Source of the DNA: a virus
Lineage: Duplodnaviria > Heunggongvirae > Uroviricota > Caudoviricetes
DNA: 64,000 nucleotides
Reading direction: 5' to 3' (one strand)
Virus record (IMG/VR): IMGVR_UViG_2861079508_000001
Positions 1 to 64,000 of the stretch are shown here, piece after piece (positions within the stretch are counted from its first letter, which is position 1; each line of letters opens with the position of its first letter). The translations under genes and the position numbers were made by a program. The notes under the pieces are model-generated. The model was given only the letters and a program-made list of their open reading frames with translations, was not told the DNA's origin and searched no databases.

Positions 1-123
1 TAAATGTGATAGTACCTTCCCTGTACCACATGTTGAATATGCTCCTTGATTTGGTGGGCTATCCTTGCCCACCATTAAGTATGTACCTACTTATTTTTAC
101 CGATATAAATATTTTTTTCTACA

Positions 124-3100
124 TTACAGAAGGCCAATTCTTACTCGTAGGACGTTGTTATCGTCATAAACGTCAATCCGCTGACCATTTATGACCAGTC
201 GCCCATTACCCCCGCTATTACCGTTGATCTCAAGCGTTCCATTTTTGCCGAACCGCCATCCAGATCTACCGCTAACAAAATTGGTAGATTGCAGATCGCC
301 TACTTTTGCATTGGTGATTGTGCCATCCTTGATATACGCACCATTCATATAGGCGATACTGTTTTCGATAACAAATGGCGTGGTGATCTTCCCGTTAACA
401 GAGTTGACCAAACCAAACCTGTCAGCCTGCACCAAAAACTGAGAAAGGCCAGTGGTGTCGATACCAAGCGCAATACCAGCAACATACTTCTGCCCTCCGC
501 TCGTTGAAGTTTCCATTTTCAACGTCCACGCGGTTGACACTTTTTTGTTGGTATCAGCAATAGCTGTTGCCTGCTGTTGAATTGTCGCGGTATTTCCATC
601 CACCTCTGCTTTCAGAGTATCGATTCGCCCACTCAGAGCATTATCTGCCTGCGTTCTCGCTGTCGTTTCAGTTGTTACCGCCGCGGAAATGTTGGCTGCC
701 GTTTGAGACTCTAAGTTTGTGATTTGAGTCGCCAATGCAGCATCTTGCTCTGTACGCGTTTTCGTTTCGGTTGCTACAGCCGCTTTAATATCCTCTTTGT
801 ATTGAGAGGTCAGCTTGGTGATCTGAGACGACAACGCCGAGTCAGCATCAGTTCGAGCCTGCGTTTCAACTGCAACGGCCGCACTAATATCTTTCGCTGT
901 CTGTGCTTTTAAACTTGAAACCTCTTTTGTTAAAGCGGTATCACCATCAGCACGAGCCGTTGTTTCTCTGGCAAGAGATGCCTCGAGATCATTAGCTTTT
1001 GCTGTAAGAGACGAAATCTGAGTGGACAATGCACTATCGGCATCAGTCCTTGCCTTTGTCTCTACAGCAACCGCTGCGGCAATATCAGTTCCGGTTTGTG
1101 CTCGCAGGCTGTTAATTTCTCGTGAGAGCGCCTGGTCAGCACTTGCTCTGGCCTCCTGCTCCTGAGTGATGGCAGCGGATATATCACCGTCAACCTTTGA
1201 CTGAAGCTGGTTTATTTGTTTGGCTAACGCAGAGTCCCCGCTTGCTCGGGCCTCCTGCTCACTACGTATTGCAGCAGAAATATCATCATCAACCTTTGCC
1301 TGAAGTTGGGTGATCTGGCTTGCCAGAGCCGAATCTTCCGTTGCTCGGGCTTCTTGCTCTTCCTTAATAGCTGCGACGATATCGTTGCTTACTTTCGACT
1401 CAAGCTGAGTGATCTGTGTCGTCAGAGCTTCATCGGCAGATGTGCGAGCCTCCTGCTCTGTACTAATCGCCGCGCTGATATCTCCTTCAAACTTAGATTG
1501 CAGCTGAGTGACACGCTTTGCCAACGCTTCATCGCCATCGGCACGAGCGGTGGACTCTTCCAGAATACTGGCCTTAATGTCTTCGCCAATTTCTACGCGA
1601 ATTTCCTCAACCTTCGTGGCCATTGCAGACATATCATCAGCAAAGGTTTTCTGTGTTGTTGCGATCTTCGCGTTATTGACCATCTGCTTGTGCTGGTCTT
1701 CATCTTGACGAAGAGCTAGGTCAATATTTGTTTTGGCTAACGCCTCAATGTTCGTAGTCAGTTCTGCACTGGCACGATCGACCTCTGCAACCGTCTTTTT
1801 CATTTCTTCAACGGCAGCGGAGCTTTCCTCTACCGTTGACTGCAACACTTCCAGTTGTTTAGCGTTTGCAGCATCGCCTTCAACACGAGCCTCGCTTTCC
1901 TTAGCAATAAGAGCCGCCGCTTCATCTCTTGCAGCCTTTATTGCCTCGACTGTATTAGCGAGAGCTTTATCGTGTTCAGATACGGTGTTTTCGATTTCAA
2001 CAATTGCAGCATCAGTAGCATCAATTTTTTCAAACGCTTCATTGACCTTGTCGATCGTTGCCGAAACCTCACCTTTAAGCTCGGTTTGTGCGTTCTCCAA
2101 AGCATCGCTACGCTCGTTGAATTTTATTTCAAAACCCGCGAGGTTATCGCTGAACTGCTTATCTAATTCAGCTATATCTTCCTTAACGTCGTTTACCGAC
2201 CCCTCCAAAGATTCGACGCTCTGGTTGATATGCTCATTTAACTCGTCAACTGCTTCTTGAGAGGCTTTGCTGTTGATGTCCTCAAGCAGAGCCTGACCAA
2301 GCTCGGAAGATGTAATTTTGCCAGCCAGGAACGACAGTACATCGCGAGTTGTCGCCTCTGTACCCAAGTTTGAGTTCGGAGGGCTTAACATACCTCGCTT
2401 GTTCGATGCTCGAACCCAGTAATACCACGTTTCGCTATCCCCAAGACCAGCATGTGTAAAGGTGGTGCTTGCAGACTCTGCGATCAGTTTCGCCGTATCC
2501 AGATTGTTGGTCTGGGATGCGTAAACATTAATGTGATCAAGGTCTACCGAATCTGGATTAACCCAATTCAGTATCACATTACGATAGTCTCCAACGGCCG
2601 TTAATGACGTTGGTGCATCCGGCGGTGTCATTGTGCCCAGCACCTGATAAACGGTACTGATAATTTCTGTTTTTTTACCGTTGAATGAAACCGCATACAG
2701 TTGGAAGTCGTAGCGTCCATTCTCCGCGACATTAACGATTTCGTATTGTTCTTCGGTTACACGCGCCGATTGCCAGTTCGATACATTGTTTTCATCAGAA
2801 CGTCGCCAACTGATCCAATACTCTGGAGATTTCCCTTCCCATGTTGCAGTCAGTTTTACTGACAGGTTGCCCGGGCTTGAGAGGTAAGTCCCTTCAGTGA
2901 TTTGCAAATTAGACGGCTTGGAGTAAGTCGGGTCCAATACCGTCGTATTCTGCGGGATAAGCGTTGCACCATTGTCGATCGCCTCATATTTAGACGGATT
3001 GTTTTCAACAGCGGTGATGTCAAAGCTACCCGACGTTTCCCCCTGAGCGATGTTAACGATGCGAACGCGCATAGGTTCGAGATCTGGTTCTGTAATTGTC

Positions 3101-4842
3101 CAGACACCGTTCAAAACAGGCGTTTCCGCTGACGACAGAGCTTTTGAAAACGTAACCTTTGTTATGTTTTCGCCAGTTTCAAGAACATCGCGCTCAACGA
3201 TTTTGCCTTCCTGATTCAATATCCGAATAAAGCTGCCGCTTTTAGCTAACGACACAGGCGCATCGAGAGTGATGCTGTTTTTGGTAAACTCCACAATTCG
3301 ACCGGAGTTACGTTTACCTGCACGATATTTGTTCTGAATCAGAACGGTTTCACCGGGCATCAGAAATGAGGCGTCTAAGCCGGCAGTAAATGTAATTACA
3401 TCCGACTCCATTCTGGCGGTATACAAAAGCCACAAACCAACTCGGTGAGCCTGGCCTCGGCTTGTACATCCAAATGCTACGACTTCTGTTTTACGCTCAC
3501 CATAACGGCGCATTGCGTCCTGATCTTCAACGTACTCGATGTTTTGCTTATAACCGTCCTCCTTGTTGTTGTAGGTTACGAGCGCAACGGATGGGCGATC
3601 TTTACGCGCAGAACCTTTATAGGTAAACAGTCCATCTTTGACGTTGGAGTTGGTAAACATCATTACTGGATCTGATGGGCTATCCTGCATGATGTTAACC
3701 ATGCCACCAGCCCAAAACACCATGCCGCGGAATGCACCGGCAATATCCTGAATTAATCGGTATGCGTCTTGTCGACTGGTGATCTGCGTATTGATTGCAA
3801 AGCGTTTCTCTTTACCCCCAAAGCCATCATCGACCTCTTCGTCACAATATCGACCAATCTGGTAGAGCTGGCCGAGGTCAATCATGGATTCCGACACAAA
3901 TTGCCCAAGACCATACCGAGTATTGGTAAGCAAATCGTAGAGAATCCACGCAGGGTTTGAAGAAGACAACAGCTTAAAAGTACCGTCCCATACGCCGACA
4001 TAAGTATTGGTGTATTCGTTGTCTCGGATTTTGATACCGCGCACCAAATACGAACGGGAAGGCATTGTGCTACCAAACTGCTCTGAATTGACCTTCAAGC
4101 CAACAAGAGCAGAGTTAGGGTAGTTCATTGGCGTGTCGACAATCTCACCTATGGAATCAACCCATGTGTCGTTGTAGAGGTACTGGCTACTGTTATCATC
4201 TGTAAGACGAATCACCCTAACCTTGTATGCACGACCAGGCTTAGGTAGTTTCAGCTCATAGCTACGGTAATACACGCCGGTTTTCTTTGCCGTTAGCGTG
4301 ATATCAACGCTTTTCTCACCTTCTGCCACTACATCAGAAAATGTTGCGTCTCCGTTGGCGATCTGGAATTTGTACTTCACCGTAGTGCCATTTGTATCGC
4401 CAGAGCTTTTATCAACGCTACGTAAAGAGGGGAATTTCATGATGACACGAACGCGATCAGCTTCATCGTTATCGATTGAAACCGTAACGTCGTGTGTTTT
4501 TTTAAGCTGAATATTTACGGACTTAGGCGTTTCGACAAAATCAAAACCAGCCATTGGCGTCTGGTCTTGTGAGCCGTCACGAAAATCCCATGTAATACCG
4601 CTGAAGTTGGAAGAGCCATCTTCATTCAAGATCGGTAAATCGTCGATGAAGATCGACTTTGCGCCATTTACCAGGCCACCGATAACCCCCTCGCCAAGAA
4701 GGTCGAGGATGGCTGCCATAGCACGAGAATTGACAGTATCATCAGCTTCAACCGGGGTACGGCTGGAGCTTTTACTTTTCTTGCCACCAGCACCGGCAAT
4801 AAGAAGCGGTAATTTTTTCTTCTTGAACTGTTCCATGTCCAA
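124..4842 (-). CDS. central tail fibre / host specificity protein (lambda gpJ-like), 1572 aa, with tandem coiled-coil repeats
   Basis: Size and position at the distal end of the tail module after I/K/L/M-like genes; about 14 tandem ~25-aa repeats (DISAAI..EQEAR..ALA.QI.QLQSKV). Confidence 0.8.
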   Translation of the reverse strand: MDMEQFKKKKLPLLIAGAGGKKSKSSSRTPVEADDTVNSRAMAAILDLLGEGVIGGLVNGAKSIFIDDLPILNEDGSSNFSGITWDFRDGSQDQTPMAGFDFVETPKSVNIQLKKTHDVTVSIDNDEADRVRVIMKFPSLRSVDKSSGDTNGTTVKYKFQIANGDATFSDVVAEGEKSVDITLTAKKTGVYYRSYELKLPKPGRAYKVRVIRLTDDNSSQYLYNDTWVDSIGEIVDTPMNYPNSALVGLKVNSEQFGSTMPSRSYLVRGIKIRDNEYTNTYVGVWDGTFKLLSSSNPAWILYDLLTNTRYGLGQFVSESMIDLGQLYQIGRYCDEEVDDGFGGKEKRFAINTQITSRQDAYRLIQDIAGAFRGMVFWAGGMVNIMQDSPSDPVMMFTNSNVKDGLFTYKGSARKDRPSVALVTYNNKEDGYKQNIEYVEDQDAMRRYGERKTEVVAFGCTSRGQAHRVGLWLLYTARMESDVITFTAGLDASFLMPGETVLIQNKYRAGKRNSGRIVEFTKNSITLDAPVSLAKSGSFIRILNQEGKIVERDVLETGENITKVTFSKALSSAETPVLNGVWTITEPDLEPMRVRIVNIAQGETSGSFDITAVENNPSKYEAIDNGATLIPQNTTVLDPTYSKPSNLQITEGTYLSSPGNLSVKLTATWEGKSPEYWISWRRSDENNVSNWQSARVTEEQYEIVNVAENGRYDFQLYAVSFNGKKTEIISTVYQVLGTMTPPDAPTSLTAVGDYRNVILNWVNPDSVDLDHINVYASQTNNLDTAKLIAESASTTFTHAGLGDSETWYYWVRASNKRGMLSPPNSNLGTEATTRDVLSFLAGKITSSELGQALLEDINSKASQEAVDELNEHINQSVESLEGSVNDVKEDIAELDKQFSDNLAGFEIKFNERSDALENAQTELKGEVSATIDKVNEAFEKIDATDAAIVEIENTVSEHDKALANTVEAIKAARDEAAALIAKESEARVEGDAANAKQLEVLQSTVEESSAAVEEMKKTVAEVDRASAELTTNIEALAKTNIDLALRQDEDQHKQMVNNAKIATTQKTFADDMSAMATKVEEIRVEIGEDIKASILEESTARADGDEALAKRVTQLQSKFEGDISAAISTEQEARTSADEALTTQITQLESKVSNDIVAAIKEEQEARATEDSALASQITQLQAKVDDDISAAIRSEQEARASGDSALAKQINQLQSKVDGDISAAITQEQEARASADQALSREINSLRAQTGTDIAAAVAVETKARTDADSALSTQISSLTAKANDLEASLARETTARADGDTALTKEVSSLKAQTAKDISAAVAVETQARTDADSALSSQITKLTSQYKEDIKAAVATETKTRTEQDAALATQITNLESQTAANISAAVTTETTARTQADNALSGRIDTLKAEVDGNTATIQQQATAIADTNKKVSTAWTLKMETSTSGGQKYVAGIALGIDTTGLSQFLVQADRFGLVNSVNGKITTPFVIENSIAYMNGAYIKDGTITNAKVGDLQSTNFVSGRSGWRFGKNGTLEINGNSGGNGRLVINGQRIDVYDDNNVLRVRIGLL
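590..1700. repeat. tandem ~75-bp in-frame repeats inside the tail fibre gene
   Basis: Periodic nucleotide and amino-acid repeat visible in the ORF translation and the DNA. Confidence 0.7.
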
Positions 4843-4853
4843 AAAATCCTTGA

Positions 4854-5444
4854 TTACATAAGCTGGTCGATGGTGATAGAAGAACTCACGACCTGTGAGC
4901 CAACTAAAATTTCCTCGCCATAGATAAGCTGTACAGGGTTCCCCTGGTTTGTTGTGTTTTGAGGTCCATCAAAGTAATAAGAGTTCGAGTTATCCGCCTG
5001 CCTCACACTTTCGTTAGTGGCTTGCGGAGATATGATTTGCGCTATACCGCCCATCATCAGTGACAAACCGAGAGGCGCAAGAGCGGGCACCCATATCGAG
5101 GCAACCATTAATACTGCTCCAACAACCGTCTGAAACCATCCAAAAGCAGATCCACCACTTCCTCGCGGAACAGGGGTAATGCGGATTTTTGCAATATTGT
5201 CAGACTGCCCCATCATCTGATATTCACTCTCGTCCACAGACCACTTGTGGCCCTGTTTATTGGTGATCTGGATGTGGTATCTGTCATAGGTTTTGATATT
5301 GCGCTTCATCCATGCTTTAAACCCAGGCTTGTTGGCCTCAATTAAATCCAGAGCCTGTTTTGTATTACGCACCTTTAGATGCCAGTGGCGGCCAAAATGT
5401 TTGGCCATAGGGCCGCCAAGCTGCACATGAACTAACTCAGACAC
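4854..5444 (-). CDS. tail assembly protein (lambda gpI-like)
   Basis: 196 aa, hydrophobic C-terminal region, position between K-like and J-like genes. Confidence 0.6.
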   Translation of the reverse strand: MSELVHVQLGGPMAKHFGRHWHLKVRNTKQALDLIEANKPGFKAWMKRNIKTYDRYHIQITNKQGHKWSVDESEYQMMGQSDNIAKIRITPVPRGSGGSAFGWFQTVVGAVLMVASIWVPALAPLGLSLMMGGIAQIISPQATNESVRQADNSNSYYFDGPQNTTNQGNPVQLIYGEEILVGSQVVSSSITIDQLM

Positions 5445-6256
5445 GTCTCATCTCCCTTGAGCAAGTCTCTGTGACGCAAGTGATGCGTCGTATGTTTCTG
5501 ATACATTCCGCCGTAATAAGCACGACAACTTAGGCGGTCGATCTGGTGATGAAGAATCATTCCATCGCCGATATAAACCGCGCAGTGGTCAGGCATTTTC
5601 CCGTATTGGATAAAGAATACGTCCCCACGTTGAGGCTCTGTTCCGGGCGCAAGACGCACCAATCCCTCGTTACGGTAGTTCTGATCGAGAATGTCGTTAT
5701 CGCCGGTGTACCACGATGGAATATGCAGGTGTGCGTTCGGGTTTAGTTCGACGTTAAACTCACGCTTCAAATAGTCCCGACACAACATCCAGCAATCAAA
5801 TACGCCAAATACATACGGTCTGCCCAGGTATGGCATTTCGAAACCATCAGGTGTGATCACATTCATCTCGCTAAAATGGAAAGGGGCATCTCCCTCAACA
5901 TTCTTGCGAATAGCCAGAATCATCCACGGAACTTCCGTCGCTTCGCAGCCTGCACGATCGGCATCAGATGCTTCTGCTGATTCATCAGTATGTGAATGCC
6001 AGATTGCGATAACATCACCCGCATCCTCTGCCGCCATAATGTCGTCAACGTGCATTACAAAAGTGTTCTGCGGGTTCTCCGAAACATTCCGCGCTTCCAT
6101 AAAGCGATATTTGTCGCCATTAGTTCTAACCAGAAAGCCACACGCTTCATTAGGGTAGCGATTTATGGCGCAGAGATAGATTTGCTGCATAACGTCAGAG
6201 CCAAGCTCAGGGATTGCTTTATTACCCATACCGCGTAGCTCCAATAAATCCGCCAA
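5432..6256 (-). CDS. tail tip assembly protein (lambda gpK-like; JAB/MPN plus NlpC/P60 motifs)
   Basis: HSHTDESAEASD metalloprotease-like motif and DCWMLCRDY NlpC/P60-like Cys motif; synteny. Confidence 0.7.
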   Translation of the reverse strand: MADLLELRGMGNKAIPELGSDVMQQIYLCAINRYPNEACGFLVRTNGDKYRFMEARNVSENPQNTFVMHVDDIMAAEDAGDVIAIWHSHTDESAEASDADRAGCEATEVPWMILAIRKNVEGDAPFHFSEMNVITPDGFEMPYLGRPYVFGVFDCWMLCRDYLKREFNVELNPNAHLHIPSWYTGDNDILDQNYRNEGLVRLAPGTEPQRGDVFFIQYGKMPDHCAVYIGDGMILHHQIDRLSCRAYYGGMYQKHTTHHLRHRDLLKGDETCLS

Positions 6257-6953
6257 AATGGATCACACCGTCGGCAAAATAATTCCGACGCGCATTACAG
6301 GCGTCATAACGTTTTGTGCAGTAATCCGCACCAGACATAGACGTCTGCTGGTTATTTTTGTCGAAATATGGACCGGTATAGCCGCATTCTGGCCCTCGGT
6401 ATTTCCACGGGCAGGTGTTTTTAATGATCTGACGATACGGCAGTTGCACCCCCATCAAATCGAACACACTGGACAATTCAAACTCGACAACCTGATGAGT
6501 TTCGAGAGTTTTCTGTTCGATAAACCACATTTCATCCGGGAAATGTTGGTTTGGATCTGCTGTTGGGTTGCCGTCTTTAAAATTAACGGCATCGAGGAAG
6601 CGAGCCAGCGTCATCTTGCGAATAATGCGGCAGCCAACAAGATCGTCGTTCGCCTGAACTTCCGCAGAGACGGTTCCGGCAAAGTTCGATACCTGAATTT
6701 TTGGACGTGGCAACGTTCCCTGGCCCGTTTTGTCAAAGCCTGATGCTTTTATTGGCCACGGCTCGTATGTCACTCCTTGCCAGACGACCGGTTGCATCAG
6801 TTCGTTTGTTCCGGCGTGGAAGAATAGCTTCCCCCCTGAAGTTGTGTTCGACATATCCAGTACGAACAACTCAATGAGTGCAGAGGGAGATAAGCTCTGA
6901 ATATCAGCTTTAATTCCCATTGTTTCATCCTTGAAATAAGTAGGCGCTAACAT
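6222..6953 (-). CDS. minor tail protein (lambda gpL-like)
   Basis: C-terminal Cys motif CPWKYRGPECGYTG typical of gpL family; synteny. Confidence 0.7.
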   Translation of the reverse strand: MLAPTYFKDETMGIKADIQSLSPSALIELFVLDMSNTTSGGKLFFHAGTNELMQPVVWQGVTYEPWPIKASGFDKTGQGTLPRPKIQVSNFAGTVSAEVQANDDLVGCRIIRKMTLARFLDAVNFKDGNPTADPNQHFPDEMWFIEQKTLETHQVVEFELSSVFDLMGVQLPYRQIIKNTCPWKYRGPECGYTGPYFDKNNQQTSMSGADYCTKRYDACNARRNYFADGVIHFGGFIGATRYG

Positions 6954-7002
6954 CCTGTCAGCGCCACAATGATAGTAAATCAGTACTTACTTATCCAGAT
7001 GC

Positions 7003-7338
7003 TTAAGCCTCAAATACTTGTCTGAATGTAGCAGTTAAGACACAGTACCCCTGATATCGCTTGACCGTATGACTGTCACATACAACTACAATCTGCTTGC
7101 CTCTTGGATTAACCCAATAGAACGATTCAACGCCTGATCGCTCAGTCAGGAAGTCATCGATTGCATTAATTTCGTTGTATGATCTGGTAAAGGTTAACGA
7201 CCATTCTTCTTTAATACGATTAAGACCTTGAGCCTGTCGCTGCTCGTAGTCATCACCAAAATTAAGTACCGTTACATTCGGTTTTACGCTTTTTTCAGAT
7301 TCGTAATCTGGATACCAATTAAACGTTTGTCTTTCCAT
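7003..7338 (-). CDS. minor tail protein (lambda gpM-like)
   Basis: 111 aa ORF immediately downstream of tape measure gene; synteny. Confidence 0.6.
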   Translation of the reverse strand: MERQTFNWYPDYESEKSVKPNVTVLNFGDDYEQRQAQGLNRIKEEWSLTFTRSYNEINAIDDFLTERSGVESFYWVNPRGKQIVVVCDSHTVKRYQGYCVLTATFRQVFEA

Positions 7339-7380
7339 CTCACATCCTTGTGAGACTGCCCCGGTCGGGGCAGTCGATAG

Positions 7381-10300
7381 TTAGTTACGTTGAGTGTTTG
7401 GGTTGAGAGATCCGCCAGGGCGTTTCTCTTGAGCGATAGTCTCAAGCGCGATTGCTTTCATCCGTTGAGCGGCATTGTTCCATATGCTTTCTGTATCGCC
7501 GGATTCAGTTGTGCTACCGTCACTATGGACGTTGATCTCAATTGATACCGGAGAAAGAACATTTCCTCCTCCACTCATACCATCGGTACTGAGCGTTACA
7601 GGGATTGTTCGACCATCAGGCAATGGAACATACGCCTCATTCATATCGCCTTCCCCAAACAACGCCAATTGAGGTGAGTTGGCGATACCGCCTTTCTGGT
7701 ATGCCCGGAGCGGGATCACGCCGTCTTTTCCGAATATGCCACCATTTGCAAACTTCGGAATTGCAGGAATACCATTCGTGCCATCGGCAGCAGAACTGGT
7801 CAGATTGTTGAACCCGGAAGTTGAGCCAGAAGAACCGGACATCAATCCATCGAATCCACCACCAGCCCATACTGAAACCAAACCAGATGCAACTGTCGCG
7901 CCGAAATTCAACCACTTATTACCAGAGCCGGAAGCATTAGCTCCAAGCATTGCAAACGCGGCAGACAGAGCGCCGGTAACAGAGCTGAGGTTCTGCATCG
8001 AGAAGATGGAGTCCTTCACTGCTTTTGTCTCAGCATCTTTGGCTTCGGTGCTATCAAATAGCCCCGATACCCAGCTACCAATCGCATTTGTTGCTGTGCC
8101 AATTGCGCTGGTGGTCTGCTGTGTTGTTTGCCCCAATCCAGTTACCGAACTGGACGTCTCCTTCGTGGCTTCTCCTACCGACTTGTCGCCATTAACAGTG
8201 TTGCCCATTCGTACACCTTGATTGGCAACGGCAGAAGCAACTCCAGTGAGCAAATTGCCACTCTGTGAACTACCAGCTGCGGTGGTTCCCATCCCCAACA
8301 TGTTCATTAGAGGCAGCGTGATTTGCGACTTCACGACCATATTGGTGATATCTTTCAAAATGGACTGAGATAGGCTGGAGAAGCTCATCTTCCCGTTAAT
8401 AACGAAATCAGTCAGGACATCAGTTAAGCCACTAAACAAATCAGTCCAGGTGCTTTCGATCTGCTCTGCCAAGTTTTCGTATTCCAGTGCCAACTTCTGC
8501 GTCGCAGTCCCCGTCTCTTTAATAAGCGCGGTATTGCCAGCAGCAATCAGTTGATTGATTTTCTTTGTATAAAGCGCCACAACTTTAGGATCAGACGCCT
8601 TATCACGAAGTTCTATCAACGCTTTGAGATTGCGGTTGTAGGTGTCTTCGAAATCGGCAACTTTCTCTTCGCGAGACGGCGTATAGCCAGCACTAATAAT
8701 GGAATCCGCCTCCGGTGCCCAAGTGGAGATCATCTGCTCAACATTGCGGCGATTAAACATCTCACGATATTCAGGTGTCGCATTTTTGAGGTCTTCAAGA
8801 CGTTTTTTCGCCTTGTCGATCATCTCTTGAGTGATGAACTCGTTAGGAACCGCATTAGCCAAATCTGTCAGCGATTTCGTTGTATCGCGAAGAGACTGAT
8901 CAAACGATACCGTAGCCTTAGAGCTTTCACCCATTTGCCCCATAAGCTGATCGGCTTTGTCCAGAGCCTTCTGGTATCCGGCTGCCAGTTTCTGTTGCGC
9001 TGCCTGTTCCTTCTTGGCCGCACGCTGCGAGGCGTTAGCTGATCGTTGGGCTGCTTTCTCGGCAGCTGCTGCATCCTGTTCACGAGCTTTAGTTAGTGCA
9101 GCAATGGCTGCGGCACGCTCTTCATCGCTCATTTTCTCCAGAGAGCTGGCGCTGGATGCTTTCTGCAAATTAAGCTGCGTCTTGAGTTGTTTAGGCCCAA
9201 TAATCGGCTTACCTTCGAAGTCCATCATCGGAGTGCCGTCAGGCAAAGTACGCTGATAAGTCGCAGAATTCATCTGGTTTCGCATATATTGCGCCAACGC
9301 CTTCTGAGCAGCTTTATCAGTTGTACCTAACCCAAGAACAGTCCCCTGGTTTGACATTACGCCCTTACCAGTTTTGGCCGCGTTATCTCTCTCGAACTCT
9401 GCCTGAGTAAGTTCCTGAGCAACGGCTTCCAAATGCTCCTGATAACCACGAATACTGCCTTGCAGTTTCTGGATTTGCTCGGTATTGCCATCCTTTTTGG
9501 CTTTTTCAAGCTGATCATTAAGAGTCGCGATTTGCTTCTCGGTCGCATTCTTACGAGAAGAAAGTGAATCAACCAGTTTTTGCGCAGGCTCCAGATAGCT
9601 TTTGTTTACCGTTTCACGTAACGGTGCCAATAGCTTGTTCTTTTCGTCATCTGAAAGTGAACCGTCATCATTGATTTTCTGGATCTTATCCAGAGCCTCC
9701 TGCCGGGCTTTCACGAATGTTGCCGCGAAAATCTGGTTTTCCGCTCGAATTTTCTCAATCTGAGATTCGGCAGCCTCTTTAGCCAAACGCTTTGCTACAG
9801 CGCCGTCACCAAGAGCTATCGTGCCGGTTATCTTTTGATACTCTTCCTGATTTTTTTTCAGGCGTGCTTCGATGTCAGCCTTCGACTCTTTGTGAGTAAT
9901 AACACCGGCAGAGTTAGATACGTAATTAACACCCTCACCAGTTTTTAATGCTCGTTGATCAGCAAGAATCTGCTTTTCGAGCTTTTCTGCGCGGTCGGCC
10001 ATTTGTGCACGTTTGGCCGCCGTCATCGCCTCTGGTATTTTCCTAATCTCGTCAACGACCTTTGAAGTTTCGCTGCGGAGCATGGTCATGTACGTGATTA
10101 GGCCAGCAACAGCTACAGTGGCAACTGTAAATGCTGCCCCTATAGGGTTTGCTGCAATGAACGCCGTTAATCCAGCAAAAGCGCCTTTAAGCCCCGTAAT
10201 CGCCCCACGGATGGCGAAAATAAGAGAGGGGATCGGAGCCAGCCCCATACGTGCCGCACGATTGAATCGGGTTACTGCTGTAGCGCCGAGGTTAAATGGA

Positions 10301-11119
10301 GTCTGTATGGCGGTCGCCATCGTGGCAAAGGTGCTAACCATCTGGCTGCCTGCGCCAACTACCCCCATGATCCCTGCTCGCATCAGTTTGAACGCAACCA
10401 TCGCGGCCACGACCTTACCGAGATTAATTACCAGCTCTTGGTTCTTTGCTAACCATTGAGCAAGCTGACGCAACCCATCAATTGCCGTCGTTAACCCCGA
10501 GCCTAAAGAATTGGCAAACGAAATCCCTTCGGCGCTATTCATGATTGAAGCCAGTTCTTTCATCCCCTTCGATAGAGAATCCAGATATCCGGCCTGACCA
10601 ACCCGATCAGCAAATAACGTGAATGACGTCTGAAGTTGCGCCAGCGCACCTGTGTAGGTTTGCATCATGTCTTTCGCTGCGTTCTCATTCTCCGCACGCA
10701 GACCAACAAACATCAGAGACAACGCCTGTTTTGCCTCAACCGTACCGCTGGCAACGGCTTTAGTCAGTTCCCCCATAGTGATGCCTGCGGCGTCTGCCAT
10801 TGCCTGCATCGCGTTAGGAACGGCTTCACCTAATTGCTGACGTAGCTCTTCCATTGACACAACGCCCTTACCGGACATCTGCTGAACGGCCACAGCCGCA
10901 CGTTTCAACAGCTCACTATCACCACCAAAACGAGCAACGGAGTCCACCAGCGCCTTCAGAGAACCATCGGTTGGATCTAAGCCAGCAGAACGAAACTTCA
11001 CGAAGGAATCTGTTAACGCCTGCATCGCGAACGGCGCATTTTGCGCCATGTCTACGATGTACTTCATATCATCAGCGGCAGCCTGGCCAGGGTTGGACTT
11101 CTCCTTATTCAACCCTCGA
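7381..11119 (-). pseudogene. tape measure protein, C-terminal ~1245 codons, 5' part severed by IS insertion
   Basis: Long Ala/Gln/Lys-rich helical ORF ending with Gly-rich C-terminal region; ORF start abuts the IS left end; continues in the N-terminal fragment at 12430-13286. Confidence 0.8.
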
Positions 11120-11173
11120 TGAACCGCCCCGGGAATCCTGGAGACTAAACTCCCTGAGAAAGAGGTAAACAGG

Positions 11174-11500
11174 ATGACTAAAAATACTCGTTTTTCCCCC
11201 GAAGTCCGTCAGAGGGCGATTCGTATGGTTCTGGAAAGTCAGGGCGAATATGACTCACAGTGGGCGGCAATTTGTTCCATTGCCCCAAAGATTGGCTGTA
11301 CACCGGAGACTCTGCGTGTCTGGGTACGCCAGCATGAGCGGGATACCGGAGGCGGTGATGGCGGGCTCACCACCGCTGAACGTCAGCGTCTGAAAGAGCT
11401 GGAACGTGAAAATCGTGAACTGCGCCGCAGTAACGATATCCTTCGCCAGGCTTCCGCTTATTTTGCGAAGGCGGAGTTCGACCGCCTCTGGAAAAAATGA
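11174..11500 (+). CDS. IS3-family transposase OrfA (HTH)
   Basis: 108 aa protein [26 protein letters not shown]... recognised as IS629-type OrfA. Confidence 0.9.
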
Positions 11501-12387
11501 TGCCACTGCTGGATAAGCTGCGTGAGCAGTACGGGGTCGGACCGCTATGCAGCGAACTGCATATTGCCCCGTCAACGTATTACCACTGTCAGCAACAGCG
11601 ACATCATCCGGATAAACGCAGTGCCCGTGCGCAGCGCGATGACTGGCTGAAGAAAGAGATACAGCGCGTATACGATGAAAATCATCAGGTGTACGGTGTG
11701 CGTAAAGTCTGGCGTCAGTTGTTACGGGAAGGTATCAGAGTGGCCAGATGCACTGTGGCACGTCTCATGGCGGTTATGGGACTTGCCGGTGTTCTCCGGG
11801 GTAAAAAGGTCCGTACGACCATCAGCCGGAAAGCCGTTGCCGCAGGCGACCGCGTAAACCGTCAGTTCGTGGCAGAACGACCTGACCAGCTGTGGGTGGC
11901 TGATTTTACTTACGTCAGCACATGGCGGGGCTTCGTCTATGTGGCGTTCATCATTGATGTGTTTGCCGGATACATCGTGGGGTGGCGGGTCTCATCGTCT
12001 ATGGAAACGACATTCGTGCTGGATGCTCTGGAGCAGGCGTTATGGGCCCGTCAACCGTCCGGCACAGTCCATCACAGTGATAAAGGTTCTCAGTATGTAT
12101 CGCTGGCCTACACACAGCGGCTTAAGGAAGCCGGATTACTGGCATCAACAGGAAGTACTGGTGACTCGTATGACAACGCGATGGCGGAGAGCATCAATGG
12201 CCTTTACAAAGCGGAGGTAATACACCGTAAGAGCTGGAAAAACCGGACAGAAGTGGAGCTGGCCACACTCACGTGGGTGGACTGGTATAACAATCGACGA
12301 TTGCTGGAAAGGCTGGGCCATATCCCACCGGCAGAAGCAGAAAAAGCTTATTATGCTTCCATCGGAAACGATGATCTGGCAGCCTGA
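11497..12387 (+). CDS. IS3-family transposase OrfB (DDE integrase domain)
   Basis: 296 aa, DDE-type catalytic domain, overlaps orfA stop. Confidence 0.9.
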
Positions 12388-12429
12388 GTTCACAGATAAA
12401 ACACTCTCCAGGAAACCCGGGGCGGTTCA

Positions 12430-13286
12430 CGAAGCATCACCCGCATACGTTCCATTTCGGCCGCAGCTTCAACAATAGGCTTCTGCCACCCAAACATGAT
12501 GTCAGTAACCGTTCTGGCTGCATCTCCGATCTCGCCAAGCAGGAAAATGTTGCCACGAAGGCCAGAGAACATACCTCCTTCGTTACTTTTACCGCTATGG
12601 CCAGAAGCGCCGCTACGCCGCCCGCTACCACCATCGCCACTTCCAGATGTACGAACGCGTACCGGCTTGCTAATCAGTTGCTGACGTCCGATAACTTCGT
12701 CCATCTGCTCACGAACCTTTTTCAGTCCCTCGGCAGCCTGACTCGTTGTGACACCCCAATTACTGAGTCGCTTCGTCGTGGTATTAAGGCGCGTATTCAT
12801 GCCACTCACGGACGCAGAGGCTTCTTTGACCTCCGTACCAAAGCGGCTTGCGCTTTTGCTTGCATAGGTCGCCCAATCAGAGAAATCATTTAGCTCTGAT
12901 TGCACTTTACGTAATGACGCGGTGAGTTTATCTACTGAAGAAGTTGTCGTATCGACGCGCTCAATCAGGGCTTTAAGACCAGAATTGAGGCTGGTGATGT
13001 TGCCACGCATTTTACGCGTAGCATCTGAAGCAAGCTCAAAACCGGCAGCTACATCCTGTAGTTTATCTGCTGTAGAATCGAGCTTGCTTTCCAGAACGCC
13101 AATGATACGGGCGACCGAACCCAAAGAGCGTTCAAAGGTTTGGATTTTTTGAGCAGGCTTTGTTACCTGCTCACCAAATCGAGTAAGCAGTTTCCCCGCA
13201 CGATCGATTGACGCTGTAAACTGTTTGTCTTCCAGCGACAGGATAAACTCTACGTTTTGTGACATTCCCTTGTCATCCTCTGCCAA
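12430..13286 (-). pseudogene. tape measure protein, N-terminal ~285 codons, truncated by IS insertion
   Basis: ORF reads through into the IS right end and terminates there; frame is consistent with the C-terminal fragment once the IS and one CGA copy are removed. Confidence 0.75.
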
Positions 13287-13542
13287 ATATTTGCATCAGT
13301 TGCTCTTTGGCGTCAGGGTCTGCCTTATCCTGGCTTGGATCGTAGACTTTATCTGTTACGACTGGTCTTCCAATCCTGAGTTGCAAACCCTCCATGAACG
13401 CCTTCACAGCCTCGCCATCCGCCTGGGACGCACGAGCGACTTGTAAGTTGCGGACATCCTCTTCCGCACGCAGACGGTCTATATTGCGACTGAGCATCCA
13501 GAACATCGTGAGAGGAACGTTCAGTAGCTCTAATGGCGACAC
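13273..13542 (-). CDS. tail assembly chaperone extension (gpT-like, probably expressed by frameshift from the upstream chaperone)
   Basis: Small ORF between the G-like chaperone and the tape measure start, overlapping the latter; classic G/GT arrangement. Confidence 0.45.
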   Translation of the reverse strand: MSPLELLNVPLTMFWMLSRNIDRLRAEEDVRNLQVARASQADGEAVKAFMEGLQLRIGRPVVTDKVYDPSQDKADPDAKEQLMQIFGRG

Positions 13543-13622
13543 GGCGTAGTGAGCAACTACACGACTGAAATAGAATCCGAGATCTATTGAGACGGTCCTT
13601 GTCCCGGATTCATCGCGGGAAA

Positions 13623-13940
13623 TTACTTTGCCCCTTCGCCAGCCGCTTTTTCGTTTTCTTCATCAATCACTTCCATAGCGAAGGTGAAGATCTGCTGGAG
13701 TTGCGGAACAGTCAGTTTTTCAAGAACTTCATCAGGCACTGAAGGGATAACCTTACGAACCAGATCTGCATAAGCTGTCACTTGCTCAACAGGAGACATG
13801 TTCATGAGATCTTTGCCTTCCATCTGCTTGATGGAAACGAACAAACCTACCGTCATTTCAACGATGGGATATTCCTGACCGCCAAATTTGATGCTTTTCT
13901 TCGGAGGCAGAATGGAATCGAGATCGAGTAATTTGGTCAT
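13623..13940 (-). CDS. tail assembly chaperone (gpG-like)
   Basis: 105 aa acidic protein directly downstream of the major tail gene. Confidence 0.55.
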   Translation of the reverse strand: MTKLLDLDSILPPKKSIKFGGQEYPIVEMTVGLFVSIKQMEGKDLMNMSPVEQVTAYADLVRKVIPSVPDEVLEKLTVPQLQQIFTFAMEVIDEENEKAAGEGAK

Positions 13941-13995
13941 TGGTTTAAATCCTTTTAAAAGAGAGGCTCATCCTGAGCCTCTGCTTAGTTACTGA

Positions 13996-14742
13996 TTAAT
14001 CTGCGGAGTTAATCGTTACTGACTTAGTAGCCTTCTTAGAACCGCTATTGCTGGTGAAGGAGATGTTTGCAGTACCCTGCGCCACACCGCGCACAAGACC
14101 CGTTTGATCTACCGTGGCCTTTTCCTGGTCTTCGGATTCCCAAACACCGGTTTTGTCTGCGGCATCAGCTGGAGTGATTTCGGCTGTCAGTTGCACAGTT
14201 TCTCCAGCTTTTACGGTTGGAGATTCCGGTTTGATCGACACGGTTTTTACCGGTTTAGGGCCGCTCATTCTTCCCAGAACGCCTTCGTCATCAGGGTACG
14301 CACTGAACTGAACAGAGAACACACGAACATCATCAGACTGGTAAGTCATGGTGAAGTTACCTGCGGTCGCAGCTTTCGGGATGGTCAGAACGTAGTCGGT
14401 AGTGTCCTGCGGAGTCAGAACCAGCTCTTTGGCTACGTCGATCAGGTTGACACCCTGTGCGGAAGTGATGGTCACAGCGTTGTCGTCTTCGTTCAGAGTA
14501 GACCCCGGCATCAGATCGACCATATTTTTCAACACAGACTCGGCCAGCGGCGCAGTAATGGTAATGTTACGACCCTGCACCAGCTCGGACATAATTGTCT
14601 GCCCGTGCTGGTCGACAGTGACTTTCAGCGTTTCAGTGGCTACTTCAACCTGAACACCACCTTTGGTGTAACCCAAATCCACACCACCAAACGACACCTT
14701 ACAGGCACCAAGTTTGATGTTTTTTACATGGGTATTAGACAT
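13996..14742 (-). CDS. major tail protein with C-terminal Ig-like (Big_2) domain
   Basis: Start at ATG (MSNTHVK) preceded by AAAGGAG; C-terminal Ig-like segment similar to repeats in the 17402-18322 protein. Confidence 0.7.
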   Translation of the reverse strand: MSNTHVKNIKLGACKVSFGGVDLGYTKGGVQVEVATETLKVTVDQHGQTIMSELVQGRNITITAPLAESVLKNMVDLMPGSTLNEDDNAVTITSAQGVNLIDVAKELVLTPQDTTDYVLTIPKAATAGNFTMTYQSDDVRVFSVQFSAYPDDEGVLGRMSGPKPVKTVSIKPESPTVKAGETVQLTAEITPADAADKTGVWESEDQEKATVDQTGLVRGVAQGTANISFTSNSGSKKATKSVTINSAD

Positions 14743-14786
14743 TGATGGAAAACTCCTTTTTCCGTTAATTCTACGCATTCATTGCG

Positions 14787-14808
14787 CTAATAGTAAGTAT
14801 ATACTTAC
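14787..14808. promoter_or_regulatory. palindromic motif TAAGTA-N-TACTTA upstream of major tail gene
   Basis: One of about 14 copies of this palindrome found just upstream of minus-strand gene starts. Confidence 0.4.
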
Positions 14809-14816
14809 CGATTAAC

Positions 14817-15173
14817 TTAATTCAATAAATAGCCAGCAAATTCAACAGGAATGCCTGCTTCTATTAATGCTCCATCATTTTTGGGATAAATGATTGGCAT
14901 CGCAATCGGTCGTACCAGTCGAAAATAAACACCACCAGATTCCGTTTCCTCTACTGGAAACATCTCAATGATTTTATTGGCTTTCTCAACCGTCGTAGTA
15001 ATTGACGAACCACGCACAATGATTGTGAATGATTCGTGATAAAAGCCCTGTAGCTCATGATCGATGCTGATACCGGTATTTGGGTTAATAAGCAGGACGC
15101 CAGATTTCACATTGGCAGGCAAGTAGTGACAGAAAATGTCAGTCCCGACCGTGCCAATCTTTGCCTTCTGCAT
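14817..15173 (-). CDS. hypothetical tail/head-tail protein
   Basis: ORF in head-tail joining region; start placed at internal ATG to avoid a 120-nt overlap. Confidence 0.4.
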   Translation of the reverse strand: MQKAKIGTVGTDIFCHYLPANVKSGVLLINPNTGISIDHELQGFYHESFTIIVRGSSITTTVEKANKIIEMFPVEETESGGVYFRLVRPIAMPIIYPKNDGALIEAGIPVEFAGYLLN

Positions 15174-15201
15174 CAAACTTGCAAACGCTTCAATAAACAC
15201 A

Positions 15202-15675
15202 TTAACCTCTCGTAAATCCGGCTTTTCTGGCAGCCTCAAGAATCGCTTCTGAGAACTGCTTCTCGCTAATTTCCACCGCTCTTTCCAGAAAGTGTGGCCC
15301 AACACGGGGTTTAACACCGGCAATTGGTGGGTTTGTCACGTTCTTCATTCGAGAAAGATAACCGAGTCGGTATTTACCCAGCTCCATGTACTTAGCATAG
15401 TCACCTACTTCTACGCCCGGATGCCCCTGACGTGGTTTTGCTCCAGACACAGAAAGCTCAATACGCAGCCCTGAATAACCTTCTTTAATCACCCTGGCAA
15501 AGATGGCTGTCTCCAGAGATCCGGTTTCCAGCGGGGCCATTGCACGGCTGAGGCGCTCAACCAAACGCGCCAGCTTTTCCATGTCCCGAATAAGATATCG
15601 CTTAAATGCTTTCTGGCTGTTGTTGAGTCTATTCCCCGCACGTTTGAACTGATGCGCATCGTATTTCAGACCCAT
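15202..15675 (-). CDS. head-tail joining / tail completion protein (HK97 gp10-like)
   Basis: 157 aa, position and composition. Confidence 0.4.
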   Translation of the reverse strand: MGLKYDAHQFKRAGNRLNNSQKAFKRYLIRDMEKLARLVERLSRAMAPLETGSLETAIFARVIKEGYSGLRIELSVSGAKPRQGHPGVEVGDYAKYMELGKYRLGYLSRMKNVTNPPIAGVKPRVGPHFLERAVEISEKQFSEAILEAARKAGFTRG

Positions 15676-16106
15676 ATATTCGCCCCTACTTCAAGATGCC
15701 CAGGTCTTCCTCGTAGCCCCCAGCGGCGATGAACACTGGACACCTTTAATTTTTGACCTTCAAGGATCAGTACATCATCAAGTTGTACAGCCGCTTCTAA
15801 AGGGACAACTAACACAGCATCAAACAGCTCCAGACTCGCCTTACCACGACTACCAGAGCTATCAGCACGAACTGACGATTTCTCATTACTCTGTTCGAAC
15901 TTAACCACGCCGACATTCGTCTTCCTGACGAATTGTAATTGCGCCTCACCGTAAACGTTCTTTGCGCCAAAGCGGTAGATCGCAATTTCTGTTTGCCATG
16001 AAATATTCATGCTCTCTCCCTGTTGTTGTCGGTCGCTCTCATTACTGGCCAAAAAACCTTTCGACCAAAAGTAAATAATGCGACTGGCGTTACGCACGGC
16101 GAACAA
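15666..16106 (-). CDS. head-tail adaptor protein (putative)
   Basis: position between head and tail modules. Confidence 0.35.
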   Translation of the reverse strand: MFAVRNASRIIYFWSKGFLASNESDRQQQGESMNISWQTEIAIYRFGAKNVYGEAQLQFVRKTNVGVVKFEQSNEKSSVRADSSGSRGKASLELFDAVLVVPLEAAVQLDDVLILEGQKLKVSSVHRRWGLRGRPGHLEVGANIWV

Positions 16107-16923
16107 TCATACGGTTGTTGATGTAACTGACCAGCAAGCGCCAGGTACTACGAGCCACATGCACGTTTGCAGCTTTACCGGTACGGTACATGTTGGTTGT
16201 TTCACCGATGGACTCTGACAAAATGCCATCCTCTCGTGCTGCGGCTACATCATTGCCATTTGCGATCTCACACGCTTCGTTGACAACGGCAAGCATCAAC
16301 GCTTCTTTGAAGTAGTCAGGGAACTCTTCAAACTTCTCCTGCGTCATCTTTTCCCAATCGACTAAATCATGCCGGTACGCTCCATCTGCTTCCCACGGAA
16401 TGTCATACACATTCAGCATATTTTGAGGGCGATCGTATCGGTCAAAGTCGATACGTAGAATTTTGCGGATTGAGAACGGTAAAGTTTTAATTCGTCTGGT
16501 AGCCTCAATGAGACGCTTGCGCATTAAGCCTTCACCATCCGACAGCAAAGTGTCCCCATTCAGCATATCGATCGCCTGCATTTGAGCATCAGCGACAGTT
16601 GCAAACGACTGTTCTGGTATCGACAGTTCAAAACTATTCAGCAGAACATACATTTGCCGCTCTTCATGCGTCAGACCCGATGCAACAGCCTTCACAATGA
16701 CGTACCGCAGATCTCGCTCTTTCTCAGAGAGCTGGTTATATTCAGCCGACACGACAACCGGAATCGACATTTGACCGCTGGTAATTTCTAGCGGCTCGCC
16801 ATCAACGAGAATAGCCCCGGTGCTGTCCTTTACTGTGTAGGTGGCAGATTCGATATCCAGCACGTTGAAGGCAAATGAAAGAGAAACAGCTTCACCGCTA
16901 CGATACGAGTCGATCTGCGCCAT
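16090..16923 (-). CDS. hypothetical structural protein
   Basis: 277 aa ORF in structural module. Confidence 0.4.
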   Translation of the reverse strand: MAQIDSYRSGEAVSLSFAFNVLDIESATYTVKDSTGAILVDGEPLEITSGQMSIPVVVSAEYNQLSEKERDLRYVIVKAVASGLTHEERQMYVLLNSFELSIPEQSFATVADAQMQAIDMLNGDTLLSDGEGLMRKRLIEATRRIKTLPFSIRKILRIDFDRYDRPQNMLNVYDIPWEADGAYRHDLVDWEKMTQEKFEEFPDYFKEALMLAVVNEACEIANGNDVAAAREDGILSESIGETTNMYRTGKAANVHVARSTWRLLVSYINNRMIVRRA

Positions 16924-17357
16924 TACTCACCGCCTTGTGCTTTCAGGATGCCGTCAATCATTTCGACAATTCCTTTCGCTTTGACACCAACCTGATTACC
17001 AATAACTCGTAGACCGGCAATACCTTCGTTGTCTGCAATTGACTCCAGCTCTTCTCGTGTGAAAGTCTGGATCTGTTTGGCCGGTTCATCTGGTGTCCCA
17101 CGTTTCATTGGCACAATGTCAGGCGCTGCTGGCTCGGTAATCAGGTCTGCTGTCAATTCACCACGATCACTGTATGCGGCAGACGGAGAAACATTTTTGC
17201 CCTCTACTGTTGACGCTCGCATTGAAGCACAAATCCTCTGCTGATCGATAAAAGGCAACTCCGCTACGGATACCCCGTTCTCGAACTGAACGCCACACAG
17301 CATTCCCGAATAACCGGAAAATTGCGGTTCTAATAAAACAATTTTTGCTGGTTTCAT
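16923..17357 (-). CDS. hypothetical structural protein
   Basis: 144 aa ORF in structural module. Confidence 0.35.
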   Translation of the reverse strand: MKPAKIVLLEPQFSGYSGMLCGVQFENGVSVAELPFIDQQRICASMRASTVEGKNVSPSAAYSDRGELTADLITEPAAPDIVPMKRGTPDEPAKQIQTFTREELESIADNEGIAGLRVIGNQVGVKAKGIVEMIDGILKAQGGE

Positions 17358-17401
17358 AACGCTTTCTCTCCACTTGGGCGGCGAAAGCCGCCCAATATCG
17401 G

Positions 17402-18322
17402 TTATTCCTGTGCGGCAGTAACTTCTACAGTTGCTGTCGCTTTGTGGCTACCATCTTGGGTAGTAACCTCGATTGTGGCAGTACCAGCCGCAACACCAGT
17501 TACAACACCGGTTTCGCTGTCAACCGTTGCAAACTCGGTATTTTTGGATTCCCAAGTAACGGTTTTATTTGTGGCTCCTGCCGGCTCGACATTTGCTGTC
17601 AGCTGAACAGTTTTGTTTGCCTCAACGGTTGTGCTATTTGGGTCGATTTCGACGCCGGTAACAGCCACAACAGGCGCAGTTACTTCCACCGTTGCAGTTG
17701 CCTTTTTGCTGCCATCTTGGGAAACGATCTCAATCGTCGCAGTGCCAACTTCTACACCAGTAACGTTCCCGCTCTGGTCTACCGTTGCCTTATCTTCATT
17801 TTTGGAAGACCAGGTAACAGCCTTATTCGTCGCATTTGACGGCTGAACATTCGCTTTCAGACTGACTGATTTCCCTTTCTCAACAGACGTTGATTCTGGC
17901 GTTACCGTTACGGATTGAACGGCTACCGGATTTACGGTGACTTCCACTGAAGCGGAAAGCTGGGTTTCCTGATCAGTTGCAGTAATTTTTACTTTGCCTG
18001 GTGCTACGCCAGTTACTAATCCAGTGCCGTTAACGGTTGCAATTTGGTCATTGGCTGACTTCCAGGTGAATGAACTGGCACTCTTACCCATACTAATACC
18101 TGCACTAAGTTGAACAGTTTTCCCAACCAAAACTGACGGTGAAGCCGGGGTTATGTTTACGGATTGGGAGAGGGGAACCGCCTGCAAACAAGCAGATAGC
18201 TGACTTTGTTGCCGCTCGGTTAAAGGTTCATCGGAGATAGAATTGGTAAATCCGGCACGGCACATATGCCCCGTAAAATCCGAAAATGCCTCTTCCGTAA
18301 TCTTCATCTTTTGTTCTGGCAT
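17402..18322 (-). CDS. Ig-like (Big_2) repeat protein, candidate head decoration protein
   Basis: Three tandem Ig-like repeats (ATVDQ.G.VTGV..G.A.I); located right after the major capsid gene. Confidence 0.55.
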   Translation of the reverse strand: MPEQKMKITEEAFSDFTGHMCRAGFTNSISDEPLTERQQSQLSACLQAVPLSQSVNITPASPSVLVGKTVQLSAGISMGKSASSFTWKSANDQIATVNGTGLVTGVAPGKVKITATDQETQLSASVEVTVNPVAVQSVTVTPESTSVEKGKSVSLKANVQPSNATNKAVTWSSKNEDKATVDQSGNVTGVEVGTATIEIVSQDGSKKATATVEVTAPVVAVTGVEIDPNSTTVEANKTVQLTANVEPAGATNKTVTWESKNTEFATVDSETGVVTGVAAGTATIEVTTQDGSHKATATVEVTAAQE

Positions 18323-18340
18323 TTCTCGCTCCTACAAAAA

Positions 18341-18361
18341 GGGTGGGCGTATAGCCCACCC
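18341..18361 (-). terminator. intrinsic terminator after major capsid gene
   Basis: Hairpin GGGTGGGCGTATAGCCCACCC flanked by A-run and T-run. Confidence 0.6.
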
Positions 18362-18395
18362 TTTAACATAGATAACTACTTATCTACTACACTGA

Positions 18396-19271
18396 TTAAA
18401 TTTTTACATTGGTCAGTGCAGCGATAGCCTTATCGTGCTTATTCGCCAGAGAGCAGTACCACTTCACACGGGTACGTACTGCGTCTTTGTTCTGTACAGT
18501 ACCAATGTTTTCAACAACGATACCTGCGTTATCGCCGCCATACAGACCAGTAACGCCGTTCTCTTCTGACAGATGCAAGCAGTAGATGCTTGCTTTGCCA
18601 GAATCAGTCGGGATGAAGTCGTTGATGATGAACGGAACACCGTTATGACACAGCATCGGACGACCGAAGTTCTCCATCATGATTTCAGACGGACCTACGT
18701 TTACTGTACGCAGCAGCGCACGGTAAGCACGAAGGTGCTCTGAACGCATCATGATGCAGTCAGCACCAAGATCTTTCACCGCATCGACCAGTTCGTCGAA
18801 CATAGAGAAAGTCATAGATGCACCGGCGATATCGATCTTCTGATCTGCGTGCATCAGGCGTGGAATGCCGTCAAACGCTTTGTTGTTGGTGCTGGAGTCA
18901 CCCAAAATCAGATTGCGACGGAACGCACGAGCCAGACCTTTAACTTTCTGACGAACCTGAATAGCCAACTGGTTATTGGTGTCGGCCATAGTGGTTGCCA
19001 GGAATTTATCAACGTCTACGTCACCAGCCAGAATACGCAGTTTCGCAACGCATTCTTCGAAGGTTGCTGCACCTTCCGGGATGGTGTCGTTAACGTCGAT
19101 GAAGGTAGCCTCACTCAGCGTTTTTTCACGGTTGTACAGATATGCCTTTGAAGTAATTTTCATAAAAGGCAGGATGGCAAACAGGTCATCGCGATCGATG
19201 ATGGTTTCAATCACGCCCTGTTCAAGTTCGTTGTTAGACAGCTTTTCAGCTTCTTCACGCAGTAATGGCAT
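18396..19271 (-). CDS. major capsid protein (HK97-fold)
   Basis: 291 aa, position after scaffold gene, followed by strong terminator. Confidence 0.7.
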   Translation of the reverse strand: MPLLREEAEKLSNNELEQGVIETIIDRDDLFAILPFMKITSKAYLYNREKTLSEATFIDVNDTIPEGAATFEECVAKLRILAGDVDVDKFLATTMADTNNQLAIQVRQKVKGLARAFRRNLILGDSSTNNKAFDGIPRLMHADQKIDIAGASMTFSMFDELVDAVKDLGADCIMMRSEHLRAYRALLRTVNVGPSEIMMENFGRPMLCHNGVPFIINDFIPTDSGKASIYCLHLSEENGVTGLYGGDNAGIVVENIGTVQNKDAVRTRVKWYCSLANKHDKAIAALTNVKI

Positions 19272-19296
19272 CTATCAATTCCCTTTGATTTAGATG

Positions 19297-20184
19297 TTAC
19301 TTAAGTCCAATTTTCCCCAGACCGGAGGCCAACTTATCCATAGTCGACTTGTTCTTCGGTTGGGATATTGTGTAGGTCGATTTGGAATGTGAGCCTACAC
19401 CCTGCTTGGCTTCGCTACGCATCAATGCGTCAGCTTCCGGATCTGCCCGCACAATGCGTTCAATCGCGGATTCAAACGGCAACGGCTTACCTTCACCGTC
19501 AACCAGAACAGCTCGTTCTTTATGACCTGCCGGTTTGTCATAACCCACTACGCTACCGTCTTCACCCACTTCAAAATGAGAACCGTAGATCACGCGGGCT
19601 TTTGCCGGAGTCATCAGAACTTTGTCACGTAGGAAGAGAGAGTTACTGAAGGAAGCGCCCACGGTCATCTCGACTAATTGAGATTTCAGTGATGCGTTTT
19701 CACTTTCCAGTGCTGCATAACGTTCGTCACGCTGTGCCAGCTCTGCCTGGTGTGCTTCGATCATCTGTTTTTTAACAGCATCGAACTCACCACGACGCTC
19801 CAGTTCAGCTTGCTCCGCCTCACGACGTGCGTTTTCTGCGGCCTGTTCAGCTTCTAAAAGCTGGCGAGCACGCGCCGGGTCGATTTCACCGTACTGAGCA
19901 AGCTGATCGGCCAATGTGCGCTCTTTCTCTTTGCGCTTCATGTTCTCTTTCAGCAGTTCAGCACCAGCTTTCTTGGTTTTGCGAAGTTCGGCCAGTAACT
20001 CTTCATGAGTCATGCCAGCGTATTCGTCATCACCCTTCGGCTGCTCTTTTTGTTCACCCTGCTTGTCAGGATCTTGTGTACTCTGCTCATTATCAGCAGC
20101 TACACCGCCAGCGCCCCCACGCTCATGCGCTTCAGCAACATCCATCAGACCACGACGGGCCAAAAGCATTTGCCACAGTTTCAT
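19297..20184 (-). CDS. capsid scaffolding protein
   Basis: Charged helical protein rich in E/A/R/Q between portal and capsid genes. Confidence 0.6.
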   Translation of the reverse strand: MKLWQMLLARRGLMDVAEAHERGGAGGVAADNEQSTQDPDKQGEQKEQPKGDDEYAGMTHEELLAELRKTKKAGAELLKENMKRKEKERTLADQLAQYGEIDPARARQLLEAEQAAENARREAEQAELERRGEFDAVKKQMIEAHQAELAQRDERYAALESENASLKSQLVEMTVGASFSNSLFLRDKVLMTPAKARVIYGSHFEVGEDGSVVGYDKPAGHKERAVLVDGEGKPLPFESAIERIVRADPEADALMRSEAKQGVGSHSKSTYTISQPKNKSTMDKLASGLGKIGLK

Positions 20185-20205
20185 AAAAATTCCCTTTGTT
20201 ACTTA

Positions 20206-21780
20206 TCACTCGTTCTCTTGAGTAGATGAGTCCCCATTCCCTCGGGGTTGATCTTGCCCGCTTTCTTGGGCTGCACCACGATCATAAGTAAGTACTGACT
20301 TATTTTCAAGGGTATTTAGATCATTTTTTGGCGGAAAATTCAAGAGATCTTTATCAAATTCCTTTTTCATCGCCTCAGTAATGTTCGGGAAAATCTTCTC
20401 AATAAGCATTTCCATCTGGTGACGACGTACAGAGTCCGGTGCCTGAAGTAATGACAGTTTCTCGGCAACAGAAAATTCATCTGTAAGGCCACGAATATCG
20501 AAACTTTCTGGATACGCAATTAAAGAGTGGTCTTCGTCCAGATCTACCCCCATCCATTTCGCAACCAGTAGCATGATTTGGCGTTCAGCCCTTTCCAGAC
20601 GCTCTGCTTTTGTGACAAGCAAGCTATTTACACGCTGGAAGTCATACATTTTTGCGGCACCAGATGAGTTATCAATTCCCTGTGCGTTGTCCTGCTTCGT
20701 TCGCTCACCAGCGACACCAACTGAATGGTAGATTTCGTTAATCACCGTCTTAATCGTAGTGATGATCATCTGAGCTTGTTTCGGGTCTGGTGACAAATAA
20801 AACGGCTGGTTTCCACCTTCAGAATCGTAGGTGAAGACTCGCTTTGTGCCCATTTCAAGCACTTTAGTGTGGTTTTCATCACCAGGTAAAAGCGACTGTA
20901 CTGGTATAGCCAACTGGCTAAATGTCTGATCCTGAATAATGGCATCAAGGTTTGACAGATAGTTTGCAACCGCACGATCAAGATAAGCGATATCATCGAT
21001 CAACGATGGGCTGAAATACGGTGATTCACTTTCTCCAATACAATCAACAGGAAACACAGGAACTACGCTGAGATTATGCTCACCGCTATCCTCTAAAATA
21101 ACTTTTGCCTGACGGCGACCTGCTCCACCAGCGCCCTTCTTCACTTCCTCACGGAACAGATACCACTCGTTTTGTGTCCACAGACGATAACGTTGGTATT
21201 CCTGACCTGTAGAAGTAAAAGGATCTGCGTCATCACGAGCGACTTCCACAATTAACGCCCACAACATATTCCCGTCGTCGTCCCATGCCACATCCAGCAT
21301 TTGCTGAGGTGAAATCCAGTAGGCGTAGGCGCGAGCATCTTTCTTTTTCTCGTCAGCTACTGACTCAACATCACCACTCATCGTGCTATCGACAACAACC
21401 CATATGCGACCGTAAATAGACGACTGCAAATCAATAGCGGCCATAAATGAGTCAATAGAGGCATTCTGGCGAGTCGCACGTTTCCAGAAATTGCGGATCT
21501 GCTCTGGTGCCTCTTCGATATTTCTATGAATGTCTTCTTTAAAGAGATATTTGTTGATGAGGTTTACCACCTCACGAGTGTGGTTGAAGCGATAAGCACG
21601 CTCAACTCGCTCCTTAAACTCCTGATCTCCCTCTTTAAAGTAACGAAAGATATTGTCTGTAAACCAACCACGCCCGCCAGCGTAAGTGCTGGCGAGGAAG
21701 TCCCAATGTTCTTTTTTCTTTTCGTATTCCGGGTGGCGTCGCGCCACCAGATCCTTAATTTGTTTGTCGTTCAATTCCAT
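20206..21780 (-). CDS. portal protein
   Basis: 524 aa ORF between terminase large subunit and scaffold. Confidence 0.65.
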   Translation of the reverse strand: MELNDKQIKDLVARRHPEYEKKKEHWDFLASTYAGGRGWFTDNIFRYFKEGDQEFKERVERAYRFNHTREVVNLINKYLFKEDIHRNIEEAPEQIRNFWKRATRQNASIDSFMAAIDLQSSIYGRIWVVVDSTMSGDVESVADEKKKDARAYAYWISPQQMLDVAWDDDGNMLWALIVEVARDDADPFTSTGQEYQRYRLWTQNEWYLFREEVKKGAGGAGRRQAKVILEDSGEHNLSVVPVFPVDCIGESESPYFSPSLIDDIAYLDRAVANYLSNLDAIIQDQTFSQLAIPVQSLLPGDENHTKVLEMGTKRVFTYDSEGGNQPFYLSPDPKQAQMIITTIKTVINEIYHSVGVAGERTKQDNAQGIDNSSGAAKMYDFQRVNSLLVTKAERLERAERQIMLLVAKWMGVDLDEDHSLIAYPESFDIRGLTDEFSVAEKLSLLQAPDSVRRHQMEMLIEKIFPNITEAMKKEFDKDLLNFPPKNDLNTLENKSVLTYDRGAAQESGQDQPRGNGDSSTQENE

Positions 21781-21806
21781 TTGAATAACCTTAGATAATT
21801 ACCTAC

Positions 21807-23063
21807 CTATCGAGAACCACCAAGAATAACACGGTTTTTGACTGGATACCTACGATGTACTGGATAGCCCAATGCGTCTGCACTATGCTCAATGCCACCT
21901 GTCTTATCCATATCTCGTGTTCCAGGCTTGTAGATGACTTTTTCCAGTGAATCAATCAAATGCTTGCACTTCGGATCGATATACAACCGGATATCTCCAG
22001 ATGCGGTCATCAGCATTCGGTTAACAGCATTAACACGATCCGCAATTGGCGGGTGCTTTTTCGAATAATCGACACGTAAGAATCCCTTCTCTTTGAATAT
22101 GTCGACGTCAGACTCCCCGCGAGCATGTTGGCGATAAGCACCTGCCGGATCTGGAAATACCGTTATCTGTGATTTCCAGCGCCAGAAGCGTCTCTCAAGC
22201 TCATCACAAACCTCTGCCGTGTTAGAGGAAAAGAGCACCAATTCATCAATTGCCCATAGCTCACCATTTGGCTGAGGTTGCAAAATTACTGAAGACATCG
22301 GGTCAATGTTGAAGTCCTGCCCTACCCATATAGGCAACCGAGGGTTGAACTGAAGCGGTTTTACATGCACGTTACGATCGAACGGGTAGTAAACGCGCCC
22401 GGACATGTTCTCAAAGCTCGCCAGGTACTCCTGAGCGAACGATTTCGGGTCCATATCGTTCTTAGCAGCTTCAATTTCCGCCGTAGGCACAAACGGAGAA
22501 TCGGCAGTTACAAACTGCCAGCTCTTCCACTGTCCCTTTCTTTGCAGCTCTACGTTCTGGCCTATAGTCCACAGTTTGTGAAATTCCGAGAAACCTTTTG
22601 GCGTACCAATGATAAGTGCACCGCCGCGTGTCGATGAAAGAGTAGGTCGTAACACCTTGTACCAGGTGTCAGCCTTCATATCCTGAAATTCATCAAGCAC
22701 TACAAAATGCAACGCTACGCCGCGCAGAGTGTCAGGCTTATCAGCACCTTTGAGGGCGATCTCCGAACCGTTCTTCAACACGATTGTCATCGTGGTGTCG
22801 TTCTTTTTCCTAACCCACTTACGAGGCAGAACTTCCTGTAGATCGTCCCACAAAATCTGGCGAGCCATCTGGTAAGTAGGAGCGACATACCAGACCCTTT
22901 GCTTTTTTTCCTTTGCCGCCGCACGAATAATAGTGGAGATCGACAACCGGGATTTTCCCCAGCGTCGACCAGCACAAACAACTTTAAATCGATGCGGAGA
23001 CTGGAAGACTTTCATCTGTCCAGAATGCAGTTGCACAAGACTGAGCGAGGACGGGATTGCCAT
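21807..23063 (-). CDS. terminase large subunit
   Basis: Walker A CAGRRWGKS and Walker B VVLDEF ATPase motifs; C-terminal nuclease-like region. Confidence 0.75.
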   Translation of the reverse strand: MAIPSSLSLVQLHSGQMKVFQSPHRFKVVCAGRRWGKSRLSISTIIRAAAKEKKQRVWYVAPTYQMARQILWDDLQEVLPRKWVRKKNDTTMTIVLKNGSEIALKGADKPDTLRGVALHFVVLDEFQDMKADTWYKVLRPTLSSTRGGALIIGTPKGFSEFHKLWTIGQNVELQRKGQWKSWQFVTADSPFVPTAEIEAAKNDMDPKSFAQEYLASFENMSGRVYYPFDRNVHVKPLQFNPRLPIWVGQDFNIDPMSSVILQPQPNGELWAIDELVLFSSNTAEVCDELERRFWRWKSQITVFPDPAGAYRQHARGESDVDIFKEKGFLRVDYSKKHPPIADRVNAVNRMLMTASGDIRLYIDPKCKHLIDSLEKVIYKPGTRDMDKTGGIEHSADALGYPVHRRYPVKNRVILGGSR

Positions 23064-23695
23064 TATTCGTCCTCCCCTTCACTTCCATCATCTGTCGCAT
23101 CAAATTCGCTTAGAGCTTCTTCTTCCAACGTCTCAAGCAATTCGTCATCGATGATTTCAGGCTCGTCGTCTTCCTGACGTAATTTCGCCACCTGGGAAGG
23201 CGTAAGCTCACCAAATACCAGGTTCGGAATTTCTTCCTCGTCATTTTCCGCATGATCCATGCCCAATGCTTTGGACGAAACTTCAAAGCATTTTGCAAGG
23301 GTATTACTGGCTCTCTGTAAGCTCTTGAGAGAATCCTCAATCGCCCCTAAAGGCTTACCCTCACGTTTGGCCGTAGTGACTTCGACCATCACCATCTGCC
23401 CCAACGCATACGCCCAGCCGTCATAACGTGTACGACGTTCTTCTATCTTTTCCGCACGGGCTTTAGCGCGAAGCTCTGCGTCAGATTTAAGAGACTCACG
23501 AACCATCTTCCCAACAGAGTCCGCGCCTTTCTCTAATCCTCGCTTTTTGAAATGTCTGGAGAGTGTTTCACGACGAATGCCGTACTCTTCCTCCAGCTTT
23601 GAGAGTGTATATTCGCCTGACGTCCATTTGGCTTCAGCTTCGGCCCACTCCGCTGGTGTCAGGCGAGTTTTTACCTCGTCTTTTTCGACCGTCAT
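23063..23695 (-). CDS. terminase small subunit (putative)
   Basis: 210 aa, N-terminal HTH-like region, acidic C-terminus, directly upstream of terminase large subunit. Confidence 0.55.
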   Translation of the reverse strand: MTVEKDEVKTRLTPAEWAEAEAKWTSGEYTLSKLEEEYGIRRETLSRHFKKRGLEKGADSVGKMVRESLKSDAELRAKARAEKIEERRTRYDGWAYALGQMVMVEVTTAKREGKPLGAIEDSLKSLQRASNTLAKCFEVSSKALGMDHAENDEEEIPNLVFGELTPSQVAKLRQEDDEPEIIDDELLETLEEEALSEFDATDDGSEGEDE

Positions 23696-23744
23696 AGATC
23701 CCTCTAAAACACACAGAGCGCGTCCATGCGCTCTAAAACAACTT

Positions 23745-23776
23745 GTTTACTGCATTTTCTAACCAACTTGTTTTCT
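23745..23776. promoter_or_regulatory. two copies of palindromic motif AACAA-N-TTGTT(TTCT)
   Basis: AAAACAACTTGTTTAC and AACCAACTTGTTTTCT upstream of terminase small subunit. Confidence 0.45.
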
Positions 23777-23790
23777 GGGTTGTTTAATTA

Positions 23791-23889
23791 GGTCTGGGCA
23801 TGTCTTATTAAGCCTGCTTCCGTATATATTTAATAAGTTACTTATTATTTATATATACAGAAGCAGGTCTTTAAATAAGCTCCCAGACC
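23791..23889. repeat. long imperfect palindrome (arms GCCTGCTTCCGTATATAT / ATATATACAGAAGCAGG), copy 1
   Basis: Inverted repeat read from sequence; near-identical arms recur at 47965-48035. Confidence 0.6.
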
Positions 23890-23891
23890 GA

Positions 23892-24158
23892 TTACATCAC
23901 CAGTAACTTCGCTTTGGCTCGACCTAAAGTGGTTAACCCAAGAGTTCGGCGGTGATAGCGATTGTCACTGCGTTGGCGCGTATGCCCTTTCTCCACAAGC
24001 CCCTTTTTTATCAGAGCGCGAATTGAGAACTGGATACTTTGCTTGGTTGTCTTGTACGGCAAAACTTCAAGCAATTCGTCCAGATCAAGTAGATAACCTC
24101 GCTCATAACCGAGATTGAGCGTTTTGATGATGTCCTTTTGTTTATCGGTTAACGTCAT
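23892..24158 (-). CDS. small basic protein, possible winged-helix DNA-binding protein
   Basis: 88 aa ORF, composition. Confidence 0.35.
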   Translation of the reverse strand: MTLTDKQKDIIKTLNLGYERGYLLDLDELLEVLPYKTTKQSIQFSIRALIKKGLVEKGHTRQRSDNRYHRRTLGLTTLGRAKAKLLVM

Positions 24159-24167
24159 GGCAAATCC

Positions 24168-25058
24168 TTATGCCGGTAAAGCAATTTCTAACGGTTTATC
24201 CAAAGGTTGTTTGTCGAATGCCAGCAGTGGCAGCGTGTCAGGCAGTCGACGACCAAAGTCAGGGTTTCGATACACCCCATACAACGGAGACGTAAAGCTC
24301 AGGTTGTGAATGTCCTTGAGCAACTTCACAATGCAGGCCTCGTCCACCAGACTGTCGGCAATGTCCTGAATCGTCGTGCCACGATTCCGCCCAGCTTTTG
24401 CCAGGGAACTGTTCTTGTGGTAGTCCGCCACCAGATCACGCAGTGCACGGCGACGACGAGACTCGCTCATTGCGAACAACTCTTTGACGATCGCCTCGTT
24501 ATCACCCGGGTCGGAACGGAAATGGCGCTGGAATACACGCAGTGCACTTTCATAGCTCTTCGGTCGCTCAGGGCGGATGAACTTAAACCCTGCTTTCATG
24601 GCGAAGGGATTGTATTTGCTCATCGAGGACTGGATCTCAATGATTGGCCGGTCATGCATCCTGCTAACCAGGTTAATCATTCGATAAGAGACGCCTACGC
24701 CACGATACTGAGTATCCACAACTGAGCGACTGATCACCGCAAAGTTGTTATTCACGTACCGACCCCAGTACTGGTTAGCCACGGTGGTATTAGTGGTTGG
24801 TTTCAACTTAGGAAACATGCGGTGGCGAGGTGCCAACAGTAGTTTCGGGTAAGCCATAACCACGACGCCCACCAGACGGTCATCAAGTTCGCAGCGATAG
24901 TAAGTTGGCGCGAAAGGTTTGCCGTCTGTTTTGTAGTGAAGCGACTTAAGAGCGTGCCAGTCCTCTACAGTTCCCTTTGTAACAGTCATTCGCTCCAGAA
25001 AGTCCAGATGACGCGGAAACTCTTCAGGGCGGTAGCGTTTAATGATGATGTCCGTCAT
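24168..25058 (-). CDS. GNAT-like acetyltransferase-fold protein with C-terminal extension
   Basis: YRGVGVSYRMI and NPFAMKAGFKFI resemble GNAT motifs A and B. Confidence 0.45.
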   Translation of the reverse strand: MTDIIIKRYRPEEFPRHLDFLERMTVTKGTVEDWHALKSLHYKTDGKPFAPTYYRCELDDRLVGVVVMAYPKLLLAPRHRMFPKLKPTTNTTVANQYWGRYVNNNFAVISRSVVDTQYRGVGVSYRMINLVSRMHDRPIIEIQSSMSKYNPFAMKAGFKFIRPERPKSYESALRVFQRHFRSDPGDNEAIVKELFAMSESRRRRALRDLVADYHKNSSLAKAGRNRGTTIQDIADSLVDEACIVKLLKDIHNLSFTSPLYGVYRNPDFGRRLPDTLPLLAFDKQPLDKPLEIALPA

Positions 25059-25720
25059 GAATGGACCTCATCGTGACTACCATTGTGATATTCCACCTTC
25101 ACGCGTTCTTTGTAGTGCTTGGTGATCTGCATATCCGGGCGCAGCGCGTTCTTCAGGTCTTCGTGAGTCGTCGCCACCATTACCGTCGCACCAACCTTTC
25201 GAGCGGCACGCTGGAGGTTAGACGCCACAACCTGAGCGGTTACACGGTCGAGAACAGCGCCGAACTCGTCAGCAGCCCACACTTTAGCGCCTGACTCAAT
25301 CAGTTTGGCAATCTTGAGACGATATTTCTGGCCGTCTGACATTTCAGAAGGCTTGCGAACAAACAGATATGCATCGTTCAGACCAGCCATAGATAACAAC
25401 CCAAGCGCATCACTGGTCGTTTTGCCCAACTGATCGATGACGTTAACCTCATTATCGAAGGTAAAATCATCGATGGAGGCTACAGACAGCCCTTCATCCT
25501 TCATCTGTCGTTGCAACTCGCGCAGCACAACGGATTTGCCGGAACCGGATTGGCCGGTGATGTACACCACATCGCCCTGCTTCACTTCCAGCTCCAGATT
25601 GTCGTAAAGCGTCCACTCTTTTTCGTCCAGGCCAAGCCCGAACGACTCAGCGATTTCCAACGTGCGCGTGGTTTTATTTACGCGTGTCTGAAACGATACG
25701 TTGATGATGTATTTGCTCAT
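25055..25720 (-). CDS. stand-alone ABC-type ATPase
   Basis: Walker A GQSGSGKS, signature MSDGQKYRL, Walker B VWAADEFG, H-loop TTHED. Confidence 0.65.
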   Translation of the reverse strand: MSKYIINVSFQTRVNKTTRTLEIAESFGLGLDEKEWTLYDNLELEVKQGDVVYITGQSGSGKSVVLRELQRQMKDEGLSVASIDDFTFDNEVNVIDQLGKTTSDALGLLSMAGLNDAYLFVRKPSEMSDGQKYRLKIAKLIESGAKVWAADEFGAVLDRVTAQVVASNLQRAARKVGATVMVATTHEDLKNALRPDMQITKHYKERVKVEYHNGSHDEVHS

Positions 25721-26385
25721 GCAGCCATCTCCCCGGAAGAGATCTTCTCCGCATATGCCACAAATGCGTCTACCCCGCTTTCTCCCGTCATTTCTTCCAT
25801 GTGGGCAAGCAAATCACCAACAACAATGGCAGAGCCAGCAGGGAGCGTTTTAAAGCCCAATACGTCGACAACACGTACTTCTTCCGCTGCAACTTCACGA
25901 CTGATCTCGGTGTGTTCATCCTTCTGTCGTTTAGTTTCTTCGCCAAGATCGATAACTAGCGAGTCGGTGTCCATTTCTTCTGTCATACTGCCAACGAGAA
26001 CATTCAACTCACGCTCTTCAAAGCCGAAAACCTCGATATCGTCCAGAACAAGCGACTCAAGCTCTTTCTGTAGCTTAATTGCATCGTAATCAATGCTGGC
26101 AAGTCGGTTATCTTCAAGGCGCTTCGCACGAACCTCGTCATCACTGAGATCATCGCGAACAATAACCGGTACGCGCTCAAGTCCAGCAAAAATTGCAGCC
26201 TCACGGCGGCCGTGGCCAGTAATAATTACGTCGTTCTTATCGACCGTAATTGGCTGGTCAAATCCGCGCTTTTTAATGGCTGCGGCTAGATCTCGGATCT
26301 GCTGTTCATCATGCTTTTTGGCATTCATCTCATAGGGAATAAGATCTGCCGGGTCGCGATATACGATTTCAAACTTTTTGGTCAT
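25717..26385 (-). CDS. ParB-like N-terminal domain protein 1
   Basis: ParB/Srx motif ITGHGRREAA; start at ATG with AAGGAG; stop overlaps next gene. Confidence 0.6.
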   Translation of the reverse strand: MTKKFEIVYRDPADLIPYEMNAKKHDEQQIRDLAAAIKKRGFDQPITVDKNDVIITGHGRREAAIFAGLERVPVIVRDDLSDDEVRAKRLEDNRLASIDYDAIKLQKELESLVLDDIEVFGFEERELNVLVGSMTEEMDTDSLVIDLGEETKRQKDEHTEISREVAAEEVRVVDVLGFKTLPAGSAIVVGDLLAHMEEMTGESGVDAFVAYAEKISSGEMAA

Positions 26386-27083
26386 TACATACGCTCCTTG
26401 TAGTAGTCGACCAGCCACACCAGAGCCTCACCAGCGTTCTCCATTTCATTACCGGTGTTAATAGCCTGCTCTTTGATGATGTTTTTTATGGTTTCTGCAA
26501 CACGATCTGACGCATCGAAAGTTACTTTGAAGCGCATGGTCTGATGTTCCGCACCCACACGTTCGGTTTTCTCTCGTTTGTCGGTATCGACAGGCTCATC
26601 ACTACCACGAGACAACGCCTCCAGTGCTTCAAGGTCGATTGCCGCCTCTTTTGCTAAAACCATCGAGATTTCGTCGTCATACGGGGCGATTTCAGACAGT
26701 TGATAGTCAAGTTCTGACTGAATTTCTTCAATGAAGCGTTGCAATGCGATTTGGTCGTCTTCACCGTATCGCTCGTTGTCCACCAGTGACATCTGTTTAG
26801 CTACGACATCGCTAATTTTGCCCACAGAAAGCACCGGAACCGTTGAAATTCCTTGCTCAATAGCAGCACGCCAGCGATGTTCGCCGCCGAGGATTTCAAA
26901 AAATCCATCTTCAAGTTCACGAGCCAAAATTGGCTTAAAAAAGCCCAATTTTTCGATAGAACCTTTCAGTTTTTCAAAATTCTGCGCACCAACCGAATTG
27001 GTGTTCCAGGTATTCGGGCGAAGGTTGGCAACATCAACCTGCAAAATCGTGATTTTTACATCCATTTTATTGCTACAATACAC
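26385..27083 (-). CDS. ParB-like N-terminal domain protein 2
   Basis: ParB/Srx motif LGGEHRWRAA. Confidence 0.6.
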   Translation of the reverse strand: MYCSNKMDVKITILQVDVANLRPNTWNTNSVGAQNFEKLKGSIEKLGFFKPILARELEDGFFEILGGEHRWRAAIEQGISTVPVLSVGKISDVVAKQMSLVDNERYGEDDQIALQRFIEEIQSELDYQLSEIAPYDDEISMVLAKEAAIDLEALEALSRGSDEPVDTDKREKTERVGAEHQTMRFKVTFDASDRVAETIKNIIKEQAINTGNEMENAGEALVWLVDYYKERM

Positions 27084-27087
27084 TAAG

Positions 27088-27112
27088 TAACCACTTACTT
27101 ATTATAATAGCC
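27088..27112. promoter_or_regulatory. palindromic motif TAAGTA-N-TACTTA in divergent promoter region
   Basis: CTAAGTAACCACTTACTTATTATAAT between ParB-like gene and helicase gene. Confidence 0.4.
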
Positions 27113-27147
27113 AAATAACATACAAAAGGCACTAAGGAAAGAGGTTT

Positions 27148-28707
27148 ATGACTGTTCGGATTGTATCTAACGCAGTAAATGCGCTTATTTCTGGCGCAGA
27201 TGACAAGGTAAAGCAACTGGTGCAGCAAATGTTGAGCTACGAAGTCGAGACTGGCGACTGGAAGGGCACAAGCACGATGTTCAACTGGAGTAAAAACTCG
27301 TTCCCTGCTGGCTTTGCCAAGCCTGTAGCGGCGAACTTGAACAAGGCGGGCATCAAATGTGTTCATATCCGCAAAGACAAAGCCCCGGCGCTTGGTAAAC
27401 CAAATCCGGCGGTTAACCCATTCCCATACAATCCTGATTATGCGTATCAGGATCAGACTGTGGAAACACTGGTTCGAGAGGGAATGATGATTGCGCAGAT
27501 CGCTACTGGTGGCGGGAAATCTAACGTTGCCTGCAAAGCAGCTGCACGTATCGGTCGAATGACATTATTTTTAACAACCCGCTCTGTTCTGATGTTTCAA
27601 ATGGCCGAAAACTTCCAGAGATCCATCGACTACCGCGCCGAAAATGGCGAACCGTGGTTAAAAGACCAAAAGGTTGGAGTCATTGGCTCGGGTGAGTTCC
27701 AGGTATCACGACATATCAACGTCGCTACAGTTCAAACTCTTGCAAGTTTCCTCGAAGAACCACCACGCGATGCAACACCAGATAAGAAAAGCTACCACCT
27801 CAAACGTCGGGAGTTGGTGAAACGCTTCCTTTCAAGTGTCTCTCTTCTTATTCTGGAAGAGGCGCATGAGTCTTCAGGCTCAAATTTCTATGACATCGCC
27901 AGATTATGTGTGAACGCAGACTATCGTCTGGCGCTTACAGCCACGCCGTTCATGAAGGATTCGACGGAAGCCAACATGCGCCTGATGGCGGTGGCCGGGC
28001 GAATTGAAATTAAAGTCACAGAAAAGTACCTGATTGATCGAGGCATTCTGGCAAAGCCGTACTTCCTTTATCATAAAGTTGCCTACAAGCCAGACGAGGC
28101 CAGAATCAAGGCCGAACTTGCCAACAAACACCTCAATTTTAGAGTTGGTATGAGCACCGCCTACCAAAAGGCTTATCAGTTGGGGATCGTGTATAATTTG
28201 GGACGTAACGAGGCCATTGTTCGCGAAGCATTGCTCTATAAGCAACATTCTCTCAATTGTATGACTCTGGTTCGTCTTAAACGCCACGGGCAAATCCTGA
28301 TGGAAATGATGAAAGAGTCCGGCCTTAGAGTTGACTTCATCTATGGGGAATCTAACCAGGCGACAAGGCAAGCAAAGCTGAACAGTTTAGCGTCTGGAGA
28401 AATAGATGTTTTAATAGGCTCGACTATTCTGGATGTCGGTGTTGATGTGCCAAGCGTTGGTGCGGTCATTCTTGCTGGTGGTGGGAAAGCAGAAGTTGAA
28501 ATGAGGCAGCGTGTCGGTCGTGGCTTACGAGCCAAAAAAAATCAGGCAAACGTGTGTTTTATCACTGATTTCATTGACATTAGCAACAAATACCTGTTGT
28601 CTCACTCTTATGAGCGAAAACACATCATCGACACCACACCTGGCTTTGCAGAAGGTGTATTGCCTATTGATGGAGCATTCGATTTTGGAGTTCTGAAACG
28701 AGATTAG
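27148..28707 (+). CDS. SF2 DEAH-box helicase
   Basis: Walker A TGGGKS, DEAH-like LEEAHE, motif III LTATP, motif VI QRVGRGLR. Confidence 0.75.
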   Translation: MTVRIVSNAVNALISGADDKVKQLVQQMLSYEVETGDWKGTSTMFNWSKNSFPAGFAKPVAANLNKAGIKCVHIRKDKAPALGKPNPAVNPFPYNPDYAYQDQTVETLVREGMMIAQIATGGGKSNVACKAAARIGRMTLFLTTRSVLMFQMAENFQRSIDYRAENGEPWLKDQKVGVIGSGEFQVSRHINVATVQTLASFLEEPPRDATPDKKSYHLKRRELVKRFLSSVSLLILEEAHESSGSNFYDIARLCVNADYRLALTATPFMKDSTEANMRLMAVAGRIEIKVTEKYLIDRGILAKPYFLYHKVAYKPDEARIKAELANKHLNFRVGMSTAYQKAYQLGIVYNLGRNEAIVREALLYKQHSLNCMTLVRLKRHGQILMEMMKESGLRVDFIYGESNQATRQAKLNSLASGEIDVLIGSTILDVGVDVPSVGAVILAGGGKAEVEMRQRVGRGLRAKKNQANVCFITDFIDISNKYLLSHSYERKHIIDTTPGFAEGVLPIDGAFDFGVLKRD

Positions 28708-28709
28708 TT

Positions 28710-28988
28710 ATGAGCGAAAAGAAAACAACTTATTGTCAGGTAGCATTGTCTGATAAGGCCAATGACAAACTTGGAAAGTTTCAAGTGAAACTAAAAGAAA
28801 AAAATATCAAAATGTCTAAGGCTGAAGTCATAAATACCATTCTGGAACAATTGACAATGGCCGACTTTGACAAGGTTATATCTTCTGTCGGGGCTTCCGC
28901 TAAGACTCGTGAGAAAATCATGCGTATCTATGAGAACTCTAATATGACAAAGGAAGATCTCGAAACGCTATTAAGCAGATTAAAATAA
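28710..28988 (+). CDS. hypothetical protein
   Basis: 92 aa ORF, translationally coupled to helicase. Confidence 0.4.
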   Translation: MSEKKTTYCQVALSDKANDKLGKFQVKLKEKNIKMSKAEVINTILEQLTMADFDKVISSVGASAKTREKIMRIYENSNMTKEDLETLLSRLK

Positions 28989-29014
28989 TCACGCTATCAA
29001 TTAGGGAGACAAAG

Positions 29015-29479
29015 ATGAAGTCTCCCATACTGTTCACTTTCTGTTCTAAAACTATCATGAAATACTCGCTTCTCCCTCTACTAACGTTACCAGTGTTGAT
29101 GCTTACCGCGTGCCAATCACGCCCAATATCAATCCATGACGCCAAACCAGCACCGCAGGCCAAAGTGTTCAAGTATCAAAGCGCAGCGCCAGCTACGTTG
29201 GTGGTAATGAGAGACACAGGTTTTGTAGGAGCTGGATGTGATGCTTCCATTTTCATCAACGGCGAAACTGTCGCAAAACTGGCTACAGGCGAAAAAGCGA
29301 CTTTCCATTTAAATGCCGGAGAATTAATTGTGGGTGCATCTCTTGAAGGTGCAGGTTTATGTGCTCTAAACCCCGCTCGTCAAGAGCGAGAAACGACTCT
29401 GAAGAATGGAGACACAAAAGCGTTCAGGGTGTTCACCAGCAATTCTGGTGACATCGACATTCTGCCAACAACTCTGTGA
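29015..29479 (+). CDS. lipoprotein (candidate superinfection exclusion protein)
   Basis: Signal peptide with lipobox LTAC; start may be internal Met (MKYSLL). Confidence 0.5.
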   Translation: MKSPILFTFCSKTIMKYSLLPLLTLPVLMLTACQSRPISIHDAKPAPQAKVFKYQSAAPATLVVMRDTGFVGAGCDASIFINGETVAKLATGEKATFHLNAGELIVGASLEGAGLCALNPARQERETTLKNGDTKAFRVFTSNSGDIDILPTTL

Positions 29480-29483
29480 TGAC

Positions 29484-30008
29484 ATGACAACCAAAGATAT
29501 TACCTACGGTATCCAAGCTGAACTCTGGCCGCGAGATTACACTAACGTTGAAAAACTACTGATGTTCTGGCGCAGAGAACAAATTCCTGTAAGGGTCACT
29601 CTCGAAGATGGCCAGGCGTTTTGCATGTACGTTTATGGCCTCATGCCATCTCGTAACAAAGTTGACCTTTGCCCAGCCCCTTTTGACAAAGAAAATCGTA
29701 TAAGGCTCCCACTTGAACGCATTAGTACAATTGAATCAGGTGTGGTTGACAGTATCGCTCACGATTTCAAAGGTCGACTAACAGTTCACCCTGATTATGT
29801 CGATAATCGGCCATCACGCCGCGATTTTTTTGCAATTTGCAACCAAGCCTACAAAGCAAACAAATCTATAAGGGTGTACATGGCGGATGGCCGTGAAATT
29901 GAGGGGGTGTCAGCAGGCGCAGATGCTTGTCAGGTTACACTACGTGTCGAGAACGGTAGAAAAATAGTTGTTTTGTTCGATTGGGTTGAACGAATTTTGC
30001 CTTTTTGA
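29484..30008 (+). CDS. hypothetical protein
   Basis: ORF 29406-30008 trimmed to first non-overlapping ATG (MTTKDITYG). Confidence 0.4.
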   Translation: MTTKDITYGIQAELWPRDYTNVEKLLMFWRREQIPVRVTLEDGQAFCMYVYGLMPSRNKVDLCPAPFDKENRIRLPLERISTIESGVVDSIAHDFKGRLTVHPDYVDNRPSRRDFFAICNQAYKANKSIRVYMADGREIEGVSAGADACQVTLRVENGRKIVVLFDWVERILPF

Positions 30009-30011
30009 GTT

Positions 30012-30320
30012 ATGAAATCGATATTGTTACCACCATTATTTTTACTTTGCTCAGTTACGGCAAATGCAATGGACTATAAGCCTGTCATTCAGTCGCTGAT
30101 GAATGACGTGTGCTCAACGTCTCAGAATGTATCAGTTTGCATGTATCAATTTTCGGCAGCCGTAAAAGCAGGAAAAGCGATAGGTGAGAATGTGGAACTG
30201 TGTAAGAAAGTGGCAAATGAAGAAAGGGCAATGTTGGATTGCGAATCTAGCGAGTCATCGGCACAGTTCGTTGATGCGCTATTTGACACCAATCGTAAGG
30301 CTGTAGAGTCTGTTCAATAA
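30012..30320 (+). CDS. secreted Cys-containing small protein
   Basis: N-terminal signal peptide ending ANA; 6 Cys. Confidence 0.45.
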   Translation: MKSILLPPLFLLCSVTANAMDYKPVIQSLMNDVCSTSQNVSVCMYQFSAAVKAGKAIGENVELCKKVANEERAMLDCESSESSAQFVDALFDTNRKAVESVQ

Positions 30321-30333
30321 ATCTATAAGGTTA

Positions 30334-30362
30334 ATAACCGGCTAAGTCCGGTTATTATTTTT
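30334..30362 (+). terminator. intrinsic terminator
   Basis: Hairpin ATAACCGG-CTAAGT-CCGGTTAT followed by T-run. Confidence 0.6.
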
Positions 30363-30509
30363 CACATCACTTCTTTATATCTACAAATCAAATAACCTAA
30401 ATATATATAAGGTCTAAAGCCGCAATCGATTATTTATTTAGGGAACACCTTCGACGATCTCGCTTTTATTTCTAGGACTTTCATCCCTGCAAAAAATTTT
30501 AAAAAACAC

Positions 30510-30538
30510 TTGCAATCTATTTTCGCGTATCGATAATT
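30510..30538 (+). promoter_or_regulatory. sigma70-like promoter (TTGCAA - 17 bp - GATAAT)
   Basis: Hexamers and spacing read from sequence, about 65 bp upstream of the 30603 ORF. Confidence 0.5.
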
Positions 30539-30602
30539 GAGCTCGTCGAAAGCGAAGACGCTAACGACAATAAATTTTAAATTTACATAAGGAAAAATTA
30601 TC

Positions 30603-31253
30603 ATGGCTAACATTATCATTTCTAAAAAATCCATCATTGAAGCTGCTTCCATTGTATCCGATGAACTGCGCGAAAAAGCAGATCTGGCAACTCAAACATA
30701 TAACGAACATTATAAAAATGGTACGCACACTAAAGCAGACAAAGCAAATATGCAAGCTGCGACCACTAAACTTGCTTACTTCATCAACAACGTCGTAAAC
30801 GCAGTAGAAGACGAAAAATTATGCTCTGTTTTCTACTATGCGATTAAAGCAAGCAAACAAGCGCCAGAAGTATTTTTCCGTGATGCAATGACTAATAGTT
30901 ATTCTCTGGAAAAACTGGTTTATCTGGTTAAATCAATTAAATCTGGTAAATGCGTTTATTCCATCGCTGATATGTCAGGATCTCGTGTATTCGCTTTAAT
31001 CGATATGATTAACGACGAGATCGACACGTTCACCAATGGCGCTGTTTTCGATTTAATGAATGAAGCTAAAAAAGCGTGCGAAATTAAATTGGACGCTGGC
31101 TATACTCAAGCCAACCAGTTGATCAATCTTTGCGAACGTCTTGGACTTGTTGAGAAAGTCAAAGGAATGGGAAGCGCAAAAGCTGGTACACAGCAATATC
31201 GCTTTATCAAGAATGATTTCTACAATTATTTAGCTGATGCTTTTAAAGCGTAA
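30603..31253 (+). CDS. hypothetical protein, AT-rich codon usage
   Basis: 216 aa ORF with RBS; composition differs from flanking phage genes. Confidence 0.5.
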   Translation: MANIIISKKSIIEAASIVSDELREKADLATQTYNEHYKNGTHTKADKANMQAATTKLAYFINNVVNAVEDEKLCSVFYYAIKASKQAPEVFFRDAMTNSYSLEKLVYLVKSIKSGKCVYSIADMSGSRVFALIDMINDEIDTFTNGAVFDLMNEAKKACEIKLDAGYTQANQLINLCERLGLVEKVKGMGSAKAGTQQYRFIKNDFYNYLADAFKA

Positions 31254-31265
31254 TTAATGGAATCA

Positions 31266-31283
31266 AGCGCCCACTATGGGCGC
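31266..31283 (+). terminator. hairpin AGCGCCCACTATGGGCGCT (copy 1, weak T-run)
   Basis: Inverted repeat; identical hairpin recurs at 31764-31782. Confidence 0.35.
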
Positions 31284-31303
31284 TTTAAAGGAGCTTTAAA
31301 AAA

Positions 31304-31507
31304 ATGGTCAGCTATGACAAGATCCGCGCAAAGTATCGCGCAAAGTATCGCGCTTATAAACTGGAATTAATCGATGATTTGATCGCGCAACGCGACCAAT
31401 TAAATTTTACGTTTTCTGATTTGCTTAACAGCAAGCGAGATTGCAAGCGCAAACGTGAATACTTACGTTTAAGCGCATTAATCGGAAAACTTCAAAATTC
31501 TATTTAA
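31304..31507 (+). CDS. hypothetical small protein (low-complexity N-terminus)
   Basis: 67 aa ORF containing a 12-bp tandem repeat. Confidence 0.3.
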   Translation: MVSYDKIRAKYRAKYRAYKLELIDDLIAQRDQLNFTFSDLLNSKRDCKRKREYLRLSALIGKLQNSI

Positions 31508-31528
31508 TTTTTTTTAAGGAGCTTAATC

Positions 31529-31759
31529 ATGTTTGTTCTTATCGCTGGCGTTAACGTCCATAATGAATATTATGTTAATCGCATCGCTGGGATCGCTGGT
31601 TACGCTGGGCGCGCAGTCGAGCTTATAGATGAAACGACGCGCAAAATTGACTTATTGAGCGACCAGGAGCGAAAAAAAGCAGACGTGAACGACGCTGATA
31701 TATTTTTAATGTTAAAAGCGTTTGTAGAAATGGGATTTAAAATCAGTTTACACAAATAA
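31529..31759 (+). CDS. hypothetical small protein
   Basis: 76 aa ORF with RBS AAGGAG. Confidence 0.35.
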   Translation: MFVLIAGVNVHNEYYVNRIAGIAGYAGRAVELIDETTRKIDLLSDQERKKADVNDADIFLMLKAFVEMGFKISLHK

Positions 31760-31763
31760 AATC

Positions 31764-31789
31764 GAGCGCCCACTATGGGCGCTTTTTTT
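31764..31789 (+). terminator. intrinsic terminator (hairpin AGCGCCCACTATGGGCGCT plus T7 run)
   Basis: hairpin followed by TTTTTTT. Confidence 0.65.
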
Positions 31790-31810
31790 CGTTTCCAATA
31801 CACCTACCAT

Positions 31811-31838
31811 AACGCGCCATCATTGGCGCGTTTTTATT
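31811..31838 (+). terminator. intrinsic terminator (AACGCGCCA-TCAT-TGGCGCGTT plus T-run)
   Basis: hairpin and T-run read from sequence. Confidence 0.55.
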
Positions 31839-32244
31839 GTCTTTAACTCACTCCAACAACATAAAAATAAGCGCCAAAATAACGCCATAGACGCGCTTTT
31901 ATATCCTTACCAGTACATGCCCATTACTTAACACATTAACGCGCTTAAAACGCATTATATTGCGCTATAGAGTATGGTTAATCATTGGCTTTTAGTCTTG
32001 CTATGTGATCCGCGTTTATTTGTCGGTGCGGATCGGCATTTTGTTTTGTTCTGTATCCGCTCGCGTATTATGTGCGCGTAATTTTTCACATAATCACACC
32101 ACTTAATCACGTATGTGATTATGCTACGAAAGAAATCTGGATGTCTCAGGCGACGAAAGTCATCATAATTTCCCCCGCTCACCTGTCCGACAACCGCTGG
32201 TTGGATTCCACCAGCTTCCCGATGTTTTTTCTACACAAAGGCGA

Positions 32245-32340
32245 ATGCAGCCGTTTCCCGAAAAAATCCTGGCCGTTCCCCGTCGGCTCATGAATACGTT
32301 CCTCGCCGTTTCTGAAAATTTCCCTGCGGCAGCTGGTGGC
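32245..32340. repeat. array of GCCGTTTCC(C/T)GAAAA-like repeats ending at a Chi octamer
   Basis: Three degenerate copies plus GCTGGTGG at about 32332-32339; related array at 35380-35520. Confidence 0.5.
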
Positions 32341-32375
32341 TATAGAGAAAGGGCCGTTTCTGGCCCTCTTCTCAG

Positions 32376-32858
32376 TTACACGCCATCAAGGATGTGGATG
32401 CGGTTGCTTGCGTATACATTCAGCATAAAGTTAGCGCAAAACAGTTTCCATGTATCAACGCCAGCGGTATACGTAATGTTTTTGCATTTAATTGCATTGT
32501 TGGCGATCCGCATCCCCTGCGATACTGCTTCATCGTCGGAAAATTTGAACGACGATTGAGTTTTAATCCAGACAGAAATCTGCGTAGCGAACTCAATCAG
32601 CTTGGACTGGCAGAATCGCCCGGAGCGCACCGGAAGGACGAACGTTCCGAATCCAGAATTTACCACATATGCTTTCTCAAATACCCGCGAGTAACGACGA
32701 TTGCCAATGATGTCGCGTGCAATAATGCATTTTTCTTGTGCTGACAGTTCTACCGTCTCATTGTCGCGCCATGCACCAAGTACTCGTTTTTCAATGTCAG
32801 AGAACGTTACAGCGATATTGCCATGTGCGGGTGCGTTTACAGTAGCGATAAAATTCAT
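32376..32858 (-). CDS. hypothetical protein
   Basis: 160 aa ORF preceded by promoter and motif. Confidence 0.5.
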   Translation of the reverse strand: MNFIATVNAPAHGNIAVTFSDIEKRVLGAWRDNETVELSAQEKCIIARDIIGNRRYSRVFEKAYVVNSGFGTFVLPVRSGRFCQSKLIEFATQISVWIKTQSSFKFSDDEAVSQGMRIANNAIKCKNITYTAGVDTWKLFCANFMLNVYASNRIHILDGV

Positions 32859-32876
32859 GATTAATTCCTTATCGTA

Positions 32877-32933
32877 AATAACAAATTGTTTTCTTGTTGG
32901 TGTTAATTATCGTTGTACGAATAAGGCGTCAAA
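32877..32933 (-). promoter_or_regulatory. sigma70-like promoter (TTGACG - 16 bp - GATAAT) with downstream AACAA-N-TTGTT motif
   Basis: Hexamers on minus strand; palindrome between -10 and RBS. Confidence 0.5.
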
Positions 32934-33208
32934 GTGGAAAGTTGCGGTAGCCGGACGGGAACAGGTGGGTTTGTCGGTTGCCTGGAGGTAAGAGGTTGGT
33001 GTTATTAGCCTGAGGGAAACAGGATGGTCATTTAAGACCACCAATGCTGGTGGCCTTAATAATTATCGCCCGATTACGCTAAGGATCTTTTCCTCAACTG
33101 ATTTGTTGTTGCGACTAAACTGCCTTGCGTATCTGATGACAGAAGAGGCGTTTTGCTTTCTGACCATCTCGGCTCTTTCCTTCAGGCGTTTCTTGAAATC
33201 GCCCATAT

Positions 33209-33625
33209 TTACCACCAGGCGCAGAAGGTCAGTCTGTTATTGTGAAAGTCGTGGTTCTTAATCAGATCTTCCACAAGCTCTTTCAACTGCCCCACATCAT
33301 GCCAGTAACCTTCGTCGTACTCCTGACTGCCGAAGAAAAAACCTTCCCGAGTAGGCAAGTACTCTTCGCAATTGCTTTCGTTTATGTGCATCAAATGAGC
33401 TTTCAGAAGACAAATGTCATTCATCGTTAATTCTAAAAGCTCACAATTTTCGACTTCACCTACGTTGCGCTCCATCCACCCAACGAGCGCATTGAACTTA
33501 CGGAAGTAAGCAACCTGCTTTCTGGATGCCTCGTTATTCAGATCGTTTTTAGGCTGTGTCTCGATATAGATATCAAGTCCCATGATGGTTTCCTTATTAA
33601 CTTGCTTCAGTAAAATCATTTTCAC
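33209..33625 (-). CDS. hypothetical protein
   Basis: 138 aa ORF; likely true start a few codons inside. Confidence 0.45.
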   Translation of the reverse strand: MKMILLKQVNKETIMGLDIYIETQPKNDLNNEASRKQVAYFRKFNALVGWMERNVGEVENCELLELTMNDICLLKAHLMHINESNCEEYLPTREGFFFGSQEYDEGYWHDVGQLKELVEDLIKNHDFHNNRLTFCAWW

Positions 33626-33666
33626 AAATCAGATAAGGCAGAAAACAAATTGTTATCTGGCTTAAT

Positions 33667-33692
33667 AAAATGGCGCGGTTTACGCGCCATTT
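33667..33692. terminator. intrinsic terminator hairpin (AATGGCGCG-GTTTA-CGCGCCATT)
   Basis: Hairpin flanked by A/T runs, immediately after a TAA at about 33701. Confidence 0.5.
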
Positions 33693-33856
33693 AAAGAGGA
33701 TTAAGCGAATACGCTTTCAGGGATTAAGGTGTCGGCAGGAATGCCAGAGGTAATGCGCAGGCCGTACTGACCAATCCAGGTAGTGTTGGTATTCAGGCTG
33801 GAGGCGAATACGGTGTTAACCATATTCATCATGGTTTCAAACACCTCTTCATCAAC

Positions 33857-34096
33857 CTAGCGGAAGTAGTTCTCGATTTTCAGCAGCAGCGGGTCAGTTG
33901 CATCGAGAATGGACTGGTATTGAGTCGCGTACTCGCCGCCGGAGGCATCACCTTTACGCACGATCGTACTGGCCTGGACTTCGGCACCAGTTTCGGTGTT
34001 GTACGTAACAACGGTAATTTTTGCCACATTCTTACCTTCGGCGGTTTCAGAGGCATAGTAAACATCAACTGTCAGTTTTTCGCGTTTAACGGTCAT
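33857..34096 (-). CDS. hypothetical protein, apparently truncated (79 aa) by a premature TAG
   Basis: ORF ends at TAG; protein-like reading frame continues about 49 codons to a TAA at about 33701 followed by a terminator. Confidence 0.45.
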   Translation of the reverse strand: MTVKREKLTVDVYYASETAEGKNVAKITVVTYNTETGAEVQASTIVRKGDASGGEYATQYQSILDATDPLLLKIENYFR

Positions 34097-34221
34097 TTCA
34101 CTCTCCGTAGTGTATTGGTTATTTTTATATTCTATAATCGTAAGTATTTACTTACAATACAAAAAGCCCCGTAAGGATGGCGGGGCTGTCGTACTGTCGA
34201 CTAATTGCCACTTGCACATTA

Positions 34222-34533
34222 TCAGGCTATTGCCATCACTGATGCTCTCTGAATTTCTTGCTGGGCCACGCGGTTAACTTCCATCAAGGCCAGTTCGAGC
34301 TGATGTTCCGGCCACATTCTTTGAAACGCCATCCAGCCTTTTCCACGCTGGCGACGAACATTCATTACATAACGAGTAAAGGTGTTTTTATCGAAAGACA
34401 CCGCTGTTTCACGGAACAGACGAATAGAGGTTCCATTGGCAACGATGTCCAGCAAAGTTAATTGAGCAACCAGCGCAGGCTTCTCTTTTCTCTTCTGGTC
34501 TTTGTCCAGACCAAGAACCAATGATTTTTTCAT
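34222..34533 (-). CDS. hypothetical protein
   Basis: Start at MKKSLVLG with RBS GGAG; motif AAACAACTTGTTTTCT immediately upstream. Confidence 0.5.
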   Translation of the reverse strand: MKKSLVLGLDKDQKRKEKPALVAQLTLLDIVANGTSIRLFRETAVSFDKNTFTRYVMNVRRQRGKGWMAFQRMWPEHQLELALMEVNRVAQQEIQRASVMAIA

Positions 34534-34544
34534 CACAACTCCGT

Positions 34545-34560
34545 AAACAACTTGTTTTCT
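34545..34560. promoter_or_regulatory. palindromic motif AAACAACTTGTTTTCT
   Basis: between -10-like TATTAT and RBS of downstream gene. Confidence 0.45.
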
Positions 34561-34687
34561 CAATGGCGTAAATAATACCAATAAGAAAACGGCTACAAAG
34601 CATAATGATCAGGTGCATGAGCGATATGCAGGTTCTTCCCTGCGGCTACAGATTAAGTTAAGCCAGCAATGCTGGCTTTGGTTGGGA

Positions 34688-35017
34688 TTACGCGAATACC
34701 TCAAGAAACTCCTGAACGTCCCAATGCTGGACGAGGTGAAGATAGACCTTAGAAATCACGTCATTTTCGCTATCGCATGTGAAGTAGTACTTCTGGCTGC
34801 GGTTGTATGTGTCCACACAAAATTCGCTCATATCCATAAAGTCAGCATCATCACCCAGGTCGCTAATCATCAAAGCAGGTGCATCATCACGAGTCATCAG
34901 CTCCAGCACCCATCTTGAATTAATCAGAGTGGAAGACCAACCTTCCAGCTCATAAAACTGGTCAAACTCTTTTTGAGTCAATTTCTTAATTTGGTTGATG
35001 TCGATATTTGCAAACAT
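34688..35017 (-). CDS. hypothetical acidic protein
   Basis: Start at MFANIDINQ with RBS AAGGA. Confidence 0.5.
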   Translation of the reverse strand: MFANIDINQIKKLTQKEFDQFYELEGWSSTLINSRWVLELMTRDDAPALMISDLGDDADFMDMSEFCVDTYNRSQKYYFTCDSENDVISKVYLHLVQHWDVQEFLEVFA

Positions 35018-35029
35018 AAAGCAATCCTT

Positions 35030-35045
35030 AAACAAGATGTTTTCT
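35030..35045. promoter_or_regulatory. palindromic motif AAACAAGATGTTTTCT
   Basis: between -10-like GATAAT and RBS. Confidence 0.45.
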
Positions 35046-35379
35046 TAATGGTGTTATTATCGCAATAACGCACAGGCGAAAAAGGATTTTATTCCGGTGA
35101 ATGTGGTTTTGGCAGTGAGTTTTCAGGTTCAGTACAGAGTACACTTTTTACATTATTCTGATTTAGTGGCCGAAGATGGCTGGTGGGCAGAATAATCATC
35201 TCCCCGAAAACCTACTGAAATCGATTGTGACCCGTTGGCTGTCTGGCACAATTACGCTGTAACTGGGCATTCAGAGGGAATCCAGCGGTAAGTAGGTTCG
35301 CCTTCACGTGAGCGCCTCTCTTCTTCCCGCACATTACAGGTGGGTAGCCGCAACTCTCCCTCTCGCTATGCCGGTACGC

Positions 35380-35520
35380 CGCCGTTCCTGAACCGGCATC
35401 GAGCCTTTTCCCGAAATCCACACAGGCAACTCGACCGTTTCCCTGAAAACCTCCAGCCGTTCCCCGAAGGCAACCCAGCCGTTTCTGTAGCGGGATGCAA
35501 CCTTTTCCCTGTATGGACCG
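35380..35520. repeat. array of about 6 degenerate (G)CCGTTTCCC(T)GAA-like repeats
   Basis: Units at about 22-bp spacing read from sequence; Chi octamer at about 35179-35186 nearby. Confidence 0.5.
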
Positions 35521-35619
35521 AAGGCTGACCGTAGGGGTGTTACGGGGGATAAAATCAGGAGTTGAATAAATACGAAAAAGGAGGCGACACCCCTCCTTCC
35601 CTCCCCACTTATACATACC

Positions 35620-36580
35620 TGGCTTCTTCGCTATACATGTTGTGTTTTATCTGTCTCAACCTCTCTATAGGCGTTAATGCTCACTCCTTCCAGAATGTTC
35701 TATACGGCAACTATTTCTGTTGGTGAATTGGGTGTGTTGTTCTCTCTGTCGGTGTATGTGGTTTCGTTCGTTTTGCGGTGGTTCTTCTATGGGGTGTTCT
35801 CGTCGTTTTGGTGATTGTTCTTCTCCGTGTATGGAGTAATGGCAGGTGGGCGATTCCTTTCGTTGTTGTGTTTGAGTTGTTTGTCTGGAGTGTGTGAAAG
35901 GCTTTTGCAGTTATTCGTGTATTGGGTAATGGCATTTCCCGTGATTGTTGTGTTTCGTGTCTTTTGGGATTGAGAGAAACCTTGCGGTTACAGGCTTCGT
36001 TGGGGTTTCAGTGATTCTGGTGTTCTTCGCTGTTTGGGGAATGGCGTGTCGTGGGTATCGCGCGTATGAATGTTTTCGGATTGCCTGTGAAAGTTAGGTT
36101 GGTTGTCCGGTAGCCTGGGGAGAAGAGGTGGGTCTTTTCGGTAGCCTGCCATAAAGAGGTTGGTTGTTTTTGGAAATGGCATTTGTGTTATTTAGTTGTT
36201 TTGTTATGCCTGAAAATAAGTTGTTTATATGGTTGTGTAACGCAACGGGAGCGATTTTGAGCGTGTGTTTTTGTTGGTAGTGTGTTGGGTCGTCTGTGGT
36301 GAAAATTGGACGCTGTGGCGCTGTCTGCTGCGTAGAGTTACGGGTATAAGCAGTGATGTGTGAAAACGTCAATTTTTTAGACCAAATCGGGTGAAAGCGT
36401 TGATGTTTCGTTGATCTGTTATTCAGTTGTTTTCTTGATTGTATAAACAACTATAACTTATTGATATTTAAGGATGTGATTGCGGGTATGGAAGAAGAGT
36501 AGTGGCGATCAACGGATTCTTATAGAAAAGAATCAAATTGTGACCGCCATTATCAACTGATTGATTTGTTTACTTGTGTA
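35620..36580. repeat. ORF-free GT-rich, C-depleted region with degenerate repeats
   Basis: No ORF of 60 aa or more on plus strand; strong G+T skew; repeated GGNAATGGC and GGTAGCCTG...AGAGGTNGGT units. Confidence 0.6.
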
Positions 36581-36581
36581 G

Positions 36582-36980
36582 TCAGTTCTCGAAATGAATA
36601 GGGTCAACGTAATGCCGCTCACCGCTTTTACCATTACACAGCACTGTAACTTTCGCCTTTTCACTCCAGGCTGAGTATAGAAAGTTCCCATCAGGTTGAA
36701 CATGGTAACGAGAGAAGTAAACATCGCCGACTGAGGCGTCGAACATGTTCCTATCTTTTTCACTTTGGGCAAGCGAGATGGATATCACCGAATTCCCATT
36801 TGGGGAAACGATTTTAAATTTATTCCCTATATCCATAACAATATTGTAACCAGGTAATTGCTTGTGTGTTTCCGGATCTATTTTCATGCATCGTGGGTAC
36901 ACGATAGTGTTAGGCTCTTCAACTGGCGTGGCATTAGCAGAAAGCACAAAAAATATTAGTGCCAATGGTGCATATTTCAT
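36582..36980 (-). CDS. secreted/periplasmic hypothetical protein
   Basis: N-terminal signal peptide MKYAPLALIFFVLSANA. Confidence 0.5.
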   Translation of the reverse strand: MKYAPLALIFFVLSANATPVEEPNTIVYPRCMKIDPETHKQLPGYNIVMDIGNKFKIVSPNGNSVISISLAQSEKDRNMFDASVGDVYFSRYHVQPDGNFLYSAWSEKAKVTVLCNGKSGERHYVDPIHFEN

Positions 36981-37274
36981 TTATCCCTCACAATTTCCAA
37001 TTTTCCAGACCATCGTCTATTTCAGCGTCAGGGTGGAATTGTACCGCATCAAATCCTACATCGAGCACCTTTCGAATGTTCTTGATGGTTTGCTATGTGA
37101 CACCGTAATCACGCAGCTTTTCTTCCCTCCCCTGACTCCCCCATACTCCGTTTCTGTACCCAATTGAGTCCGAGATTGTATGGTGCTCGAAACAGATATT
37201 TGGTAGACACTCAGAGTCATGCTGTGTAACGAGGGTAGGGCTACTAACTGTCGTCTTATACAATTTGGTGAGTT

Positions 37275-37523
37275 TCAGCATTTTACCACCCCGTTCGGAA
37301 ACAACTCATTCGCCGTAGTTGATATAACCTCCCAATTAACGCCGACATCAGCGTTATGGCATTGTCTGATTTTTTGCATCACCTGTACGCATTGTTCATC
37401 AGTGAGATCTGTCCTTACTTCAGCAATATCTTCTTTGTGCCACATAACCATGAGTAAGGGTTCGTCTTCTGGATAGTTTTTCAGTTTCTCGATGATTTCT
37501 TTTGCTGTTCCAAACATCTTCAT
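37275..37523 (-). CDS. hypothetical protein
   Basis: 82 aa ORF with motif upstream. Confidence 0.45.
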   Translation of the reverse strand: MKMFGTAKEIIEKLKNYPEDEPLLMVMWHKEDIAEVRTDLTDEQCVQVMQKIRQCHNADVGVNWEVISTTANELFPNGVVKC

Positions 37524-37528
37524 CTCCT

Positions 37529-37593
37529 AAACAATTTGTTTTCTTATATGACTTATTATCTCAATCAACAAAAGGTAGAAAACAAATTGTTTT
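37529..37593. promoter_or_regulatory. two inverted copies of AACAA-N-TTGTT motif; the second is split by the host-segment junction
   Basis: AAACAATTTGTTTTCT and AGAAAACAAATTGTTTT; the latter is completed by TTGTTTTCTAG at about 41159. Confidence 0.5.
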
Positions 37594-37633
37594 AGAGTTT
37601 GTTAAAGTCAGAAGGGGTTGTGTCTATATGAAA

Positions 37634-37656
37634 ATGCCCGGCGTGTTGCCGGGCAT
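37634..37656 (-). terminator. intrinsic terminator downstream of metG
   Basis: Hairpin ATGCCCGGC-GTGTT-GCCGGGCAT followed by T-run on minus strand. Confidence 0.6.
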
Positions 37657-37676
37657 TGCGAAGAGAGGTTGTTTAA

Positions 37677-39710
37677 TTACTTAACCTGGTGGCCAGGTTT
37701 AGCACCAGCATCCGGGCTTAACAGGAAGATATCTTTCCCGCCGGGGCCAGCAGCCATCACCATGCCTTCAGAGATACCGAAGCGCATTTTACGTGGTGCC
37801 AGGTTAGCCACCATAATGGTGTGACGACCAATCAGTGCCTGTGGATCTGGATAAGCGGAACGGATGCCTGAGAAGACATTACGCTTTTCACCACCGAGAT
37901 CCAGCGTCAGGCGAAGCAGTTTGTCAGAACCTTCTACAAACTCTGCGTTTTCAATCAGCGCCACGCGCAGGTCAACTTTGGCGAAGTCGTCAAAGGTGAT
38001 AGTTTCCTGAATCGGGTCGTCAGCCAGTGGGCCAGTTACCGGTGCGGCTGTGGCTTTCACTTCTTCTTTGGATGCTTCCACCAGTGCTTCAACCTGCTTC
38101 ATATCGATGCGGTTATACAGTGCCTTGAACGGATTCACTTTATGGCCCAGCAGCGGTTGCTGGATACCATCCCAGGTCAGTTCTGTATTCAGGAATGCTT
38201 CTGCACGTTCAGTCAGTTTCGGCAGTACCGGTTTCAGGTACGTCATCAGCACGCGGAACAGGTTAATGCCCATAGAGCAAATCGCCTGCAGATCGGCATC
38301 GCGTCCTTCCTGCTTTGCCACCACCCACGGAGCCTGTTCATCAACATAGCGGTTAGCCAGGTCAGCCAGTGCCATGATTTCACGGATAGCTTTGCCAAAT
38401 TCGCGGCTTTCCCATGCTTCGCCAATCACTTCAGCGGCATCAGTAAAGGTTTTGTACAGTTGCGGGTCAGCCAGTTCGCTTGCCAGCACGCCGTCAAAAC
38501 GCTTGTTGATAAAGCCTGCATTACGGGAGGCCAGGTTAACCACTTTGTTAACGATATCGGCATTCACACGCTGAACGAAATCTTCCAGGTTGAGATCGAT
38601 ATCATCAATGCGCGAAGAGAGTTTCGCAGTGTAGTAGTAACGCAGGCTGTCGGCGTCAAAATGATTCAGCCAGGTGCTGGCTTTAATAAAGGTGCCGCGA
38701 GACTTGGACATCTTCGCGCCGTTCACCGTCACATAGCCGTGAACAAACAGGTTGGTCGGCTTGCGGAAGTTGCTGCCTTCCAGCATGGCAGGCCAGAACA
38801 GGCTGTGGAAGTAAACGATATCTTTGCCGATGAAGTGGTACAGCTCGGCGGTGGAGTCTTTCTTCCAGTATTCGTCGAAGCTGGTAGTGTCGCCGCGTTT
38901 GTCGCACAGATTCTTGAAGGAACCCATGTAGCCAATCGGCGCGTCCAGCCAGACGTAGAAGTATTTGCCCGGTGCGTTCGGAATTTCAAAACCGAAGTAA
39001 GGTGCGTCACGGGAGATATCCCACTGTTGCAGGCCAGATTCAAACCACTCCTGCATTTTGTTTGCCACCTGCTCCTGCAACGCACCGCTGCGGGTCCATG
39101 CCTGCAACATTTCGCTGAAAGAAGGCAGATCAAAGAAGAAGTGTTCGGAATCACGCATTACCGGTGTAGCGCCAGAAACCACTGATTTCGGCTCGATCAG
39201 TTCCGTCGGGCTGTATGTCGCGCCGCAGACTTCACAGTTATCGCCGTATTGATCCGGCGCTTTACATTTCGGGCATGTGCCTTTTACAAAACGGTCCGGC
39301 AGGAACATGCCTTTTTCCGGGTCGTACAGCTGAGAGATGGTGCGGTTTTTAATAAAACCGTTCTCTTTCAGGCGAGTATAGATAAGCTCGGACAACTGAC
39401 GGTTCTCTTCGCTGTGCGTCGAGTGATAGTTGTCATAGCTGATGTTAAAGCCTGCGAAATCAGTCTGATGTTCCTGACTCATTTCGCCAATCATCTGTTC
39501 CGGTGTGATACCAAGCTGCTGTGCTTTCAGCATGATTGGCGTACCGTGGGCATCGTCGGCACAGATGAAATTAACCTCGTGGCCGCGCATTCGCTGGTAA
39601 CGAACCCAGACATCAGCCTGGATGTGCTCCAGCATATGGCCGAGGTGGATTGAGCCGTTAGCGTACGGCAGCGCGCACGTCACCAGAATTTTCTTCGCGA
39701 CTTGGGTCAT
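37677..39710 (-). CDS. metG: methionine--tRNA ligase (enterobacterial host-type)
   Basis: 677 aa from [25 protein letters not shown] (HIGH motif), KMSKS motif, C-terminal tRNA-binding domain; near-identical to Escherichia MetG by recall. Confidence 0.95.
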
Positions 39711-39867
39711 AGTAGGCATTACTTCTTTGTAGTGAAAAGGGGCTTGATAGTAACAAAATGGCCTTATGTCTGCCATGTGATAACAGCATTTCTCATAAAT
39801 GATTAAATGTCGTAGCTGGAGTACACTACAAGGCGACAATTGCGCAAATTAAAATAAAGGAGACGGG

Positions 39868-40968
39868 ATGAGCGAGTCCAAATCGCCGGATGCCCTGAGA
39901 GCAATGGTAGCCGGTACGCTGGCTAATTTTCAGCACCCAACCCTGAAACACAACCTGACTACGCTTAAAGCGTTACACCATGTTGCGTTGATGGATGACA
40001 CACTGCATGTCGAACTAATCATGCCTTTCGTGTGGAATAAGCCTTTTGAAGACCTGAAAGAGCAATGTAGTGGTGATCTGCTCCGTATCACTGGCGCAAA
40101 GGCTATTGACTGGAAGCTGTCGTACAACATTGCCACGCTTAAGCGCGTCAAAAACCAACCAGGCATTAATGGCGTTAAGAACATTATCGCCGTCAGCTCA
40201 GGCAAGGGCGGCGTGGGTAAATCCTCCACGGCGGTAAACCTGGCACTGGCGTTGGCTGCTGAAGGTGCGAAAGTTGGTATTTTGGATGCCGATATCTATG
40301 GTCCATCAATTCCAACCATGCTGGGCGCGGAAAACCAACGTCCAACCTCACCGGACGGTACTCACATGGCACCTATCATGTCTCATGGCCTGGCAACCAA
40401 CTCTATTGGTTATCTGGTCACCGACGACAATGCAATGGTGTGGCGTGGACCGATGGCCAGCAAGGCGCTGATGCAGATGTTGCAGGAAACACTGTGGCCT
40501 GATCTGGACTATCTCGTTCTCGATATGCCACCGGGCACTGGTGATATTCAATTGACGCTGGCGCAGAACATTCCTGTAACTGGTGCGGTTGTGGTAACTA
40601 CGCCGCAAGACATCGCGCTGATCGATGCGAAGAAAGGCATTGTGATGTTCGAAAAAGTCGAAGTGCCGGTACTGGGTATCGTTGAAAACATGAGTGTGCA
40701 TATTTGCAGTAACTGCGGTCATCACGAGCCAATTTTTGGCACCGGTGGCGCACAGAAACTGGCCGAGAAATACAACACGCAGTTGTTAGGCCAAATGCCA
40801 CTTCATATCTCTCTTCGTGAAGATCTGGATAACGGAACACCAACCGTTATTAGTCGTCCAGATAGTGAATTTACGGCTATTTATCGTGACCTCGCAGATC
40901 GCGTTGCTGCCCAAATGTATTGGCAAGGTGAAGTAATACCTGGCGAAATCGCATTCCGCGCAGTGTGA
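39868..40968 (+). CDS. apbC: Fe-S cluster carrier ATPase ApbC/Mrp
   Basis: Walker [11 protein letters not shown] and CxxC motif CSNCGH; divergent from metG as in enterobacterial chromosomes. Confidence 0.95.
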
Positions 40969-41266
40969 TAAAAAGGTGGTGCTTTTGCCGTTACGCACCA
41001 CCCCGTCAGTAGCTGAACAGGAGGGACAGCTGATAGAAACAGAAGCCACTGGAGCACCTCAAAAACACCATCATACACTAAATCAGTAAGTTGGCAGCAT
41101 CACCGAGCGCCAGCGGCGAACATATGAGCTTCGGAAATACTAGACATTCTTAACTCCGTTGTTTTCTAGTTGTGGTTATTTTCACAAATAAGAAAAGATA
41201 GAAAACAATTTATTTAAGGCCACAACTTATGGCCTTTATTTATTCATGCCGAAGGATTTGTAGCGT

Positions 41267-41647
41267 CTAATTGCCGGATAAAATGGGGTGAGGTGCTTGC
41301 CAGTAGGCTCCACCGTTCCATGTGAACCCCATGCGAATAAGAGTGTTTATTGCGGCTTTGGTAGACTCCGATTCGACACTGGCTTTACGAAACTCTTGAA
41401 CCTCTTTCGCCAACTTGTATGTAATTGTGCAGGGGACGATTGCAGCCCAGCCTTTCTCATGACTGTTAATGACCATCTGGATGTGACCATCCAGAATAGG
41501 TTGATTAGGCATGTTATTGAAAATGTCTGCCTGTTTTTGAATGTGAAGAAAAAGCCTTGCCAGCGCCATTTGCTCACTACGAGACAAGGGATTATCAAGA
41601 GGGCTTTTTGCAAAAGCTGCTATACGCTGTGCATCAATGCCAAACAT
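41267..41647 (-). CDS. hypothetical protein
   Basis: 126 aa ORF. Confidence 0.45.
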   Translation of the reverse strand: MFGIDAQRIAAFAKSPLDNPLSRSEQMALARLFLHIQKQADIFNNMPNQPILDGHIQMVINSHEKGWAAIVPCTITYKLAKEVQEFRKASVESESTKAAINTLIRMGFTWNGGAYWQAPHPILSGN

Positions 41648-42351
41648 CAGCGCACCTCACCATCTTTATGGCTGGAGTTAACTTCCGTCATTAAATGTCT
41701 GACGTAATCGACAAGAGAGCCGCCTGGTGGAATCTGGCATTCCTCAACTAACTGGAAGTAGATATCCGCTGCATTACGTGTATTGCTACCCGCGCATATT
41801 CTTTCTTCCCGAAGTGCATGAAGCTCGTTGATCAAACGGTCACACTCTCCGTTACGCTGATCCACAACGGCCTCAAGCTCTGCGACGCGTTCACCTGGCG
41901 TCTTACCTTCTTTGCGTTGGATGGTAACGACGAAATCGCCAATTGCAGGGACGTTGTAATCCAGCTCAAGGTAGTTTTTGGCACCGCTGCGGACGAACTC
42001 ACCCGCGAACATGGTGGCGAACATCGCAGAGGCCACTTCTCCGTTGAAAAGTGACTCCAGATCTAACGGAGTCCCGGCAGCAAGAGCCTCTTTTGCTGTA
42101 TCCATTGCATCCATGAACCGATCAAACTCACTAGCGCGCTTTTCCAGGTCTTTCCATTGCTCGCTCCAACGTTTGGCAACGAAGTCTATGAATGTTTTCG
42201 CGGATTCATCAAAATTCCCCTCAAACTTAACGATGCCTTTATCAATAATGATCTGGCCTACCGCATCCTCTGCATAACCTTTCAATGTAAACTTGAAAGG
42301 AAAATCGGAATGGCCTGTGACGTTAAAATGCTCTAACTGGAGGTTGCTCAT
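41647..42351 (-). CDS. hypothetical protein
   Basis: 234 aa ORF. Confidence 0.45.
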   Translation of the reverse strand: MSNLQLEHFNVTGHSDFPFKFTLKGYAEDAVGQIIIDKGIVKFEGNFDESAKTFIDFVAKRWSEQWKDLEKRASEFDRFMDAMDTAKEALAAGTPLDLESLFNGEVASAMFATMFAGEFVRSGAKNYLELDYNVPAIGDFVVTIQRKEGKTPGERVAELEAVVDQRNGECDRLINELHALREERICAGSNTRNAADIYFQLVEECQIPPGGSLVDYVRHLMTEVNSSHKDGEVR

Positions 42352-42412
42352 GTGTTTTTCTCTTATCGTTTAGTAACTACATTCTTACATAAATTAAGTA
42401 AGCATTTACCTA

Positions 42413-44098
42413 TCATTTAACGCGTTTGAAAACGTATACGCTGACTGTGATCCCTGTGTCTTCAAACTCGTTGGTAAACGACTTCCCTCTGGCATAAACG
42501 TAATTATCCATCGTCATCCAGTCCAGTATTGGCGCAGTGCCCGGCAATACTGCTACAAGACGCCCGCCGACTTTCAGATGCCCCAGCGCAGCCAGCGTGT
42601 GCTCTCTATGACGACCAAGCGAGTACGGCGGGTTCATAACGATTTTGTCGAACTGATAACCTGCGTTGTCCTCAGACCACTTTATGAAGTCGCAGCAAAT
42701 CGTGTTCGTATACCCTTTTCCACGCAGGATATCAGCGAAGAGAGGTGCGATTTCTATGCAGGTAACATCTTCCAGATCGGCGTCAATATAGGCCAGAAGA
42801 TCCCCACGTCCGGCTTGAGGCTCCAACAGCTTCTCACCAGGCTTCAATTCAGTGGCTCTTGCAACGTACTCAGCAATCAAGCGTGGGGTAGGGTAGAACT
42901 GGTGTGATTTTGTATCCGGTATTAAACCGGTAGCCACAATCGTATTTAGCGTATGGCCGATGTCATACGGGAACTGCCAGTGCTTTTTCTCCTGCACGCC
43001 GCCAATGAAGCTCAGTGTGCGCTCAAGCTCTTCCACCTGCGACTTCTGGAGAGCTGAATCAGAGAAGTACCATACACCTTTGTCTTTGCTCAATCGCCCG
43101 TCACGAAGCGCAGTGCGAACCGGCACGGAGATCGTCTTCTGGATTAAACCGAACTGCTTTGGTGCCCGTGTTTTTGGCGCAGTTCGGCATGGCGCGGGGA
43201 TTGCAGCAGGCATACTGTAAGCCAGCACCTCATTCAACTTCCAGGCCACGTCAGGATGTATTTCAAAGTGAACGTTGCCGTTCTTGAACATCTTCACGCG
43301 CATCAGATTTCCATCGACGTTCATCCAGTCACCGGTCTGGCAGTCGTTTGCCCGATACGCAGCTGATAGCACCTCAGCAGTGCGGTTGATGGTAATAAAT
43401 TCTTTGTGCGCGAAGAAATGAAGCAAGACACGCAGATCGTCGATGTAGTCCTCTTTGCGATAGTTCACGCTAACGCTGTCCCGCCAGAAATCAGAAATGC
43501 AGTCAGCGATTATCAGCCGCTCGCTGAAACCATTTGTCTTATTTGTCTTGTGCACAGGACTCAGCGCCTTAAACAAGCCATACACGCGCTCAGAGAGATA
43601 TTTGTGCCTGTCATTCAGCAAATTAAGCATCGTGGGTATGACCGTTTCTGCTTTGAACTCCGGTACACCAACGAACTCTTTAACCTTCATCTGGTAGCCG
43701 GTTCTGTCAGTTTTGATGACTTCCTGTTTGCCCTCTATAAACTGCTCGCGCCACTCATCTCGACGGGAAGCTGGCATGATCAGCAAAACGTTAGTCATGT
43801 CCGTGACCTTCCTCCAGTACTCGGCCCAAATATTCTGTTTCACCCATTCCAGATCGACTTTATCCAACCAACCTCGATTTAAACGCGAGCGATCTTCATC
43901 TGGTCGATGGTTTAGTTTCAGCAGGCGATTAATCATGTTGTGGCGTTCGTCGCCATAAACGAAGTTGTGAACCTGATACATGAAGGCGATCTCTTTCTCG
44001 CACTCGGCCACAATTTCGTGGATAACGTTCATTTCCTGACGATAATCGATAGCAGTGTTTGAGCTGGCATCGTCGATGATGGAAAGGGCTGTATTCAT
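42413..44098 (-). CDS. N6-adenine DNA methyltransferase with large N-terminal domain of unknown function
   Basis: C-terminal motifs FYPTP, EPQAGRGD (AdoMet binding) and NPPY (catalytic). Confidence 0.65.
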   Translation of the reverse strand: MNTALSIIDDASSNTAIDYRQEMNVIHEIVAECEKEIAFMYQVHNFVYGDERHNMINRLLKLNHRPDEDRSRLNRGWLDKVDLEWVKQNIWAEYWRKVTDMTNVLLIMPASRRDEWREQFIEGKQEVIKTDRTGYQMKVKEFVGVPEFKAETVIPTMLNLLNDRHKYLSERVYGLFKALSPVHKTNKTNGFSERLIIADCISDFWRDSVSVNYRKEDYIDDLRVLLHFFAHKEFITINRTAEVLSAAYRANDCQTGDWMNVDGNLMRVKMFKNGNVHFEIHPDVAWKLNEVLAYSMPAAIPAPCRTAPKTRAPKQFGLIQKTISVPVRTALRDGRLSKDKGVWYFSDSALQKSQVEELERTLSFIGGVQEKKHWQFPYDIGHTLNTIVATGLIPDTKSHQFYPTPRLIAEYVARATELKPGEKLLEPQAGRGDLLAYIDADLEDVTCIEIAPLFADILRGKGYTNTICCDFIKWSEDNAGYQFDKIVMNPPYSLGRHREHTLAALGHLKVGGRLVAVLPGTAPILDWMTMDNYVYARGKSFTNEFEDTGITVSVYVFKRVK

Positions 44099-44110
44099 AA
44101 TTACACCATT

Positions 44111-44126
44111 AAATAATTTGTTTTCT
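44111..44126. promoter_or_regulatory. palindromic motif AAATAATTTGTTTTCT
   Basis: immediately upstream of methyltransferase gene. Confidence 0.45.
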
Positions 44127-44239
44127 GATTGGTGTAATTATCGCAAACTTGAAAAGGCATAAAAGCTGCATTCATAGGCGTTACAGCAGATTTAAGGCGT
44201 AAAAATGGGGGCTGTCGCCCCCTGTCGACTGGTGCTGTA

Positions 44240-44806
44240 TTAGAGTGCGTATTGCGTTTTGTGCGGCTGCTTATTCAAGTCATGGCGATGCGTGAGCTCC
44301 CGCATCATGTCTTCAAGGCGACTCTTTGTGTCGTCGAGCTGGTCGGCCATTGCACCTAAAAGCTGGCGAACGGCCATCGGATCGTCGCTGTTTAGTGATG
44401 GCATTTTAGAACCTGCTTTAGAAGACATAAGGTTGATTGCAGACATCAACATCGTTAGAGAGGATTTAAGCCCGGCAATTTCACGATCTTTGCTGGCAAT
44501 AATCGTCTCACTTTTGTTACCGTCATCAGTTTCTTGAGTCTCGCTCACCATATCCAAAGTCGCTTGCAACTTATCAGCTCTCTCTTTTTCAGCAAGGTAA
44601 TGAACACCGAAATGGTGTGCCAAAGCTACAATCTGAGTTGGCTCTTCAAAGGTGGAATTAAAATTAAGTATTGTAAACAGTCTCTCAAATATGGAAACGT
44701 CTTCTATTCCTCGAAGAATGGCTAACATTTTGACCAGTTCATTAGCATCCATTTCTTCGAATAAGGCGTTTTGTTCATCAGCTATCGCTTTGCATTTCTT
44801 GCACAT
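44240..44806 (-). CDS. hypothetical protein
   Basis: 188 aa ORF with motif upstream. Confidence 0.45.
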   Translation of the reverse strand: MCKKCKAIADEQNALFEEMDANELVKMLAILRGIEDVSIFERLFTILNFNSTFEEPTQIVALAHHFGVHYLAEKERADKLQATLDMVSETQETDDGNKSETIIASKDREIAGLKSSLTMLMSAINLMSSKAGSKMPSLNSDDPMAVRQLLGAMADQLDDTKSRLEDMMRELTHRHDLNKQPHKTQYAL

Positions 44807-44824
44807 GTGTTTTTCCTAATGCTT

Positions 44825-44840
44825 AAACAAGTTGTTTTCT
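44825..44840. promoter_or_regulatory. palindromic motif AAACAAGTTGTTTTCT
   Basis: upstream of 44240-44806. Confidence 0.45.
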
Positions 44841-45103
44841 TATTGTCTTTATTGTGATGTGGCATAAAAGGGGAGCAAGCTAAACGTAAAGGTGCAAACT
44901 CTCTATTTCGGTCAACGAAACACAAGGGCCATTTGGCCCTTGTCATTAACACTTTGCTTTACGAACTAACGGATAAGCGAAGTAGATCGCCAAACCAATG
45001 AGGACGCCATCAGAAATGACAGACATCATCTTTCCCGTAAAATCCACCAACACCGCCATCACCAGAAGAGCAATGACGATCACAAGCCGGAATCTCTCAA
45101 GCA

Positions 45104-45529
45104 TTAGAGATAAGCATCCAGTGACAACTGAAGCGCCTGGGCGATCTTTTTCAGTGCCTGCTCTTCTTGTTCACCAATGCCGTCCTGATCGGCAATATCA
45201 AGGCACAGACACAGAACATCGACCGCCTCTGGAGTACCCGCAATATCAGACAGCTCACGAATAGCCTGTGCATTAGCAGAACGAGGGGACGCTTCGTAAC
45301 GAGCACGGATATTGGCGCTCATTTGGGCAATTTCACCAGCAAACGGAGAAAACGCAGGCAGAGCTGCAATTGTCTTCTCAAGAATGGCAATTTCTTTTGC
45401 GTCACATGTGCCGTCGGCATAGGAGATCATGTACGCGCCCCACACGGTGGCCTCAACCGCATCACGGTTCTCCATTTTTTTGACTTCGATAACAGCTTTA
45501 CGAGTTTTCTTTTTGAAGAAACCTAACAT
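45104..45529 (-). CDS. TerB-like domain protein (putative)
   Basis: 141 aa, weak resemblance to TerB/DUF533 helical fold. Confidence 0.35.
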   Translation of the reverse strand: MLGFFKKKTRKAVIEVKKMENRDAVEATVWGAYMISYADGTCDAKEIAILEKTIAALPAFSPFAGEIAQMSANIRARYEASPRSANAQAIRELSDIAGTPEAVDVLCLCLDIADQDGIGEQEEQALKKIAQALQLSLDAYL

Positions 45530-45552
45530 GTGCTTTCCTTTTATTATTTGTC

Positions 45553-45569
45553 AAAACAAGTTGTTTTCT
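45553..45569. promoter_or_regulatory. palindromic motif AAAACAAGTTGTTTTCT
   Basis: upstream of 45104-45529. Confidence 0.45.
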
Positions 45570-45622
45570 AATTACATAAATTGCTTACGCAGAGATGGTC
45601 AATGCATATGCACTAACAGCCG

Positions 45623-45811
45623 TCAGAAATAACCAAGTACCGAACCAACTGGAAAAACAAAAATCCCAACTACACGAGCCAAGGTCATGCCAGCCTGAAA
45701 CTGGAGATCGCCAGAGCAAACAAGTTTTATAATGTTCGATACCCAACCGGCGGCCATAAGGGCAAGAATTGCCAGCCAAATTTTTCCAAAGTGATTTGAA
45801 AACCAGTTCAT
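45623..45811 (-). CDS. small membrane protein (two predicted TM helices)
   Basis: 62 aa hydrophobic ORF. Confidence 0.4.
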   Translation of the reverse strand: MNWFSNHFGKIWLAILALMAAGWVSNIIKLVCSGDLQFQAGMTLARVVGIFVFPVGSVLGYF

Positions 45812-45820
45812 ACAACCGCC

Positions 45821-46315
45821 TTAGTCACAGCATGATCCTGAGTAACTGGATGAACTTGAGGTATCGCATCCACCGCCATCCCATCCAGAGTGACAGGACG
45901 CTCCACTGGAGTGGTGGTAATTGTCGTCGACGAAGGTGTGGTGATGGATGAATCCGGCATCAAAAGGCTCTGACCGGCTGGAACGGCTACCGTCGCCAGT
46001 GAAACTATAATGAGAACGTAGGCCATTGGTTTCAGCCTCTTTCTTTGAAAATTTTCCATTCGAACTGTCCTTGTTGTTTTTCTCCTTCACTAAAGGCCGT
46101 GCATTTTTCGCTTCGCGTGAAGAACCAGAGGCAACAATCGCCCCCACGTTCGCAACAACTGACGCTTGATTATCTAAACGTTCATTCAGCAACCGAACGG
46201 TAGTCTCTAGTTCATCAAGGCGTGACATAACACGACCGCTAAATAATTCGGCCAAAATTTGACGTAAAGAACGAGGACGTTTAGTTACAGAAGTGAAATA
46301 GGTTTGACGTGCCAT
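45821..46315 (-). CDS. hypothetical protein (C-terminal part low-complexity; overlapping 83-aa signal-anchor ORF 45808-46059 in another frame)
   Basis: ORF track; overlapping frames. Confidence 0.3.
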   Translation of the reverse strand: MARQTYFTSVTKRPRSLRQILAELFSGRVMSRLDELETTVRLLNERLDNQASVVANVGAIVASGSSREAKNARPLVKEKNNKDSSNGKFSKKEAETNGLRSHYSFTGDGSRSSRSEPFDAGFIHHHTFVDDNYHHSSGASCHSGWDGGGCDTSSSSSYSGSCCD

Positions 46316-46463
46316 GTGGACTCCATCCAGTGTCAGAAAGAGTTGCGGCTGGCGATTGCCAGCCGCCTTTCTCGTTCCATCCTGGAACTGTGTCTTACCG
46401 ACACATTGTCATCCTGACGCCGATAAGATACATGATTTAAAATGATAGGTAAAAACTTACTTA

Positions 46464-47054
46464 CTATTTATTATAAACAAAACCAATATCTTTCTTGTGA
46501 GGCATATCTGCTGCTGAAAAAGCTGCGATCTTCGCGAGTCGATCACATATTTCATTTTCACGATGCCCGGCGTGACCTTTAACCCACTTCCAGCGAACAT
46601 TATGTCGACTTGCGGCCTCATCCAGACGCTTCCACAGATCAACATTCTTTACCGGTTTTTTGTCAGAAGTCATCCATCCATTGCGTTTCCACCATTTCAT
46701 CCACTGTGTCATGCCGTTTTTCAGATACTGGCTATCAGAGTGCAAAATAACGTTGCATGGATATTTCAAACGCTCCAGCCCGATAAGTGCCCCCATCATC
46801 TCCATGCGGTTATTGGTGGTGCTATGAAAACCATCTGAGAACTCGCGTTCCTCACCACGATACTGGAGAACGATACCGTAACCGCCCGGGCCACCCGGAT
46901 TTTTAAGGCAAGAGCCATCACTAAAGATTTTCACGGTTTTAAGCTGGGGATTGAACTCTACGACAGGCGTTGTGGGATTGGTGCGGGGGGAATTTTTGTT
47001 TTTGGCTTTTTTGCGAGTTTTTGCTTGCGATCGGGCTGGTGTCTTCGTCGTCAT
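46464..47054 (-). CDS. rnh: ribonuclease H (RnhA-like)
   Basis: Conserved RNase H motifs (SDGSCL, HSDSQY, KGHAGH); start at MTTKTP with AGGAG RBS. Confidence 0.8.
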
Positions 47055-47138
47055 ATAAACTCCTGAATCAAGCGCCGCGCCGATTTTTCCTCGCGCGTGC
47101 GCACACGCGTGCGTGTTAATAATTATTAAAATAAACAA

Positions 47139-47636
47139 ATTACTTCCCAGAACAGGTTTTTATAAACCTGAACTGAACGAACGAAGTGAGTGAAGTTCAC
47201 CTCGAACGAAGTGAGAGGTTGTCTTTTCAGGTAATACTCTCCCAGGGAGGTGAGTATAAAAATCTCTCACCAACCTGGTCGTTTCATAACCTGAAAAGTT
47301 ATGGTCTAAGTCTACTGCCAGCTTAGACTTGGGAAGTTATGGATGACAGCACCCCAGAACCGAGATCTTCCCACACTTTATGAAGGGGAGTACTGGATTC
47401 AACCTCTCGAAACACCCCAGACTCGACAATCATAAAGTGACCCTTGTCTCTGCTCACTTTGGTTCCCCCTTCCCCGACACCTAAACGGCACCAGTTCTAC
47501 GCTGGTAGTGAGCTTTTTTAAACCTGACGCCAGTGACGCTTACCCCCACCCATCAGGTCGAGTCTCCAGTCTACGACTGGAAACTATCAGATCTTAGCAC
47601 TTACAATTCACTTTATGAATAGTTTGTACTTATCTA
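47139..47636. repeat. ORF-free ~500-bp region rich in hairpins and short direct repeats
   Basis: No ORF of 60 aa or more on either strand; repeats CGAACGAAGTGAG x2, AAGTTATGG x2, several inverted repeats. Confidence 0.5.
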
Positions 47637-47891
47637 TCATTGTGATTGATTATTTTCTCTACCATGTAGTTGAACATTCAAGGCAAACACCTCATTGATC
47701 AACTCACCTAAAAGCTGTTCAACAAGTTCGCGATGCTCGCCAAGATGCAAGCACTTAATTGCCCATTCGTACAAGTTGAAAGCCTGCTCACGATCTTTCA
47801 TCATTTCACGAGCCTGGGCCAGAAAATCGCTCTCTACGAGCGCAACGACATTAGTCGGGTATGACATGTTGGTTTCCTTAAAGTGGTTCAT
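47637..47891 (-). CDS. hypothetical small protein
   Basis: 84 aa ORF. Confidence 0.4.
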   Translation of the reverse strand: MNHFKETNMSYPTNVVALVESDFLAQAREMMKDREQAFNLYEWAIKCLHLGEHRELVEQLLGELINEVFALNVQLHGRENNQSQ

Positions 47892-47964
47892 AAAATCGAT
47901 TTTAAAGCGTCTGGGAAGGGGTTCTAGTGGATTCTGTTGTGATGTTCAGGTCTGGAGTCTCTGA

Positions 47965-48035
47965 TACAAAACAGCCTGCTTCCGTATATTAATAATTAAT
48001 ATGTAGTTATTTATATATACAGAAGCAGGCTAATT
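47965..48035. repeat. long imperfect palindrome, copy 2 (arms AGCCTGCTTCCGTATAT / ATATATACAGAAGCAGGCT)
   Basis: Same arms as element at 23791-23889. Confidence 0.6.
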
Positions 48036-48052
48036 ACAGACGCCAGAACAAA

Positions 48053-48646
48053 CTAAGCAGCCTTCTTTGATGGTCTTTTTTTCCTGATCACATTCGCAGG
48101 ATCATACCCTCCCAGACTTTTCATGACGTCCAAAGGGATCTTGCTTATAGAGTGCCCAGCGTCCTGACAGAATCCTCGAAAAACAACGAGCATACTGCCA
48201 CCTGGGTTGATGTTTACTTCTACCTGACCCAGATTTACGTCAGGCTCGACAAACGCTACGCGGCCACCAGACAGAATAATCGTCTCATTCGCACACTCTG
48301 TTGCACGCTCATACCACTTTGTATCTAGGGATTGAGGAATTAGCATCACTGTTGTAACTCCGCGAGCCTGCTCACGTATAGCCGCATCAATCCAGGGGTA
48401 GATTTTGGAGTAGGGTGGATTGAGGAAGGCAATTGTACCTGGCTGTCCCCATTCAGATTTCAAAGCATCACGCTCAACGCCTATGAAATTAGGCAGCTTT
48501 GCATTGTCCTTGTTGCAGGCAACGTCAACATCAAATGTCACTCCAAGATAACGTTGAATGGCAGAAAACAGCCAGTCAGGTGTTCTCCAGAGGTCACGAA
48601 GAGAGTTGTCACGCTTTCGCTGTTTGATTTTTTCGGCTGCAATCAT
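48053..48646 (-). CDS. dam: phage Dam-type N6-adenine DNA methyltransferase
   Basis: Small MTase with NPPYS catalytic motif. Confidence 0.8.
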   Translation of the reverse strand: MIAAEKIKQRKRDNSLRDLWRTPDWLFSAIQRYLGVTFDVDVACNKDNAKLPNFIGVERDALKSEWGQPGTIAFLNPPYSKIYPWIDAAIREQARGVTTVMLIPQSLDTKWYERATECANETIILSGGRVAFVEPDVNLGQVEVNINPGGSMLVVFRGFCQDAGHSISKIPLDVMKSLGGYDPANVIRKKRPSKKAA

Positions 48647-48712
48647 CTTCTTTCTCGATAGGTAAGTAAATACCTATTTTTGCATTTGATTTTATGTCTG
48701 GCAATCAAATAA

Positions 48713-48755
48713 AACGCGCCAGAAATGCAAACGAGAAGCTCTCTGGCGCGTTTTT
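48713..48755. terminator. intrinsic terminator hairpin (ACGCGCCAGA...TCTGGCGCGT plus T-run)
   Basis: long stem with T-run; intergenic. Confidence 0.5.
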
Positions 48756-48829
48756 GTGGTGCTGGGTATGTGATTGGCTTACCCAGTACTATAAAGCTCT
48801 CTATGGGCTTTATTTTAAGTAGGGGAACG

Positions 48830-49639
48830 TCATCCAATAGTGTACTCCGCGACAAACTTCTTAACGATCGGTGATTCTTCGTTCAATGTTAGATTTCCAC
48901 CGTCTCTAACGGCAATTCCTGTCGCTGGAAATACAGCCATCATTTGCCCAGCCTGAGTTGACGCAGTGTTAAGCGGATACGGTTTTTCTGGATTGCTCAT
49001 TAAAGCAATCTTAATACTATTACTTGTAGCCTTCTTTTCTGTGAGAAGGTGTCTCATGGAAATTACCGTGTAAACACTAATATCTGGACCTCCGCTAAAC
49101 CAATTAAGAAGGTTTAATATCTTATCCTTTGCTTTGACAGGCGCGTTATCGTAAGCGTCTAAGAAAATATCTTTTTCTAAGCCCGCTTTATTGAAAAACG
49201 AATCATCTTTATCACTTAAAGTAAAACGAGGACCTCTTGCAGTACGAGCTTTTTTATTTGTATTGCTATCATTTGACTGTTGAACTTTTAATTCATCATT
49301 AACCTCAACACACTCTTCAACCTCAATAAATCCCAATTGTTCTGGCTCGTTTTCGGCAGCTTCAACACTTTCAGCGTTAATTACGTTTATAGGCTCATGC
49401 GCTAACTCCAACTCATTTAAAGCAGAGCTGAAATCACCTGCTTTTTCTTCATTGAAAAGTTCTTCGGCAACATCATCAGAACTCATGGCTACGCCAGCAT
49501 CTAGGCCGAGCAGCAGATCGTCAATATCATCAGTATTTTCAACCTGTGCAGCTTTTTTTACTGGTTCATCAAGTGATTGCAACATGGCTGTCAGCTCGTC
49601 CAGATCATCATTTGTCATTACATTTTCAACCGAACTCAT
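48830..49639 (-). CDS. acidic hypothetical protein
   Basis: 269 aa ORF with highly acidic N-terminal half. Confidence 0.45.
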   Translation of the reverse strand: MSSVENVMTNDDLDELTAMLQSLDEPVKKAAQVENTDDIDDLLLGLDAGVAMSSDDVAEELFNEEKAGDFSSALNELELAHEPINVINAESVEAAENEPEQLGFIEVEECVEVNDELKVQQSNDSNTNKKARTARGPRFTLSDKDDSFFNKAGLEKDIFLDAYDNAPVKAKDKILNLLNWFSGGPDISVYTVISMRHLLTEKKATSNSIKIALMSNPEKPYPLNTASTQAGQMMAVFPATGIAVRDGGNLTLNEESPIVKKFVAEYTIG

Positions 49640-49797
49640 GTAAGTCTCCTTCTGTTTGGTTACATTTGCGTTTCGATGGCTGCATTTTGACTAAACCTAT
49701 CAGGCGGAAAAGTATTAAATACAGGCAGAAAATGATTGAAAGGCGACTGTTCTTTAAAAAAAAGCCTACTTTAAACTTTTTAAAGTAGGCTTTTGTT

Positions 49798-50355
49798 TTA
49801 CACAATTTCAGAGGGTAATTTAAAAAATCCGTACTTATTACGTGCCTTAAAGAAGCATTGCATCATTAAGTTTGTGTCATATAAGGCACTATGTGCTTTG
49901 GCATGATCGTATATAAAGCCAAGAGAGAAGGCCAACTCTTCAAGGCGGGGACGTTTACCGTCTTCTGTGGCCCACAATCCCGATAACATAGTATCTATAA
50001 CAGGAACTTCTGGCAGTCTTACTCCATACCCTGAAAACTCGTGTCGAATAAATGGTATATCAAATGCTTCGCCGTTATGAGCAACCCACACACTACATGC
50101 CCCCATATAAGCGCCAATTTCGCTGGCATGATTTGACAACAAAGGTTCAGCTGCGAGCTGTTCCAATGAAATGCCATGAACGGCTTGAGCTTTCGGATCT
50201 ATGTTTCTGCGAGGGTTAAAACGCATCTCCAGACTATCAATATGTCTCTGTGTCTCCAGTTCATAGCGGGTAATTGCGATTTCAATAATTTTATGACCAG
50301 CAAGGAAATCCAGTCCCGTAGACTCGATATCGATGCCTGCAACAATCGTTGTCAT
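49798..50355 (-). CDS. DEDD-family 3'-5' exonuclease (DnaQ-like)
   Basis: Exo motifs GIDIESTG, HNGEAFD, HSALYD. Confidence 0.7.
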   Translation of the reverse strand: MTTIVAGIDIESTGLDFLAGHKIIEIAITRYELETQRHIDSLEMRFNPRRNIDPKAQAVHGISLEQLAAEPLLSNHASEIGAYMGACSVWVAHNGEAFDIPFIRHEFSGYGVRLPEVPVIDTMLSGLWATEDGKRPRLEELAFSLGFIYDHAKAHSALYDTNLMMQCFFKARNKYGFFKLPSEIV

Positions 50356-50364
50356 CAGAACTCC

Positions 50365-50784
50365 TTACAACTTCTTAGCGCCCTTAAGTAGTGCGCTACG
50401 TACAAATTGAGCCGCTTTTTTCAAAGTTTCTTCACTGGTTTCACAGACAATCGGATCTTTCCACTTACCTGACACAGTGTTGAGAATATTGATTTGGTTG
50501 CTATCCAGACAAACAGAGATATAAAGCACTGTGCCACCAGCCAGCATCAAATGCATAGGAAACAGAGGCTTTTTACTGCCTTCACTGAACTGAGACATGG
50601 CGATGTTAATGGCTTCACCCACTTGTGTACCAACAAGCCCCTGCGCAGTTTCGAATATGGCACGAATAGCCAGACGAGCCTCTCGATCGCTCATAAGCGA
50701 CCGGGAATGTTCGTCCGCTACACGAATCAAAGCCTCTGTTGTTTTCCGATCCAGTTCATCTTCAAGCAACATTTCACTAAACAT
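50365..50784 (-). CDS. hypothetical protein
   Basis: 139 aa ORF. Confidence 0.4.
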   Translation of the reverse strand: MFSEMLLEDELDRKTTEALIRVADEHSRSLMSDREARLAIRAIFETAQGLVGTQVGEAINIAMSQFSEGSKKPLFPMHLMLAGGTVLYISVCLDSNQINILNTVSGKWKDPIVCETSEETLKKAAQFVRSALLKGAKKL

Positions 50785-50845
50785 TTTTTATCCTTAACCC
50801 ATTTTGAGAGTTTTATTGTCGCAATGTCGAAGAGGCGAACAATTT

Positions 50846-51490
50846 CTAATGAACGGTCACTCGGCCACAGAACCGGTTTTCTATCTTTTCTACAGCGTTA
50901 TCTAGCATTCTCATCACTGATCGGGCTCTTGCTTCAACCGTGCGATATCGGTTGGAAACGACGAAGGTTTGCAGATCTCCCCTTTGCGGATGCAGGTGAA
51001 TTTTTGTCAGTTCCCCGCACATCAACGCATCAATACGAGCGACATACAGACGGTCTAATGATGCTCGTTGTGATCGCAAGTAATCTCGCTCTGAGAGAGC
51101 GACTCCCGGGCGTAAGCCAGCAATGGCGTTAAAGTTTGAAATAGCAGTTTTGTGGCAAAACTTTTCGATATCGAGGGCTAACTCAATACACCGATCTTCA
51201 TTTGTATGGCCGACCAAATCCAACGTGTAGGCCATAACATCAGCAGGTGTGCGATCGATAACAAAGCCTTCAACACCACGCGTAAGTAGCTCTATATGCT
51301 TTGCTATTTCCATTTGAATCTGAAGCCGCTCATATAGAGGCATAGAATCACCTACTCGAACACCGAGGCGGCTCATCAAACTTCCGACACCAGCATCCAC
51401 GTAAGGGATTCCGTAATGTTTGTCGATATATTTAGCCAGGGTTGTTTTCCCACTGCCCTGAGCACCAGTGATCCCAATCCGGTAATCCAT
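50846..51490 (-). CDS. P-loop nucleotide kinase (dNMP kinase-like)
   Basis: Walker A GAQGSGKTT; context among nucleotide-metabolism genes. Confidence 0.5.
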   Translation of the reverse strand: MDYRIGITGAQGSGKTTLAKYIDKHYGIPYVDAGVGSLMSRLGVRVGDSMPLYERLQIQMEIAKHIELLTRGVEGFVIDRTPADVMAYTLDLVGHTNEDRCIELALDIEKFCHKTAISNFNAIAGLRPGVALSERDYLRSQRASLDRLYVARIDALMCGELTKIHLHPQRGDLQTFVVSNRYRTVEARARSVMRMLDNAVEKIENRFCGRVTVH

Positions 51491-51966
51491 TACGACCTTC
51501 TGTATACGATCTGCGAAAAGCCAGGCTCTTCCTCGCTGGCTCGTTGGGTATAAGCTGTTTCAACAGGCACAAAGCCTAAGTTACGCATCATGCTTGCCGG
51601 GAAGAATGCATCGGCGTTTGGTACATCAATGCCGATGTGGGAGAGCCAAATCTCTTCAACATGCGGCATGAATAGCGAGTAAATTTGTTCCCCGCCAATC
51701 ACCCACACAGGCTCTGGTAATCGCAACACATCATCCACACCAGCAGGGTAGAATCCATTTGGTACAAAGCCATGAGAGCGCGTCAAAACGAGGTTATGAC
51801 GCTCTGGAAGAGGGCGTTTGAGACTTTCCATCGTTTTACGCCCCATAACGACAGTGGCGTTTTTGGTGAGTCTCTTAAATAGCTTCAGATCGGTAGAACA
51901 ACGCCAGGGGAGTTCATTCGCTATGCCGATCTCATAGTTACGGCCAACAGCAGCGATCATCTTCAT
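51490..51966 (-). CDS. frd: dihydrofolate reductase
   Basis: DHFR family pattern (ELPWR, VVMGRKT, VWVIGG). Confidence 0.8.
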   Translation of the reverse strand: MKMIAAVGRNYEIGIANELPWRCSTDLKLFKRLTKNATVVMGRKTMESLKRPLPERHNLVLTRSHGFVPNGFYPAGVDDVLRLPEPVWVIGGEQIYSLFMPHVEEIWLSHIGIDVPNADAFFPASMMRNLGFVPVETAYTQRASEEEPGFSQIVYRRS

Positions 51967-52376
51967 TTGCTCACCTCATAGATGACCGGTCGATGGTGAG
52001 AGTCGGCTAAAGCGGCACGGAGTCGAGGATCGTGCACCAGCGCAGCGATAAGCAGATCGCCTTTATGCTCCGCTAATGTGCGCTTAATATGCTTCTCATA
52101 ACTGGTGCCATTCGGTACGAGATGAAGCCAGTCATAATCAACGCCAAAATCTTTCAGCCATCGTTTAGTTGGCGCTTCAAGAGTTTCAGAGCGGCTACTG
52201 ATAAGCACCACTTCAGCCCCTGAGCGAGCAAAACCACGCAACATACGGCTGGTGGGGAAAATGAGTTCATCACCGGCAATGAATTGGCCTGCATCCGAGT
52301 CAGATACAGATTTACGATGGCTGGTATTTGCCAGCACACCTTCAATTTCGCATAAGACATACATACCTCTTGCCAT
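51963..52376 (-). CDS. hypothetical protein (possible HAD-like nucleotidase)
   Basis: ORF 51963-52472 trimmed to internal Met to remove overlap with thymidylate synthase gene. Confidence 0.3.
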   Translation of the reverse strand: MARGMYVLCEIEGVLANTSHRKSVSDSDAGQFIAGDELIFPTSRMLRGFARSGAEVVLISSRSETLEAPTKRWLKDFGVDYDWLHLVPNGTSYEKHIKRTLAEHKGDLLIAALVHDPRLRAALADSHHRPVIYEVSK

Positions 52377-52377
52377 A

Positions 52378-53508
52378 TCACACCGCCACTGGAACCTTGA
52401 TCCACGGTAGAGGGGCATAGCCAAGAATAAGAATCTCGTCCCATTTGAAATCATCCAGCTCAGACCATTCATTAGGGAATATAACGACCGGATCTGAATG
52501 CTCTGGAGCCTGTCGTTGCATTAGCTCACACACACCTTCCATGTGGTTGTTGTACAAATGCACGTCAAAGCCAAAATGCACAAATGCACCGGCCATGTGA
52601 CCCGTAATCTTCGCGAGAAAATGAGTGAGAATGCCATAGCCAGCAATATTGAATGGCATACCAACAAAAGTGTCTACGCTACGCTGTACGAGGCAGGAGT
52701 TGAGGATGCGTTTGGGGATTCCAAGTTCATCCAGTTCAGTTTCAGTAACACTGCCGTCCATCTCCAGATCGTATAGCATCTTGGTGTAGATAGACTCATA
52801 ACCGAGGCGACTGTGTTGAAGACCAATGTCAGTTGCCATCGTTAAACGGGTTTCAAAATCCAGTTCACGACTCCACAAAGAGAAGACAAAGTGGCAAGGT
52901 GGCAGTTTCATATCCTCAAGCTCGCCTACGTTCCATGCGTTAAGCATGATGCGACGATCGGTAGGGTTCGTGCGCAGTGTATCGACAATACGCTGTAGCT
53001 GATCGATTTCACGGGACAGCACTACGCGATCTTCACTGATACCCAGGTATCCCTCGACTTTGTACCCGCGTTCACGGAAAGTAGCGATCTTGCTCAGATA
53101 TTCACTATGGCTCACGATGCGGGTATCTTCCCATCGACGCCACTGCTTACCGTAAACCGGCCCCAAATCGCCATTCTCATCGGCCCATGCATCCCAAATC
53201 TTAACGCCGTTATCCTTGAGAAATTGGATGTTGCCCGTGCCTTTCAGATACCACTCAAGTTCGACAAGCAGTGGCTTAAGATTTACCGCCTTTCCAGAAA
53301 TAAGCGGCACAGTCCCACCAGTAAGCATGTAGTAAGAGGGAACGTAGCAGGTGCTTAAAGTACCAGTGCCTGTGCGATCATCAGCCTGCACGCCGCTTTT
53401 AAGCACCGTCTCAATAACTTTTGCATACGATGCGTTTGTTACCTGACCGTTCGTATGCTCACGATTCAAAAGGAGTGACACAAAAACCTCACAAAGATAA
53501 GTAACCAC
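52378..53508 (-). CDS. thyA: thymidylate synthase family protein with ~50-aa insertion and N-terminal extension
   Basis: DRTGTGT, IWDAWADENGDLGPVYGKQWR, catalytic PPCH, dUMP-specific PFNIAGY; start codon uncertain. Confidence 0.8.
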   Translation of the reverse strand: MVTYLCEVFVSLLLNREHTNGQVTNASYAKVIETVLKSGVQADDRTGTGTLSTCYVPSYYMLTGGTVPLISGKAVNLKPLLVELEWYLKGTGNIQFLKDNGVKIWDAWADENGDLGPVYGKQWRRWEDTRIVSHSEYLSKIATFRERGYKVEGYLGISEDRVVLSREIDQLQRIVDTLRTNPTDRRIMLNAWNVGELEDMKLPPCHFVFSLWSRELDFETRLTMATDIGLQHSRLGYESIYTKMLYDLEMDGSVTETELDELGIPKRILNSCLVQRSVDTFVGMPFNIAGYGILTHFLAKITGHMAGAFVHFGFDVHLYNNHMEGVCELMQRQAPEHSDPVVIFPNEWSELDDFKWDEILILGYAPLPWIKVPVAV

Positions 53509-53555
53509 TTATTCATTAAGTGAGTTTACATTTATTGAGGGAACAAGGCCAGATA

Positions 53556-53574
53556 GATAAAAAAATGGTGGCCA
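53556..53574 (-). terminator. intrinsic terminator
   Basis: Hairpin TGGTGGCC-ATA-GGCCACCA followed by T-run on minus strand. Confidence 0.6.
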
Positions 53575-53652
53575 TAGGCCACCAAAAACGAATAGTTGTT
53601 TCAGAAATTTAACGCGCCAGCGCAATATACACAGATAGATAACTACCTACAA

Positions 53653-54522
53653 TTATTTTTTGATCATTCCGTACATTGCTGAGGCTTTAGCTTGCTCAAC
53701 AAAGGAGGATAAATCGACATCACTATAGGTTGGAGACTTCAGAATCTTTCCATCGGAAATTCGAAAACCGATCATCTTATCGGTGCCATCAGCATGGCGA
53801 AATCCCAGGTCAGAAGAGTCGTATTTGCAGTTGGCCACAGCATGGCGACGCTCTTCGGCATCTGCAGGCCATAATTTTGTCATGTTGGACCGATGAATTT
53901 CGCCAACCAGCTCGACGACATTGATACCGAGAAAATCAGCCAGTCGATAAGTCATCATGCACGCCACATAGATTTTGTTCATTACACGGCGCAGTTCCTG
54001 AATCAGCTCAGAATCCTTAACAGTCTTCTTCTCAAGTTTATCTGCCAGCTCTTCGAGCATACATGACGCCTCACGAGCTTCCTGAAATGGCATTGCCATA
54101 TCATCGAAAACAGTGTTACCAGGCACAAAAATTGTCTGCATAAAGCGATCAATGCTCTGTTCCTGCGTGTAATAAGTCATGCCGGTAGAAATACCACCTT
54201 TGATGGCGACCATCGTACCAACACCAACGTATAAAAAGTCGGCCATTGCATCCAGCAGTTGCTCAATATCCCCATTCATTGCGGCTGGAATACCTTCCAC
54301 TACAGCTTCTTCATGAATCAGGCTTGCACGGAGACGAAGCAGCTCTGGTGTCGGCATAACGCGTCTCGGATGCTGGAAGAGTTCATGAAACTGATCGACC
54401 ATCTTGTAAATACTTTCAGTGGCTACACCATGGCCTTCATGCAATTCATATGGTTCTGGCTTAAATCCAATGAGTCGATCGGTGGCAAGTTTCAGGTGGT
54501 CAGTCAGTTTGGTAAAGTTCAT
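53653..54522 (-). CDS. MazG-like nucleotide pyrophosphohydrolase (putative, tandem domain)
   Basis: EE..E...D helical NTP-PPase-like motif (HEEAVVEG ... DIEQLLDAMAD). Confidence 0.45.
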   Translation of the reverse strand: MNFTKLTDHLKLATDRLIGFKPEPYELHEGHGVATESIYKMVDQFHELFQHPRRVMPTPELLRLRASLIHEEAVVEGIPAAMNGDIEQLLDAMADFLYVGVGTMVAIKGGISTGMTYYTQEQSIDRFMQTIFVPGNTVFDDMAMPFQEAREASCMLEELADKLEKKTVKDSELIQELRRVMNKIYVACMMTYRLADFLGINVVELVGEIHRSNMTKLWPADAEERRHAVANCKYDSSDLGFRHADGTDKMIGFRISDGKILKSPTYSDVDLSSFVEQAKASAMYGMIKK

Positions 54523-54599
54523 GCTAGTTTTGTTCCTTCTTAATTCTTGTGATCCATTGTGGCCCAGCGTTGCCAGGCCACATAATGCTTTGTATCGGT

Positions 54600-55742
54600 T
54601 TACAGGTCTGCAAACTGGCTTAGAGAAGCCTTATCCACGGTAGAATCGATCTGACCTACCAGATATGTGCTTTGCTCTGCCTCTTGTGGTGCAATTTGCA
54701 GTGTGTCGGTTAACAACCACTTGTTCATCCAGACCAGCGGGTCAGTGGTAACTTCTGGAAATAAAGCCTTCAGGCCAAGACGATTCATAGCCAGATTGGT
54801 GCGGTATTTTACATAGGTTTTGAGAATATCCGCGTTTAAACCAATCATCGAACCGTCTTTGAAGAGATAGTCTGCCCAGTTCATTTCTTGTTCGGCGACT
54901 GATTTCATGGTGTCGTAAATGACGTTTTCTTCATCAGCAGCAATCTCTTTCCACAATAAACCTTCGCGACCGGTACGCATGAAGCGGATCATGCGTTCAG
55001 TTCCTTCGCAATGCAGAGCTTCATCACGGGCAATAAAGCGCATAATTTTGGTGTTACCCTCAAGCAACTTCCGTTCACCAAAGGCAAACGTACATGCAAA
55101 ACTTACGTAGAAACGGATCGCCTCAAGCGCATTAATGGACACCAACGTGCGGAAAAGCTGACGATGCAAAGGGTATGGCTCCCAGCCATATTCATTTACG
55201 TACAGACGCTCAAATTCCTTCTCACCTAACGACTGGCGCTCGCAGGTCATCCCATAAAGCCTGTCATATTCAGCAGAGATACTGATCGCTCGGTTGATGA
55301 TTTCTTCATCCGTAACAATACCGTCAAAAACAATGCTCGGATCGTCCACCATGCCACGAATAATGTGGGTGTAGCTGCGGCTATGGATAGTCTCAGAGAA
55401 AGACCACGTTTCAACCCACGTTTCCAGTTCAGGAATAGAGATAAGCGGCAGCAGCGTTGCATTTGGGCTACGTCCCTGAACTGAATCGAGTAACGTTTGA
55501 TAACGGAGATTGCTCAGAAAAATGTGACGTTCGTGGTCCCGCAGCTTCGTGTTGAAGTCGATACGATCGCTCGAAATATCAACTTCTTCCGGCCGCCAGA
55601 AGAAAGACAATTGACGTTCAATCAACTTTTCAAAATCACGGTATTTTTGCTGATCGTAACGTGCCACGTTGACAGATTGTCCGAGGAACATAGGCTCTTT
55701 GGTTGCATCATTAGCACCCAAACGGAACGTTGAATATGACAT
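54600..55742 (-). CDS. nrdB: ribonucleotide reductase class Ia beta subunit
   Basis: About 70 percent identity by recall to E. coli NrdB over full length; start at MSYSTF. Confidence 0.9.
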
Positions 55743-55772
55743 GTGTTTTTCCTTTTTCTTTTTTATGTGTTT

Positions 55773-55804
55773 AAACAAGTTGTTATCTTATTTGTTTAAA
55801 CAAG
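55773..55804. promoter_or_regulatory. palindromic motif AAACAAGTTGTTATCT plus GTTTAAACAAGG
   Basis: between nrdA and nrdB. Confidence 0.4.
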
Positions 55805-55847
55805 GCTTACAAATCAAAGAGAAGGTGGGGATACACCCCACCATATG

Positions 55848-58163
55848 TCAGATTTTGCAGGCTCCGTCGCACTCATCTTCTGGCTCGACGGCTACAGCTT
55901 GCGTCAGTGGATTCTGCGGTTCGTCGTCATCACGCTTTCCTGCCCCATCTCTGGTGTTGTGGTAGTAAAGCGTTTTAACTCCCATCTTGTAGGCGAGAAG
56001 CACATCTGACAGTAGCGTCATCATTGGGACTTTATCGCCTTCAAAGCGAGAAGGGTCATAGTTGGTATTGGCTGAAATAGCCTGGTCAAAGAACTTCTGG
56101 ATGATCGCCACCTTTGTCAGATAGCCGCGGTTGTCCGGCATATCCCACAGGTATTCATACTGTTCCTTCAGTTTTTCAAACTCAGGCACGACCATCTTGA
56201 CGATGCCGTCCTTAGAAGATTTCACTGACACCGGGCCACGAGGCGGTTCGATGCCGTTGGTGGAATTAGTGATCTGGCTGGAAGTCTCGCATGGCATTTG
56301 TGCCGTCAGTGTGGAGTTGCGAAGGCCGTATTTTGCAATACGTTCACGCAGTTCTTCCCACGGCATCTTTAACTCAAAGTTGGTTTCGCCACTTTCGTCT
56401 AATGAAGAACGGTAATGGTCGATCGGCAACTGACCAATTGCGTACTTGGTCTGCTCAAACCAGTCACACTCACCTTTTGCTTCAGCAAGTCGGCAGCTGG
56501 CATCAAGAAGGTAATACTGGATAGCTTCGAACGTTTCATGCACCAGTTTATTGCCAGCGGTATCAGAATAACGAACGCCATTTTTTGCCAGGTAATAAGC
56601 AAAGTTGGTTACACCAATTCCCAAGCTACGACGAGCTTTGGCAGGCACTTCGGCTGCCTCCATCGGATAGTCTTGATAATCCAGTAACGAATCCAGTGCA
56701 GCAACGGCATAGAACGCCACCTCTTTAAGAGACTCCAGTGAACGGATGGCTCCGAGGTTAAAAGCGGATAAAGTGCATAGCGCGATCTCACCGTTCGGGT
56801 CGTCGGTAAATGCCAGTGGACGGGTGGGTAGGGTGATCTCCATACACAGGTTTGACTGGCGGACAGGTGCAAGAGCAGGAATGAAAGCGCCATGCTCATT
56901 AATATGATCGACGTTCGCAATATAAATTCGGCCCGTGGACGCTCGTTCCTGCATCAGAGATGAGAACAGCTCAATGGCAGGTACTGACTTCTTGCGAATT
57001 GAATCATCGGCTTCGTATTTATGGTACAGCTTTTCAAACAGATCCTGGTCTGTGAAGAAGGCTTCGTACATATCAGGCACATCATGCGGGCTGAACAGAG
57101 TGATGTTCTCGCTTCTGACGAGTCGACGGTACATCAGACGGTTACTCATGACACCGTAATCAAGATGGCGAACGCGGTTTTCATCGATACCACGGTTATT
57201 TTTCACCACCAGCAGACTTTCAACTTCAAGATGCCAAATCGGGTAAAACGCTGTTGCTGCGCCACCACGGACACCACCTTGCGAGCAAGATTTAACAGCA
57301 GTCTGGAAATGCTTCAGGAATGGAATAACTCCGGTATGGGTGGCTTCACCATTGCGGATCTCGCTGCCCAGCGCACGGATACGGCCAAAACCAATACCAA
57401 TTCCAGCACGACGTGAAACGTAGTCGATAATTGCGGCTGAAGCTGCACTAATCCCTTTCAGACTATCGCCAGACTCAATCAGCACACAACTGGAGAACTG
57501 ACGGGTTGGAGTACGGACGCCGGCCATGATTGGTGTGGGCAGAGACAGTTTGAACGTACTTGTAACGTCATAGAAACCTTTGACCATCTCCATACGTGTT
57601 TTGCCAGCGCAGTCGTCTTCCCAATTCTGGAACAGACACATGCCCACCAGCATATAGATATGTTGCGGCCCCTCATGAATCTCACCAGTAACACGGTTTT
57701 GAACGAGGTATTTGCTTTGCAATTGCACCGTAGCCGCATAGCCAAAAAGATCGTCACGTTTAGGCTTAATGTAATTGCCGAGTTCTTCGATCTCTTCAAA
57801 TGAATAATGTGTCAGCAAATCCTTGTCATAAACGCCCTTGCTAACGTTCTTGATAATGTGTTGGTAGAAGTTCGGATAGTCGTAACGACCGAAGGCATCT
57901 TTGCGGATTTTAAAAATGTTCAGGCGGGCAGCCACCTGCGAGTAATTTGGTGCATCTGGTGAGATCAAATCAGCGGCAGATTTAACCAAAGCCTCATGCA
58001 ACTGGCTGGTGGTAATCCCATCAAAAATGCTGGCCGCAGCTCCCATTGCTACAGCGGATGCGCTTACACCACGAATGCCTTCTACGCCATACATTACGAC
58101 GCGGTTGTATTTTTCTTCGGATAACGGCTCTGTTTGGCCGTTACGTTTTACGATGCTTATCAT
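55848..58163 (-). CDS. nrdA: ribonucleotide reductase class Ia alpha subunit
   Basis: Full-length similarity to E. coli NrdA including C-terminal CxxC tail. Confidence 0.9.
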   Translation of the reverse strand: MISIVKRNGQTEPLSEEKYNRVVMYGVEGIRGVSASAVAMGAAASIFDGITTSQLHEALVKSAADLISPDAPNYSQVAARLNIFKIRKDAFGRYDYPNFYQHIIKNVSKGVYDKDLLTHYSFEEIEELGNYIKPKRDDLFGYAATVQLQSKYLVQNRVTGEIHEGPQHIYMLVGMCLFQNWEDDCAGKTRMEMVKGFYDVTSTFKLSLPTPIMAGVRTPTRQFSSCVLIESGDSLKGISAASAAIIDYVSRRAGIGIGFGRIRALGSEIRNGEATHTGVIPFLKHFQTAVKSCSQGGVRGGAATAFYPIWHLEVESLLVVKNNRGIDENRVRHLDYGVMSNRLMYRRLVRSENITLFSPHDVPDMYEAFFTDQDLFEKLYHKYEADDSIRKKSVPAIELFSSLMQERASTGRIYIANVDHINEHGAFIPALAPVRQSNLCMEITLPTRPLAFTDDPNGEIALCTLSAFNLGAIRSLESLKEVAFYAVAALDSLLDYQDYPMEAAEVPAKARRSLGIGVTNFAYYLAKNGVRYSDTAGNKLVHETFEAIQYYLLDASCRLAEAKGECDWFEQTKYAIGQLPIDHYRSSLDESGETNFELKMPWEELRERIAKYGLRNSTLTAQMPCETSSQITNSTNGIEPPRGPVSVKSSKDGIVKMVVPEFEKLKEQYEYLWDMPDNRGYLTKVAIIQKFFDQAISANTNYDPSRFEGDKVPMMTLLSDVLLAYKMGVKTLYYHNTRDGAGKRDDDEPQNPLTQAVAVEPEDECDGACKI

Positions 58164-58196
58164 GTATCACCAAATAAAGAGGGCCACTATATTTAG

Positions 58197-58222
58197 TGGC
58201 CCATGTTAATAGATAAGCACTT
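58197..58222. promoter_or_regulatory. palindromic motif GATAAG-CACTTACCTATC upstream of nrdA
   Basis: member of TAAGTA-N-TACTTA family. Confidence 0.4.
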
Positions 58223-58236
58223 ACCTATCAATGAGA

Positions 58237-58806
58237 TCAAATGAGAGACTTGAGAACATCGCGCACCTGGCGAAACTGATCTGTTTGCATACCGGTATGG
58301 ATGGCAGCCACCGCATCAGCCAAATGTTCGTTTTTGTTCACGAGAACATCCTGTCCAGATTGCTTACGACGCAGCCACGGTGCTTTAGGGTGTTTTTTCG
58401 TAGCCCACTGGATAATCTCTTCTTTCGATGTAGTAAGTTTATTGCCAACAAAATGCTTGATTTCGTTTGGAGTGACCTGGATCAATGGCTTATCCACACA
58501 CGCAAGTACACCGATACAAATACCGTAAGACGTCTGCGAACGAGAGTTTTGGCTCCCAACCGGTAGTTCACAAAAAACCATATTCGCCTTATCAATGATT
58601 GGCTTCGCAACACGCCATATTTCACTGGCACGGCGCAGATCGTCACTGTTCACACGAACGGTCTTTTTGTTACTCCCCGCTTTAGTCTCAACAAGAGTAA
58701 GGCCGTGAATCTCAAGTTCGTCCGTTTCAAGGTCTAAAGTGCCCACAGCAAGCCCAAAGTTGCTCATAGAGGGATCAACACCAACTACGCTGATTTTTTT
58801 ACTCAT
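58237..58806 (-). CDS. RuvC-like Holliday junction resolvase (putative)
   Basis: N-terminal VVGVDPS and C-terminal ADAVAAIHTG resemble RuvC-family motifs. Confidence 0.55.
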   Translation of the reverse strand: MSKKISVVGVDPSMSNFGLAVGTLDLETDELEIHGLTLVETKAGSNKKTVRVNSDDLRRASEIWRVAKPIIDKANMVFCELPVGSQNSRSQTSYGICIGVLACVDKPLIQVTPNEIKHFVGNKLTTSKEEIIQWATKKHPKAPWLRRKQSGQDVLVNKNEHLADAVAAIHTGMQTDQFRQVRDVLKSLI

Positions 58807-58815
58807 ATAGTCTCC

Positions 58816-59559
58816 TTACCATGTTCCCCATAGAGGGTTTTCCAATAATCTCGCCTCCAACGAATTGGCTACTATTGCCGTTTGCAACGTTGGTTGGGGA
58901 TAGTTTGCAAAGTCTGAATACTCATTTTCCTGCGTGACACGTTTATCTACGGCATGTTTAACGCCACTTGCTATGAAATGACGCATGATGCCCAACAGCC
59001 TCCGACTGTCTGCACTATCGTTTGCTAAAACATGAGGGAGCTGAAGTTCGATTTCTACCATTTCTCCATACTTACCAACAAACTGTAGTTTGTCCGCACT
59101 GTACTTTTTATCCCTCCTTTGGATAAGGAAACCAGTAAAAGCATCACCTGGCGATGCCAAACTATCCACCCGCTTATTGGCAAGTCGAATAAGGTTCGTG
59201 AAAGCCATACAGTGATGCGCACCCATTCCCCCAAAGAACCCTTCGCTATTAATGTTAAGATCTTCAGTTTCATGGGATGCAATAAACCCAGGCCCGACGT
59301 TGGGAAGATATCCCCCCTCAACAAAAGGATTAATCAGGATCGGCGCAATACATCCAGGTGGTAGTGATTTCAAACTTTGCATCAATGGTGTCTCGGATAT
59401 TAGACCAAGCAACGCGGCGAATTGTACTCCGTCAATATTGTTGCTGCCCCATAGAATACGTGGAGCCGCACCATTGGAAGTATGCCCATTGATCAGTTTT
59501 ATCGACTGCATCACTGCAAATACCTGCAAAAACTGCGAGCGGCTTAATTTAAACGACAT
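58816..59559 (-). CDS. hypothetical protein
   Basis: 247 aa ORF. Confidence 0.45.
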   Translation of the reverse strand: MSFKLSRSQFLQVFAVMQSIKLINGHTSNGAAPRILWGSNNIDGVQFAALLGLISETPLMQSLKSLPPGCIAPILINPFVEGGYLPNVGPGFIASHETEDLNINSEGFFGGMGAHHCMAFTNLIRLANKRVDSLASPGDAFTGFLIQRRDKKYSADKLQFVGKYGEMVEIELQLPHVLANDSADSRRLLGIMRHFIASGVKHAVDKRVTQENEYSDFANYPQPTLQTAIVANSLEARLLENPLWGTW

Positions 59560-61465
59560 AGCTGCGCCCCTCTTTAACTTCCAGCGTAATAGTTTCCCGG
59601 AACCATGACTTCATCTCTTTATGGGAGATAATCAGCACAGTACCTCGCTCGCGAGCTTTGGACTCCAGAATACCCATGAGGCGTTCAAGACCGGCTGTAT
59701 CGAGTGCATCGTCAATTTCGTCGCCGATAAACAAATCGATGTTTTTACTCGCCCGGTTACTAACCAGATCCTGCAATGCCAAAGAACACGCAATGCGAAC
59801 CTTCCGCTTCTCACCACCAGAGAGGGTTTGGAACGACTTACTTGAACCTTTCTTCTGCACACTAATGTTGAATTTGTCGCGATACTCACCTTTTTTAGTG
59901 ACATCCATCGTCGACCACTCAGCAGTAATATTCCCGTCAGACAACGTATTGAGATACTCGGCAGTGCGTGTATTCAGGAAAGGCGTAACAGACGTCAAAA
60001 TATGAGAACGCACCCCGGCAGGAGAGTAGACCTGACGAGCTTTTTCCAATAGCAACGTTTGTTCCTGAATAGCCTTCAACTCATCTTTTAAGGACTTGAA
60101 GGTAGACTTACTGGATACCAGGTTATCTTCGTGTCTGGCGATAAGAGCAATAAACGGATTAATCTCTTTTGATATACGATCGACCTCAGTACGAGCACGA
60201 GTCACAAGAGACTCAATAGCAACAACCTCCTTCTCACGATGACGCAAAGATGAGAGTTGTTTCGTAAGCTCTTCAATCCGGGCAATGATAGCCGTTACAT
60301 CAGGTGTCGTTTTAACAAGGGCAGACTCAATGCTTAACGCTTTCTCAAGATTCGTTTTGTGTTTAGCCATTGCCTCTGCAAGTGTCTTCGCCTGACCAAT
60401 TTCCTGACGTGCTTGTTCAATGAAATTCTCCTTCACCGTTGATAGATCTTCTTCGCAGTAGGCTTTGCCACAAGTAGGGCATGGTGATCCCACTTTAGTA
60501 CCAACCTCTTCTGCTTTGGTCTTAAAATTACGCGCGCGGCTCATTGCATCAGCCTGACTATTTTCTGTAGCTTTGATGCTTGCCCGAATATCAGTTATCG
60601 CACCACGAACTTTGAGCAACTTGGCGTCATGTTCTTCTTTTGAGGCTAACTTTTTGCGCTCACTTTCGATTGCCTTCTCGGTATCACGGCTCTGTTCGGG
60701 AAGAGTGCGGATCTCAAGTTCAACTTCCGTTAACTCAACTTCGGCACTGGCCAGCCCAGCCAGGGCATCGTCATAACGTTTAGAACGCTCTTGCTCCCAT
60801 GATTCAGAGGAGGCTTTCGCTGACTCAATTTCTGACTGTGTTGCCTCAATGGTCGAGATTGTCGACTCCAATTTGGTTTTAACCACATCCATACGTGCGG
60901 CAGCTGCATTAGCTCGCTCACGAGCAATAGCGTAGGCGCGTGTCAGTCTGTCAACGCCAGCGGCTTCTTCTACGATGGTTTTGAGGTTTTTGTCGGACAT
61001 TCCAGGTAAATCTGGCATAGCTTCTTGGCTCGCATAGATGGAAGCCATGAAAACCTCTTTAGATGCACCGATCAGACGCTCGACGAACTCTTGCGTCAGC
61101 GCATCTTTGCCTTTCGTCATATCGCCGTCTTCACCACGAACGATAAGCCGATTTTTGAACTCTTTGTGTTTACGGTGACGAATGATCGCATATCTCTTGC
61201 CTTCATCCTCGATGGTTACTGCAACACGACAGTTCTTTTCATGGTCGGTAGACAACACATCGTCCCCCTTCACACCATGAGCTGTTTCGCCATAAAGACA
61301 CCACATCAGGCTATTCATTAGCGTTGACTTTCCAGAGCCATTACTTGATGCGGAACTATCATCACTATTAACACCCTGAATGAGCACTAAACCACGCTGA
61401 TCTAACTCGACCTCCGCGCTGGCGATAGCCATAAAATTCTCAACCTGGAGCTTTAAAAACTTCAT
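59549..61465 (-). CDS. SbcC/Rad50-like ATPase
   Basis: Walker A NGSGKST, long coiled coil with zinc-hook CPTC, signature LSGGEKRK, Walker B FIGDEID. Confidence 0.75.
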   Translation of the reverse strand: MKFLKLQVENFMAIASAEVELDQRGLVLIQGVNSDDSSASSNGSGKSTLMNSLMWCLYGETAHGVKGDDVLSTDHEKNCRVAVTIEDEGKRYAIIRHRKHKEFKNRLIVRGEDGDMTKGKDALTQEFVERLIGASKEVFMASIYASQEAMPDLPGMSDKNLKTIVEEAAGVDRLTRAYAIARERANAAAARMDVVKTKLESTISTIEATQSEIESAKASSESWEQERSKRYDDALAGLASAEVELTEVELEIRTLPEQSRDTEKAIESERKKLASKEEHDAKLLKVRGAITDIRASIKATENSQADAMSRARNFKTKAEEVGTKVGSPCPTCGKAYCEEDLSTVKENFIEQARQEIGQAKTLAEAMAKHKTNLEKALSIESALVKTTPDVTAIIARIEELTKQLSSLRHREKEVVAIESLVTRARTEVDRISKEINPFIALIARHEDNLVSSKSTFKSLKDELKAIQEQTLLLEKARQVYSPAGVRSHILTSVTPFLNTRTAEYLNTLSDGNITAEWSTMDVTKKGEYRDKFNISVQKKGSSKSFQTLSGGEKRKVRIACSLALQDLVSNRASKNIDLFIGDEIDDALDTAGLERLMGILESKARERGTVLIISHKEMKSWFRETITLEVKEGRSYVV

Positions 61466-61740
61466 ATAACACCTTTGATACCGTGTGTTAGCTTTTGACC
61501 TTCTTTCAATCTGAACTCCGTATGCGCCGGGAAGGATCTGCGCCTCAATACGCCTTTTCTGGTTAACCTTCCAAGATAAAACGCTACGGGATTTCCTTGT
61601 GGCGGGTAGGGCTTGTGAAACATCACCGTCTGGCCTCGTTCAAGTCTTTTCATCGTGATGGCAAAGTCTCGAAAGCTCCCATAACGACTTTGCCTCACAC
61701 AGCCTCCGAACTCTCCGCTTCGGTGAGGATTTCCTGACAC
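61462..61740 (-). CDS. hypothetical small basic protein in the SbcD-SbcC gap
   Basis: ORF track only; overlaps both neighbours. Confidence 0.2.
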   Translation of the reverse strand: MSGNPHRSGEFGGCVRQSRYGSFRDFAITMKRLERGQTVMFHKPYPPQGNPVAFYLGRLTRKGVLRRRSFPAHTEFRLKEGQKLTHGIKGVI

Positions 61741-62780
61741 AAAATATCCAACTTGCTCAGATCAAATCCGCCGTCAGTATCGTGGACAATCTTGCAATAA
61801 GCAGATACCGACTCTCCCAGGCTATCGATTTTGCTGGTTTCCGTTGTGCTTGCTGTCCCTTCCATCATTGATGACTTACGGATGAAGTTGCACACGACAC
61901 CTTTTGCACCCATTGTTTTGAGGATGTTCTGGTACTTAATGCCTTCTTCATCGTTCTCAATTACGGCGCGGAAACGCACGTAGTTGCCGCGAATTTGGTC
62001 ATCGGCAACATAATCTTCCAGGTTAATGAATTTAGGCGCACTGGTTTCGTAGTGACTGAAACTGCCGTCCGGGTTTACGATCATGTAACCAGCCAGAGAT
62101 CCAACATCTCCCCAATTTTGATGGGTCAGCGCACCGACACTGATAACTCCAGGAATGACCTCTTTGTGGTTGTGGTAATGCCCACTAAGCACGAGACGAA
62201 AGCCGATATCCTTTAACTCCTGCGCATCGATACCGACGTCAGGCATTGTTGGAATGGCTTTGTTAATGGATGTATGGATAACAACGTCATGGTTATCACC
62301 TTCTACGCTCTTACGTAATGCTTTCAGATCGCTGATAAGCTCCGCATGATTGTTACGCCAGCTAATCAGGTGGACAGTCACATCACCAATTTTTATTGAG
62401 TGTGGGCGCTTGCCACATACGATTACCACGCCGATAGAACTCAGCGATGCTGCTGCGTTGGCGCTATATACTGAATCGTTGGTTTCAAGATCGTGATTAC
62501 CGGCCAGCATTACTACTGTCAGATCAAGCTCGTTGATAATCCACTTGTACGTTTCAGTTACGTAATGCAAAACAGAAGGGGACACAGTTCCTCGGACGTG
62601 AAATGTATCACCGGCAACCAACATGTACTTACAACCGGCCTTCTTCATGGCGATGGCTGCTTCTTTCGTTGCTTCCAACTGTATTTCAAGTCTGGAGTTA
62701 AGCCCCTCTGCGTTCGTCGTGGAGAACGCATCCCATTTGTGGTAGTGGCAGTCAGAAATGACGCCGTATGGCAAAGTCAT
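61695..62780 (-). CDS. SbcD/Mre11-like nuclease
   Basis: Phosphoesterase motifs DCHYH, GDTFH, GNHD. Confidence 0.75.
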   Translation of the reverse strand: MTLPYGVISDCHYHKWDAFSTTNAEGLNSRLEIQLEATKEAAIAMKKAGCKYMLVAGDTFHVRGTVSPSVLHYVTETYKWIINELDLTVVMLAGNHDLETNDSVYSANAAASLSSIGVVIVCGKRPHSIKIGDVTVHLISWRNNHAELISDLKALRKSVEGDNHDVVIHTSINKAIPTMPDVGIDAQELKDIGFRLVLSGHYHNHKEVIPGVISVGALTHQNWGDVGSLAGYMIVNPDGSFSHYETSAPKFINLEDYVADDQIRGNYVRFRAVIENDEEGIKYQNILKTMGAKGVVCNFIRKSSMMEGTASTTETSKIDSLGESVSAYCKIVHDTDGGFDLSKLDILCQEILTEAESSEAV

Positions 62781-62882
62781 GTGTTTTTCCTTTGTGGTTA
62801 TTTTGATACAAATTTTAAGAGCAATGAGAAGGTAAACAACTATGCATAACGGTATGTTAGGAATGAAACGAGCGTCTTAATA

Positions 62883-62912
62883 TACAAAACTTATAAGTAA
62901 GTATATACCTAT
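62883..62912. promoter_or_regulatory. palindromic motif ATAAGTAAGTATATACCTAT upstream of SbcD-like gene
   Basis: member of TAAGTA-N-TACTTA family. Confidence 0.4.
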
Positions 62913-63034
62913 TTATTGTGGCGCAACTTTGCTTGTCTGTATGACTAAAAATAAGACAGGATCACTGTAGAACGCTATGAGAGCTATTTTGAGGAGGCGT
63001 AGATTCTATCTACGCCAATATACGATCTGGAGGG

Positions 63035-63679
63035 TTACAGCGCGTCAGTGGGCTTTTTACGCGCTGCGTTTATGCTTATGACGCCAGCTTTTGGACGTGG
63101 GTCAACAAGGTTAAGCTCTTCTTCGCTGTGGTATTCGAGGTCGAACTCACGTTTTACATGTCTGATGTAGATTGCGGTGAGCAGGCTATCTTTGGTCAGA
63201 AAGTGTCCGTAGGATTTGCGGATCACTTCTTCTACCTTCTCGATTTTCTCACCACCCATACAGAGATGATTAAACCGGCTGTGTTTCCGCAACATTTCGT
63301 CTACTGGGCCTGAGTAAACCTTGTCTACTTTCCCAAAACGGATGATTTTCCCTGTGTCTGCGGATACGAGGCAAATCAGCTTGTCTGGTGATAAACGATC
63401 TCGCCACGTCACACCTGAACGGAGTGTGTTGAAGTAGGGAGCATCCAATCCGATGATCGGTTTACGAAATGCGAGTAATGGAACGTACCTGATGCAACTG
63501 TTTAAATGAAAATTCACACCAGCCTTATCAAGTTTAATTCTGGTTTCGTAGATCGGGCACTTCGCCGCTATACCGCAGATGTCACAAAGCAACTTCTGCT
63601 TATTCAGGTTGGAATTTGATTCGATAGTGTAGGAGCCGTCTTCAAGACGACGAACCCAGCGCGTGCGTTTTAGATCCAT
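63035..63679 (-). CDS. hypothetical protein with Cys cluster (CDICGIAAKC)
   Basis: 214 aa ORF adjacent to candidate origin repeats. Confidence 0.45.
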   Translation of the reverse strand: MDLKRTRWVRRLEDGSYTIESNSNLNKQKLLCDICGIAAKCPIYETRIKLDKAGVNFHLNSCIRYVPLLAFRKPIIGLDAPYFNTLRSGVTWRDRLSPDKLICLVSADTGKIIRFGKVDKVYSGPVDEMLRKHSRFNHLCMGGEKIEKVEEVIRKSYGHFLTKDSLLTAIYIRHVKREFDLEYHSEEELNLVDPRPKAGVISINAARKKPTDAL

Positions 63680-63776
63680 ATGTCATTTTTCTGTGATTGT
63701 TAGCCGAGGCAACGATAACCCACCAGGTGCGCCGAAGGTAGTAAATGCCTGTTTTAATTATTCACATATCCACAGG

Positions 63777-63833
63777 ATAGATCCTAATAAAGAGATCCAT
63801 AGATAGATCCTTATATAGATCAAATAAGATCCC
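63777..63833. repeat. five (T/G)AGATC(C/A) heptamers at about 11-12 bp spacing (GATC cluster)
   Basis: Direct repeats read from sequence. Confidence 0.6.
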
Positions 63834-63879
63834 CGATCGCTGTAAGCCGCGCCACGACTGGTCTGAAGTCATGTTCATG

Positions 63880-63980
63880 TATGCTGTCAGCGGTAATTGA
63901 TAGTCTGTCAGCGGTTCACCGTATGCTGCCAACTGTTTTTGGTATTCTGTCAGCGGCAAATCAAGTATGCTGTCAGCGGT
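63880..63980. repeat. four to five TGCTGTCAGCGG-like iterons at about 20-bp spacing
   Basis: Direct repeats read from sequence at the window end. Confidence 0.6.
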
Positions 63981-64000
63981 TGAATGACAAAGGTGTCCAC

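Follow-up and report, generated by a model that had tools for sequence, protein, structure and literature searches.

A long-resident metG-apbC accessory module in an SSU5-supergroup phage-plasmid of the Escherichia/Shigella branch

The metG-apbC cargo of E. coli and Shigella phage-plasmids has already been described, and hundreds of records are annotated with it. Closest to the locus analyzed here are the SSU5-group phage-plasmids of the pWPMR2 and pSLy3 types from S. sonnei and E. coli, which share the same backbone family and carry metG. pWPMR2-like phage-plasmids have been found in both species (bioRxiv 10.1101/2025.09.12.675607), and the phage-plasmid metG of S. sonnei pWPMR2 has been linked to antimicrobial tolerance (Tam et al., medRxiv 2024, doi 10.1101/2024.10.27.24316207), the summary in PMC12452169 noting that the extra metG reportedly creates an antimicrobial-tolerant subpopulation. 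For the related phage Cyrano, virion production is documented, as is a copy number of ~5.5 per cell (PMC9928086). Published persistence involves reduced metG function, through variant alleles or knock-down (PMC11004401), whereas the phage-plasmid gene is an extra, wild-type-like copy. Our literature search returned no paper linking SSU5 itself to metG or methionyl-tRNA synthetase.

The window, a 64,000-nucleotide stretch of the IMG/VR virus record IMGVR_UViG_2861079508_000001, is an SSU5-supergroup phage-plasmid of the metG-bearing Escherichia/Shigella branch. Its metG-apbC region is, very probably, an accessory module of this supergroup that was captured long ago and may behave as a self-contained moron, with a right side derived through IS1 and a deletion. 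To the earlier descriptions we add that the module is old and close to fixation in its lineage, with strong purifying selection acting on each of its genes, that it sits in a cargo slot whose content is swappable and which a repeated operator/promoter cassette delimits, and that the seeming insertion scar in the window is an artefact of this cassette and the IS1-linked deletion.

By nucleotide search, the metG-apbC region is 100% identical to E. coli plasmids of 113-114 kb, and both flanks match, in the same order, Salmonella phage SSU5 (70-83% identity; collinear backbone) and the phages Cyrano, CMS-2020a, and PhiR41_1 (91-98% identity). The backbone block at 41267-44098 is present in 241 of 5,426 complete E. 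coli genomes, at 250 places that are all on plasmids, with none chromosomal; the locus is not a phage-host boundary, as the sequence-only reading had argued, and its flanking 'phage' sequence is not ordinary chromosomal DNA. Among these genomes, ~218 of the ~241 plasmids with the backbone carry the phage-plasmid metG allele (~218 records), which places it in roughly 4% of complete E. coli genomes. The metG-apbC module was further found on 201 plasmids in PLSDB, whose hosts are E. coli, E. albertii, E. marmotae, and S. sonnei, and in four phage records, representing Cyrano, CMS-2020a, and PhiR41_1; of the 207 matching PLSDB records, 202 were typed non-mobilizable. The module is nearly fixed within the phage-plasmid lineage, while unrelated cargo takes its place in ~10% of relatives, and it is therefore not essential for the phage cycle. 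A metG gene on a phage, previously thought unusual, is so in general, but not in a group where phage-plasmid metG is already described.

The intact, divergent gene pair seen in the sequence-only reading is confirmed, as follows:

37677-39710, minus strand: metG, full-length class I methionyl-tRNA synthetase (MetRS), 677 aa
39711-39867: divergent metG-apbC intergenic region, 157 bp
39868-40968, plus strand: apbC/mrp, Fe-S cluster carrier P-loop ATPase, 366 aa

The catalytic, anticodon-binding, and C-terminal tRNA-binding (tRNA_bind) domains of the MetRS are all complete (PF09334 matched over positions 1-390 of 391, E 5e-166, together with PF19303 and PF01588), and the translation keeps HLGH, KMSKS, and the Zn-knuckle cysteines CPKC...CEVC. 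Compared with the K-12 enzyme, the protein carries eight conservative substitutions (98.8% identity), none of them at the persistence-allele sites 263/264 or 569-572. ApbC, whose N-terminus is 3 aa shorter than that of chromosomal ApbC, matched PF10609 over positions 2-245 of 246 in a profile search (E 2e-102), with the Walker A (GKGGVGKS) and CSNC motifs intact. The dN/dS of metG was 0.009-0.022 against Escherichia species (up to 0.029 when Citrobacter and Salmonella were included) and 0.006 among phage-plasmid alleles, and values of 0.006-0.022 suggest that the MetRS retains aminoacylation activity. For apbC, dN/dS was 0.01-0.024, and the phage-plasmid alleles did not differ from one another by a single amino acid at a dS of 0.09.

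The pair is not fresh host DNA; it is an old module with strong purifying selection on both genes. The genes had been taken for the host's own, which their nucleotide identity to E. coli K-12 (94.2% for metG, 82.6% for apbC) contradicts. Against every Escherichia species, metG is 93-94.3% identical, equal to the identity between those species, and apbC 82-83%; against all 5,424 chromosomal E. coli copies, metG is 90-95% identical and never ≥99%, and among plasmids it is 95.5-100% identical. In neighbor-joining (NJ) trees of both genes, Escherichia and the phage-plasmid alleles together are monophyletic with 100% support, and the plasmid alleles, with an internal dS of ~0.1, are themselves monophyletic in 100/100 bootstraps for metG and apbC alike.

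The gene order and orientation equal those of the E. coli chromosome and the GC content of the segment (0.51-0.53) is above that of its flanks (~0.39-0.46), features that would also suit a recent, specialised-transduction-like pick-up from the current host or a phage/chromosome assembly chimera, the latter raised when the sequence was first read. We give such an origin almost no credence, given the absence of any chromosomal metG at ≥99% identity, an apbC at only 82%, plasmid alleles that form their own clade with the internal divergence noted above, and the recurrence of the module in 201 independent plasmid assemblies as well as four phage records; ~200 independent complete plasmids with the same pair are not what a chimera would leave. 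Sequence divergence and recurrence together rule out a recent host capture or chimera. Under the preferred reading, a chromosomal metG-apbC pair of the Escherichia lineage would have been captured long ago, since trimmed to the two coding sequences and the divergent promoter region, and both genes would afterwards have been kept functional through strong purifying selection. A search for the donor among 80 enterobacterial species genomes gave no close match (best metG 94.3%, apbC 83.9%), and no recognisable signature of the capture event is left.

The depths of the two genes are discordant, with a dS against Escherichia species of 0.28-0.37 for metG and 1.3-1.9 for apbC, so that a single capture requires unequal rates or a later metG replacement. 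A two-step history, which refines the preferred explanation rather than competing with it, would place an old apbC-metG capture from a stem-Escherichia or unknown neighboring lineage before a replacement of the metG half by homologous recombination with an Escherichia chromosome, with a breakpoint in the intergenic region near 39757-39761. The divergence of apbC is ~2.7x the Escherichia crown depth by dN as well as by dS, dN/dS being unchanged, compared with ~1x for metG, and phage-plasmid metG is nested within the Escherichia crown whereas phage-plasmid apbC is its long-branch sister (each in 100/100 bootstraps). Likewise, the intergenic region matches Escherichia chromosomes only over the 47-51 nt upstream of metG (to ~39757-39761), the remainder showing a weak Citrobacter likeness (77%), and the GC3 of metG is host-like (0.61) while that of apbC has drifted to 0.52 (0.61 in K-12). 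Set against this are the lack of clear recent conversion tracts between plasmid and chromosomal metG (the longest run identical to K-12, 134 bp, is not decisive, being only modestly above an estimated chance expectation of roughly 80 bp at 94% identity), gene-specific rates, such as stronger codon-usage constraint on metG, that could explain part of the discordance, and the proneness of NJ to long-branch effects on saturated apbC third positions. On balance, we judge the two-step history to have slightly less than an even chance of being correct. That apbC was an ancient phage-plasmid resident predating the Escherichia crown radiation, and metG was replaced later from an Escherichia chromosome, is a more tentative proposal still. 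If true, it would mean that an essential gene of the chromosome exchanged alleles with its phage-plasmid paralogue, and that ApbC itself is under selection (e.g., for maturing phage-encoded Fe-S enzymes) apart from the published metG tolerance.

On the metG side, the module is bordered by the following features:

37275-37523, minus strand: DUF1380 gene
37526-37544, minus strand: palindromic motif AGAAAACAAATTGTTTAGG of operator type, immediately ahead of the RBS and ATG with which the DUF1380 gene starts; one copy of the repeated promoter/operator cassette lies here
37577-37595: complete copy of the palindromic motif, AGAAAACAAATTGTTTTAG, 17/19 to the ideal palindrome
37596-37676, minus strand: non-host spacer downstream of metG
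37633-37657: terminator-like hairpin downstream of metG, followed by UUUUCAU (-19.1 kcal/mol, z -5.3 by folding)

Homology to SSU5 and to the metG-less plasmid of strain BHD6 (the BHD6 plasmid) ends at the motif copy at 37577-37595, and the left boundary just after it (~37595) is the only true module border. Host homology, in turn, ends at the metG stop codon; the spacer at 37596-37676 is conserved in every metG-bearing phage-plasmid examined and has no counterpart downstream of metG in 80 enterobacterial chromosomes. The metG terminator noticed earlier therefore stands as a hairpin, which a simple terminator scan missed and folding confirmed, but not as host DNA.

The apbC side is more complex:

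40969-40985: left arm, AAAAAGGTGGTGC, of the terminator once distal to apbC, which is still an intact hairpin, GGTGGTGCATTGCACCACC, in p009_B
40979-41105, minus strand: IS1 left-end remnant (IRL and start of insA), 127 bp, 99-100% identical to IS1
41106-41147, minus strand: first 14 codons of an HD-domain phosphohydrolase gene, MSSISEAHMFAAGA, truncated by the IS1 insertion
41148-41167, minus strand: RBS and operator half-site AGAAAACAA of the HD gene cassette (minus strand; equal to the right-hand TTGTTTTCT)
41199-41236: upstream motif copy of the HD gene cassette, TAGAAAACAATTTATTTAAGG, overlapping a hairpin at 41216-41236
41267-41647, minus strand: Eaa-like gene, followed by the hairpin at 41216-41236

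The segment from 37594 to 41158 is thus not all host-type DNA, as had been supposed, given that 40979-41105 is an IS1 remnant and 41106-41158 native phage-plasmid sequence. Both p009_B and SSU5 (SSU5_099) have an intact HD gene, contiguous with the stretch at 41106-41167, and this stretch is native phage DNA rather than an insertion junction. The remainder of the IS1 is deleted, with no second end, and the deletion joint shows GTGC microhomology at 40982-40985. IS1 probably inserted after codon 14 of the HD-domain gene, then ~5.5 kb away, in the sub-lineage of the window, and a later deletion between the GTGC in IS1 and the GTGC in the apbC terminator would have removed most of the IS1 and everything between, bringing apbC beside the upstream cassette of the HD gene. 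The resulting right junction is common to only seven plasmids (among the 5,426 complete E. coli genomes, with ~218 metG-bearing plasmids), and the right side of the window most likely represents a derived arrangement.

In the common architecture, the module adjoins the 3′ end of an S24-peptidase gene, as in p38 (S. sonnei), Cyrano, p009_B, and p88COLEC, where apbC is followed by this gene and TTGTTTT is absent. Compared with the pWPMR2 and pSLy3 types, the window plasmid belongs to a seven-genome sub-lineage with the IS1-associated deletion right of apbC and DUF1380 on the left; the S. sonnei plasmid encodes the same MetRS (WP_001755492.1) and ApbC (WP_000004356.1), with 98-99% nucleotide identity over the segment. 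pLF82/phage Cyrano, CMS-2020a, and PhiR41_1 carry metG-apbC at the same position (95.6-98.2% identical), but Cyrano retains ~3.9 kb (Eae-like, Ea22-like, S24 peptidase, and other genes) between the Eaa-like gene and apbC and has a different 300-bp gene where the window has DUF1380.

When first read, the sequence was taken to show a discrete, transposition-like insertion in which 3.6 kb of host DNA entered a palindromic phage motif of 19 bp and duplicated TTGTTTT. Several of the underlying observations are sound: TTGTTTT does lie at both 37587-37593 and 41159-41165, the family of palindromic motifs is genuine (12 matches compared with 0.05 expected), and joining the two segment ends spells AGAAAACAAATTGTTTTCT, a palindrome of this family with 9-bp arms and a central A. 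However, the left motif is already complete (17/19) without any reconstitution, and the right TTGTTTT lies in native phage DNA, preceded by 53 bp of it and separated from apbC by the IS1 remnant. TTGTTTTCT likewise precedes the complete HD gene both in SSU5, a phage that lacks metG, and in p009_B, where it stands 5.5 kb away from apbC. The right junction is seen in only 7 of ~218 metG-bearing plasmids, the ancestral right border lacks TTGTTTT, and the segment shows no terminal inverted repeats and no transposase ORF, its sole IS sequence being one truncated IS1 end. The 7-bp direct repeat is the invariant half-site of a repeated cassette: nine copies, when aligned, show no variation in the AGAAAACAA half, and the operator cassette of which TTGTTTT(CT) is the invariant half occurs in at least nine copies. 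Relatives with a continuous palindrome free of the insert were also looked for; among the metG-less relatives an empty, uninterrupted palindrome was not seen, the slot holding five other genes in SSU5 and DUF4145 in the BHD6 plasmid. Such an insertion is, in our estimation, extremely improbable, and a target-site duplication is ruled out by the junctions of SSU5, p009_B, S. sonnei p38, Cyrano, and the BHD6 plasmid. The apparent scar is best read as a coincidence of the repeated regulatory cassette and the later IS1-linked deletion, and the AGAAAACAANTTGTTTTCT sites are putative targets of a phage-plasmid repressor.

Comparison with metG-less relatives places the module in a variable cargo slot, bounded to the left by a promoter/operator cassette of the phage and to the right by a gene for an S24 (UmuD/HumD-like) peptidase. 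In SSU5, the backbone is collinear and the same promoter/operator cassettes flank the slot, which contains an HD phosphohydrolase, a hypothetical gene, an LprI-family gene, ydfZ, and another hypothetical gene in place of metG-apbC. In the BHD6 plasmid, the DUF4145 gene fills the interval between the motif, past which homology is lost, and the stop codon of the S24 gene, where it returns. The module shares with phage morons a distinct composition, flanking hairpin terminators, a site between transcription units, and swapping in relatives, but differs from typical virulence or defence morons in that its cargo is a duplicated essential housekeeping gene pair and its promoters are putative. A simple scan of the intergenic region (39711-39867) gave no convincing sigma-70 consensus, so autonomous expression of the module can only be inferred. 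It may act as a self-contained moron, driven by divergent promoters of its own and closed off by a terminator on either flank, and expression from the multicopy prophage-plasmid would supply the lysogen with additional MetRS and ApbC, both wild-type-like.

Plasmid- or cluster-borne second aminoacyl-tRNA synthetases, such as the mupA IleRS, confer resistance to aminoacyl-tRNA synthetase inhibitors. Copies of the mupA type are likewise extra mobile copies of an essential synthetase; however, they are divergent and inhibitor-insensitive, whereas the phage-plasmid MetRS shares 98.8% identity with that of the host, and any effect is therefore more likely via dosage or expression. The phage-plasmid metG is of clinical relevance, as the summary in PMC12452169 reports that it promotes antimicrobial tolerance in epidemic Shigella sonnei. 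Alternatively, the module could serve the phage rather than the lysogen, with extra MetRS sustaining translation initiation and elongation in lytic growth, or bypassing host or competitor attack on Met-tRNA charging, and ApbC maturing phage Fe-S enzymes. The very strong purifying selection on both genes across the diversification of the phage-plasmid clade, extending to apbC, which has no reported part in tolerance, would fit such a benefit, as would the position of the module in an early-gene region that also contains nucleotide-metabolism genes, with metG transcribed in the same direction as the neighboring early genes. Yet the window contains no tRNA genes, unrelated cargo can replace the module, as noted above, and the sole phenotype found in the literature consulted is host tolerance (PMC12452169); we consider a benefit to the phage unlikely, though less so than the recent-capture and insertion scenarios.

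Within 30-46 kb of the window, no Rfam family was found, and a gene-free stretch of the window holds a trivial tandem repeat only. A further relative of the module's branch is pECOH89.

The metG and apbC genes recognized from sequence alone are indeed an intact divergent pair in phage DNA, with a GC content of 0.51–0.53 in the segment versus about 0.39–0.46 in the flanks.

37677–39710, minus strand: metG, 677 a.a., intact, full-length by Pfam
39868–40968, plus strand: apbC, 366 a.a., intact, full-length by Pfam, divergent from metG
37633–37657: hairpin terminator downstream of metG (−19.1 kcal/mol, z −5.3, by folding)

The 4 kb around metG-apbC is 100% identical to 113–114 kb E. coli plasmids (NZ_CP015915.1 and pSJC33-2, NZ_CP080257.1), with pSJC33-2 collinear with the window over 28 kb at 99.9%. 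The flanks keep the gene order of the Salmonella phage SSU5 (70–83% identity) and the Escherichia phages Cyrano, CMS-2020a, and PhiR41_1 (91–98%), and the annotated neighbors form an SSU5-type phage-plasmid (P-P) set, comprising ParB proteins, a helicase, RNase H, an adenine methylase, a thymidylate synthase, and DHFR, along with Ea22/Eaa-like and DUF4942 proteins. Among 5,426 complete E. coli genomes, 241 contained the backbone block at 41267–44098, in every case on a plasmid. Given this plasmid-borne block and the SSU5-like flanks, we have assigned the window as a phage-plasmid, and neither a chromosomal prophage nor a phage-host boundary. The sequence-only reading had likewise argued against such a boundary; its alternative of a phage-derived element resident in a chromosome is contradicted by the block, which lies on none of the chromosomes in those genomes.

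The DHFR of the P-P (window about 51490–51966; L001 26091–26567) sits in a thymidylate synthase/nucleotide-metabolism cluster and bears the RefSeq name "trimethoprim-resistant dihydrofolate reductase DfrA51". We also noted 2.3 kb without an annotated gene in the identical plasmid (34990–37274), with a similar ~1.5-kb gap in related P-Ps. Within it, the plus strand is strongly enriched in G and T over about 700 bp (35700–36350 area), with the GC skew reaching +0.48 and the AT skew −0.50. This stretch yielded no Rfam families or meaningful tandem repeats; it may represent a non-coding RNA or a region related to replication or packaging.

The segment had been taken for intact host chromosomal DNA, which its divergence contradicts. 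The nucleotide identity of metG to Escherichia species (93.0–94.3%) equals that of those species among themselves (92.4–95%), and apbC shows 82–83%, a between-genera distance. Against the same species, dS is 0.28–0.37 for metG and 1.3–1.9 for apbC, versus crown depths (E. coli vs. E. albertii chromosomes) of 0.34 and 0.64, respectively. Both plasmid genes cluster with Escherichia in NJ trees (100% bootstrap), metG inside the Escherichia crown and apbC as a long-branch sister of all chromosomal Escherichia (each 100/100 bootstraps). The GC3 of the plasmid alleles is 0.61 for metG and 0.52 for apbC (K-12 apbC, 0.61). Both genes are under strong purifying selection, with dN/dS of 0.009–0.022 (metG) and 0.014–0.024 (apbC) against Escherichia species; among themselves, plasmid alleles differ by a dS of about 0.10–0.11 and a dN of 0.0006 for metG, and by about 0.09 and 0 for apbC. 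The plasmid MetRS differs from K-12 MetRS at 8 positions, all conservative and none at known persistence-allele sites. Chromosomal homology of the module is confined to the coding sequences and 47–51 nt upstream of metG, and the hairpin downstream of metG, previously called the metG terminator, matched none of 80 enterobacterial metG loci. We regard metG-apbC as an old, functional, domesticated module rather than DNA newly taken from the present host.

The disagreement in depth between metG and apbC suggests one of two causes: metG may have been replaced later through recombination with an Escherichia chromosome, or the rates may be gene-specific. No decisive conversion tracts were found between plasmid and chromosomal metG. 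A 134-bp run of perfect identity to K-12 chromosomal metG (38518–38651), containing three sites at which two other plasmid alleles diverge, somewhat exceeds the about 80 bp roughly expected by chance at 94% identity and may be a small conversion patch, though not a decisive one.

The segment is carried (coverage of at least 80%) by 201 PLSDB plasmids from hosts including E. coli, E. albertii, E. marmotae, and S. sonnei (e.g., pLF82, an O104:H4 plasmid, and a 111,741-bp plasmid), and by four records of three named phages. Among complete E. coli genomes, about 90% of plasmids with the same backbone contain the module. The genes are annotated as metG and apbC in RefSeq, and as "Methionyl-tRNA synthetase MetRS" and "MinD" in Cyrano. 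P-P-borne metG is already known, having been described by Tam et al., as summarized in PMC12452169, according to which variable multicopy metG on a phage-plasmid creates a tolerant subpopulation in S. sonnei. The pWPMR2-like phage-plasmids have been reported from several E. coli clonal complexes and from 18% of UK S. sonnei (bioRxiv 10.1101/2025.09.12.675607), and Cyrano/pLF82 produces virions and is maintained at a copy number of about 5.5 per cell (PMC9928086). The module includes a divergent intergenic region of its own, is closed at each end by a hairpin terminator in its ancestral form, and resides on a multicopy extrachromosomal element; it would act as a moron that the lysogen expresses, raising MetRS and ApbC dosage. 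The literature ties this to antimicrobial tolerance. There may also be a phage-side benefit, e.g., translation capacity or Fe-S maturation in lytic growth, which might account for the equally strong constraint on apbC.

In the common architecture, seen in Cyrano, S. sonnei p38, p009_B, and p88COLEC, apbC is followed by 37 bp and then the 3′ end of an S24 (UmuD/HumD-like) peptidase gene. The BHD6 plasmid (NZ_CP141793.1), a related E. coli P-P without metG-apbC, holds a DUF4145 gene in exactly the same slot (10275–11018). Aligned to S. sonnei p38, which bears metG, it loses homology right after the left palindromic motif (~window 37593) and regains it at the S24 stop codon, with TTGTTTT absent from the right slot border in this comparison. 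SSU5 homology ends at the left motif (window 37595), and its slot contains five unrelated genes. Since both homologies break at this motif, the left boundary proposed earlier (37594) is a real module border; the right one (41158) is native P-P DNA behind an IS1 remnant. The locus is best described as a cargo-swap slot, and not as an otherwise empty palindrome that received one insertion.

Among relatives, this slot and the DNA around it form a cargo hotspot, including a second HD-domain gene beside metG in p009_B (L086 7100–7795), a type I restriction-modification system past the S24 gene in p88COLEC (L004 11027–15903), and ISEcp1-blaCTX-M-15 about 3 kb from apbC in S. sonnei p38 (L087 13111–15504).

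The palindromic motif family (AGAAAACAAATTGTTTTCT) is real, with 12 matches at up to 3 mismatches versus 0.05 expected, and TTGTTTT does occur at 37587–37593 and 41159–41165.

37577–37595: left motif copy AGAAAACAAATTGTTTTAG, a complete 17/19 palindrome
32856–45618: nine cassette sites, with minus-strand gene starts at 32858, 33625, 34506, 34989, 37523, 41147, 44098, 44806, and 45529

Alignment of the roughly 90 nt that precede each of nine early genes on the minus strand (32.8–45.6 kb) revealed a recurring cassette of TGnGATAAT (an extended −10-like element), about 11 nt, AGAAAACAANTTGTT, an RBS, and ATG, of which the AGAAAACAA half is invariant in 9/9 cassettes, the HD-gene remnant included. 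The 7-bp repeat is this invariant half-site in two neighboring cassettes and not a duplication. In some cassettes, a further palindrome lies upstream (e.g., 37577–37595 and 41199–41219). The joined ends do spell the 19-mer reported earlier, but the left copy is already complete, making its reconstitution superfluous. We infer that the motif is a putative operator for a dimeric P-P regulator, overlapping the transcription start. The nine cassettes look like a dispersed operator system, and the repeated cassette also marks mosaic module borders between related P-Ps.

To the right of apbC, the following remnants were identified:

40979–41105: IS1 left-end remnant, 127 bp, right after the apbC stop codon, 99–100% identical to IS1 in P1, SfIV, and others
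41106–41147, minus strand: HD-domain phosphohydrolase gene remnant, first 14 codons, with its RBS and upstream region also left

The former carries a partial IS1 transposase annotation in pSJC33-2. The next 53 bp (41106–41158) and all DNA rightward are native phage-plasmid (97.4% to p009_B, NZ_CP048306.1; 88% to SSU5), and from 41106 this stretch runs on into an intact HD-domain phosphohydrolase gene in both relatives. The right-hand TTGTTTTCT (41159–41167) is present in SSU5 without metG, and in p009_B with apbC 5.5 kb away; its position next to the HD gene in both indicates that it is simply sequence just upstream of that gene's RBS. Insertion with target duplication is ruled out by the IS1 remnant, the native 41106–41158, and the right repeat in metG-less SSU5. 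A discrete insertion into the palindrome is also contradicted by the right junction, which is common to only 7 plasmids (5,426 complete E. coli genomes) versus about 218 with plasmid-type metG, and by an ancestral right border without TTGTTTT. We thus consider the earlier observation partly right, in that the genes, motif, and repeats exist, and its insertion-with-duplication interpretation wrong.

Where the apbC side meets IS1, there is a GTGC microhomology (40982–40985) between the apbC-distal terminator (AAAAAGGTGGTGCATTGCACCACC in p009_B) and nt 124–127 or so of IS1. The simplest history would have two steps, an IS1 insertion into the HD gene and then a deletion taking most of IS1 and the genes in between, starting with the HD gene body and ending with the S24 peptidase gene, with a probable loss of about 3.9 kb relative to Cyrano or about 5.5 kb relative to p009_B. 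In p88COLEC-2, a complete IS1 lies immediately left of a DUF1380 gene (L004 5361–6128), indicating that IS1 has struck the module neighborhood independently in another plasmid.

Follow-up and report, generated by a model that had tools for sequence, protein, structure and literature searches.

The window (the whole 64,000-nucleotide stretch of DNA analyzed here) carries, between positions 41267 and 46315, a methyltransferase (MTase) gene in the company of a TerB-like gene and genes for small membrane proteins. Do these genes form one anti-restriction or host-takeover module in an unfamiliar arrangement, as an earlier note on this DNA had suggested, or a set of independent cassettes? Sequence comparison showed that the window is 100% identical to the Escherichia coli plasmid pSLy3 and 96 to 98% identical to the SSU5-type phages Cyrano (∼97%), CMS-2020a, and PhiR41_1. 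The block constitutes a conserved accessory part of an E. coli SSU5-type phage-plasmid and contains several separately transcribed gene cassettes. All the open reading frames listed previously were found on the minus strand, and we add the 52-aa gene, which had been overlooked (Table 1). Since all its genes fall in catalogued families, the block is largely ordinary, with real genes in an arrangement that is already known. On balance, we favor the view that it belongs to the early/accessory arm of the phage-plasmid, with independent small transcription units and an orphan MTase that would protect DNA.

TABLE 1 Genes and putative regulatory sites in and next to the block, from the 5′-most gene on the minus strand downward
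Feature	Position in window	Strand	Characteristics
164-aa protein (frame A)	45821..46315	-	Coiled-coil N-terminal half; PHROG 10411, E=7e-79
83-aa ORF (frame B)	45808..46059	-	+1 frame, 236-nt overlap with frame A; PHROG 15659, E=8e-47
62-aa protein	45623..45811	-	Two hydrophobic helices; PHROG 6006, E=2e-25
Palindromic 15-bp motif, putative operator in the tciA promoter region	45554..45568	-	GAAAACAACTTGTTT, exact match, 25 nt upstream of the tciA ATG
tciA, TerB-domain protein (141 aa)	45104..45529	-	Pfam TerB, E=2.4e-7; PHROG 632, E=5e-63
tciB, DUF3927 protein (52 aa)	44946..45104	-	Two hydrophobic helices; Pfam DUF3927, E=3.4e-12; PHROG 1470 "TciB-like", E=1.4e-21
Terminator-like hairpin, end of tciAB unit	44922..44943	-	9-bp stem with 6 GC pairs, then GTTTCGTT
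Palindromic motif, putative promoter-operator of the 188-aa gene	44825..44839	-	GAAAACAACTTGTTT, exact match, ∼10 nt downstream of -10-like CACAAT
188-aa hypothetical protein	44240..44806	-	N-terminal CxxC, rest coiled-coil-like; PHROG 5508, E=2e-108
Intrinsic-terminator-like hairpin, end of 188-aa unit	44207..44222	-	GGGGGCGACAGCCCCC, then ATTTTTAC
Putative promoter-operator of the MTase unit	44111..44145	-	Extended -10 TGCGATAAT (44137-44145), 11 nt, motif GAAAACAAATTATTT (44111-44125, one mismatch)
DUF4942-family MTase (561 aa)	42413..44098	-	Residues 1-395, family-specific N-terminal module; 396-561, amino-MTase domain
234-aa hypothetical protein	41647..42351	-	"Ead/Ea22-like" in Cyrano annotation; PHROG 8364, E=3e-147
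126-aa hypothetical protein	41267..41647	-	"Eaa-like" in Cyrano; PHROG 10451, E=3e-82
Terminator hairpin, then motif copy	41203..41236	-	Hairpin 41216-41236, directly followed by motif 41203-41217; start of the next gene's promoter region

We looked into the palindromic motif that had been said to drive all seven genes. With at most one mismatch, AACAANTTGTT occurs 16 times against 4.1 expected, a number reached in 0/100 shuffles, and it keeps a constant position behind -10 boxes. Its enrichment and this placement support the claim that it marks promoter regions. The extent of its control was overstated, however: the block holds just two exact copies, at 44826-44836 and 45555-45565, plus two copies with one mismatch, at 44112-44122 and 41204-41214, and the motif lies upstream of just three transcription units, all closed by a terminator-like hairpin (those of tciA-tciB, the 188-aa gene, and the MTase gene), with no copy upstream of the 164/83/62-aa cluster. 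In Klebsiella phage pJN2-26, the tciA homolog likewise has the motif upstream of it, as do the 188-aa homologs in SSU5 and pJN2-26. In the latter two elements, the MTase genes have a like upstream arrangement with an exact motif, and the terminator-plus-motif arrangement at the lower end of the block recurs; here, the gene that follows it is cut off by the end of an IS1 at ∼41104 (IS1 match, window positions 41000-41104/41108).

As RNA, the palindrome folds at only -0.7 to -1.8 kcal/mol, no more stably than shuffled sequence, and a DNA-binding protein is therefore favored; the 15-bp palindrome is most likely an operator. Consensus and position suggest a σ70-type -10 box before each of the three units (an extended -10 for the MTase unit; the tciA promoter is poorly defined), with the palindrome GAAAACAAnTTGTTT closely after or overlapping it. 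We propose that tciA-tciB form the first unit, the 188-aa gene the second, and the MTase, 234-aa, and 126-aa genes the third. The 234-aa gene is probably cotranscribed with the MTase gene: a scan of the 61-nt gap between them revealed no terminator-like site. The 234-aa and 126-aa genes overlap, stop to start, at TGATG. As the palindrome is common to the three units and promoter proximal, they are probably coregulated, and if a dimeric phage repressor uses it as its operator, they would be switched on together once repression is lifted. The palindrome and a FljA-like protein (29406-30008) could constitute the lysis-lysogeny switch of SSU5-type phage-plasmids. Among phages, this FljA-like protein is found in the SSU5-type group only.

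The TerB-like protein is indeed present, and its position near an MTase gene is not an unfamiliar arrangement: it corresponds to TciA of phage P1 (78.7% identity over 141 aa), accompanied by its partner TciB, and P1 too has the pair near an orphan MTase gene. As in P1, a ∼141-aa TerB protein is immediately followed by a DUF3927/TciB membrane protein, the start of tciB overlapping the stop of tciA; both RefSeq and the Cyrano annotation include tciB. In P1, tciA-tciB(-tciC) lie just downstream of the orphan MTase gene dmt, in the C1-controlled ban operon, and in both elements the pair stands behind a repressor operator, a putative one here. The two loci differ in that ours has no tciC gene, carries a putative 15-bp palindromic operator instead of the asymmetric 17-bp C1 site, and has a tciAB unit with its own terminator and no helicase gene after it. 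The tciABC genes of P1 are nonessential and variable among P1-like elements (PMC10695390, PMC9603915). TciA, with its TerB fold, and the two-helix membrane protein TciB form the accessory pair known from P1, whose site of action is probably the membrane and whose role is probably stress tolerance or phage/colicin exclusion.

These data bear on the suggestion that the seven genes are one cofunctional module, with the MTase, TerB-like protein, and membrane proteins acting together to counter restriction or take over the host. All the genes are on one strand, three units have the promoter-proximal palindrome in common, and P1 tciABC likewise adjoin an orphan MTase gene, as such a module would have it. 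However, three terminator-like hairpins and separate promoters split the block into three or four units, whose content varies among relatives. In SSU5, the anti-repressor gene Ant replaces tciAB while the MTase and 188-aa genes are retained; in Cyrano, two extra genes are inserted between these two; and in other plasmids an IS-borne resistance gene separates the units, as in pLAU-OXA1, where ISEcp1-blaCTX-M-15 lies between tciB and the 188-aa gene. Moreover, DUF4942 MTases occur elsewhere without TerB neighbors, TciAB are found in many phages with no DUF4942 gene under the match, and the motif precedes unrelated genes too, e.g., nrdB at 55773. The variation in cassette content between relatives speaks against a single MTase-TerB module, and joint function of the seven genes is very unlikely.

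We then analyzed the sequence of the 561-aa protein. That it is an amino-MTase with a long uncharacterized N-terminal part is supported; that this fusion is not an obviously known arrangement is not. The protein matches Pfam DUF4942 (PF13708) over residues 140-295 (72 bits for a cut-off of 25; E=6e-20) and PHROG 6263 "DNA methyltransferase" over its full length (residues 1-561 on profile positions 1-548; E=1e-298). It also has the architecture that we took to define the family, namely, an N-terminal module of ∼390 aa ahead of an NPP[YFW] MTase domain at the C terminus, for a total of ∼510 to 580 aa. A search with the N-terminal part alone retrieved 603 protein clusters, and NPP[YFW] was found near the C terminus, at ∼87% of the length, in 128/131 full-length representatives (in our protein, NPPY occupies residues 489-492). 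The apparent fusion is therefore the standard DUF4942 architecture. The protein shares its domain order and length with the family as annotated in SSU5 (SSU5_095), Cyrano (CYRAN_90), and RefSeq (WP_065304493.1) and has every family-invariant residue; with no structural difference from the family, it is an ordinary member. The MTase domain goes unnamed in most annotations because the Pfam model spans residues 140-295 only.

The MTase domain displays motif X (F/Y-x-T-P), motif I (the AdoMet-binding loop ExxxGxG), and motif IV (NPPY/F) in gamma-class order on a Rossmann fold, and the three motifs are kept across 30 homologs. There is no C-terminal target-recognition domain as in M.TaqI; since the catalytic domain runs to residue 561, a recognition element, if there is one, must be N-terminal. 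The best sequence profiles are those of DNA MTases (PADLOC Type II MTase, 3e-10; mad2, 2e-15; PHROG "DNA methyltransferase"), the mad2 and Type II matches being confined to residues 394-523. A PADLOC search that included MADS matched no model among nine neighboring products, which yielded no restriction-enzyme or defense profile. A restriction-modification or defense system was rejected, as there is neither a partner nuclease or effector nor a full-length match to a defense component.

The best structural match of the catalytic domain is METTL5, an rRNA m6A methyltransferase (16% identity), and some homologs match Pfam MTS, an rRNA/protein MTase family; for these reasons, a DNA substrate is not proven. 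The protein might instead methylate RNA (rRNA/tRNA m6A or m2G) or protein for host takeover, with the N-terminal module docking it to a target in the host, ribosomal or otherwise. We consider this unlikely, since sequence profiles prefer DNA MTases, since M.BseCI, M.TaqI, and CamA have structure scores close to that of METTL5 at higher identity (20 to 27% versus 16%), and since the family keeps DNA-centered gene company (orphan DNA MTases, replication genes, and plasmid leading regions). Distant DUF4942 members are located in prophage early-right operons, directly adjoining other orphan DNA MTases, and a member adjoins a Dam gene in IncHI plasmids. The catalytic domain is also homologous to YdcA (31% identity over 121 residues; E=2e-14), a stand-alone 187-aa protein that has the same motif order, is likewise carried by mobile elements, and is encoded in IncF leading regions between an antirestriction gene and ssb, with psiA nearby. 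YdcA lacks the entire N-terminal module, and YdcA plus its upstream gene product do not represent a split form of the 561-aa protein, as ydbA encodes DUF3560 and not DUF4942.

The 561-aa protein is most likely an early-expressed orphan DNA N6-adenine methyltransferase shielding phage DNA from restriction. The anti-restriction role proposed earlier is thus the best inference for the MTase, given its relatives next to orphan MTases in prophage early operons and its homology to YdcA. On entry or induction, the enzyme would methylate phage-plasmid DNA, thereby shielding it from cleavage by the host. Functional analogues would be the orphan adenine MTases M.EcoGIX/M.BceJIII and M.EcoGII, which are carried by plasmids and prophages, are silent in their original host in the laboratory, and have a sequence specificity that is relaxed or absent (PMC7736820, PMC5778455); M.EcoGIX has been shown to be expressed early on entry and to protect against restriction. 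These are beta-class enzymes with DPPY, in contrast to the gamma-class order and NPPY found here, and they have no DUF4942 module and no homology outside the Rossmann core. The separate Dam gene at 48053-48646 was confirmed (Pfam Dam, E=3e-38); that the phage already encodes a Dam-type MTase counts against the need for a second protective one. Our literature search found no experiment on any DUF4942 protein; the name occurs in just four papers, in neither the title nor the abstract of any of them.

For the N-terminal module, we detected no fold relative in the PDB and no profile relative in Pfam, and its core equals the catalytic domain in conservation; for these reasons, we rejected a standard variable target-recognition domain. 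The earlier note had held that such a domain, together with neighbors that are known phage proteins, would speak against its reading; the neighbors do belong to known phage families. The conserved core (residues 150-305) would provide a constant substrate-binding or targeting function, and residues 306-395, which vary more, may modulate specificity. Ten polar residues of the core are invariant in the family (S180, H183, T185, N186, D221, R223, W258, D262, H277, and N289), with H277 and N289 conserved in 100% and D262 in 98% of sequences; E279 and H281 are conserved in 88 to 89%. These residues are more suggestive of an active or ligand-binding site than of a surface for recognizing DNA, and the protein may do more than, or something other than, simple protective methylation. 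One such activity would be that of a His-Me-finger-like nuclease, which would make the protein a single-chain restriction-modification enzyme attacking unmodified host or competitor DNA and methylating its own. Residues 266-295 recall a His-Me finger, with a predicted beta-beta-alpha unit (strands 266-270 and 276-280, helix 282-295) that includes the invariant His and Asn and lies among the conserved acidic and His positions listed above, yet we regard this as highly improbable. Somewhat less doubtful, though still tentative, is a broader reading in which the DUF4942 core is a new-fold module, either enzymatic or ligand/structure specific, the family is a distinct class of mobile-element MTases, and the palindrome and FljA-like protein form the switch. 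If so, DUF4942 MTases might be coupled to DNA that is single stranded or replicating or have no sequence specificity, as shown for the unrelated M.EcoGIX, or might pair methylation with a second chemical step.

Among the remaining small proteins, the 188-aa protein had no match in Pfam, NCBIfam, or PADLOC. The 62-aa protein and TciB bear out the presence of small membrane proteins; the 62-aa gene has a normal codon-position pattern and is missing from one Salmonella variant. Its ATG overlaps the stop of frame B, the product of which has a signal-peptide-like N terminus followed by a Thr/Pro-rich part, and the C-terminal half of the frame A product is rich in Ser, Gly, His, and Cys and ends in CCD. 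Frames A and B resemble Rz/Rz1 of lambdoid phages in having a +1-frame gene inside the first, an export-signal-like N terminus, and a Pro/Thr-rich body. Nevertheless, we rejected a spanin pair, because in eight sequences from seven lineages frame A has no transmembrane helix and frame B no conserved lipobox Cys, and because, unlike Rz/Rz1, frame B runs 13 nt beyond the frame A stop and the pair lies outside any lysis cassette. Frame B is open in seven diverged lineages. The upstream half of frame A shows a normal pattern of differences per site by codon position (0.31/0.22/0.54), the values for the A/B overlap by frame A codon position are 0.37/0.28/0.27, and the probability that frame A is open given a recoded frame B is 0.04 to 0.06 per lineage. 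In the seven lineages, the overlapping frames A and B (45808-46315) look dual coding.

We found that the 6.2 kb around the block (window 41267-46315) are 100% identical to two E. coli plasmids, pSLy3 (NZ_CP015915.1, 114 kb) and NZ_CP080257.1, 96 to 98% identical to phages Cyrano, CMS-2020a, and PhiR41_1, and ~85% identical to Salmonella phage SSU5. On the basis of these matches, we assign the window to the SSU5-type phage-plasmids. Such elements are frequent in E. coli, Klebsiella, and Salmonella, some of them with resistance genes such as blaCTX-M-15, and which of their early genes permit establishment in new hosts bears on their spread. At least 80% of the block is present in 158 complete E. 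coli genomes, and every gene in it has already been annotated by RefSeq and by the authors of Cyrano. Judged by sequence, the block is thus already known as an object, deposited in public annotated records and composed entirely of members of catalogued families. Since phage P1 also offers a precedent for its arrangement, the block is of little value as a discovery.

The ORFs of the earlier note are all present on the minus strand with unchanged coordinates. A search for known RNA families and tRNAs found none in the block, with just two matches, far under threshold.

Features of the block and its terminator-like hairpins (window coordinates)
Feature	Position	Strand	Assignment
126-aa protein	41267-41647	-	PHROG 10451, no function assigned in PHROG
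234-aa protein	41647-42351	-	PHROG 8364, no function assigned in PHROG
561-aa protein	42413-44098	-	Pfam DUF4942; PHROG 6263 "DNA methyltransferase"
188-aa protein	44240-44806	-	PHROG 5508, no function assigned in PHROG
52-aa protein (TciB-like)	44946-45104	-	DUF3927
141-aa protein (TciA)	45104-45529	-	Pfam TerB; PHROG 632
62-aa protein	45623-45811	-	PHROG 6006; two hydrophobic helices
83-aa overlapping ORF (frame B)	45808-46059	-	PHROG 15659
164-aa protein (frame A)	45821-46315	-	PHROG 10411
Terminator-like hairpin	44943-44922	-	hairpin scan
Terminator-like hairpin	44222-44207	-	hairpin scan
Terminator-like hairpin	41236-41216	-	hairpin scan

We then analyzed the 561-aa methyltransferase (MTase), which had been described as an unfamiliar fusion of a catalytic domain to an unknown N-terminal domain. 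We confirmed its motifs FYPTP, EPQAGRGD, and NPPY, which are conserved across 30 homologs. The Pfam DUF4942 model matches residues 140 to 295, inside the supposedly unknown region, and the methyltransferase part lies outside the model. When residues 1 to 380 alone were searched against 1.8 billion representative proteins, we recovered 603 clusters, nearly all of 510 to 580 aa, and NPP[YFW] occurred at ~87% of the length in 128 of the 131 full-length hits. The fusion is therefore not a new arrangement but the way in which members of a large family are invariably built. Among the plasmid records searched, 2,133 contained full-length matches (at least 80% of the query), the other matches mostly covering the catalytic domain alone. 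DUF4942 MTases are thus widespread, and a single methylome experiment would annotate the entire family.

Conservation among 150 diverse members was highest within the N-terminal module, in a core spanning residues 150 to 305, where the mean pairwise identity was 0.46 (versus 0.42 in the catalytic domain, residues 396 to 561) and 23 columns were at least 95% conserved (versus 18). S180, H183, T185, N186, H277, and N289 are strictly invariant in the core, and D221, R223, W258, and D262 nearly so; residues 20 to 121 and 306 to 395 are far more variable (mean pairwise identity, 0.27 to 0.29). In DNA methyltransferases, it is normally the target-recognition domain that varies most. With conservation on a par with that of the catalytic domain, the core is a constant functional module and not a standard recognition domain. 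Of the two deflating possibilities raised in the earlier note, a standard target-recognition domain at the N terminus is thus contradicted by the core, and neighbors that are known phage proteins were indeed found.

Fold relatives of the core were sought by structure and profile searches, and none was detected: Foldseek of the N-terminal module against viral models returned just two hits, unnamed or uncharacterized, a profile search of PDB sequences gave weak matches of which none was informative (best E = 0.021), and DUF4942 was the sole match in Pfam scans of 13 family members at E values up to 1. Since residues 266 to 295 form a predicted beta-beta-alpha unit carrying an invariant His and Asn, we considered a His-Me-finger or HNH nuclease, an idea that received no profile support (residues 256 to 311). 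The core, conserved and, in hundreds of lineages of mobile elements, joined to a methyltransferase of minimal size, is the most interesting remainder of the block.

The contexts of relatives bear on the role of the MTase. IncHI conjugative plasmids carry full-length homologs at ~31% identity, one of which adjoins a Dam gene. More distant members are encoded by Variovorax prophages and by a prophage of an Enterobacterales bacterium, where their genes lie in an operon that begins at a cI/Cro-like switch and directly adjoin replication genes and further orphan DNA methyltransferases. Taken by itself, the catalytic domain shares 31% identity (E = 2e-14) with YdcA, a 187-aa stand-alone methyltransferase whose gene sits between an antirestriction gene and ssb in IncF leading regions; this domain is also embedded in giant phage proteins (PHROG profiles 1,259 to 3,925 positions long). 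We also considered whether the IncF pair ydbA-ydcA represents the 561-aa protein split in two and rejected this, as YdbA belongs to DUF3560 and has no similarity to the N-terminal part. No neighbor of the MTase in the block matched restriction or defense profiles. From these contexts and the lack of a restriction or defense neighbor, the best reading is that of a putative early-expressed orphan DNA methyltransferase protecting incoming or replicating phage DNA. The substrate may instead be RNA, since the closest structure is that of an rRNA methyltransferase. Membership in the M.EcoGIX group was discarded, M.EcoGIX being a beta-class DPPY enzyme; M.EcoGIX and M.EcoGII are experimentally studied analogues of the beta class, unrelated to the DUF4942 MTase (PMC7736820, PMC5778455). 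Our literature search found no experiments on any DUF4942 protein, the family name occurring in no title or abstract of the papers retrieved, and nothing relevant on methylation in SSU5 or pHCM2.

The TerB-like protein (141 aa) is 78.7% identical to TciA of phage P1, and the 52-aa gene, overlooked in the earlier note, encodes its partner TciB. The ban operon of P1, which is controlled by the C1 repressor, contains tciA-tciB-tciC directly downstream of dmt, an orphan methyltransferase gene, so that the pairing of such a methyltransferase with a TerB-like gene, in the earlier note not obviously a known arrangement, has a direct precedent. P1 tciABC was non-essential in a CRISPRi screen (PMC10695390) and makes up a region that varies between P1-like phage-plasmids (PMC9603915).

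We then looked into whether the block is one anti-restriction module, as had been suggested. Three predicted motif-bearing promoters and three terminator-like hairpins delimit the units tciA-tciB, the 188-aa gene, and MTase plus the 234- and 126-aa genes. The claim that seven genes are driven by the motif is overstated: these three units each have a motif copy, and the 164/83/62-aa cluster has none. The content also differs between relatives: SSU5 has an anti-repressor gene at the position of tciAB, in Cyrano two further genes separate MTase from the 188-aa gene, and pLAU-OXA1 has ISEcp1-blaCTX-M-15 between tciB and the 188-aa gene (equivalent to window ~44810-44945). Resistance genes have therefore been acquired inside the block in related E. 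coli plasmids. In the window, an IS1 end fragment (~40975-41104) abuts apbC and truncates a gene of which the promoter, motif, and ATG (41145-41147) are left; it replaces a stretch of ~3.9 kb that is still present in Cyrano, downstream of the 126-aa gene, including a LexA-like S24 peptidase gene and Ea22/Eae-like genes. With separate promoters and terminators and differing content, the block is not a single module but a mosaic of exchangeable early cassettes, which probably share a regulator.

Elsewhere in this phage-plasmid, metG (full-length methionyl-tRNA synthetase) and apbC/mrp occupy window 37677-40968 with a host-like GC content of 0.50 to 0.52. They are not an assembly artifact, because Cyrano carries both; metG was absent from the corresponding stretch of SSU5 that we examined. 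A dihydrofolate reductase gene (51490-51966, minus strand), named trimethoprim-resistant DfrA51 by RefSeq, lies in a nucleotide-metabolism cluster, flanked by a thymidylate synthase/kinase group and an AAA ATPase gene.

The palindromic motif AACAANTTGTT has 16 copies with at most one mismatch, versus 4.1 expected, a count reached in 0 of 100 shuffles. On the minus strand it extends to GAAAACAAnTTGTTT, for which we counted 39 copies with at most three mismatches on both strands, versus 6.8 in shuffles. Eight copies (at most one mismatch) lie 13 to 40 nt upstream of minus-strand start codons, and six of them have a -10 box ending 10 to 11 nt ahead of the motif, three or four of these boxes with an upstream TG (TGcGATAAT-N11-GAAAACAAATTATTT before MTase, TGaGATAAT before the gene at 37512); for tciA and the nrdB-like gene we saw no clear -10 box. 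Further copies directly follow terminator hairpins, with a second copy ~25 to 51 bp on (37529-37594, 41165-41217, and 23736-23775), and two palindromes bracket the -10 box in the 37.5-kb (37581/37530) and 41.2-kb (41204) pairs. Orthologous genes in SSU5 and Klebsiella phage pJN2-26 have the same layout upstream. An RNA hairpin was rejected, as folding energies were no better than those of shuffled sequence. Taken with the enrichment, promoter position, and conservation, this leads us to infer that the motif is a putative operator of a dimeric DNA-binding repressor, overlapping the transcription start. Many motif-pair genes also share the translation-start context AGGAAAAACACATG.

A divergent low-GC region encodes a 200-aa FljA-like protein (29406-30008, plus strand; Pfam PF03614, E = 2.5e-84). 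FljA represses phase-1 flagellin. A search of 50,697 phage records found full-length homologs only in SSU5-type phages; beyond these there were two partial matches, both weak and in short records of unrelated phages. This protein is a candidate for binding the 15-bp palindrome, or else for modulating host flagellin.

Finally, we evaluated the overlapping ORFs, frame A and, in the +1 frame, frame B, using diverged variants obtained via protein clusters; a search of species-representative genomes for more lineages gave SSU5-like variants only, plus one weak unrelated hit. Both frames are open in seven lineages differing by 30 to 55% at the protein level, and all indels are multiples of three in the three lineages aligned at the nucleotide level. 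Upstream of the overlap, frame A shows a normal coding pattern (0.31/0.22/0.54 differences per site by codon position). Inside it (0.37/0.28/0.27), third positions of A are no longer variable in excess, and the first position of A, the third of B, becomes the most variable, yet stays below a free third position. Recoding frame B with synonymous codons left frame A open in just 4 to 6% of trials per lineage. Because of this shared openness, altered codon-position pattern, and low chance of an open frame A, both frames appear to be constrained, i.e., dual coding; of the two, the longer frame alone is annotated in RefSeq. The product of frame B opens with a signal-peptide-like segment and continues as a Thr/Pro-rich body; the stop codon of the frame overlaps the start of the gene for the 62-aa two-helix protein. 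This arrangement resembles that of Rz/Rz1, an identity that we rejected, as neither the lipobox nor the transmembrane helix that define such pairs is present. The spacer between rnhA and gene A contains, 30 nt upstream of the 164-aa gene and adjoining a weak CsrB match far under threshold (46374-46419, E = 0.21), a strong hairpin (46345-46366) of 9 bp, 8 of them GC pairs, without a clear T-tract.

Follow-up and report, generated by a model that had tools for sequence, protein, structure and literature searches.

Evidence for a large, highly folded non-coding RNA in an unannotated gap of SSU5/pHCM2-type phage-plasmids

Large, intricately folded bacterial RNAs without known function are rare and have repeatedly given new biochemistry. 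GOLLD, ROOL and OLE, which have been studied by cryo-EM (PMC12286853), are non-coding RNAs of hundreds of nucleotides with many covariation-supported helices that are carried by mobile elements or prophages, and the RNA described here resembles them in each of these respects. It is, however, smaller (~450 versus roughly 580-800 nt) and matches none of them in sequence or structure. While those RNAs are found in Firmicutes or environmental phages, this one is confined to the SSU5-type phage-plasmids of Enterobacterales. Membership of the GOLLD, ROOL and OLE families was rejected because no covariance-model match was obtained.

Smaller phage RNAs offer a second comparison. The c4 RNA of P1/P7 and the CI RNA of P4 are, like this RNA, products of a constitutive promoter in the lysogenic or plasmid state, with a motif that is repeated twice. 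The c4 and CI RNAs, however, are ~70-80 nt long, are processed from a leader and pair with downstream mRNA sites, whereas this RNA is six times larger and has no genomic complement. The complement of its repeated loop motif, UCACUNCGUUC, is absent from the window (the whole 64,000-nucleotide stretch of IMG/VR record IMGVR_UViG_2861079508_000001 that we analyzed) and from the rest of the ~108-kb genome of phage Cyrano, and k-mer complementarity between the RNA and this genome is at chance level. Given that there are no complementary target sites in its own genome, a c4/CI-type antisense immunity RNA was rejected; Rfam scans, which cover any such family in Rfam, also gave no match.

The RNA shares with ColE1 RNA II its nature as a structured plasmid transcript of roughly 500 nt, its G-rich tracts and, in many members, a nearby RNase H gene. 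In contrast to ColE1, the locus lacks origin signatures and an antisense RNA I, its linkage to RNase H is not conserved, and the replicon is RepA-based and distant. The variable downstream neighbour, the missing RNase H gene in several lineages and the lack of origin motifs led us to reject membership of the ColE1-type RNA II primers or R-loop origins. The likeness to 6S RNA and CsrB concerns the proposed mode only (an abundant, structured, trans-acting RNA with a conserved protein partner and condition-dependent levels) and is a functional conjecture; this RNA shows neither a 6S-like rod and central bubble nor arrays of GGA loops, and it has no Rfam match. A retron msr-msd or DRT-type ncRNA was rejected since there is no reverse transcriptase in the neighbourhood; the Cyrano gene named 'RNase H/Reverse Transcriptase 3' has Pfam RNase_H (PF00075) as its sole match.

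Family searches, which the initial annotation of the region had proposed as a check, matched no family at gathering or permissive thresholds. Across the whole window, the 4,227 covariance models of Rfam 15 gave only ALIL at 11455 at the gathering threshold, and at permissive thresholds the region 46900-47950 and the L101 and L005 lineages yielded nothing beyond sporadic chance matches to unrelated eukaryotic or viral families. An ARAGORN search of the window found 0 tRNA or tmRNA genes. Neither Rfam nor the searchable literature (on SSU5/pHCM2 phage-plasmids and on surveys of structured phage RNAs) contained a description of the RNA, although an unnamed entry in a bulk catalogue of phage RNA candidates (PMC10690425) is possible. 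It is a large structured ncRNA of a mobile element that lies outside the known families, and it constitutes a new structured ncRNA family. Of the features by which bacterial ncRNA genes are generally recognized, we found a promoter and end signals (both predicted), covariation, expression and the lack of a conserved ORF.

The window belongs to an SSU5/pHCM2-type phage-plasmid, whose identity to the E. coli phages CMS-2020a and Cyrano is 98-99%. Around the gap, a stretch of 2.3 kb shares 98-99% identity with Escherichia phages CMS-2020a, Cyrano and PhiR41_1, and 77-79% identity with Salmonella phage SSU5 and Klebsiella SSU5-like phage-plasmids. The gap of ~580 bp, which is unannotated in almost every deposited record, is bounded on one side by an RNase HI gene (46464-47054, minus strand; Pfam RNase_H, PF00075) and on the other by a 76- or 84-aa gene of unassigned function (47637-47867/47891, minus strand; phrog_5343). 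The 76-aa protein is modelled by AlphaFold as a three-helix protein (pLDDT 79), and the model gave no significant PDB match and no informative fold match. Beyond this gene lies a Dam-type methyltransferase gene (48053-48646), which is closed, upstream of the element, by a terminator-like hairpin (47973-48032, as read from the sequence). The element is transcribed right to left in window coordinates, which is the direction of the surrounding genes. In the relatives that we compared, the 76-aa gene and Dam are constant on one side of the element, while the neighbour on the RNase H side may be RNase H, DUF262, BetT or a hypothetical gene. Since this downstream neighbour varies while the element stays, the association with RNase H made in the initial annotation is coincidental.

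That annotation had pointed to direct repeats and hairpins at 47139-47636, and these are indeed there. CGAACGAAGTGAG occurs exactly twice (47178-47190 and 47203-47215), flanking GTGAAGTTCAC; by our own estimate, the chance expectation for an exact 13-mer repeated within 500 nt is ~0.002. AAGTTATGG also occurs twice, inside a 16-nt repeat at 47289 and 47327, and the region contains 13 inverted-repeat pairs, several of them long-range. The span itself needed adjustment: the conserved core (47139-47562, minus strand) lies within it, but the unit is offset to 47125-47599 once the promoter, the 5' hairpin and the tail are included, and the last ~40 nt of the earlier span (47600-47636) are a poorly conserved spacer. 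The region had further been described as free of ORFs on either strand. There are in fact six ORFs of 30-46 aa, one of which is annotated in Cyrano, but none is conserved, and indels shift their frames between lineages. A conserved small protein gene, which had been named as the finding that would speak against a non-coding RNA, was looked for across lineages and none was found.

A search with the gap alone matched 686 PLSDB plasmids from Klebsiella, Escherichia, Enterobacter, Salmonella, Citrobacter, Cronobacter, Shigella, Kluyvera and Raoultella. Identity was at least 99% in 60 of these, 95-99% in 116, 90-95% in 241, 80-90% in 267 and 60-80% in 2. The same search with the nearby exonuclease gene returned 706 plasmids, 541 of them in the 60-80% band, and that with the Dam gene returned 719, 543 of them in this band. 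The element is therefore 80-100% identical across genera in PLSDB, against mostly 60-80% for the neighbouring genes, and changes far more slowly than the protein-coding genes beside it. It is near-universal, near-core and single-copy in the SSU5/pHCM2-type phage-plasmids of E. coli, Klebsiella and Salmonella. Among complete E. coli genomes, 231 of 5,426 (~4%) carry it, almost always on a plasmid and in a single copy, and in the records sampled RefSeq PGAP places no annotation under the match.

Our comparison used 58 non-redundant copies, drawn from plasmids, phages and IMG/VR contigs; among them is a divergent group of the Cronobacter/Enterobacter type (L005-like) at ~60-68% identity. Lineage L101 (79% identity) was added via the neighbouring 76-aa protein. 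Two contigs were discarded as artefacts, one from a bisulfite-converted library (L102) and one an N-gap scaffold (L100). In the alignments, the core has sharp edges and is nearly invariant in Escherichia, Salmonella, Enterobacter, Citrobacter, Klebsiella, Kluyvera and Cronobacter elements, and the sequence groups of the element mirror the lineages of the flanking genes. A profile built from the 58 homologues had a sole match in the window (47583-47120, minus strand). A pattern scan of 185,579 species genomes for distant homologues returned only Kluyvera and Buttiauxella, plus one chance match in a cyanobacterial MAG, and a search for distant homologues via the 76-aa protein found that protein family to be equally narrow.

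Covariation in these copies strongly supports the view that the gap encodes a highly folded non-coding RNA of ~450 nt (about 460 nt at full length), with a predicted architecture of ~17 helices and a long-range pseudoknot. The proposed full-length RNA (47125-47585, minus strand) is delimited by the profile match, with ends placed from the promoter and the U-rich tail, and has a predicted MFE of -167 kcal/mol (z = -4.6). RNAalifold on the minus-strand alignment yielded 99 pairs, 31 of which show compensatory double changes, and 99.5% of 5,736 cells in the 58-copy alignment are paired. None of 500 column shuffles reached the observed covariation. In slid controls, in which partners were moved by 1-3 columns, 29-49% of cells were paired and 4-5 pairs showed double changes. 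A lineage-balanced alignment of 12 sequences that includes the pseudoknot gave a similar picture, with 95.5% of cells paired, 34 double-change pairs versus 6-10 in slid controls, and again 0/500 shuffles.

The best-supported helices are H2, H3, H7, H10, H12, H14 and H16, while H1, H5, H8, H9 and H17 and a 4-bp local stem are weakly supported, since the copies span only about 6-8 lineages and much of the covariation comes from the L005-like group and L101. The coordinates of the helices that follow are on the minus strand. The RNA is predicted to open with a 5'-terminal hairpin, CCAGUC-GUA-GACUGG (47566-47580); most lineages have a hairpin of -5 to -12 kcal/mol at this place in unrelated sequence, whereas the divergent Cronobacter-like group has only a weak one (-1 to -3.5 kcal/mol). 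The long hairpin H2 (47522-47558; ACCUGAUGGGUGGGG / CGUCACUGGCGUCAGGU, paired as 47558-44/47538-22) has 13 pairs, with 100% of cells paired, 4-5 compensatory pairs and an invariant G·U. H3 (CUCAC/GUGAG, 47512-08/47457-53) closes a domain (47453-47512) that contains H4, H5 and the G-rich strand GGGGAAGGGGGAACC; three of its five pairs are compensatory, and its intermediates are U·G on the minus strand only. The central multi-helix domain (47229-47444) comprises H6 (47444-42/47231-29), H7 (47439-30/47383-74), H8/H9, H10 (47373-67/47336-30), H11, H12 (47328-19/47314-04), H13 (47303-297/47291-85) and H14 (47278-66/47254-42). Each of these helices is 96-100% paired, and H10, H12 and H14 have 2-6 compensatory pairs apiece. 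An alternative pairing in which H3 and H14 swap strands holds in two lineages and fails in L101, and was rejected.

A long-range helix between GAGAGGUUG (47400-47408, 5' strand) and CAACCUCUC (47213-47221, 3' strand) crosses H6 and H7, and therefore forms a pseudoknot. Eight of its nine pairs are kept in 62/62 sequences, and L101 carries a compensatory change from G-C to U-A. The 3' strand overlaps the local 4-bp stem CCUC/GAGG (47218-15/47203-00). Since the C-to-A change in L101 is compensated in the long-range partner and not in the local one, the pseudoknot is favoured over the local stem. It is possible that the CCUC pairs alternately with its two GAGG partners as a conformational switch.

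Compensatory changes also bear on the strand, and they point to an RNA on the minus strand. Thirty-three pairs alternate between one Watson-Crick type and another, and their wobble intermediates, read on the minus strand, are G·U in 176 cells but A·C in a single one, which identifies this strand as that of the RNA; counted over all pairs, there are 654 G·U cells on the minus strand versus 3 A·C. For a set of 105 pairs that came from separate predictions on the two strands, the ratio was 106:42 in favour of the minus strand. The MFE is lower on the minus strand in 58/58 sequences, with means of -168 versus -143 kcal/mol. Both strands fold well in single-sequence folding (z-scores of -4.6 and -5.0); these scores, together with a conservation above that of the flanking genes, set the region well apart from chance, but they do not separate the strands. 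The only terminator-like feature on the plus strand is H3 followed by T6, and the T-run is lost in the divergent group.

Sequence signals suggest that this is a separate transcript: an extended -10 element, the 5' hairpin and a U-rich tail are predicted to delimit it from ~47585 to ~47125. The putative extended -10 element, TGCTAAGAT (TGn + TAAGAT; 47591-47599, minus strand), is conserved in relatives and predicts a start near 47585/47584, with a weak -35 (TTCATA) at 47614-47619 on the same strand. Of 40 distinct upstream flanks, which otherwise show no sequence conservation, 35 carry TGnTAnnnT at a distance of 26-29 nt from the core; the E. coli form is TGCTAAGAT, that of the Salmonella/Enterobacter group is TGATAAAAT and that of L101 is TGTTAACAT, and inspection of the alignment by eye shows the same motif in the Cronobacter-like group. 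The Klebsiella group has TAGAAT at the -10 place in a less canonical context, and a less U-rich tail. The probable termination region is the tail AAUUUGUUUAUUUUAAU (47125-47141, minus strand), whose first 16 nt include 10 U residues in most lineages and fewer in some; the RNase H gene beyond it is expressed at a 14-fold lower level. A generic promoter and terminator scan did not call these minus-strand signals, the promoter element scoring 8/12 against a threshold of 9/12.

Published RNA-seq data provide evidence of expression. The Cyrano record annotates within the gap a 44-aa 'hypothetical protein', CYRAN_81 (window 47323-47457), which lies wholly inside the element. Misson et al. (PLoS Pathog 2023, PMC9928086) re-analysed RNA-seq data of LF82 and counted CYRAN_81 among the genes that the lysogen expresses, at a level 12-fold over the background of the prophage. 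In their Table S1, CYRAN_81 has a normalised value of 117 in LB, against 9.5 for the 76-aa gene (CYRAN_80), 8.4 for the RNase H gene (CYRAN_82) and 6.0 for Dam, which places CYRAN_81 12-14 times above both neighbours in libraries whose strandedness the paper does not state. Its log2 values are 6.9 in LB overnight, 9.2 in B1, 6.9 in B6, 8.6 in macrophages at 1 h (MB1) and 10.3 in macrophages at 6 h (MB6); those of the neighbours are about 3-6 throughout and 4-5 in macrophages at 6 h (PMC9928086, Table 1 and Table S1). As CYRAN_81 lies inside the element and is high relative to its neighbours, transcription is confined to the element, regulated, and takes place in the plasmid state. CYRAN_81, which is listed as a 'moron' protein in Cyrano, is most likely a mis-annotated RNA. 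The structured non-coding RNA that the initial annotation had offered as one candidate is thus strongly supported: its pairs covary, its G·U wobbles are specific to one strand, a promoter and end signals can be recognized, and published data show expression.

The first copy of the 13-nt repeat noted above, CUCACUUCGUUCG in RNA sense (47203-47215, minus strand), follows the pseudoknot strand. The second (47178-47190) lies in the 19-nt loop of hairpin H16 (UGAACU/AGUUCA; 47169-47199, minus strand), where three of the six stem pairs are compensatory; this loop is conserved except in L101, in which it, and hence the second copy, differs. The repeated motif is UCACUNCGUUC, and its central N is free (U, A, G or C) across lineages. 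This freedom is more in keeping with a motif that is recognized by its shape than with one that pairs to a fixed target, as far as the sequences indicate. A separate observation concerns an unclassified viral contig (L031) that matched no known phage and has no proteins in common with the window: it shares with the RNA the hairpin CAAC(C)UC[UCACUACGUUC]GAG(G)UUG, also written CAACCUC[UCACUACGUUC]GAGGUUG, of which it has two copies.

The explanation that we favour, and consider probable, is that the element specifies an independently transcribed, multi-domain structured ncRNA of ~450 nt on the minus strand, which is made in the plasmid state and would act in trans as an RNA recognized by its shape. 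A sigma-70 extended -10 promoter at 47599-47591 would start transcription, a hairpin would protect the 5' end of the RNA, and a U-rich tail near 47125 would mark its end. The folded RNA would most likely serve as a scaffold or decoy for a protein of the host or of the phage-plasmid, and its role may lie in lysogeny or plasmid maintenance, in manipulation of the host, or in defence or anti-defence. The repeated UCACUNCGUUC motif and the other invariant single-stranded stretches would be its contact surfaces, and base-pairing to a target mRNA would be a less likely mode. Because the RNA is conserved across hosts more tightly than the element's own proteins, its partner is likely to be highly conserved. 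The product of the always-adjacent 76-aa gene was considered as a candidate partner, but its fold was uninformative and the gene is poorly expressed while the RNA is abundant. With about the same confidence as for the whole explanation, we regard the locus as an independent structured ncRNA gene. If so, a trans-acting, protein-binding mode may be given something short of an even chance, a cis or operon role would be unlikely, and a role as a replication primer would be a distant prospect.

A broader and clearly more doubtful reading is that the RNA represents a new class of large structured RNA of enteric phage-plasmids. It may be bound by a conserved host machine such as RNA polymerase, the ribosome, an RNase or a defence sensor, or it may assemble with itself, and it could control the plasmid or lysogenic lifestyle or host physiology, for example intracellular growth. 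Were this so, the alternative pairings of CCUC with GAGG would be a functional conformational switch.

The strongest competitor to an independent trans-acting RNA, although we think it improbable, is a cis-acting operon RNA, in which the element is a stable spacer processed from a long minus-strand transcript that controls downstream genes, for instance as a leader, as a stabiliser of mRNA or as a processive antiterminator of the HK022 put kind. The element does lie within a long run of genes on the same strand, a stable fold could build up after processing, and the U-rich tail is not a canonical terminator and was not called as one by the scan. Against this, the downstream neighbour is not conserved, which leaves no constant gene to regulate, and both neighbours are 12-14 times less expressed. 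There is also a conserved -10 directly upstream of the element, and the terminator-like hairpin at 47973-48032 closes the Dam gene before it.

An RNA-primed origin, like ColE1 RNA II or the R-loops of T4 oriF/oriG, would have a hybrid processed by the adjacent RNase H prime lytic DNA synthesis. The size of the RNA is like that of RNA II, it has the G-rich tracts GGGUGGGGG and GGGGAAGGGGG, RNase HI adjoins it in many members, and the element carries T4-like replication and recombination genes (UvsY, a gp32-like SSB, a RecA-like protein, ligase, primase and helicase). We nevertheless consider this very unlikely. An origin had been among the suggestions of the initial annotation, but at the locus we found no GC-skew turning point, DnaA box, GATC cluster, iteron array or AT-rich unwinding repeat, and in Cyrano the plasmid replicon, repA, lies at a distance of more than 15 kb. 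Several lineages have no RNase H gene beside the RNA or have another gene in its place, and there is no conserved promoter for an antisense RNA I-like transcript. Furthermore, the RNA is abundant in the non-induced plasmid state, and the whole fold is under selection, which an R-loop primer does not need.

At a marginally lower level still we place a site that acts as DNA, such as a packaging or partition site, a set of protein-binding iterons or an initiation signal formed by structured single-stranded DNA. A palindrome between two exact 13-bp direct repeats would suit such a site, and covariation by itself does not tell RNA from single-stranded DNA. The 654 G·U cells against 3 A·C, however, fit RNA and not duplex DNA sites, the conserved span of 420 nt is too long for a short site, and the region is transcribed well above its neighbours. 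There are only two copies of the repeat, the second of which differs in L101. In Cyrano, the terminase and par genes lie at a great distance from the locus, which is internal in the deposited linear phage records, so that the packaging site once proposed here finds no support.

It is highly improbable that a small protein gene such as the 44-aa CYRAN_81 explains the conservation. CYRAN_81 is a CDS in the Cyrano annotation and is credited with the expression in PMC9928086, and several E. coli plasmid records have a 'hypothetical protein' under the match; but its reading frame is shifted by 1-2-nt indels in three groups (Klebsiella, L009 and L092) and is lacking altogether in the L005 group, helix positions change in a compensatory manner with no codon periodicity, and RefSeq PGAP leaves the place blank in the sampled complete E. 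coli records. The least credible account, that the block has no function and is conserved merely through recent recombination between plasmids, can draw on the mosaicism of phage-plasmids and on a left boundary that is a variable gene slot, but the RNA groups mirror the flanking-gene lineages, compensatory changes keep 95-99% pairing at 58-68% identity, and promoter features are kept within diverged flanks.

SSU5/pHCM2-type phage-plasmids are common in clinical Enterobacterales, with the element in ~700 PLSDB plasmids, and they also spread resistance genes. Their hosts are genetically tractable (E. coli LF82/Cyrano and Salmonella SSU5), and public RNA-seq shows regulated expression that peaks inside macrophages. 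For the annotation of these elements, the correction that follows is that the CYRAN_81 'moron' protein is most likely an RNA, and the best-conserved non-structural feature of the region is this unannotated RNA and not a protein.

The gene CYRAN_81 of Cyrano, the closely related phage-plasmid of E. coli LF82, is annotated as a 44-aa "hypothetical protein" and has been described as a lysogeny-expressed "moron" (PMC9928086). Its coordinates (3925-4059 in the Cyrano locus L001, corresponding to 47323-47457 of the window, minus strand) fall wholly within the structured RNA, and its reading frame is not conserved across lineages; CYRAN_81 is most likely the RNA itself, mis-annotated as a protein. 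In a public Logan contig (SRR8137545; L102), the locus appears in C-to-T converted form, the contig having apparently been assembled from bisulfite-treated reads. Both its "protein" P0026 and its copy of the RNA were rejected as artefacts unsuitable as divergent homologues.

The spacer between the 3′ tail of the RNA and the start of the RNase H gene contains 24 nt in which pyrimidines and purines alternate perfectly (CGCGCGTGCGCACACGCGTGCGTG, 47092-47115). This tract could form Z-DNA and is kept in most lineages, including some that are without RNase H. Directly before it, at about 47070-47089 on the plus strand, lies a GC hairpin with a T-run behind it. On the upstream side, the Dam and 76-aa genes are separated by a long inverted repeat with an AT-rich loop (AGCCTGCTTC...GAAGCAGGCT, 47973-48032), which resembles a terminator for Dam because GTTTTGT follows it on the minus strand. 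The equivalent hairpin in the further lineage L101 (2836-2955) was the source of Rfam matches to miRNA precursors, which we regard as spurious. The region upstream of the promoter also carries one arm of a perfect 11-nt inverted repeat (TCACTTTATGA, 47608-47618), whose other arm (47430-47440) lies in the 5′ strand of helix H7. This pairing is present in the E. coli lineage and is probably due to chance, since the flank in that lineage is not conserved elsewhere.

The hairpin loop motif of the RNA, UCACUACGUUC, was also found in an unrelated, unclassified IMG/VR phage contig (L031; L022 and L058 are the same phage), at 6033 and 6315 on the plus strand and 13587 on the minus strand, within CAACCUC/GAGGUUG and CAACUC/GAGUUG stems. 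Two of these copies flank a GC-rich, ORF-poor stretch of approximately 300 nt. L031 and the window have no proteins in common, and L031 had no match in the phage collection.

Elsewhere in the phage-plasmid, a strong Rfam match (120 bits) at 11455-11571 (plus strand) to the ALIL pseudoknot, the programmed-frameshift element of the IS3 family, suggests the presence of an IS3-type insertion sequence. Cyrano 16000-64000 (L103) encodes a T4-like set of replication and recombination proteins (UvsY, gp32-like SSB, RecA-like, ligase, primase, helicase and Pol III alpha), along with three tRNAs (Asn, Thr and Ser) and CYRAN_64 (roughly 63040-63680 of the window), a protein with an ASCH RNA-binding domain and a candidate partner of the RNA.

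In the divergent Enterobacter-type lineage (L098), a gene with a weak Tad2-like (anti-Thoeris) Pfam match occurs two genes downstream of the RNA (4605-4916), and DUF262, BetT and TerB-like genes are found downstream of it in other lineages. Taken together, these genes identify this side of the RNA as a variable slot for accessory genes.

Follow-up and report, generated by a model that had tools for sequence, protein, structure and literature searches.

A candidate protein-recognition palindrome repeated in three fixed slots of SSU5-type phage-plasmids

A long palindrome, with frozen arms on either side of an AT-rich centre, occurs twice in the 64,000-nt stretch of tailed-phage DNA that was analysed here (hereafter the window). 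Comparison with related genomes shows that near-identical palindromes of this kind head the three main gene blocks of the SSU5/pHCM2/pMT1-type phage-plasmids, and that hundreds of these phage-plasmids carry three copies. We consider the chances somewhat better than even that the palindrome is a double-stranded DNA site recognised by a phage protein. Its most plausible function would then be that of an origin-type melting or loading site, which we propose tentatively.

SSU5-type phage-plasmids are among the commonest phage-plasmids in clinical Enterobacteriaceae and include pHCM2 of Salmonella Typhi, pMT1 of Yersinia pestis and carriers of CTX-M-15 or KPC in E. coli and Klebsiella. The cis-acting sites for their lytic replication, for packaging and for the control of their modules are uncharted. 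An element that is precisely bounded, invariant and present in three copies provides a handle for mapping origins, termini and the binding of regulators.

Results

The palindrome and its neighbours in the window

Copy 2, as we call the copy that attracted attention here, has its core at 47973..48031. Arms of 17 nt at 47973-47989 (AGCCTGCTTCCGTATAT) and 48015-48031 (ATATACAGAAGCAGGCT) pair at 16 of 17 positions (94% complementary) and are separated by an AT-rich spacer of 25 nt at 47990-48014. Outside the core, an inverted repeat GGTCTGGAG at 47949..47957 pairs in the predicted folds with its partner GCCAGAAC at 48042..48049 (reverse complement GTTCTGGC). Copy 1 has its core at 23811..23869 with the same arms, and its outer repeats, GGTCTGGG at 23791..23798 and CTCCCAGACC at 23880..23889, likewise pair in folds. 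Neither the cores nor the outer repeats are assigned to a strand. Both strands of the palindromes fold far more stably than shuffled sequences; for RNA the energies are -27 to -34 kcal/mol (z -5 to -8.7), and for DNA z lies between -4.3 and -9.6. Nearly every gene of the window is on the minus strand.

A first-pass annotation had recognised the hairpin arms of copy 2 and had put a first copy about 24 kb away. Both observations were borne out, since the arms are located where it had placed them and the start-to-start spacing is 24,162 bp. Its description of the hairpin as upstream of the Dam methylase gene was wrong in the transcriptional sense. The gene, which encodes a Dam-type N6-adenine methyltransferase (48053..48646; Pfam Dam PF05869, E = 2.9e-38), is on the minus strand, and therefore copy 2 is downstream of it, 21 nt past its stop codon. 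The next ORF along transcription is a 76-aa ORF (phrog_5343; 47637..47867, minus strand), which begins 105 nt beyond the palindrome. The layout at copy 1 is parallel. This copy stands 22 nt past the stop codon of an 88-aa ORF (phrog_900; 23892..24158, minus strand; weak HTH-type matches), which closes a ParB_N/ABC-ATPase operon ending at the palindrome, and 115 nt before the ORF of a terS-like DNA-binding protein (phrog_867; 23063..23695, minus strand), which opens the packaging and structural block headed by copy 1. The repeat common to the two copies is confined to about 57 nt with 82% identity, and the flanks are unrelated. The arms matched the window 5 and 4 times, compared to 0.16 and 0.00 matches expected from shuffles, so that chance is no explanation for the repeated arms.

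Several features near copy 1 were recorded in passing. The minus-strand operon at 24168-27083, directly upstream of terS, comprises genes for two ParB_N-domain proteins, an ABC-type ATPase, a 296-aa protein and the 88-aa HTH-like protein; packaging, DNA modification and silencing are possible roles for it. The 88-aa, TerS-like and 76-aa proteins gave no informative match in the PDB. Just 5' of the ribosome-binding site of terS is a GC-rich hairpin, AGAGCGC…GCGCTCT, at 23714-23735 (minus strand), which covaries between lineages (ACGGCA/TGCCGT, ACGGCGC/GCGCCGT) without conservation of a T-run. The covariation indicates that this hairpin is a genuine RNA structure, and it may act on the packaging operon as an attenuator or by controlling translation. 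A length difference of 228 bp near copy 1 in the closest relative is 1.2 kb away and is unrelated to the palindrome.

Three copies in three fixed slots

Judged by its sequence, the window is an SSU5-like phage-plasmid. Both copy regions match Escherichia phages CMS-2020a and PhiR41_1 at 97.8-99.5% identity, and Salmonella phage SSU5 and Klebsiella relatives at 76-87%; the copy 2 region also matches Cyrano, at 98.4%. The complete genomes have three copies each, two of which are carried by the window. In the complete genome of PhiR41_1, the third is at 75115-75169, in a region that falls outside the window, and sits between the parA operon and an operon of a 246-aa ORF (hereafter c3R), a DnaB-type helicase and a primase. 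The distance between copies 1 and 2 (23869-47973) is 24.2 kb in the window and about 30-32 kb in CMS-2020a, Cyrano and PhiR41_1, and therefore the window is without 6-8 kb of accessory DNA there.

An exact-pattern scan of IMG/VR found at least 125 instances, and all of the matches listed occupy three syntenic slots. In class 1 the palindrome follows the 88-aa ORF and precedes terS; in class 2 it is between Dam and the 76-aa ORF; in class 3 it is between the parA region and c3R-dnaB-primase. Within one genome every copy is oriented alike relative to the genes, and the distance from the palindrome to the next ATG is 105-116 nt in all three classes, although the sequence between the dyad and the ATG has no homology among them. 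The left neighbour of class 3 varies by lineage and may be a minus-strand DUF2971-family gene, the same gene on the plus strand, or others. However, whichever left neighbour is present, the right flank and the c3R operon are constant, and class 3 is directly upstream of c3R-DnaB-primase.

The element is also restricted to one family of replicons. In E. coli there were 723 places in 245 of the 5,426 complete genomes, with a median of three per genome, and 721 of the 723 were on plasmids. Because nearly all of the places are on plasmids, the possibility raised by the first-pass annotation, that the arms belong to a common repeat family of the host, does not apply. The signature CCTGCTTCYGTATAT…ATATACRGAAGCAGG typed the SSU5-type family and gave no false hits on host chromosomes. 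A dispersed host repeat (REP/ERIC/MITE-like) was rejected on the ground of the plasmid location and because the IMG/VR matches listed are all in the three fixed slots. PLSDB contributed 2,279 places, spread over 779 plasmids at about 2.9 per record; most of these plasmids are non-mobilisable and come from Klebsiella, Escherichia, Enterobacter, Yersinia and Salmonella. The four or five places in some plasmids were not accepted as extra copies, being isolated half-site or partial matches; an Enterobacter plasmid with five has three full copies plus strays. Contigs of Y. pestis and Kluyvera bear an SSU5-type class 1 copy, and a contig search with TerS returned four close relatives only. We found no published description of the palindrome in the searchable literature on SSU5, pHCM2, pMT1 and Cyrano.

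Two observations were made on the side. In the Enterobacter phage-plasmid NZ_CP024909, a lone exact 15-nt arm (ATATACAGAAGCAGG) is located at 16764-16778 within the coding region of a CobT-like gene, a match that is unexpected by chance. An SbcC/SbcD-like (Rad50/Mre11-type) nuclease pair is encoded in PhiR41_1 (1-1917 and 106684-107769) and in NZ_CP024909 (102451-105682). Enzymes of the SbcC/SbcD type cut DNA hairpins, and here such a pair is encoded in a genome that maintains three long palindromes.

Frozen arms and the hairpin in RNA

In every copy the element is a nested dyad of about 100-105 bp, with outer inverted repeats 11-24 bp beyond the arms that pair in folds. The outer repeats follow the consensus GGTCTGG(G/A)G … C(T)CCAGA(C/A)C (GKTCTGG), which is conserved in all three classes. 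The order of parts is thus GKTCTGG, a variable spacer, an arm of 17-19 bp (RCCTGCTTCYGTATATA), a centre of 21-25 bp, and then the mirror image. The centre is 72-76% A+T, compared to 56-59% in the flanks. An AT-rich centre between inverted invariant arms, plus outer repeats, is the anatomy expected of a dyad-type origin.

By weighted conservation, no other stretch of any of the intergenic regions is as conserved as the arms CCTGCTTCYGTATAT / ATATACRGAAGCAGG, which surpass even the neighbouring coding DNA. Over 15-17 consecutive positions they are invariant across the Escherichia, Klebsiella, Salmonella, Yersinia, Kluyvera and Enterobacter lineages, whereas the spacers between arm and outer repeat are only about 50% conserved. 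The first-pass annotation had argued that a repeated, structured and non-coding element implies a function. Functional constraint is indeed strongly supported by the fixed slots, the invariant arms and the diverging flanks; the specific functions that it had offered fared worse, as described below.

The conservation is one of sequence and not of pairing. When 27 unique variants were aligned, no compensatory change was seen at any of the 14 predicted stem pairs, and the covariation term was nil. Arm position 9 switches between C and T independently on both arms (UG 9, CG 8, UA 6, CA 4), and the changes at arm position 6, to G in Klebsiella and to A in Cyrano, are uncompensated. The control was a bidirectional terminator of canonical form at 49756-49798. 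Its stem reads GCCTAC/GTAGGC, compared to GCCTGC/GCAGGC in PhiR41_1, which is a compensatory change (G-C to A-T) between genomes about 98% identical. Because this terminator covaries and the arms do not, structural hairpins drift in this genome while the arms of the palindrome stay frozen. A change on both arms (G10 to C) was seen only in a Raoultella-type lineage whose c3R is 59% identical, and it is equally expected from symmetric recognition by a protein. The Raoultella-type arm pattern had no match in IMG/VR. It was also observed that the control terminator (A-run, stem, T-run) separates a 3'-5' exonuclease gene from the next gene, and that its stem has GCCT(G/A)C in common with the base of the big palindromes.

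These results bear most directly on the possibility that the element acts as RNA. In polycistronic transcripts, a hairpin of about 60-100 nt after the last gene of an operon could be a partial terminator or insulator, a stabiliser of the 3' end, an RNase III-type processing site, or a nut/put-like antitermination signal. It is a serious rival because the copies sit just past stop codons, each beginning 0-25 nt beyond the upstream one, and because classes 2 and 3 have partial T-runs, although we regard it as distinctly doubtful. The RNA hairpins are very stable, as noted above, all copies have one orientation relative to transcription, and among the arm mismatches a sense-strand G-U wobble is the most frequent (UG 9 vs CA 4). 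T-rich sequence (TGTTTTG, CTTTTT or TCTTTT) is found 3' of classes 2 and 3, with 4-5 T in most lineages; in copy 2 it reads GTTTTGTAT. In the third slot, Morganella-type elements are a short GC hairpin with a T-run and related arms, and class 1 is about 85 nt upstream of the covarying hairpin just before terS. Intrinsic terminators and the T7-type intercistronic hairpins of RNase III are likewise stable hairpins just past a stop codon between operons.

However, unlike these known hairpins and the nearby true terminator, the palindrome has arms that are frozen without compensatory change, and in the Klebsiella lineage the sense-strand mismatches C-A, U-C and G-A are fixed. In none of the main lineages does a T-run accompany class 1. 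The base of the stem is GC-rich, but the 25 nt of AT-rich sequence between the arms far exceeds the 3-8-nt loop of a short-stem terminator, and a simple terminator scan did not call the palindrome. In the E. coli lineage, class 3 is located between divergent genes and tracks the downstream operon rather than an upstream 3' end. The outer repeats and their spacers have no obvious role in RNA, and the analogous elements of phage nickie, described below, also have no T-run. A scan of 47500-48500 with Rfam 15 gave only sub-threshold matches to miRNA-precursor-like hairpins, none at the gathering score. With neither covariation nor a consistent T-run, the terminator or processing site suggested by the first-pass annotation was not supported, and the element looks more like a docking site for a protein on DNA than like a terminator.

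Concerted evolution and recombination

The copies of a genome evolve in concert. In the E. coli lineage the 55-mers of classes 1 and 3 are identical while the centre of class 2 differs, classes 1 and 3 of SSU5 have a lineage-specific ACTAAGT in common, and in one divergent contig the variant GTATATTAAATAATAAAT is common to all three copies. Such homogenisation implies gene conversion between the copies. It could also point to a role in recombination, with the element as either a substrate of the phage-plasmid's tyrosine recombinase or a conserved "linker" of homology that promotes the exchange of modules between phage-plasmids, as the copies are at module boundaries and an integrase-family gene is present. 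We think this very improbable. No hybrid flanks, deletions or inversions between copies were seen among the 125 IMG/VR instances listed, the odd cases being truncated loci, and the recombination between copies that the first-pass annotation had envisaged thus left no recombinant junction there. Moreover, the 25-bp spacer is far from the crossover cores of 6-8 bp (or 2 bp) in lox, dif and att sites, an active site in three direct copies would delete one third of the genome, and identity to the Klebsiella and Salmonella relatives is smooth across copy 2.

Distant relatives

Pseudomonas phage nickie, with a TerS 33% and a c3R 27% identical, keeps the ParB_N genes, the ABC ATPase gene and the small ORF as an operon upstream of terS; the conservation of this arrangement was traced as far as this phage. 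Two of its slots hold AT-centred dyads that are analogous but differ in sequence, one upstream of the c3R homologue (41058-41134; 22-nt arms, 33-nt spacer) and one upstream of terS (about 7200-7265). The two have CTTTCCCT…TTAACTACT…GTTGTTA…AGGGAAG in common. In the more divergent enterobacterial lineages the left arm is decayed or everted, and the purine-rich right arm (GGGAAGCAGG) persists. No such element was seen in the Stenotrophomonas and Rhizobium relatives.

The position of class 1 and packaging

The place of class 1 beside the packaging genes raises the question of whether it is a cos or pac site cut by terminase, with classes 2 and 3 as related or alternative terminase sites. It lies 115 nt upstream of terS-terL with repeated CCCAGA motifs between, and this position and layout match those of a lambda-type cos, in which cosN has partial two-fold symmetry and stands together with the cosB repeats, upstream of the gene of the small terminase subunit. 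In addition, the linear SSU5 record starts and ends within class 1, at the junction of centre and right arm, and its joined ends restore an intact palindrome. We nevertheless consider this explanation improbable. The ends of the SSU5 record are the sole hint of cutting and may be an assembly break at the hairpin. The identical start of Cyrano is not independent evidence, because that record is the re-annotated pLF82 plasmid with a start point matching that of SSU5, and the nickie record does not start at its element. Unlike a lambda cos, the element has an AT-rich centre and three copies per genome, 24-46 kb apart, which are hard to square with unit-length packaging or a unique cos. Copy 2 is near no packaging gene, being between Dam and the 76-aa ORF and 24 kb from terS, so that adjacency to terminase holds for copy 1 only. 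TerL has a Terminase_6N domain but belongs to a distant T4/T5/Jersey-type terminase with no indication of cos packaging. It is only 25-28% identical to its counterparts in Jersey-, Kaguna- and T5-like phages, and at such a distance it is no guide to the packaging type, cos or headful.

Other candidates were tried and set aside. Rhizobium phage B1VFA, with a direct terminal repeat of 3.6 kb, is too distant to guide the packaging type, and its ends are unrelated to terS. The injection-stop repeats of T5 are a complex array of DnaA boxes and are not comparable. A protelomerase target does not fit either, since the records are circular and have no annotated protelomerase gene.

The gene blocks after the palindromes and regulation

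The same DNA-level evidence, namely invariant arms without covariation, would also fit a regulatory site. The protein that binds or loads at the three dyads may be a transcription factor of the phage or either of the conserved ParB_N proteins, whose two genes lie upstream of terS; it would thereby switch three lytic blocks on or off, as at the KorB operators of RK2 or the Sop sites of N15. Each copy is followed by a long co-directional gene block with its first ATG at 105-116 nt, and downstream of the copies there are recurrent CCCAGAC-like motifs close to a -10-like sequence, TAAAAT/TAGAAT, which is conserved. Class 1 adjoins the genes of the two ParB_N proteins, the ABC ATPase and the small HTH-like protein, all kept in nickie, and class 3 adjoins the parA operon. 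ParB-family proteins bind four SopB sites in N15 and twelve KorB operators in RK2 and affect gene expression as well; these sites, like the palindromes, are scattered, and one is near the par operon.

On balance we hold a regulatory or ParB-type role to be unlikely. In known parS and KorB sites the palindrome is contiguous and 13-16 bp long, whereas here arms of 17 bp are split by 25 bp of AT-rich DNA and accompanied by outer repeats. The sequence from dyad to ATG is not homologous among the classes, and no sigma-70 promoter was called beside copies 1 or 2 on the gene strand. The analogues in nickie also argue against a purely plasmid-partition role, provided that nickie is not a plasmid prophage itself. 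Besides, the main operator set would seem to be a separate family of 13-bp palindromes, AAACAAnTTGTTT, with at least 13 sites a short way upstream of genes.

This second family deserves a description of its own. In the window, AAACAAnTTGTTT is found at 23736-23748, and also at 33618-33669, 37524-37606 and 41149-41229; the sites in PhiR41_1 include 5682, 15899, 16628, 30177, 30228, 32939, 45701, 73104, 76038 and 102328. They are intergenic and precede many start codons, among them those of terS, parA and dnaB, by 30-50 nt. AAACAAnTTGTTT has the look of an operator or promoter element that serves a global regulator at dispersed sites, much as the C1 operators are scattered over P1.

Discussion

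The frozen arms, the absence of covariation, the nested repeats around an AT-rich centre, the three fixed slots, the concerted evolution and the analogues in nickie favour a site that works as DNA. Action on DNA, binding of a protein and origin function are all inferred. Among the DNA-level readings we rank an origin-type site first because it is the best match to the anatomy. The palindrome would act as double-stranded DNA. A phage-encoded protein would bind both invariant arms and the outer repeats, thus bracketing a centre that is easily melted and prone to form a cruciform. The arm centres are 42 bp apart, about four helical turns, and the arms are therefore on the same face of the helix. 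The duplex would then open, and the phage's own DnaB-type helicase and primase would load for lytic replication, with the copies spaced about a third of the genome apart. In its transcribed form the hairpin may also, as a side effect, reduce read-through from the Dam operon.

The consensus sequences of DnaA boxes and IHF sites are absent at all three copies, and in one complete genome the cumulative GC skew rose monotonically with gene orientation, gave no origin signal and was uninformative. The 246-aa c3R protein had no recognisable fold.

A bolder version of the origin-type reading, which we regard as speculative and quite unlikely, would make the palindromes a type of lytic origin or loading site that has not been described before in tailed phages, symmetric about a dyad and present several times per genome. 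The design would be conserved among the SSU5/pHCM2/pMT1 phage-plasmids of enterobacteria and as far as the nickie-like phages of Pseudomonas. Replication would begin at three regularly spaced points, where a protein of the phage opens the AT-rich centre or extrudes it, and at the terS-proximal copy it might be coupled to packaging.

The closest parallels in anatomy are among the dyad-symmetric viral origins. These are palindromes of 45-144 bp, capable of forming hairpins and intergenic beside replication genes, and HSV-1 has three copies of them. In oriS and oriL of HSV-1, in the core origins of SV40 and papillomavirus and in the archaeal ORB-DUE-ORB arrangement, an AT-rich centre is likewise located between inverted sequence-specific boxes. 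However, two of the three copies in the phage-plasmids are not beside replication-initiation genes. We know of no bacteriophage or plasmid origin of the HSV-like dyad type, and if the sites are origins, they would be the first such origins described in a bacteriophage. The recurrence of the site has its own parallel among phages. In SPP1 (oriL/oriR) and P4 (ori/crr), origin-binding sites recur tens of kilobases apart, one of them in the late-gene region. The palindrome resembles these origins in being a candidate site repeated at a distance and differs from them in its form, for theirs are direct repeats (iterons) beside an AT-rich tract and not a long palindrome.
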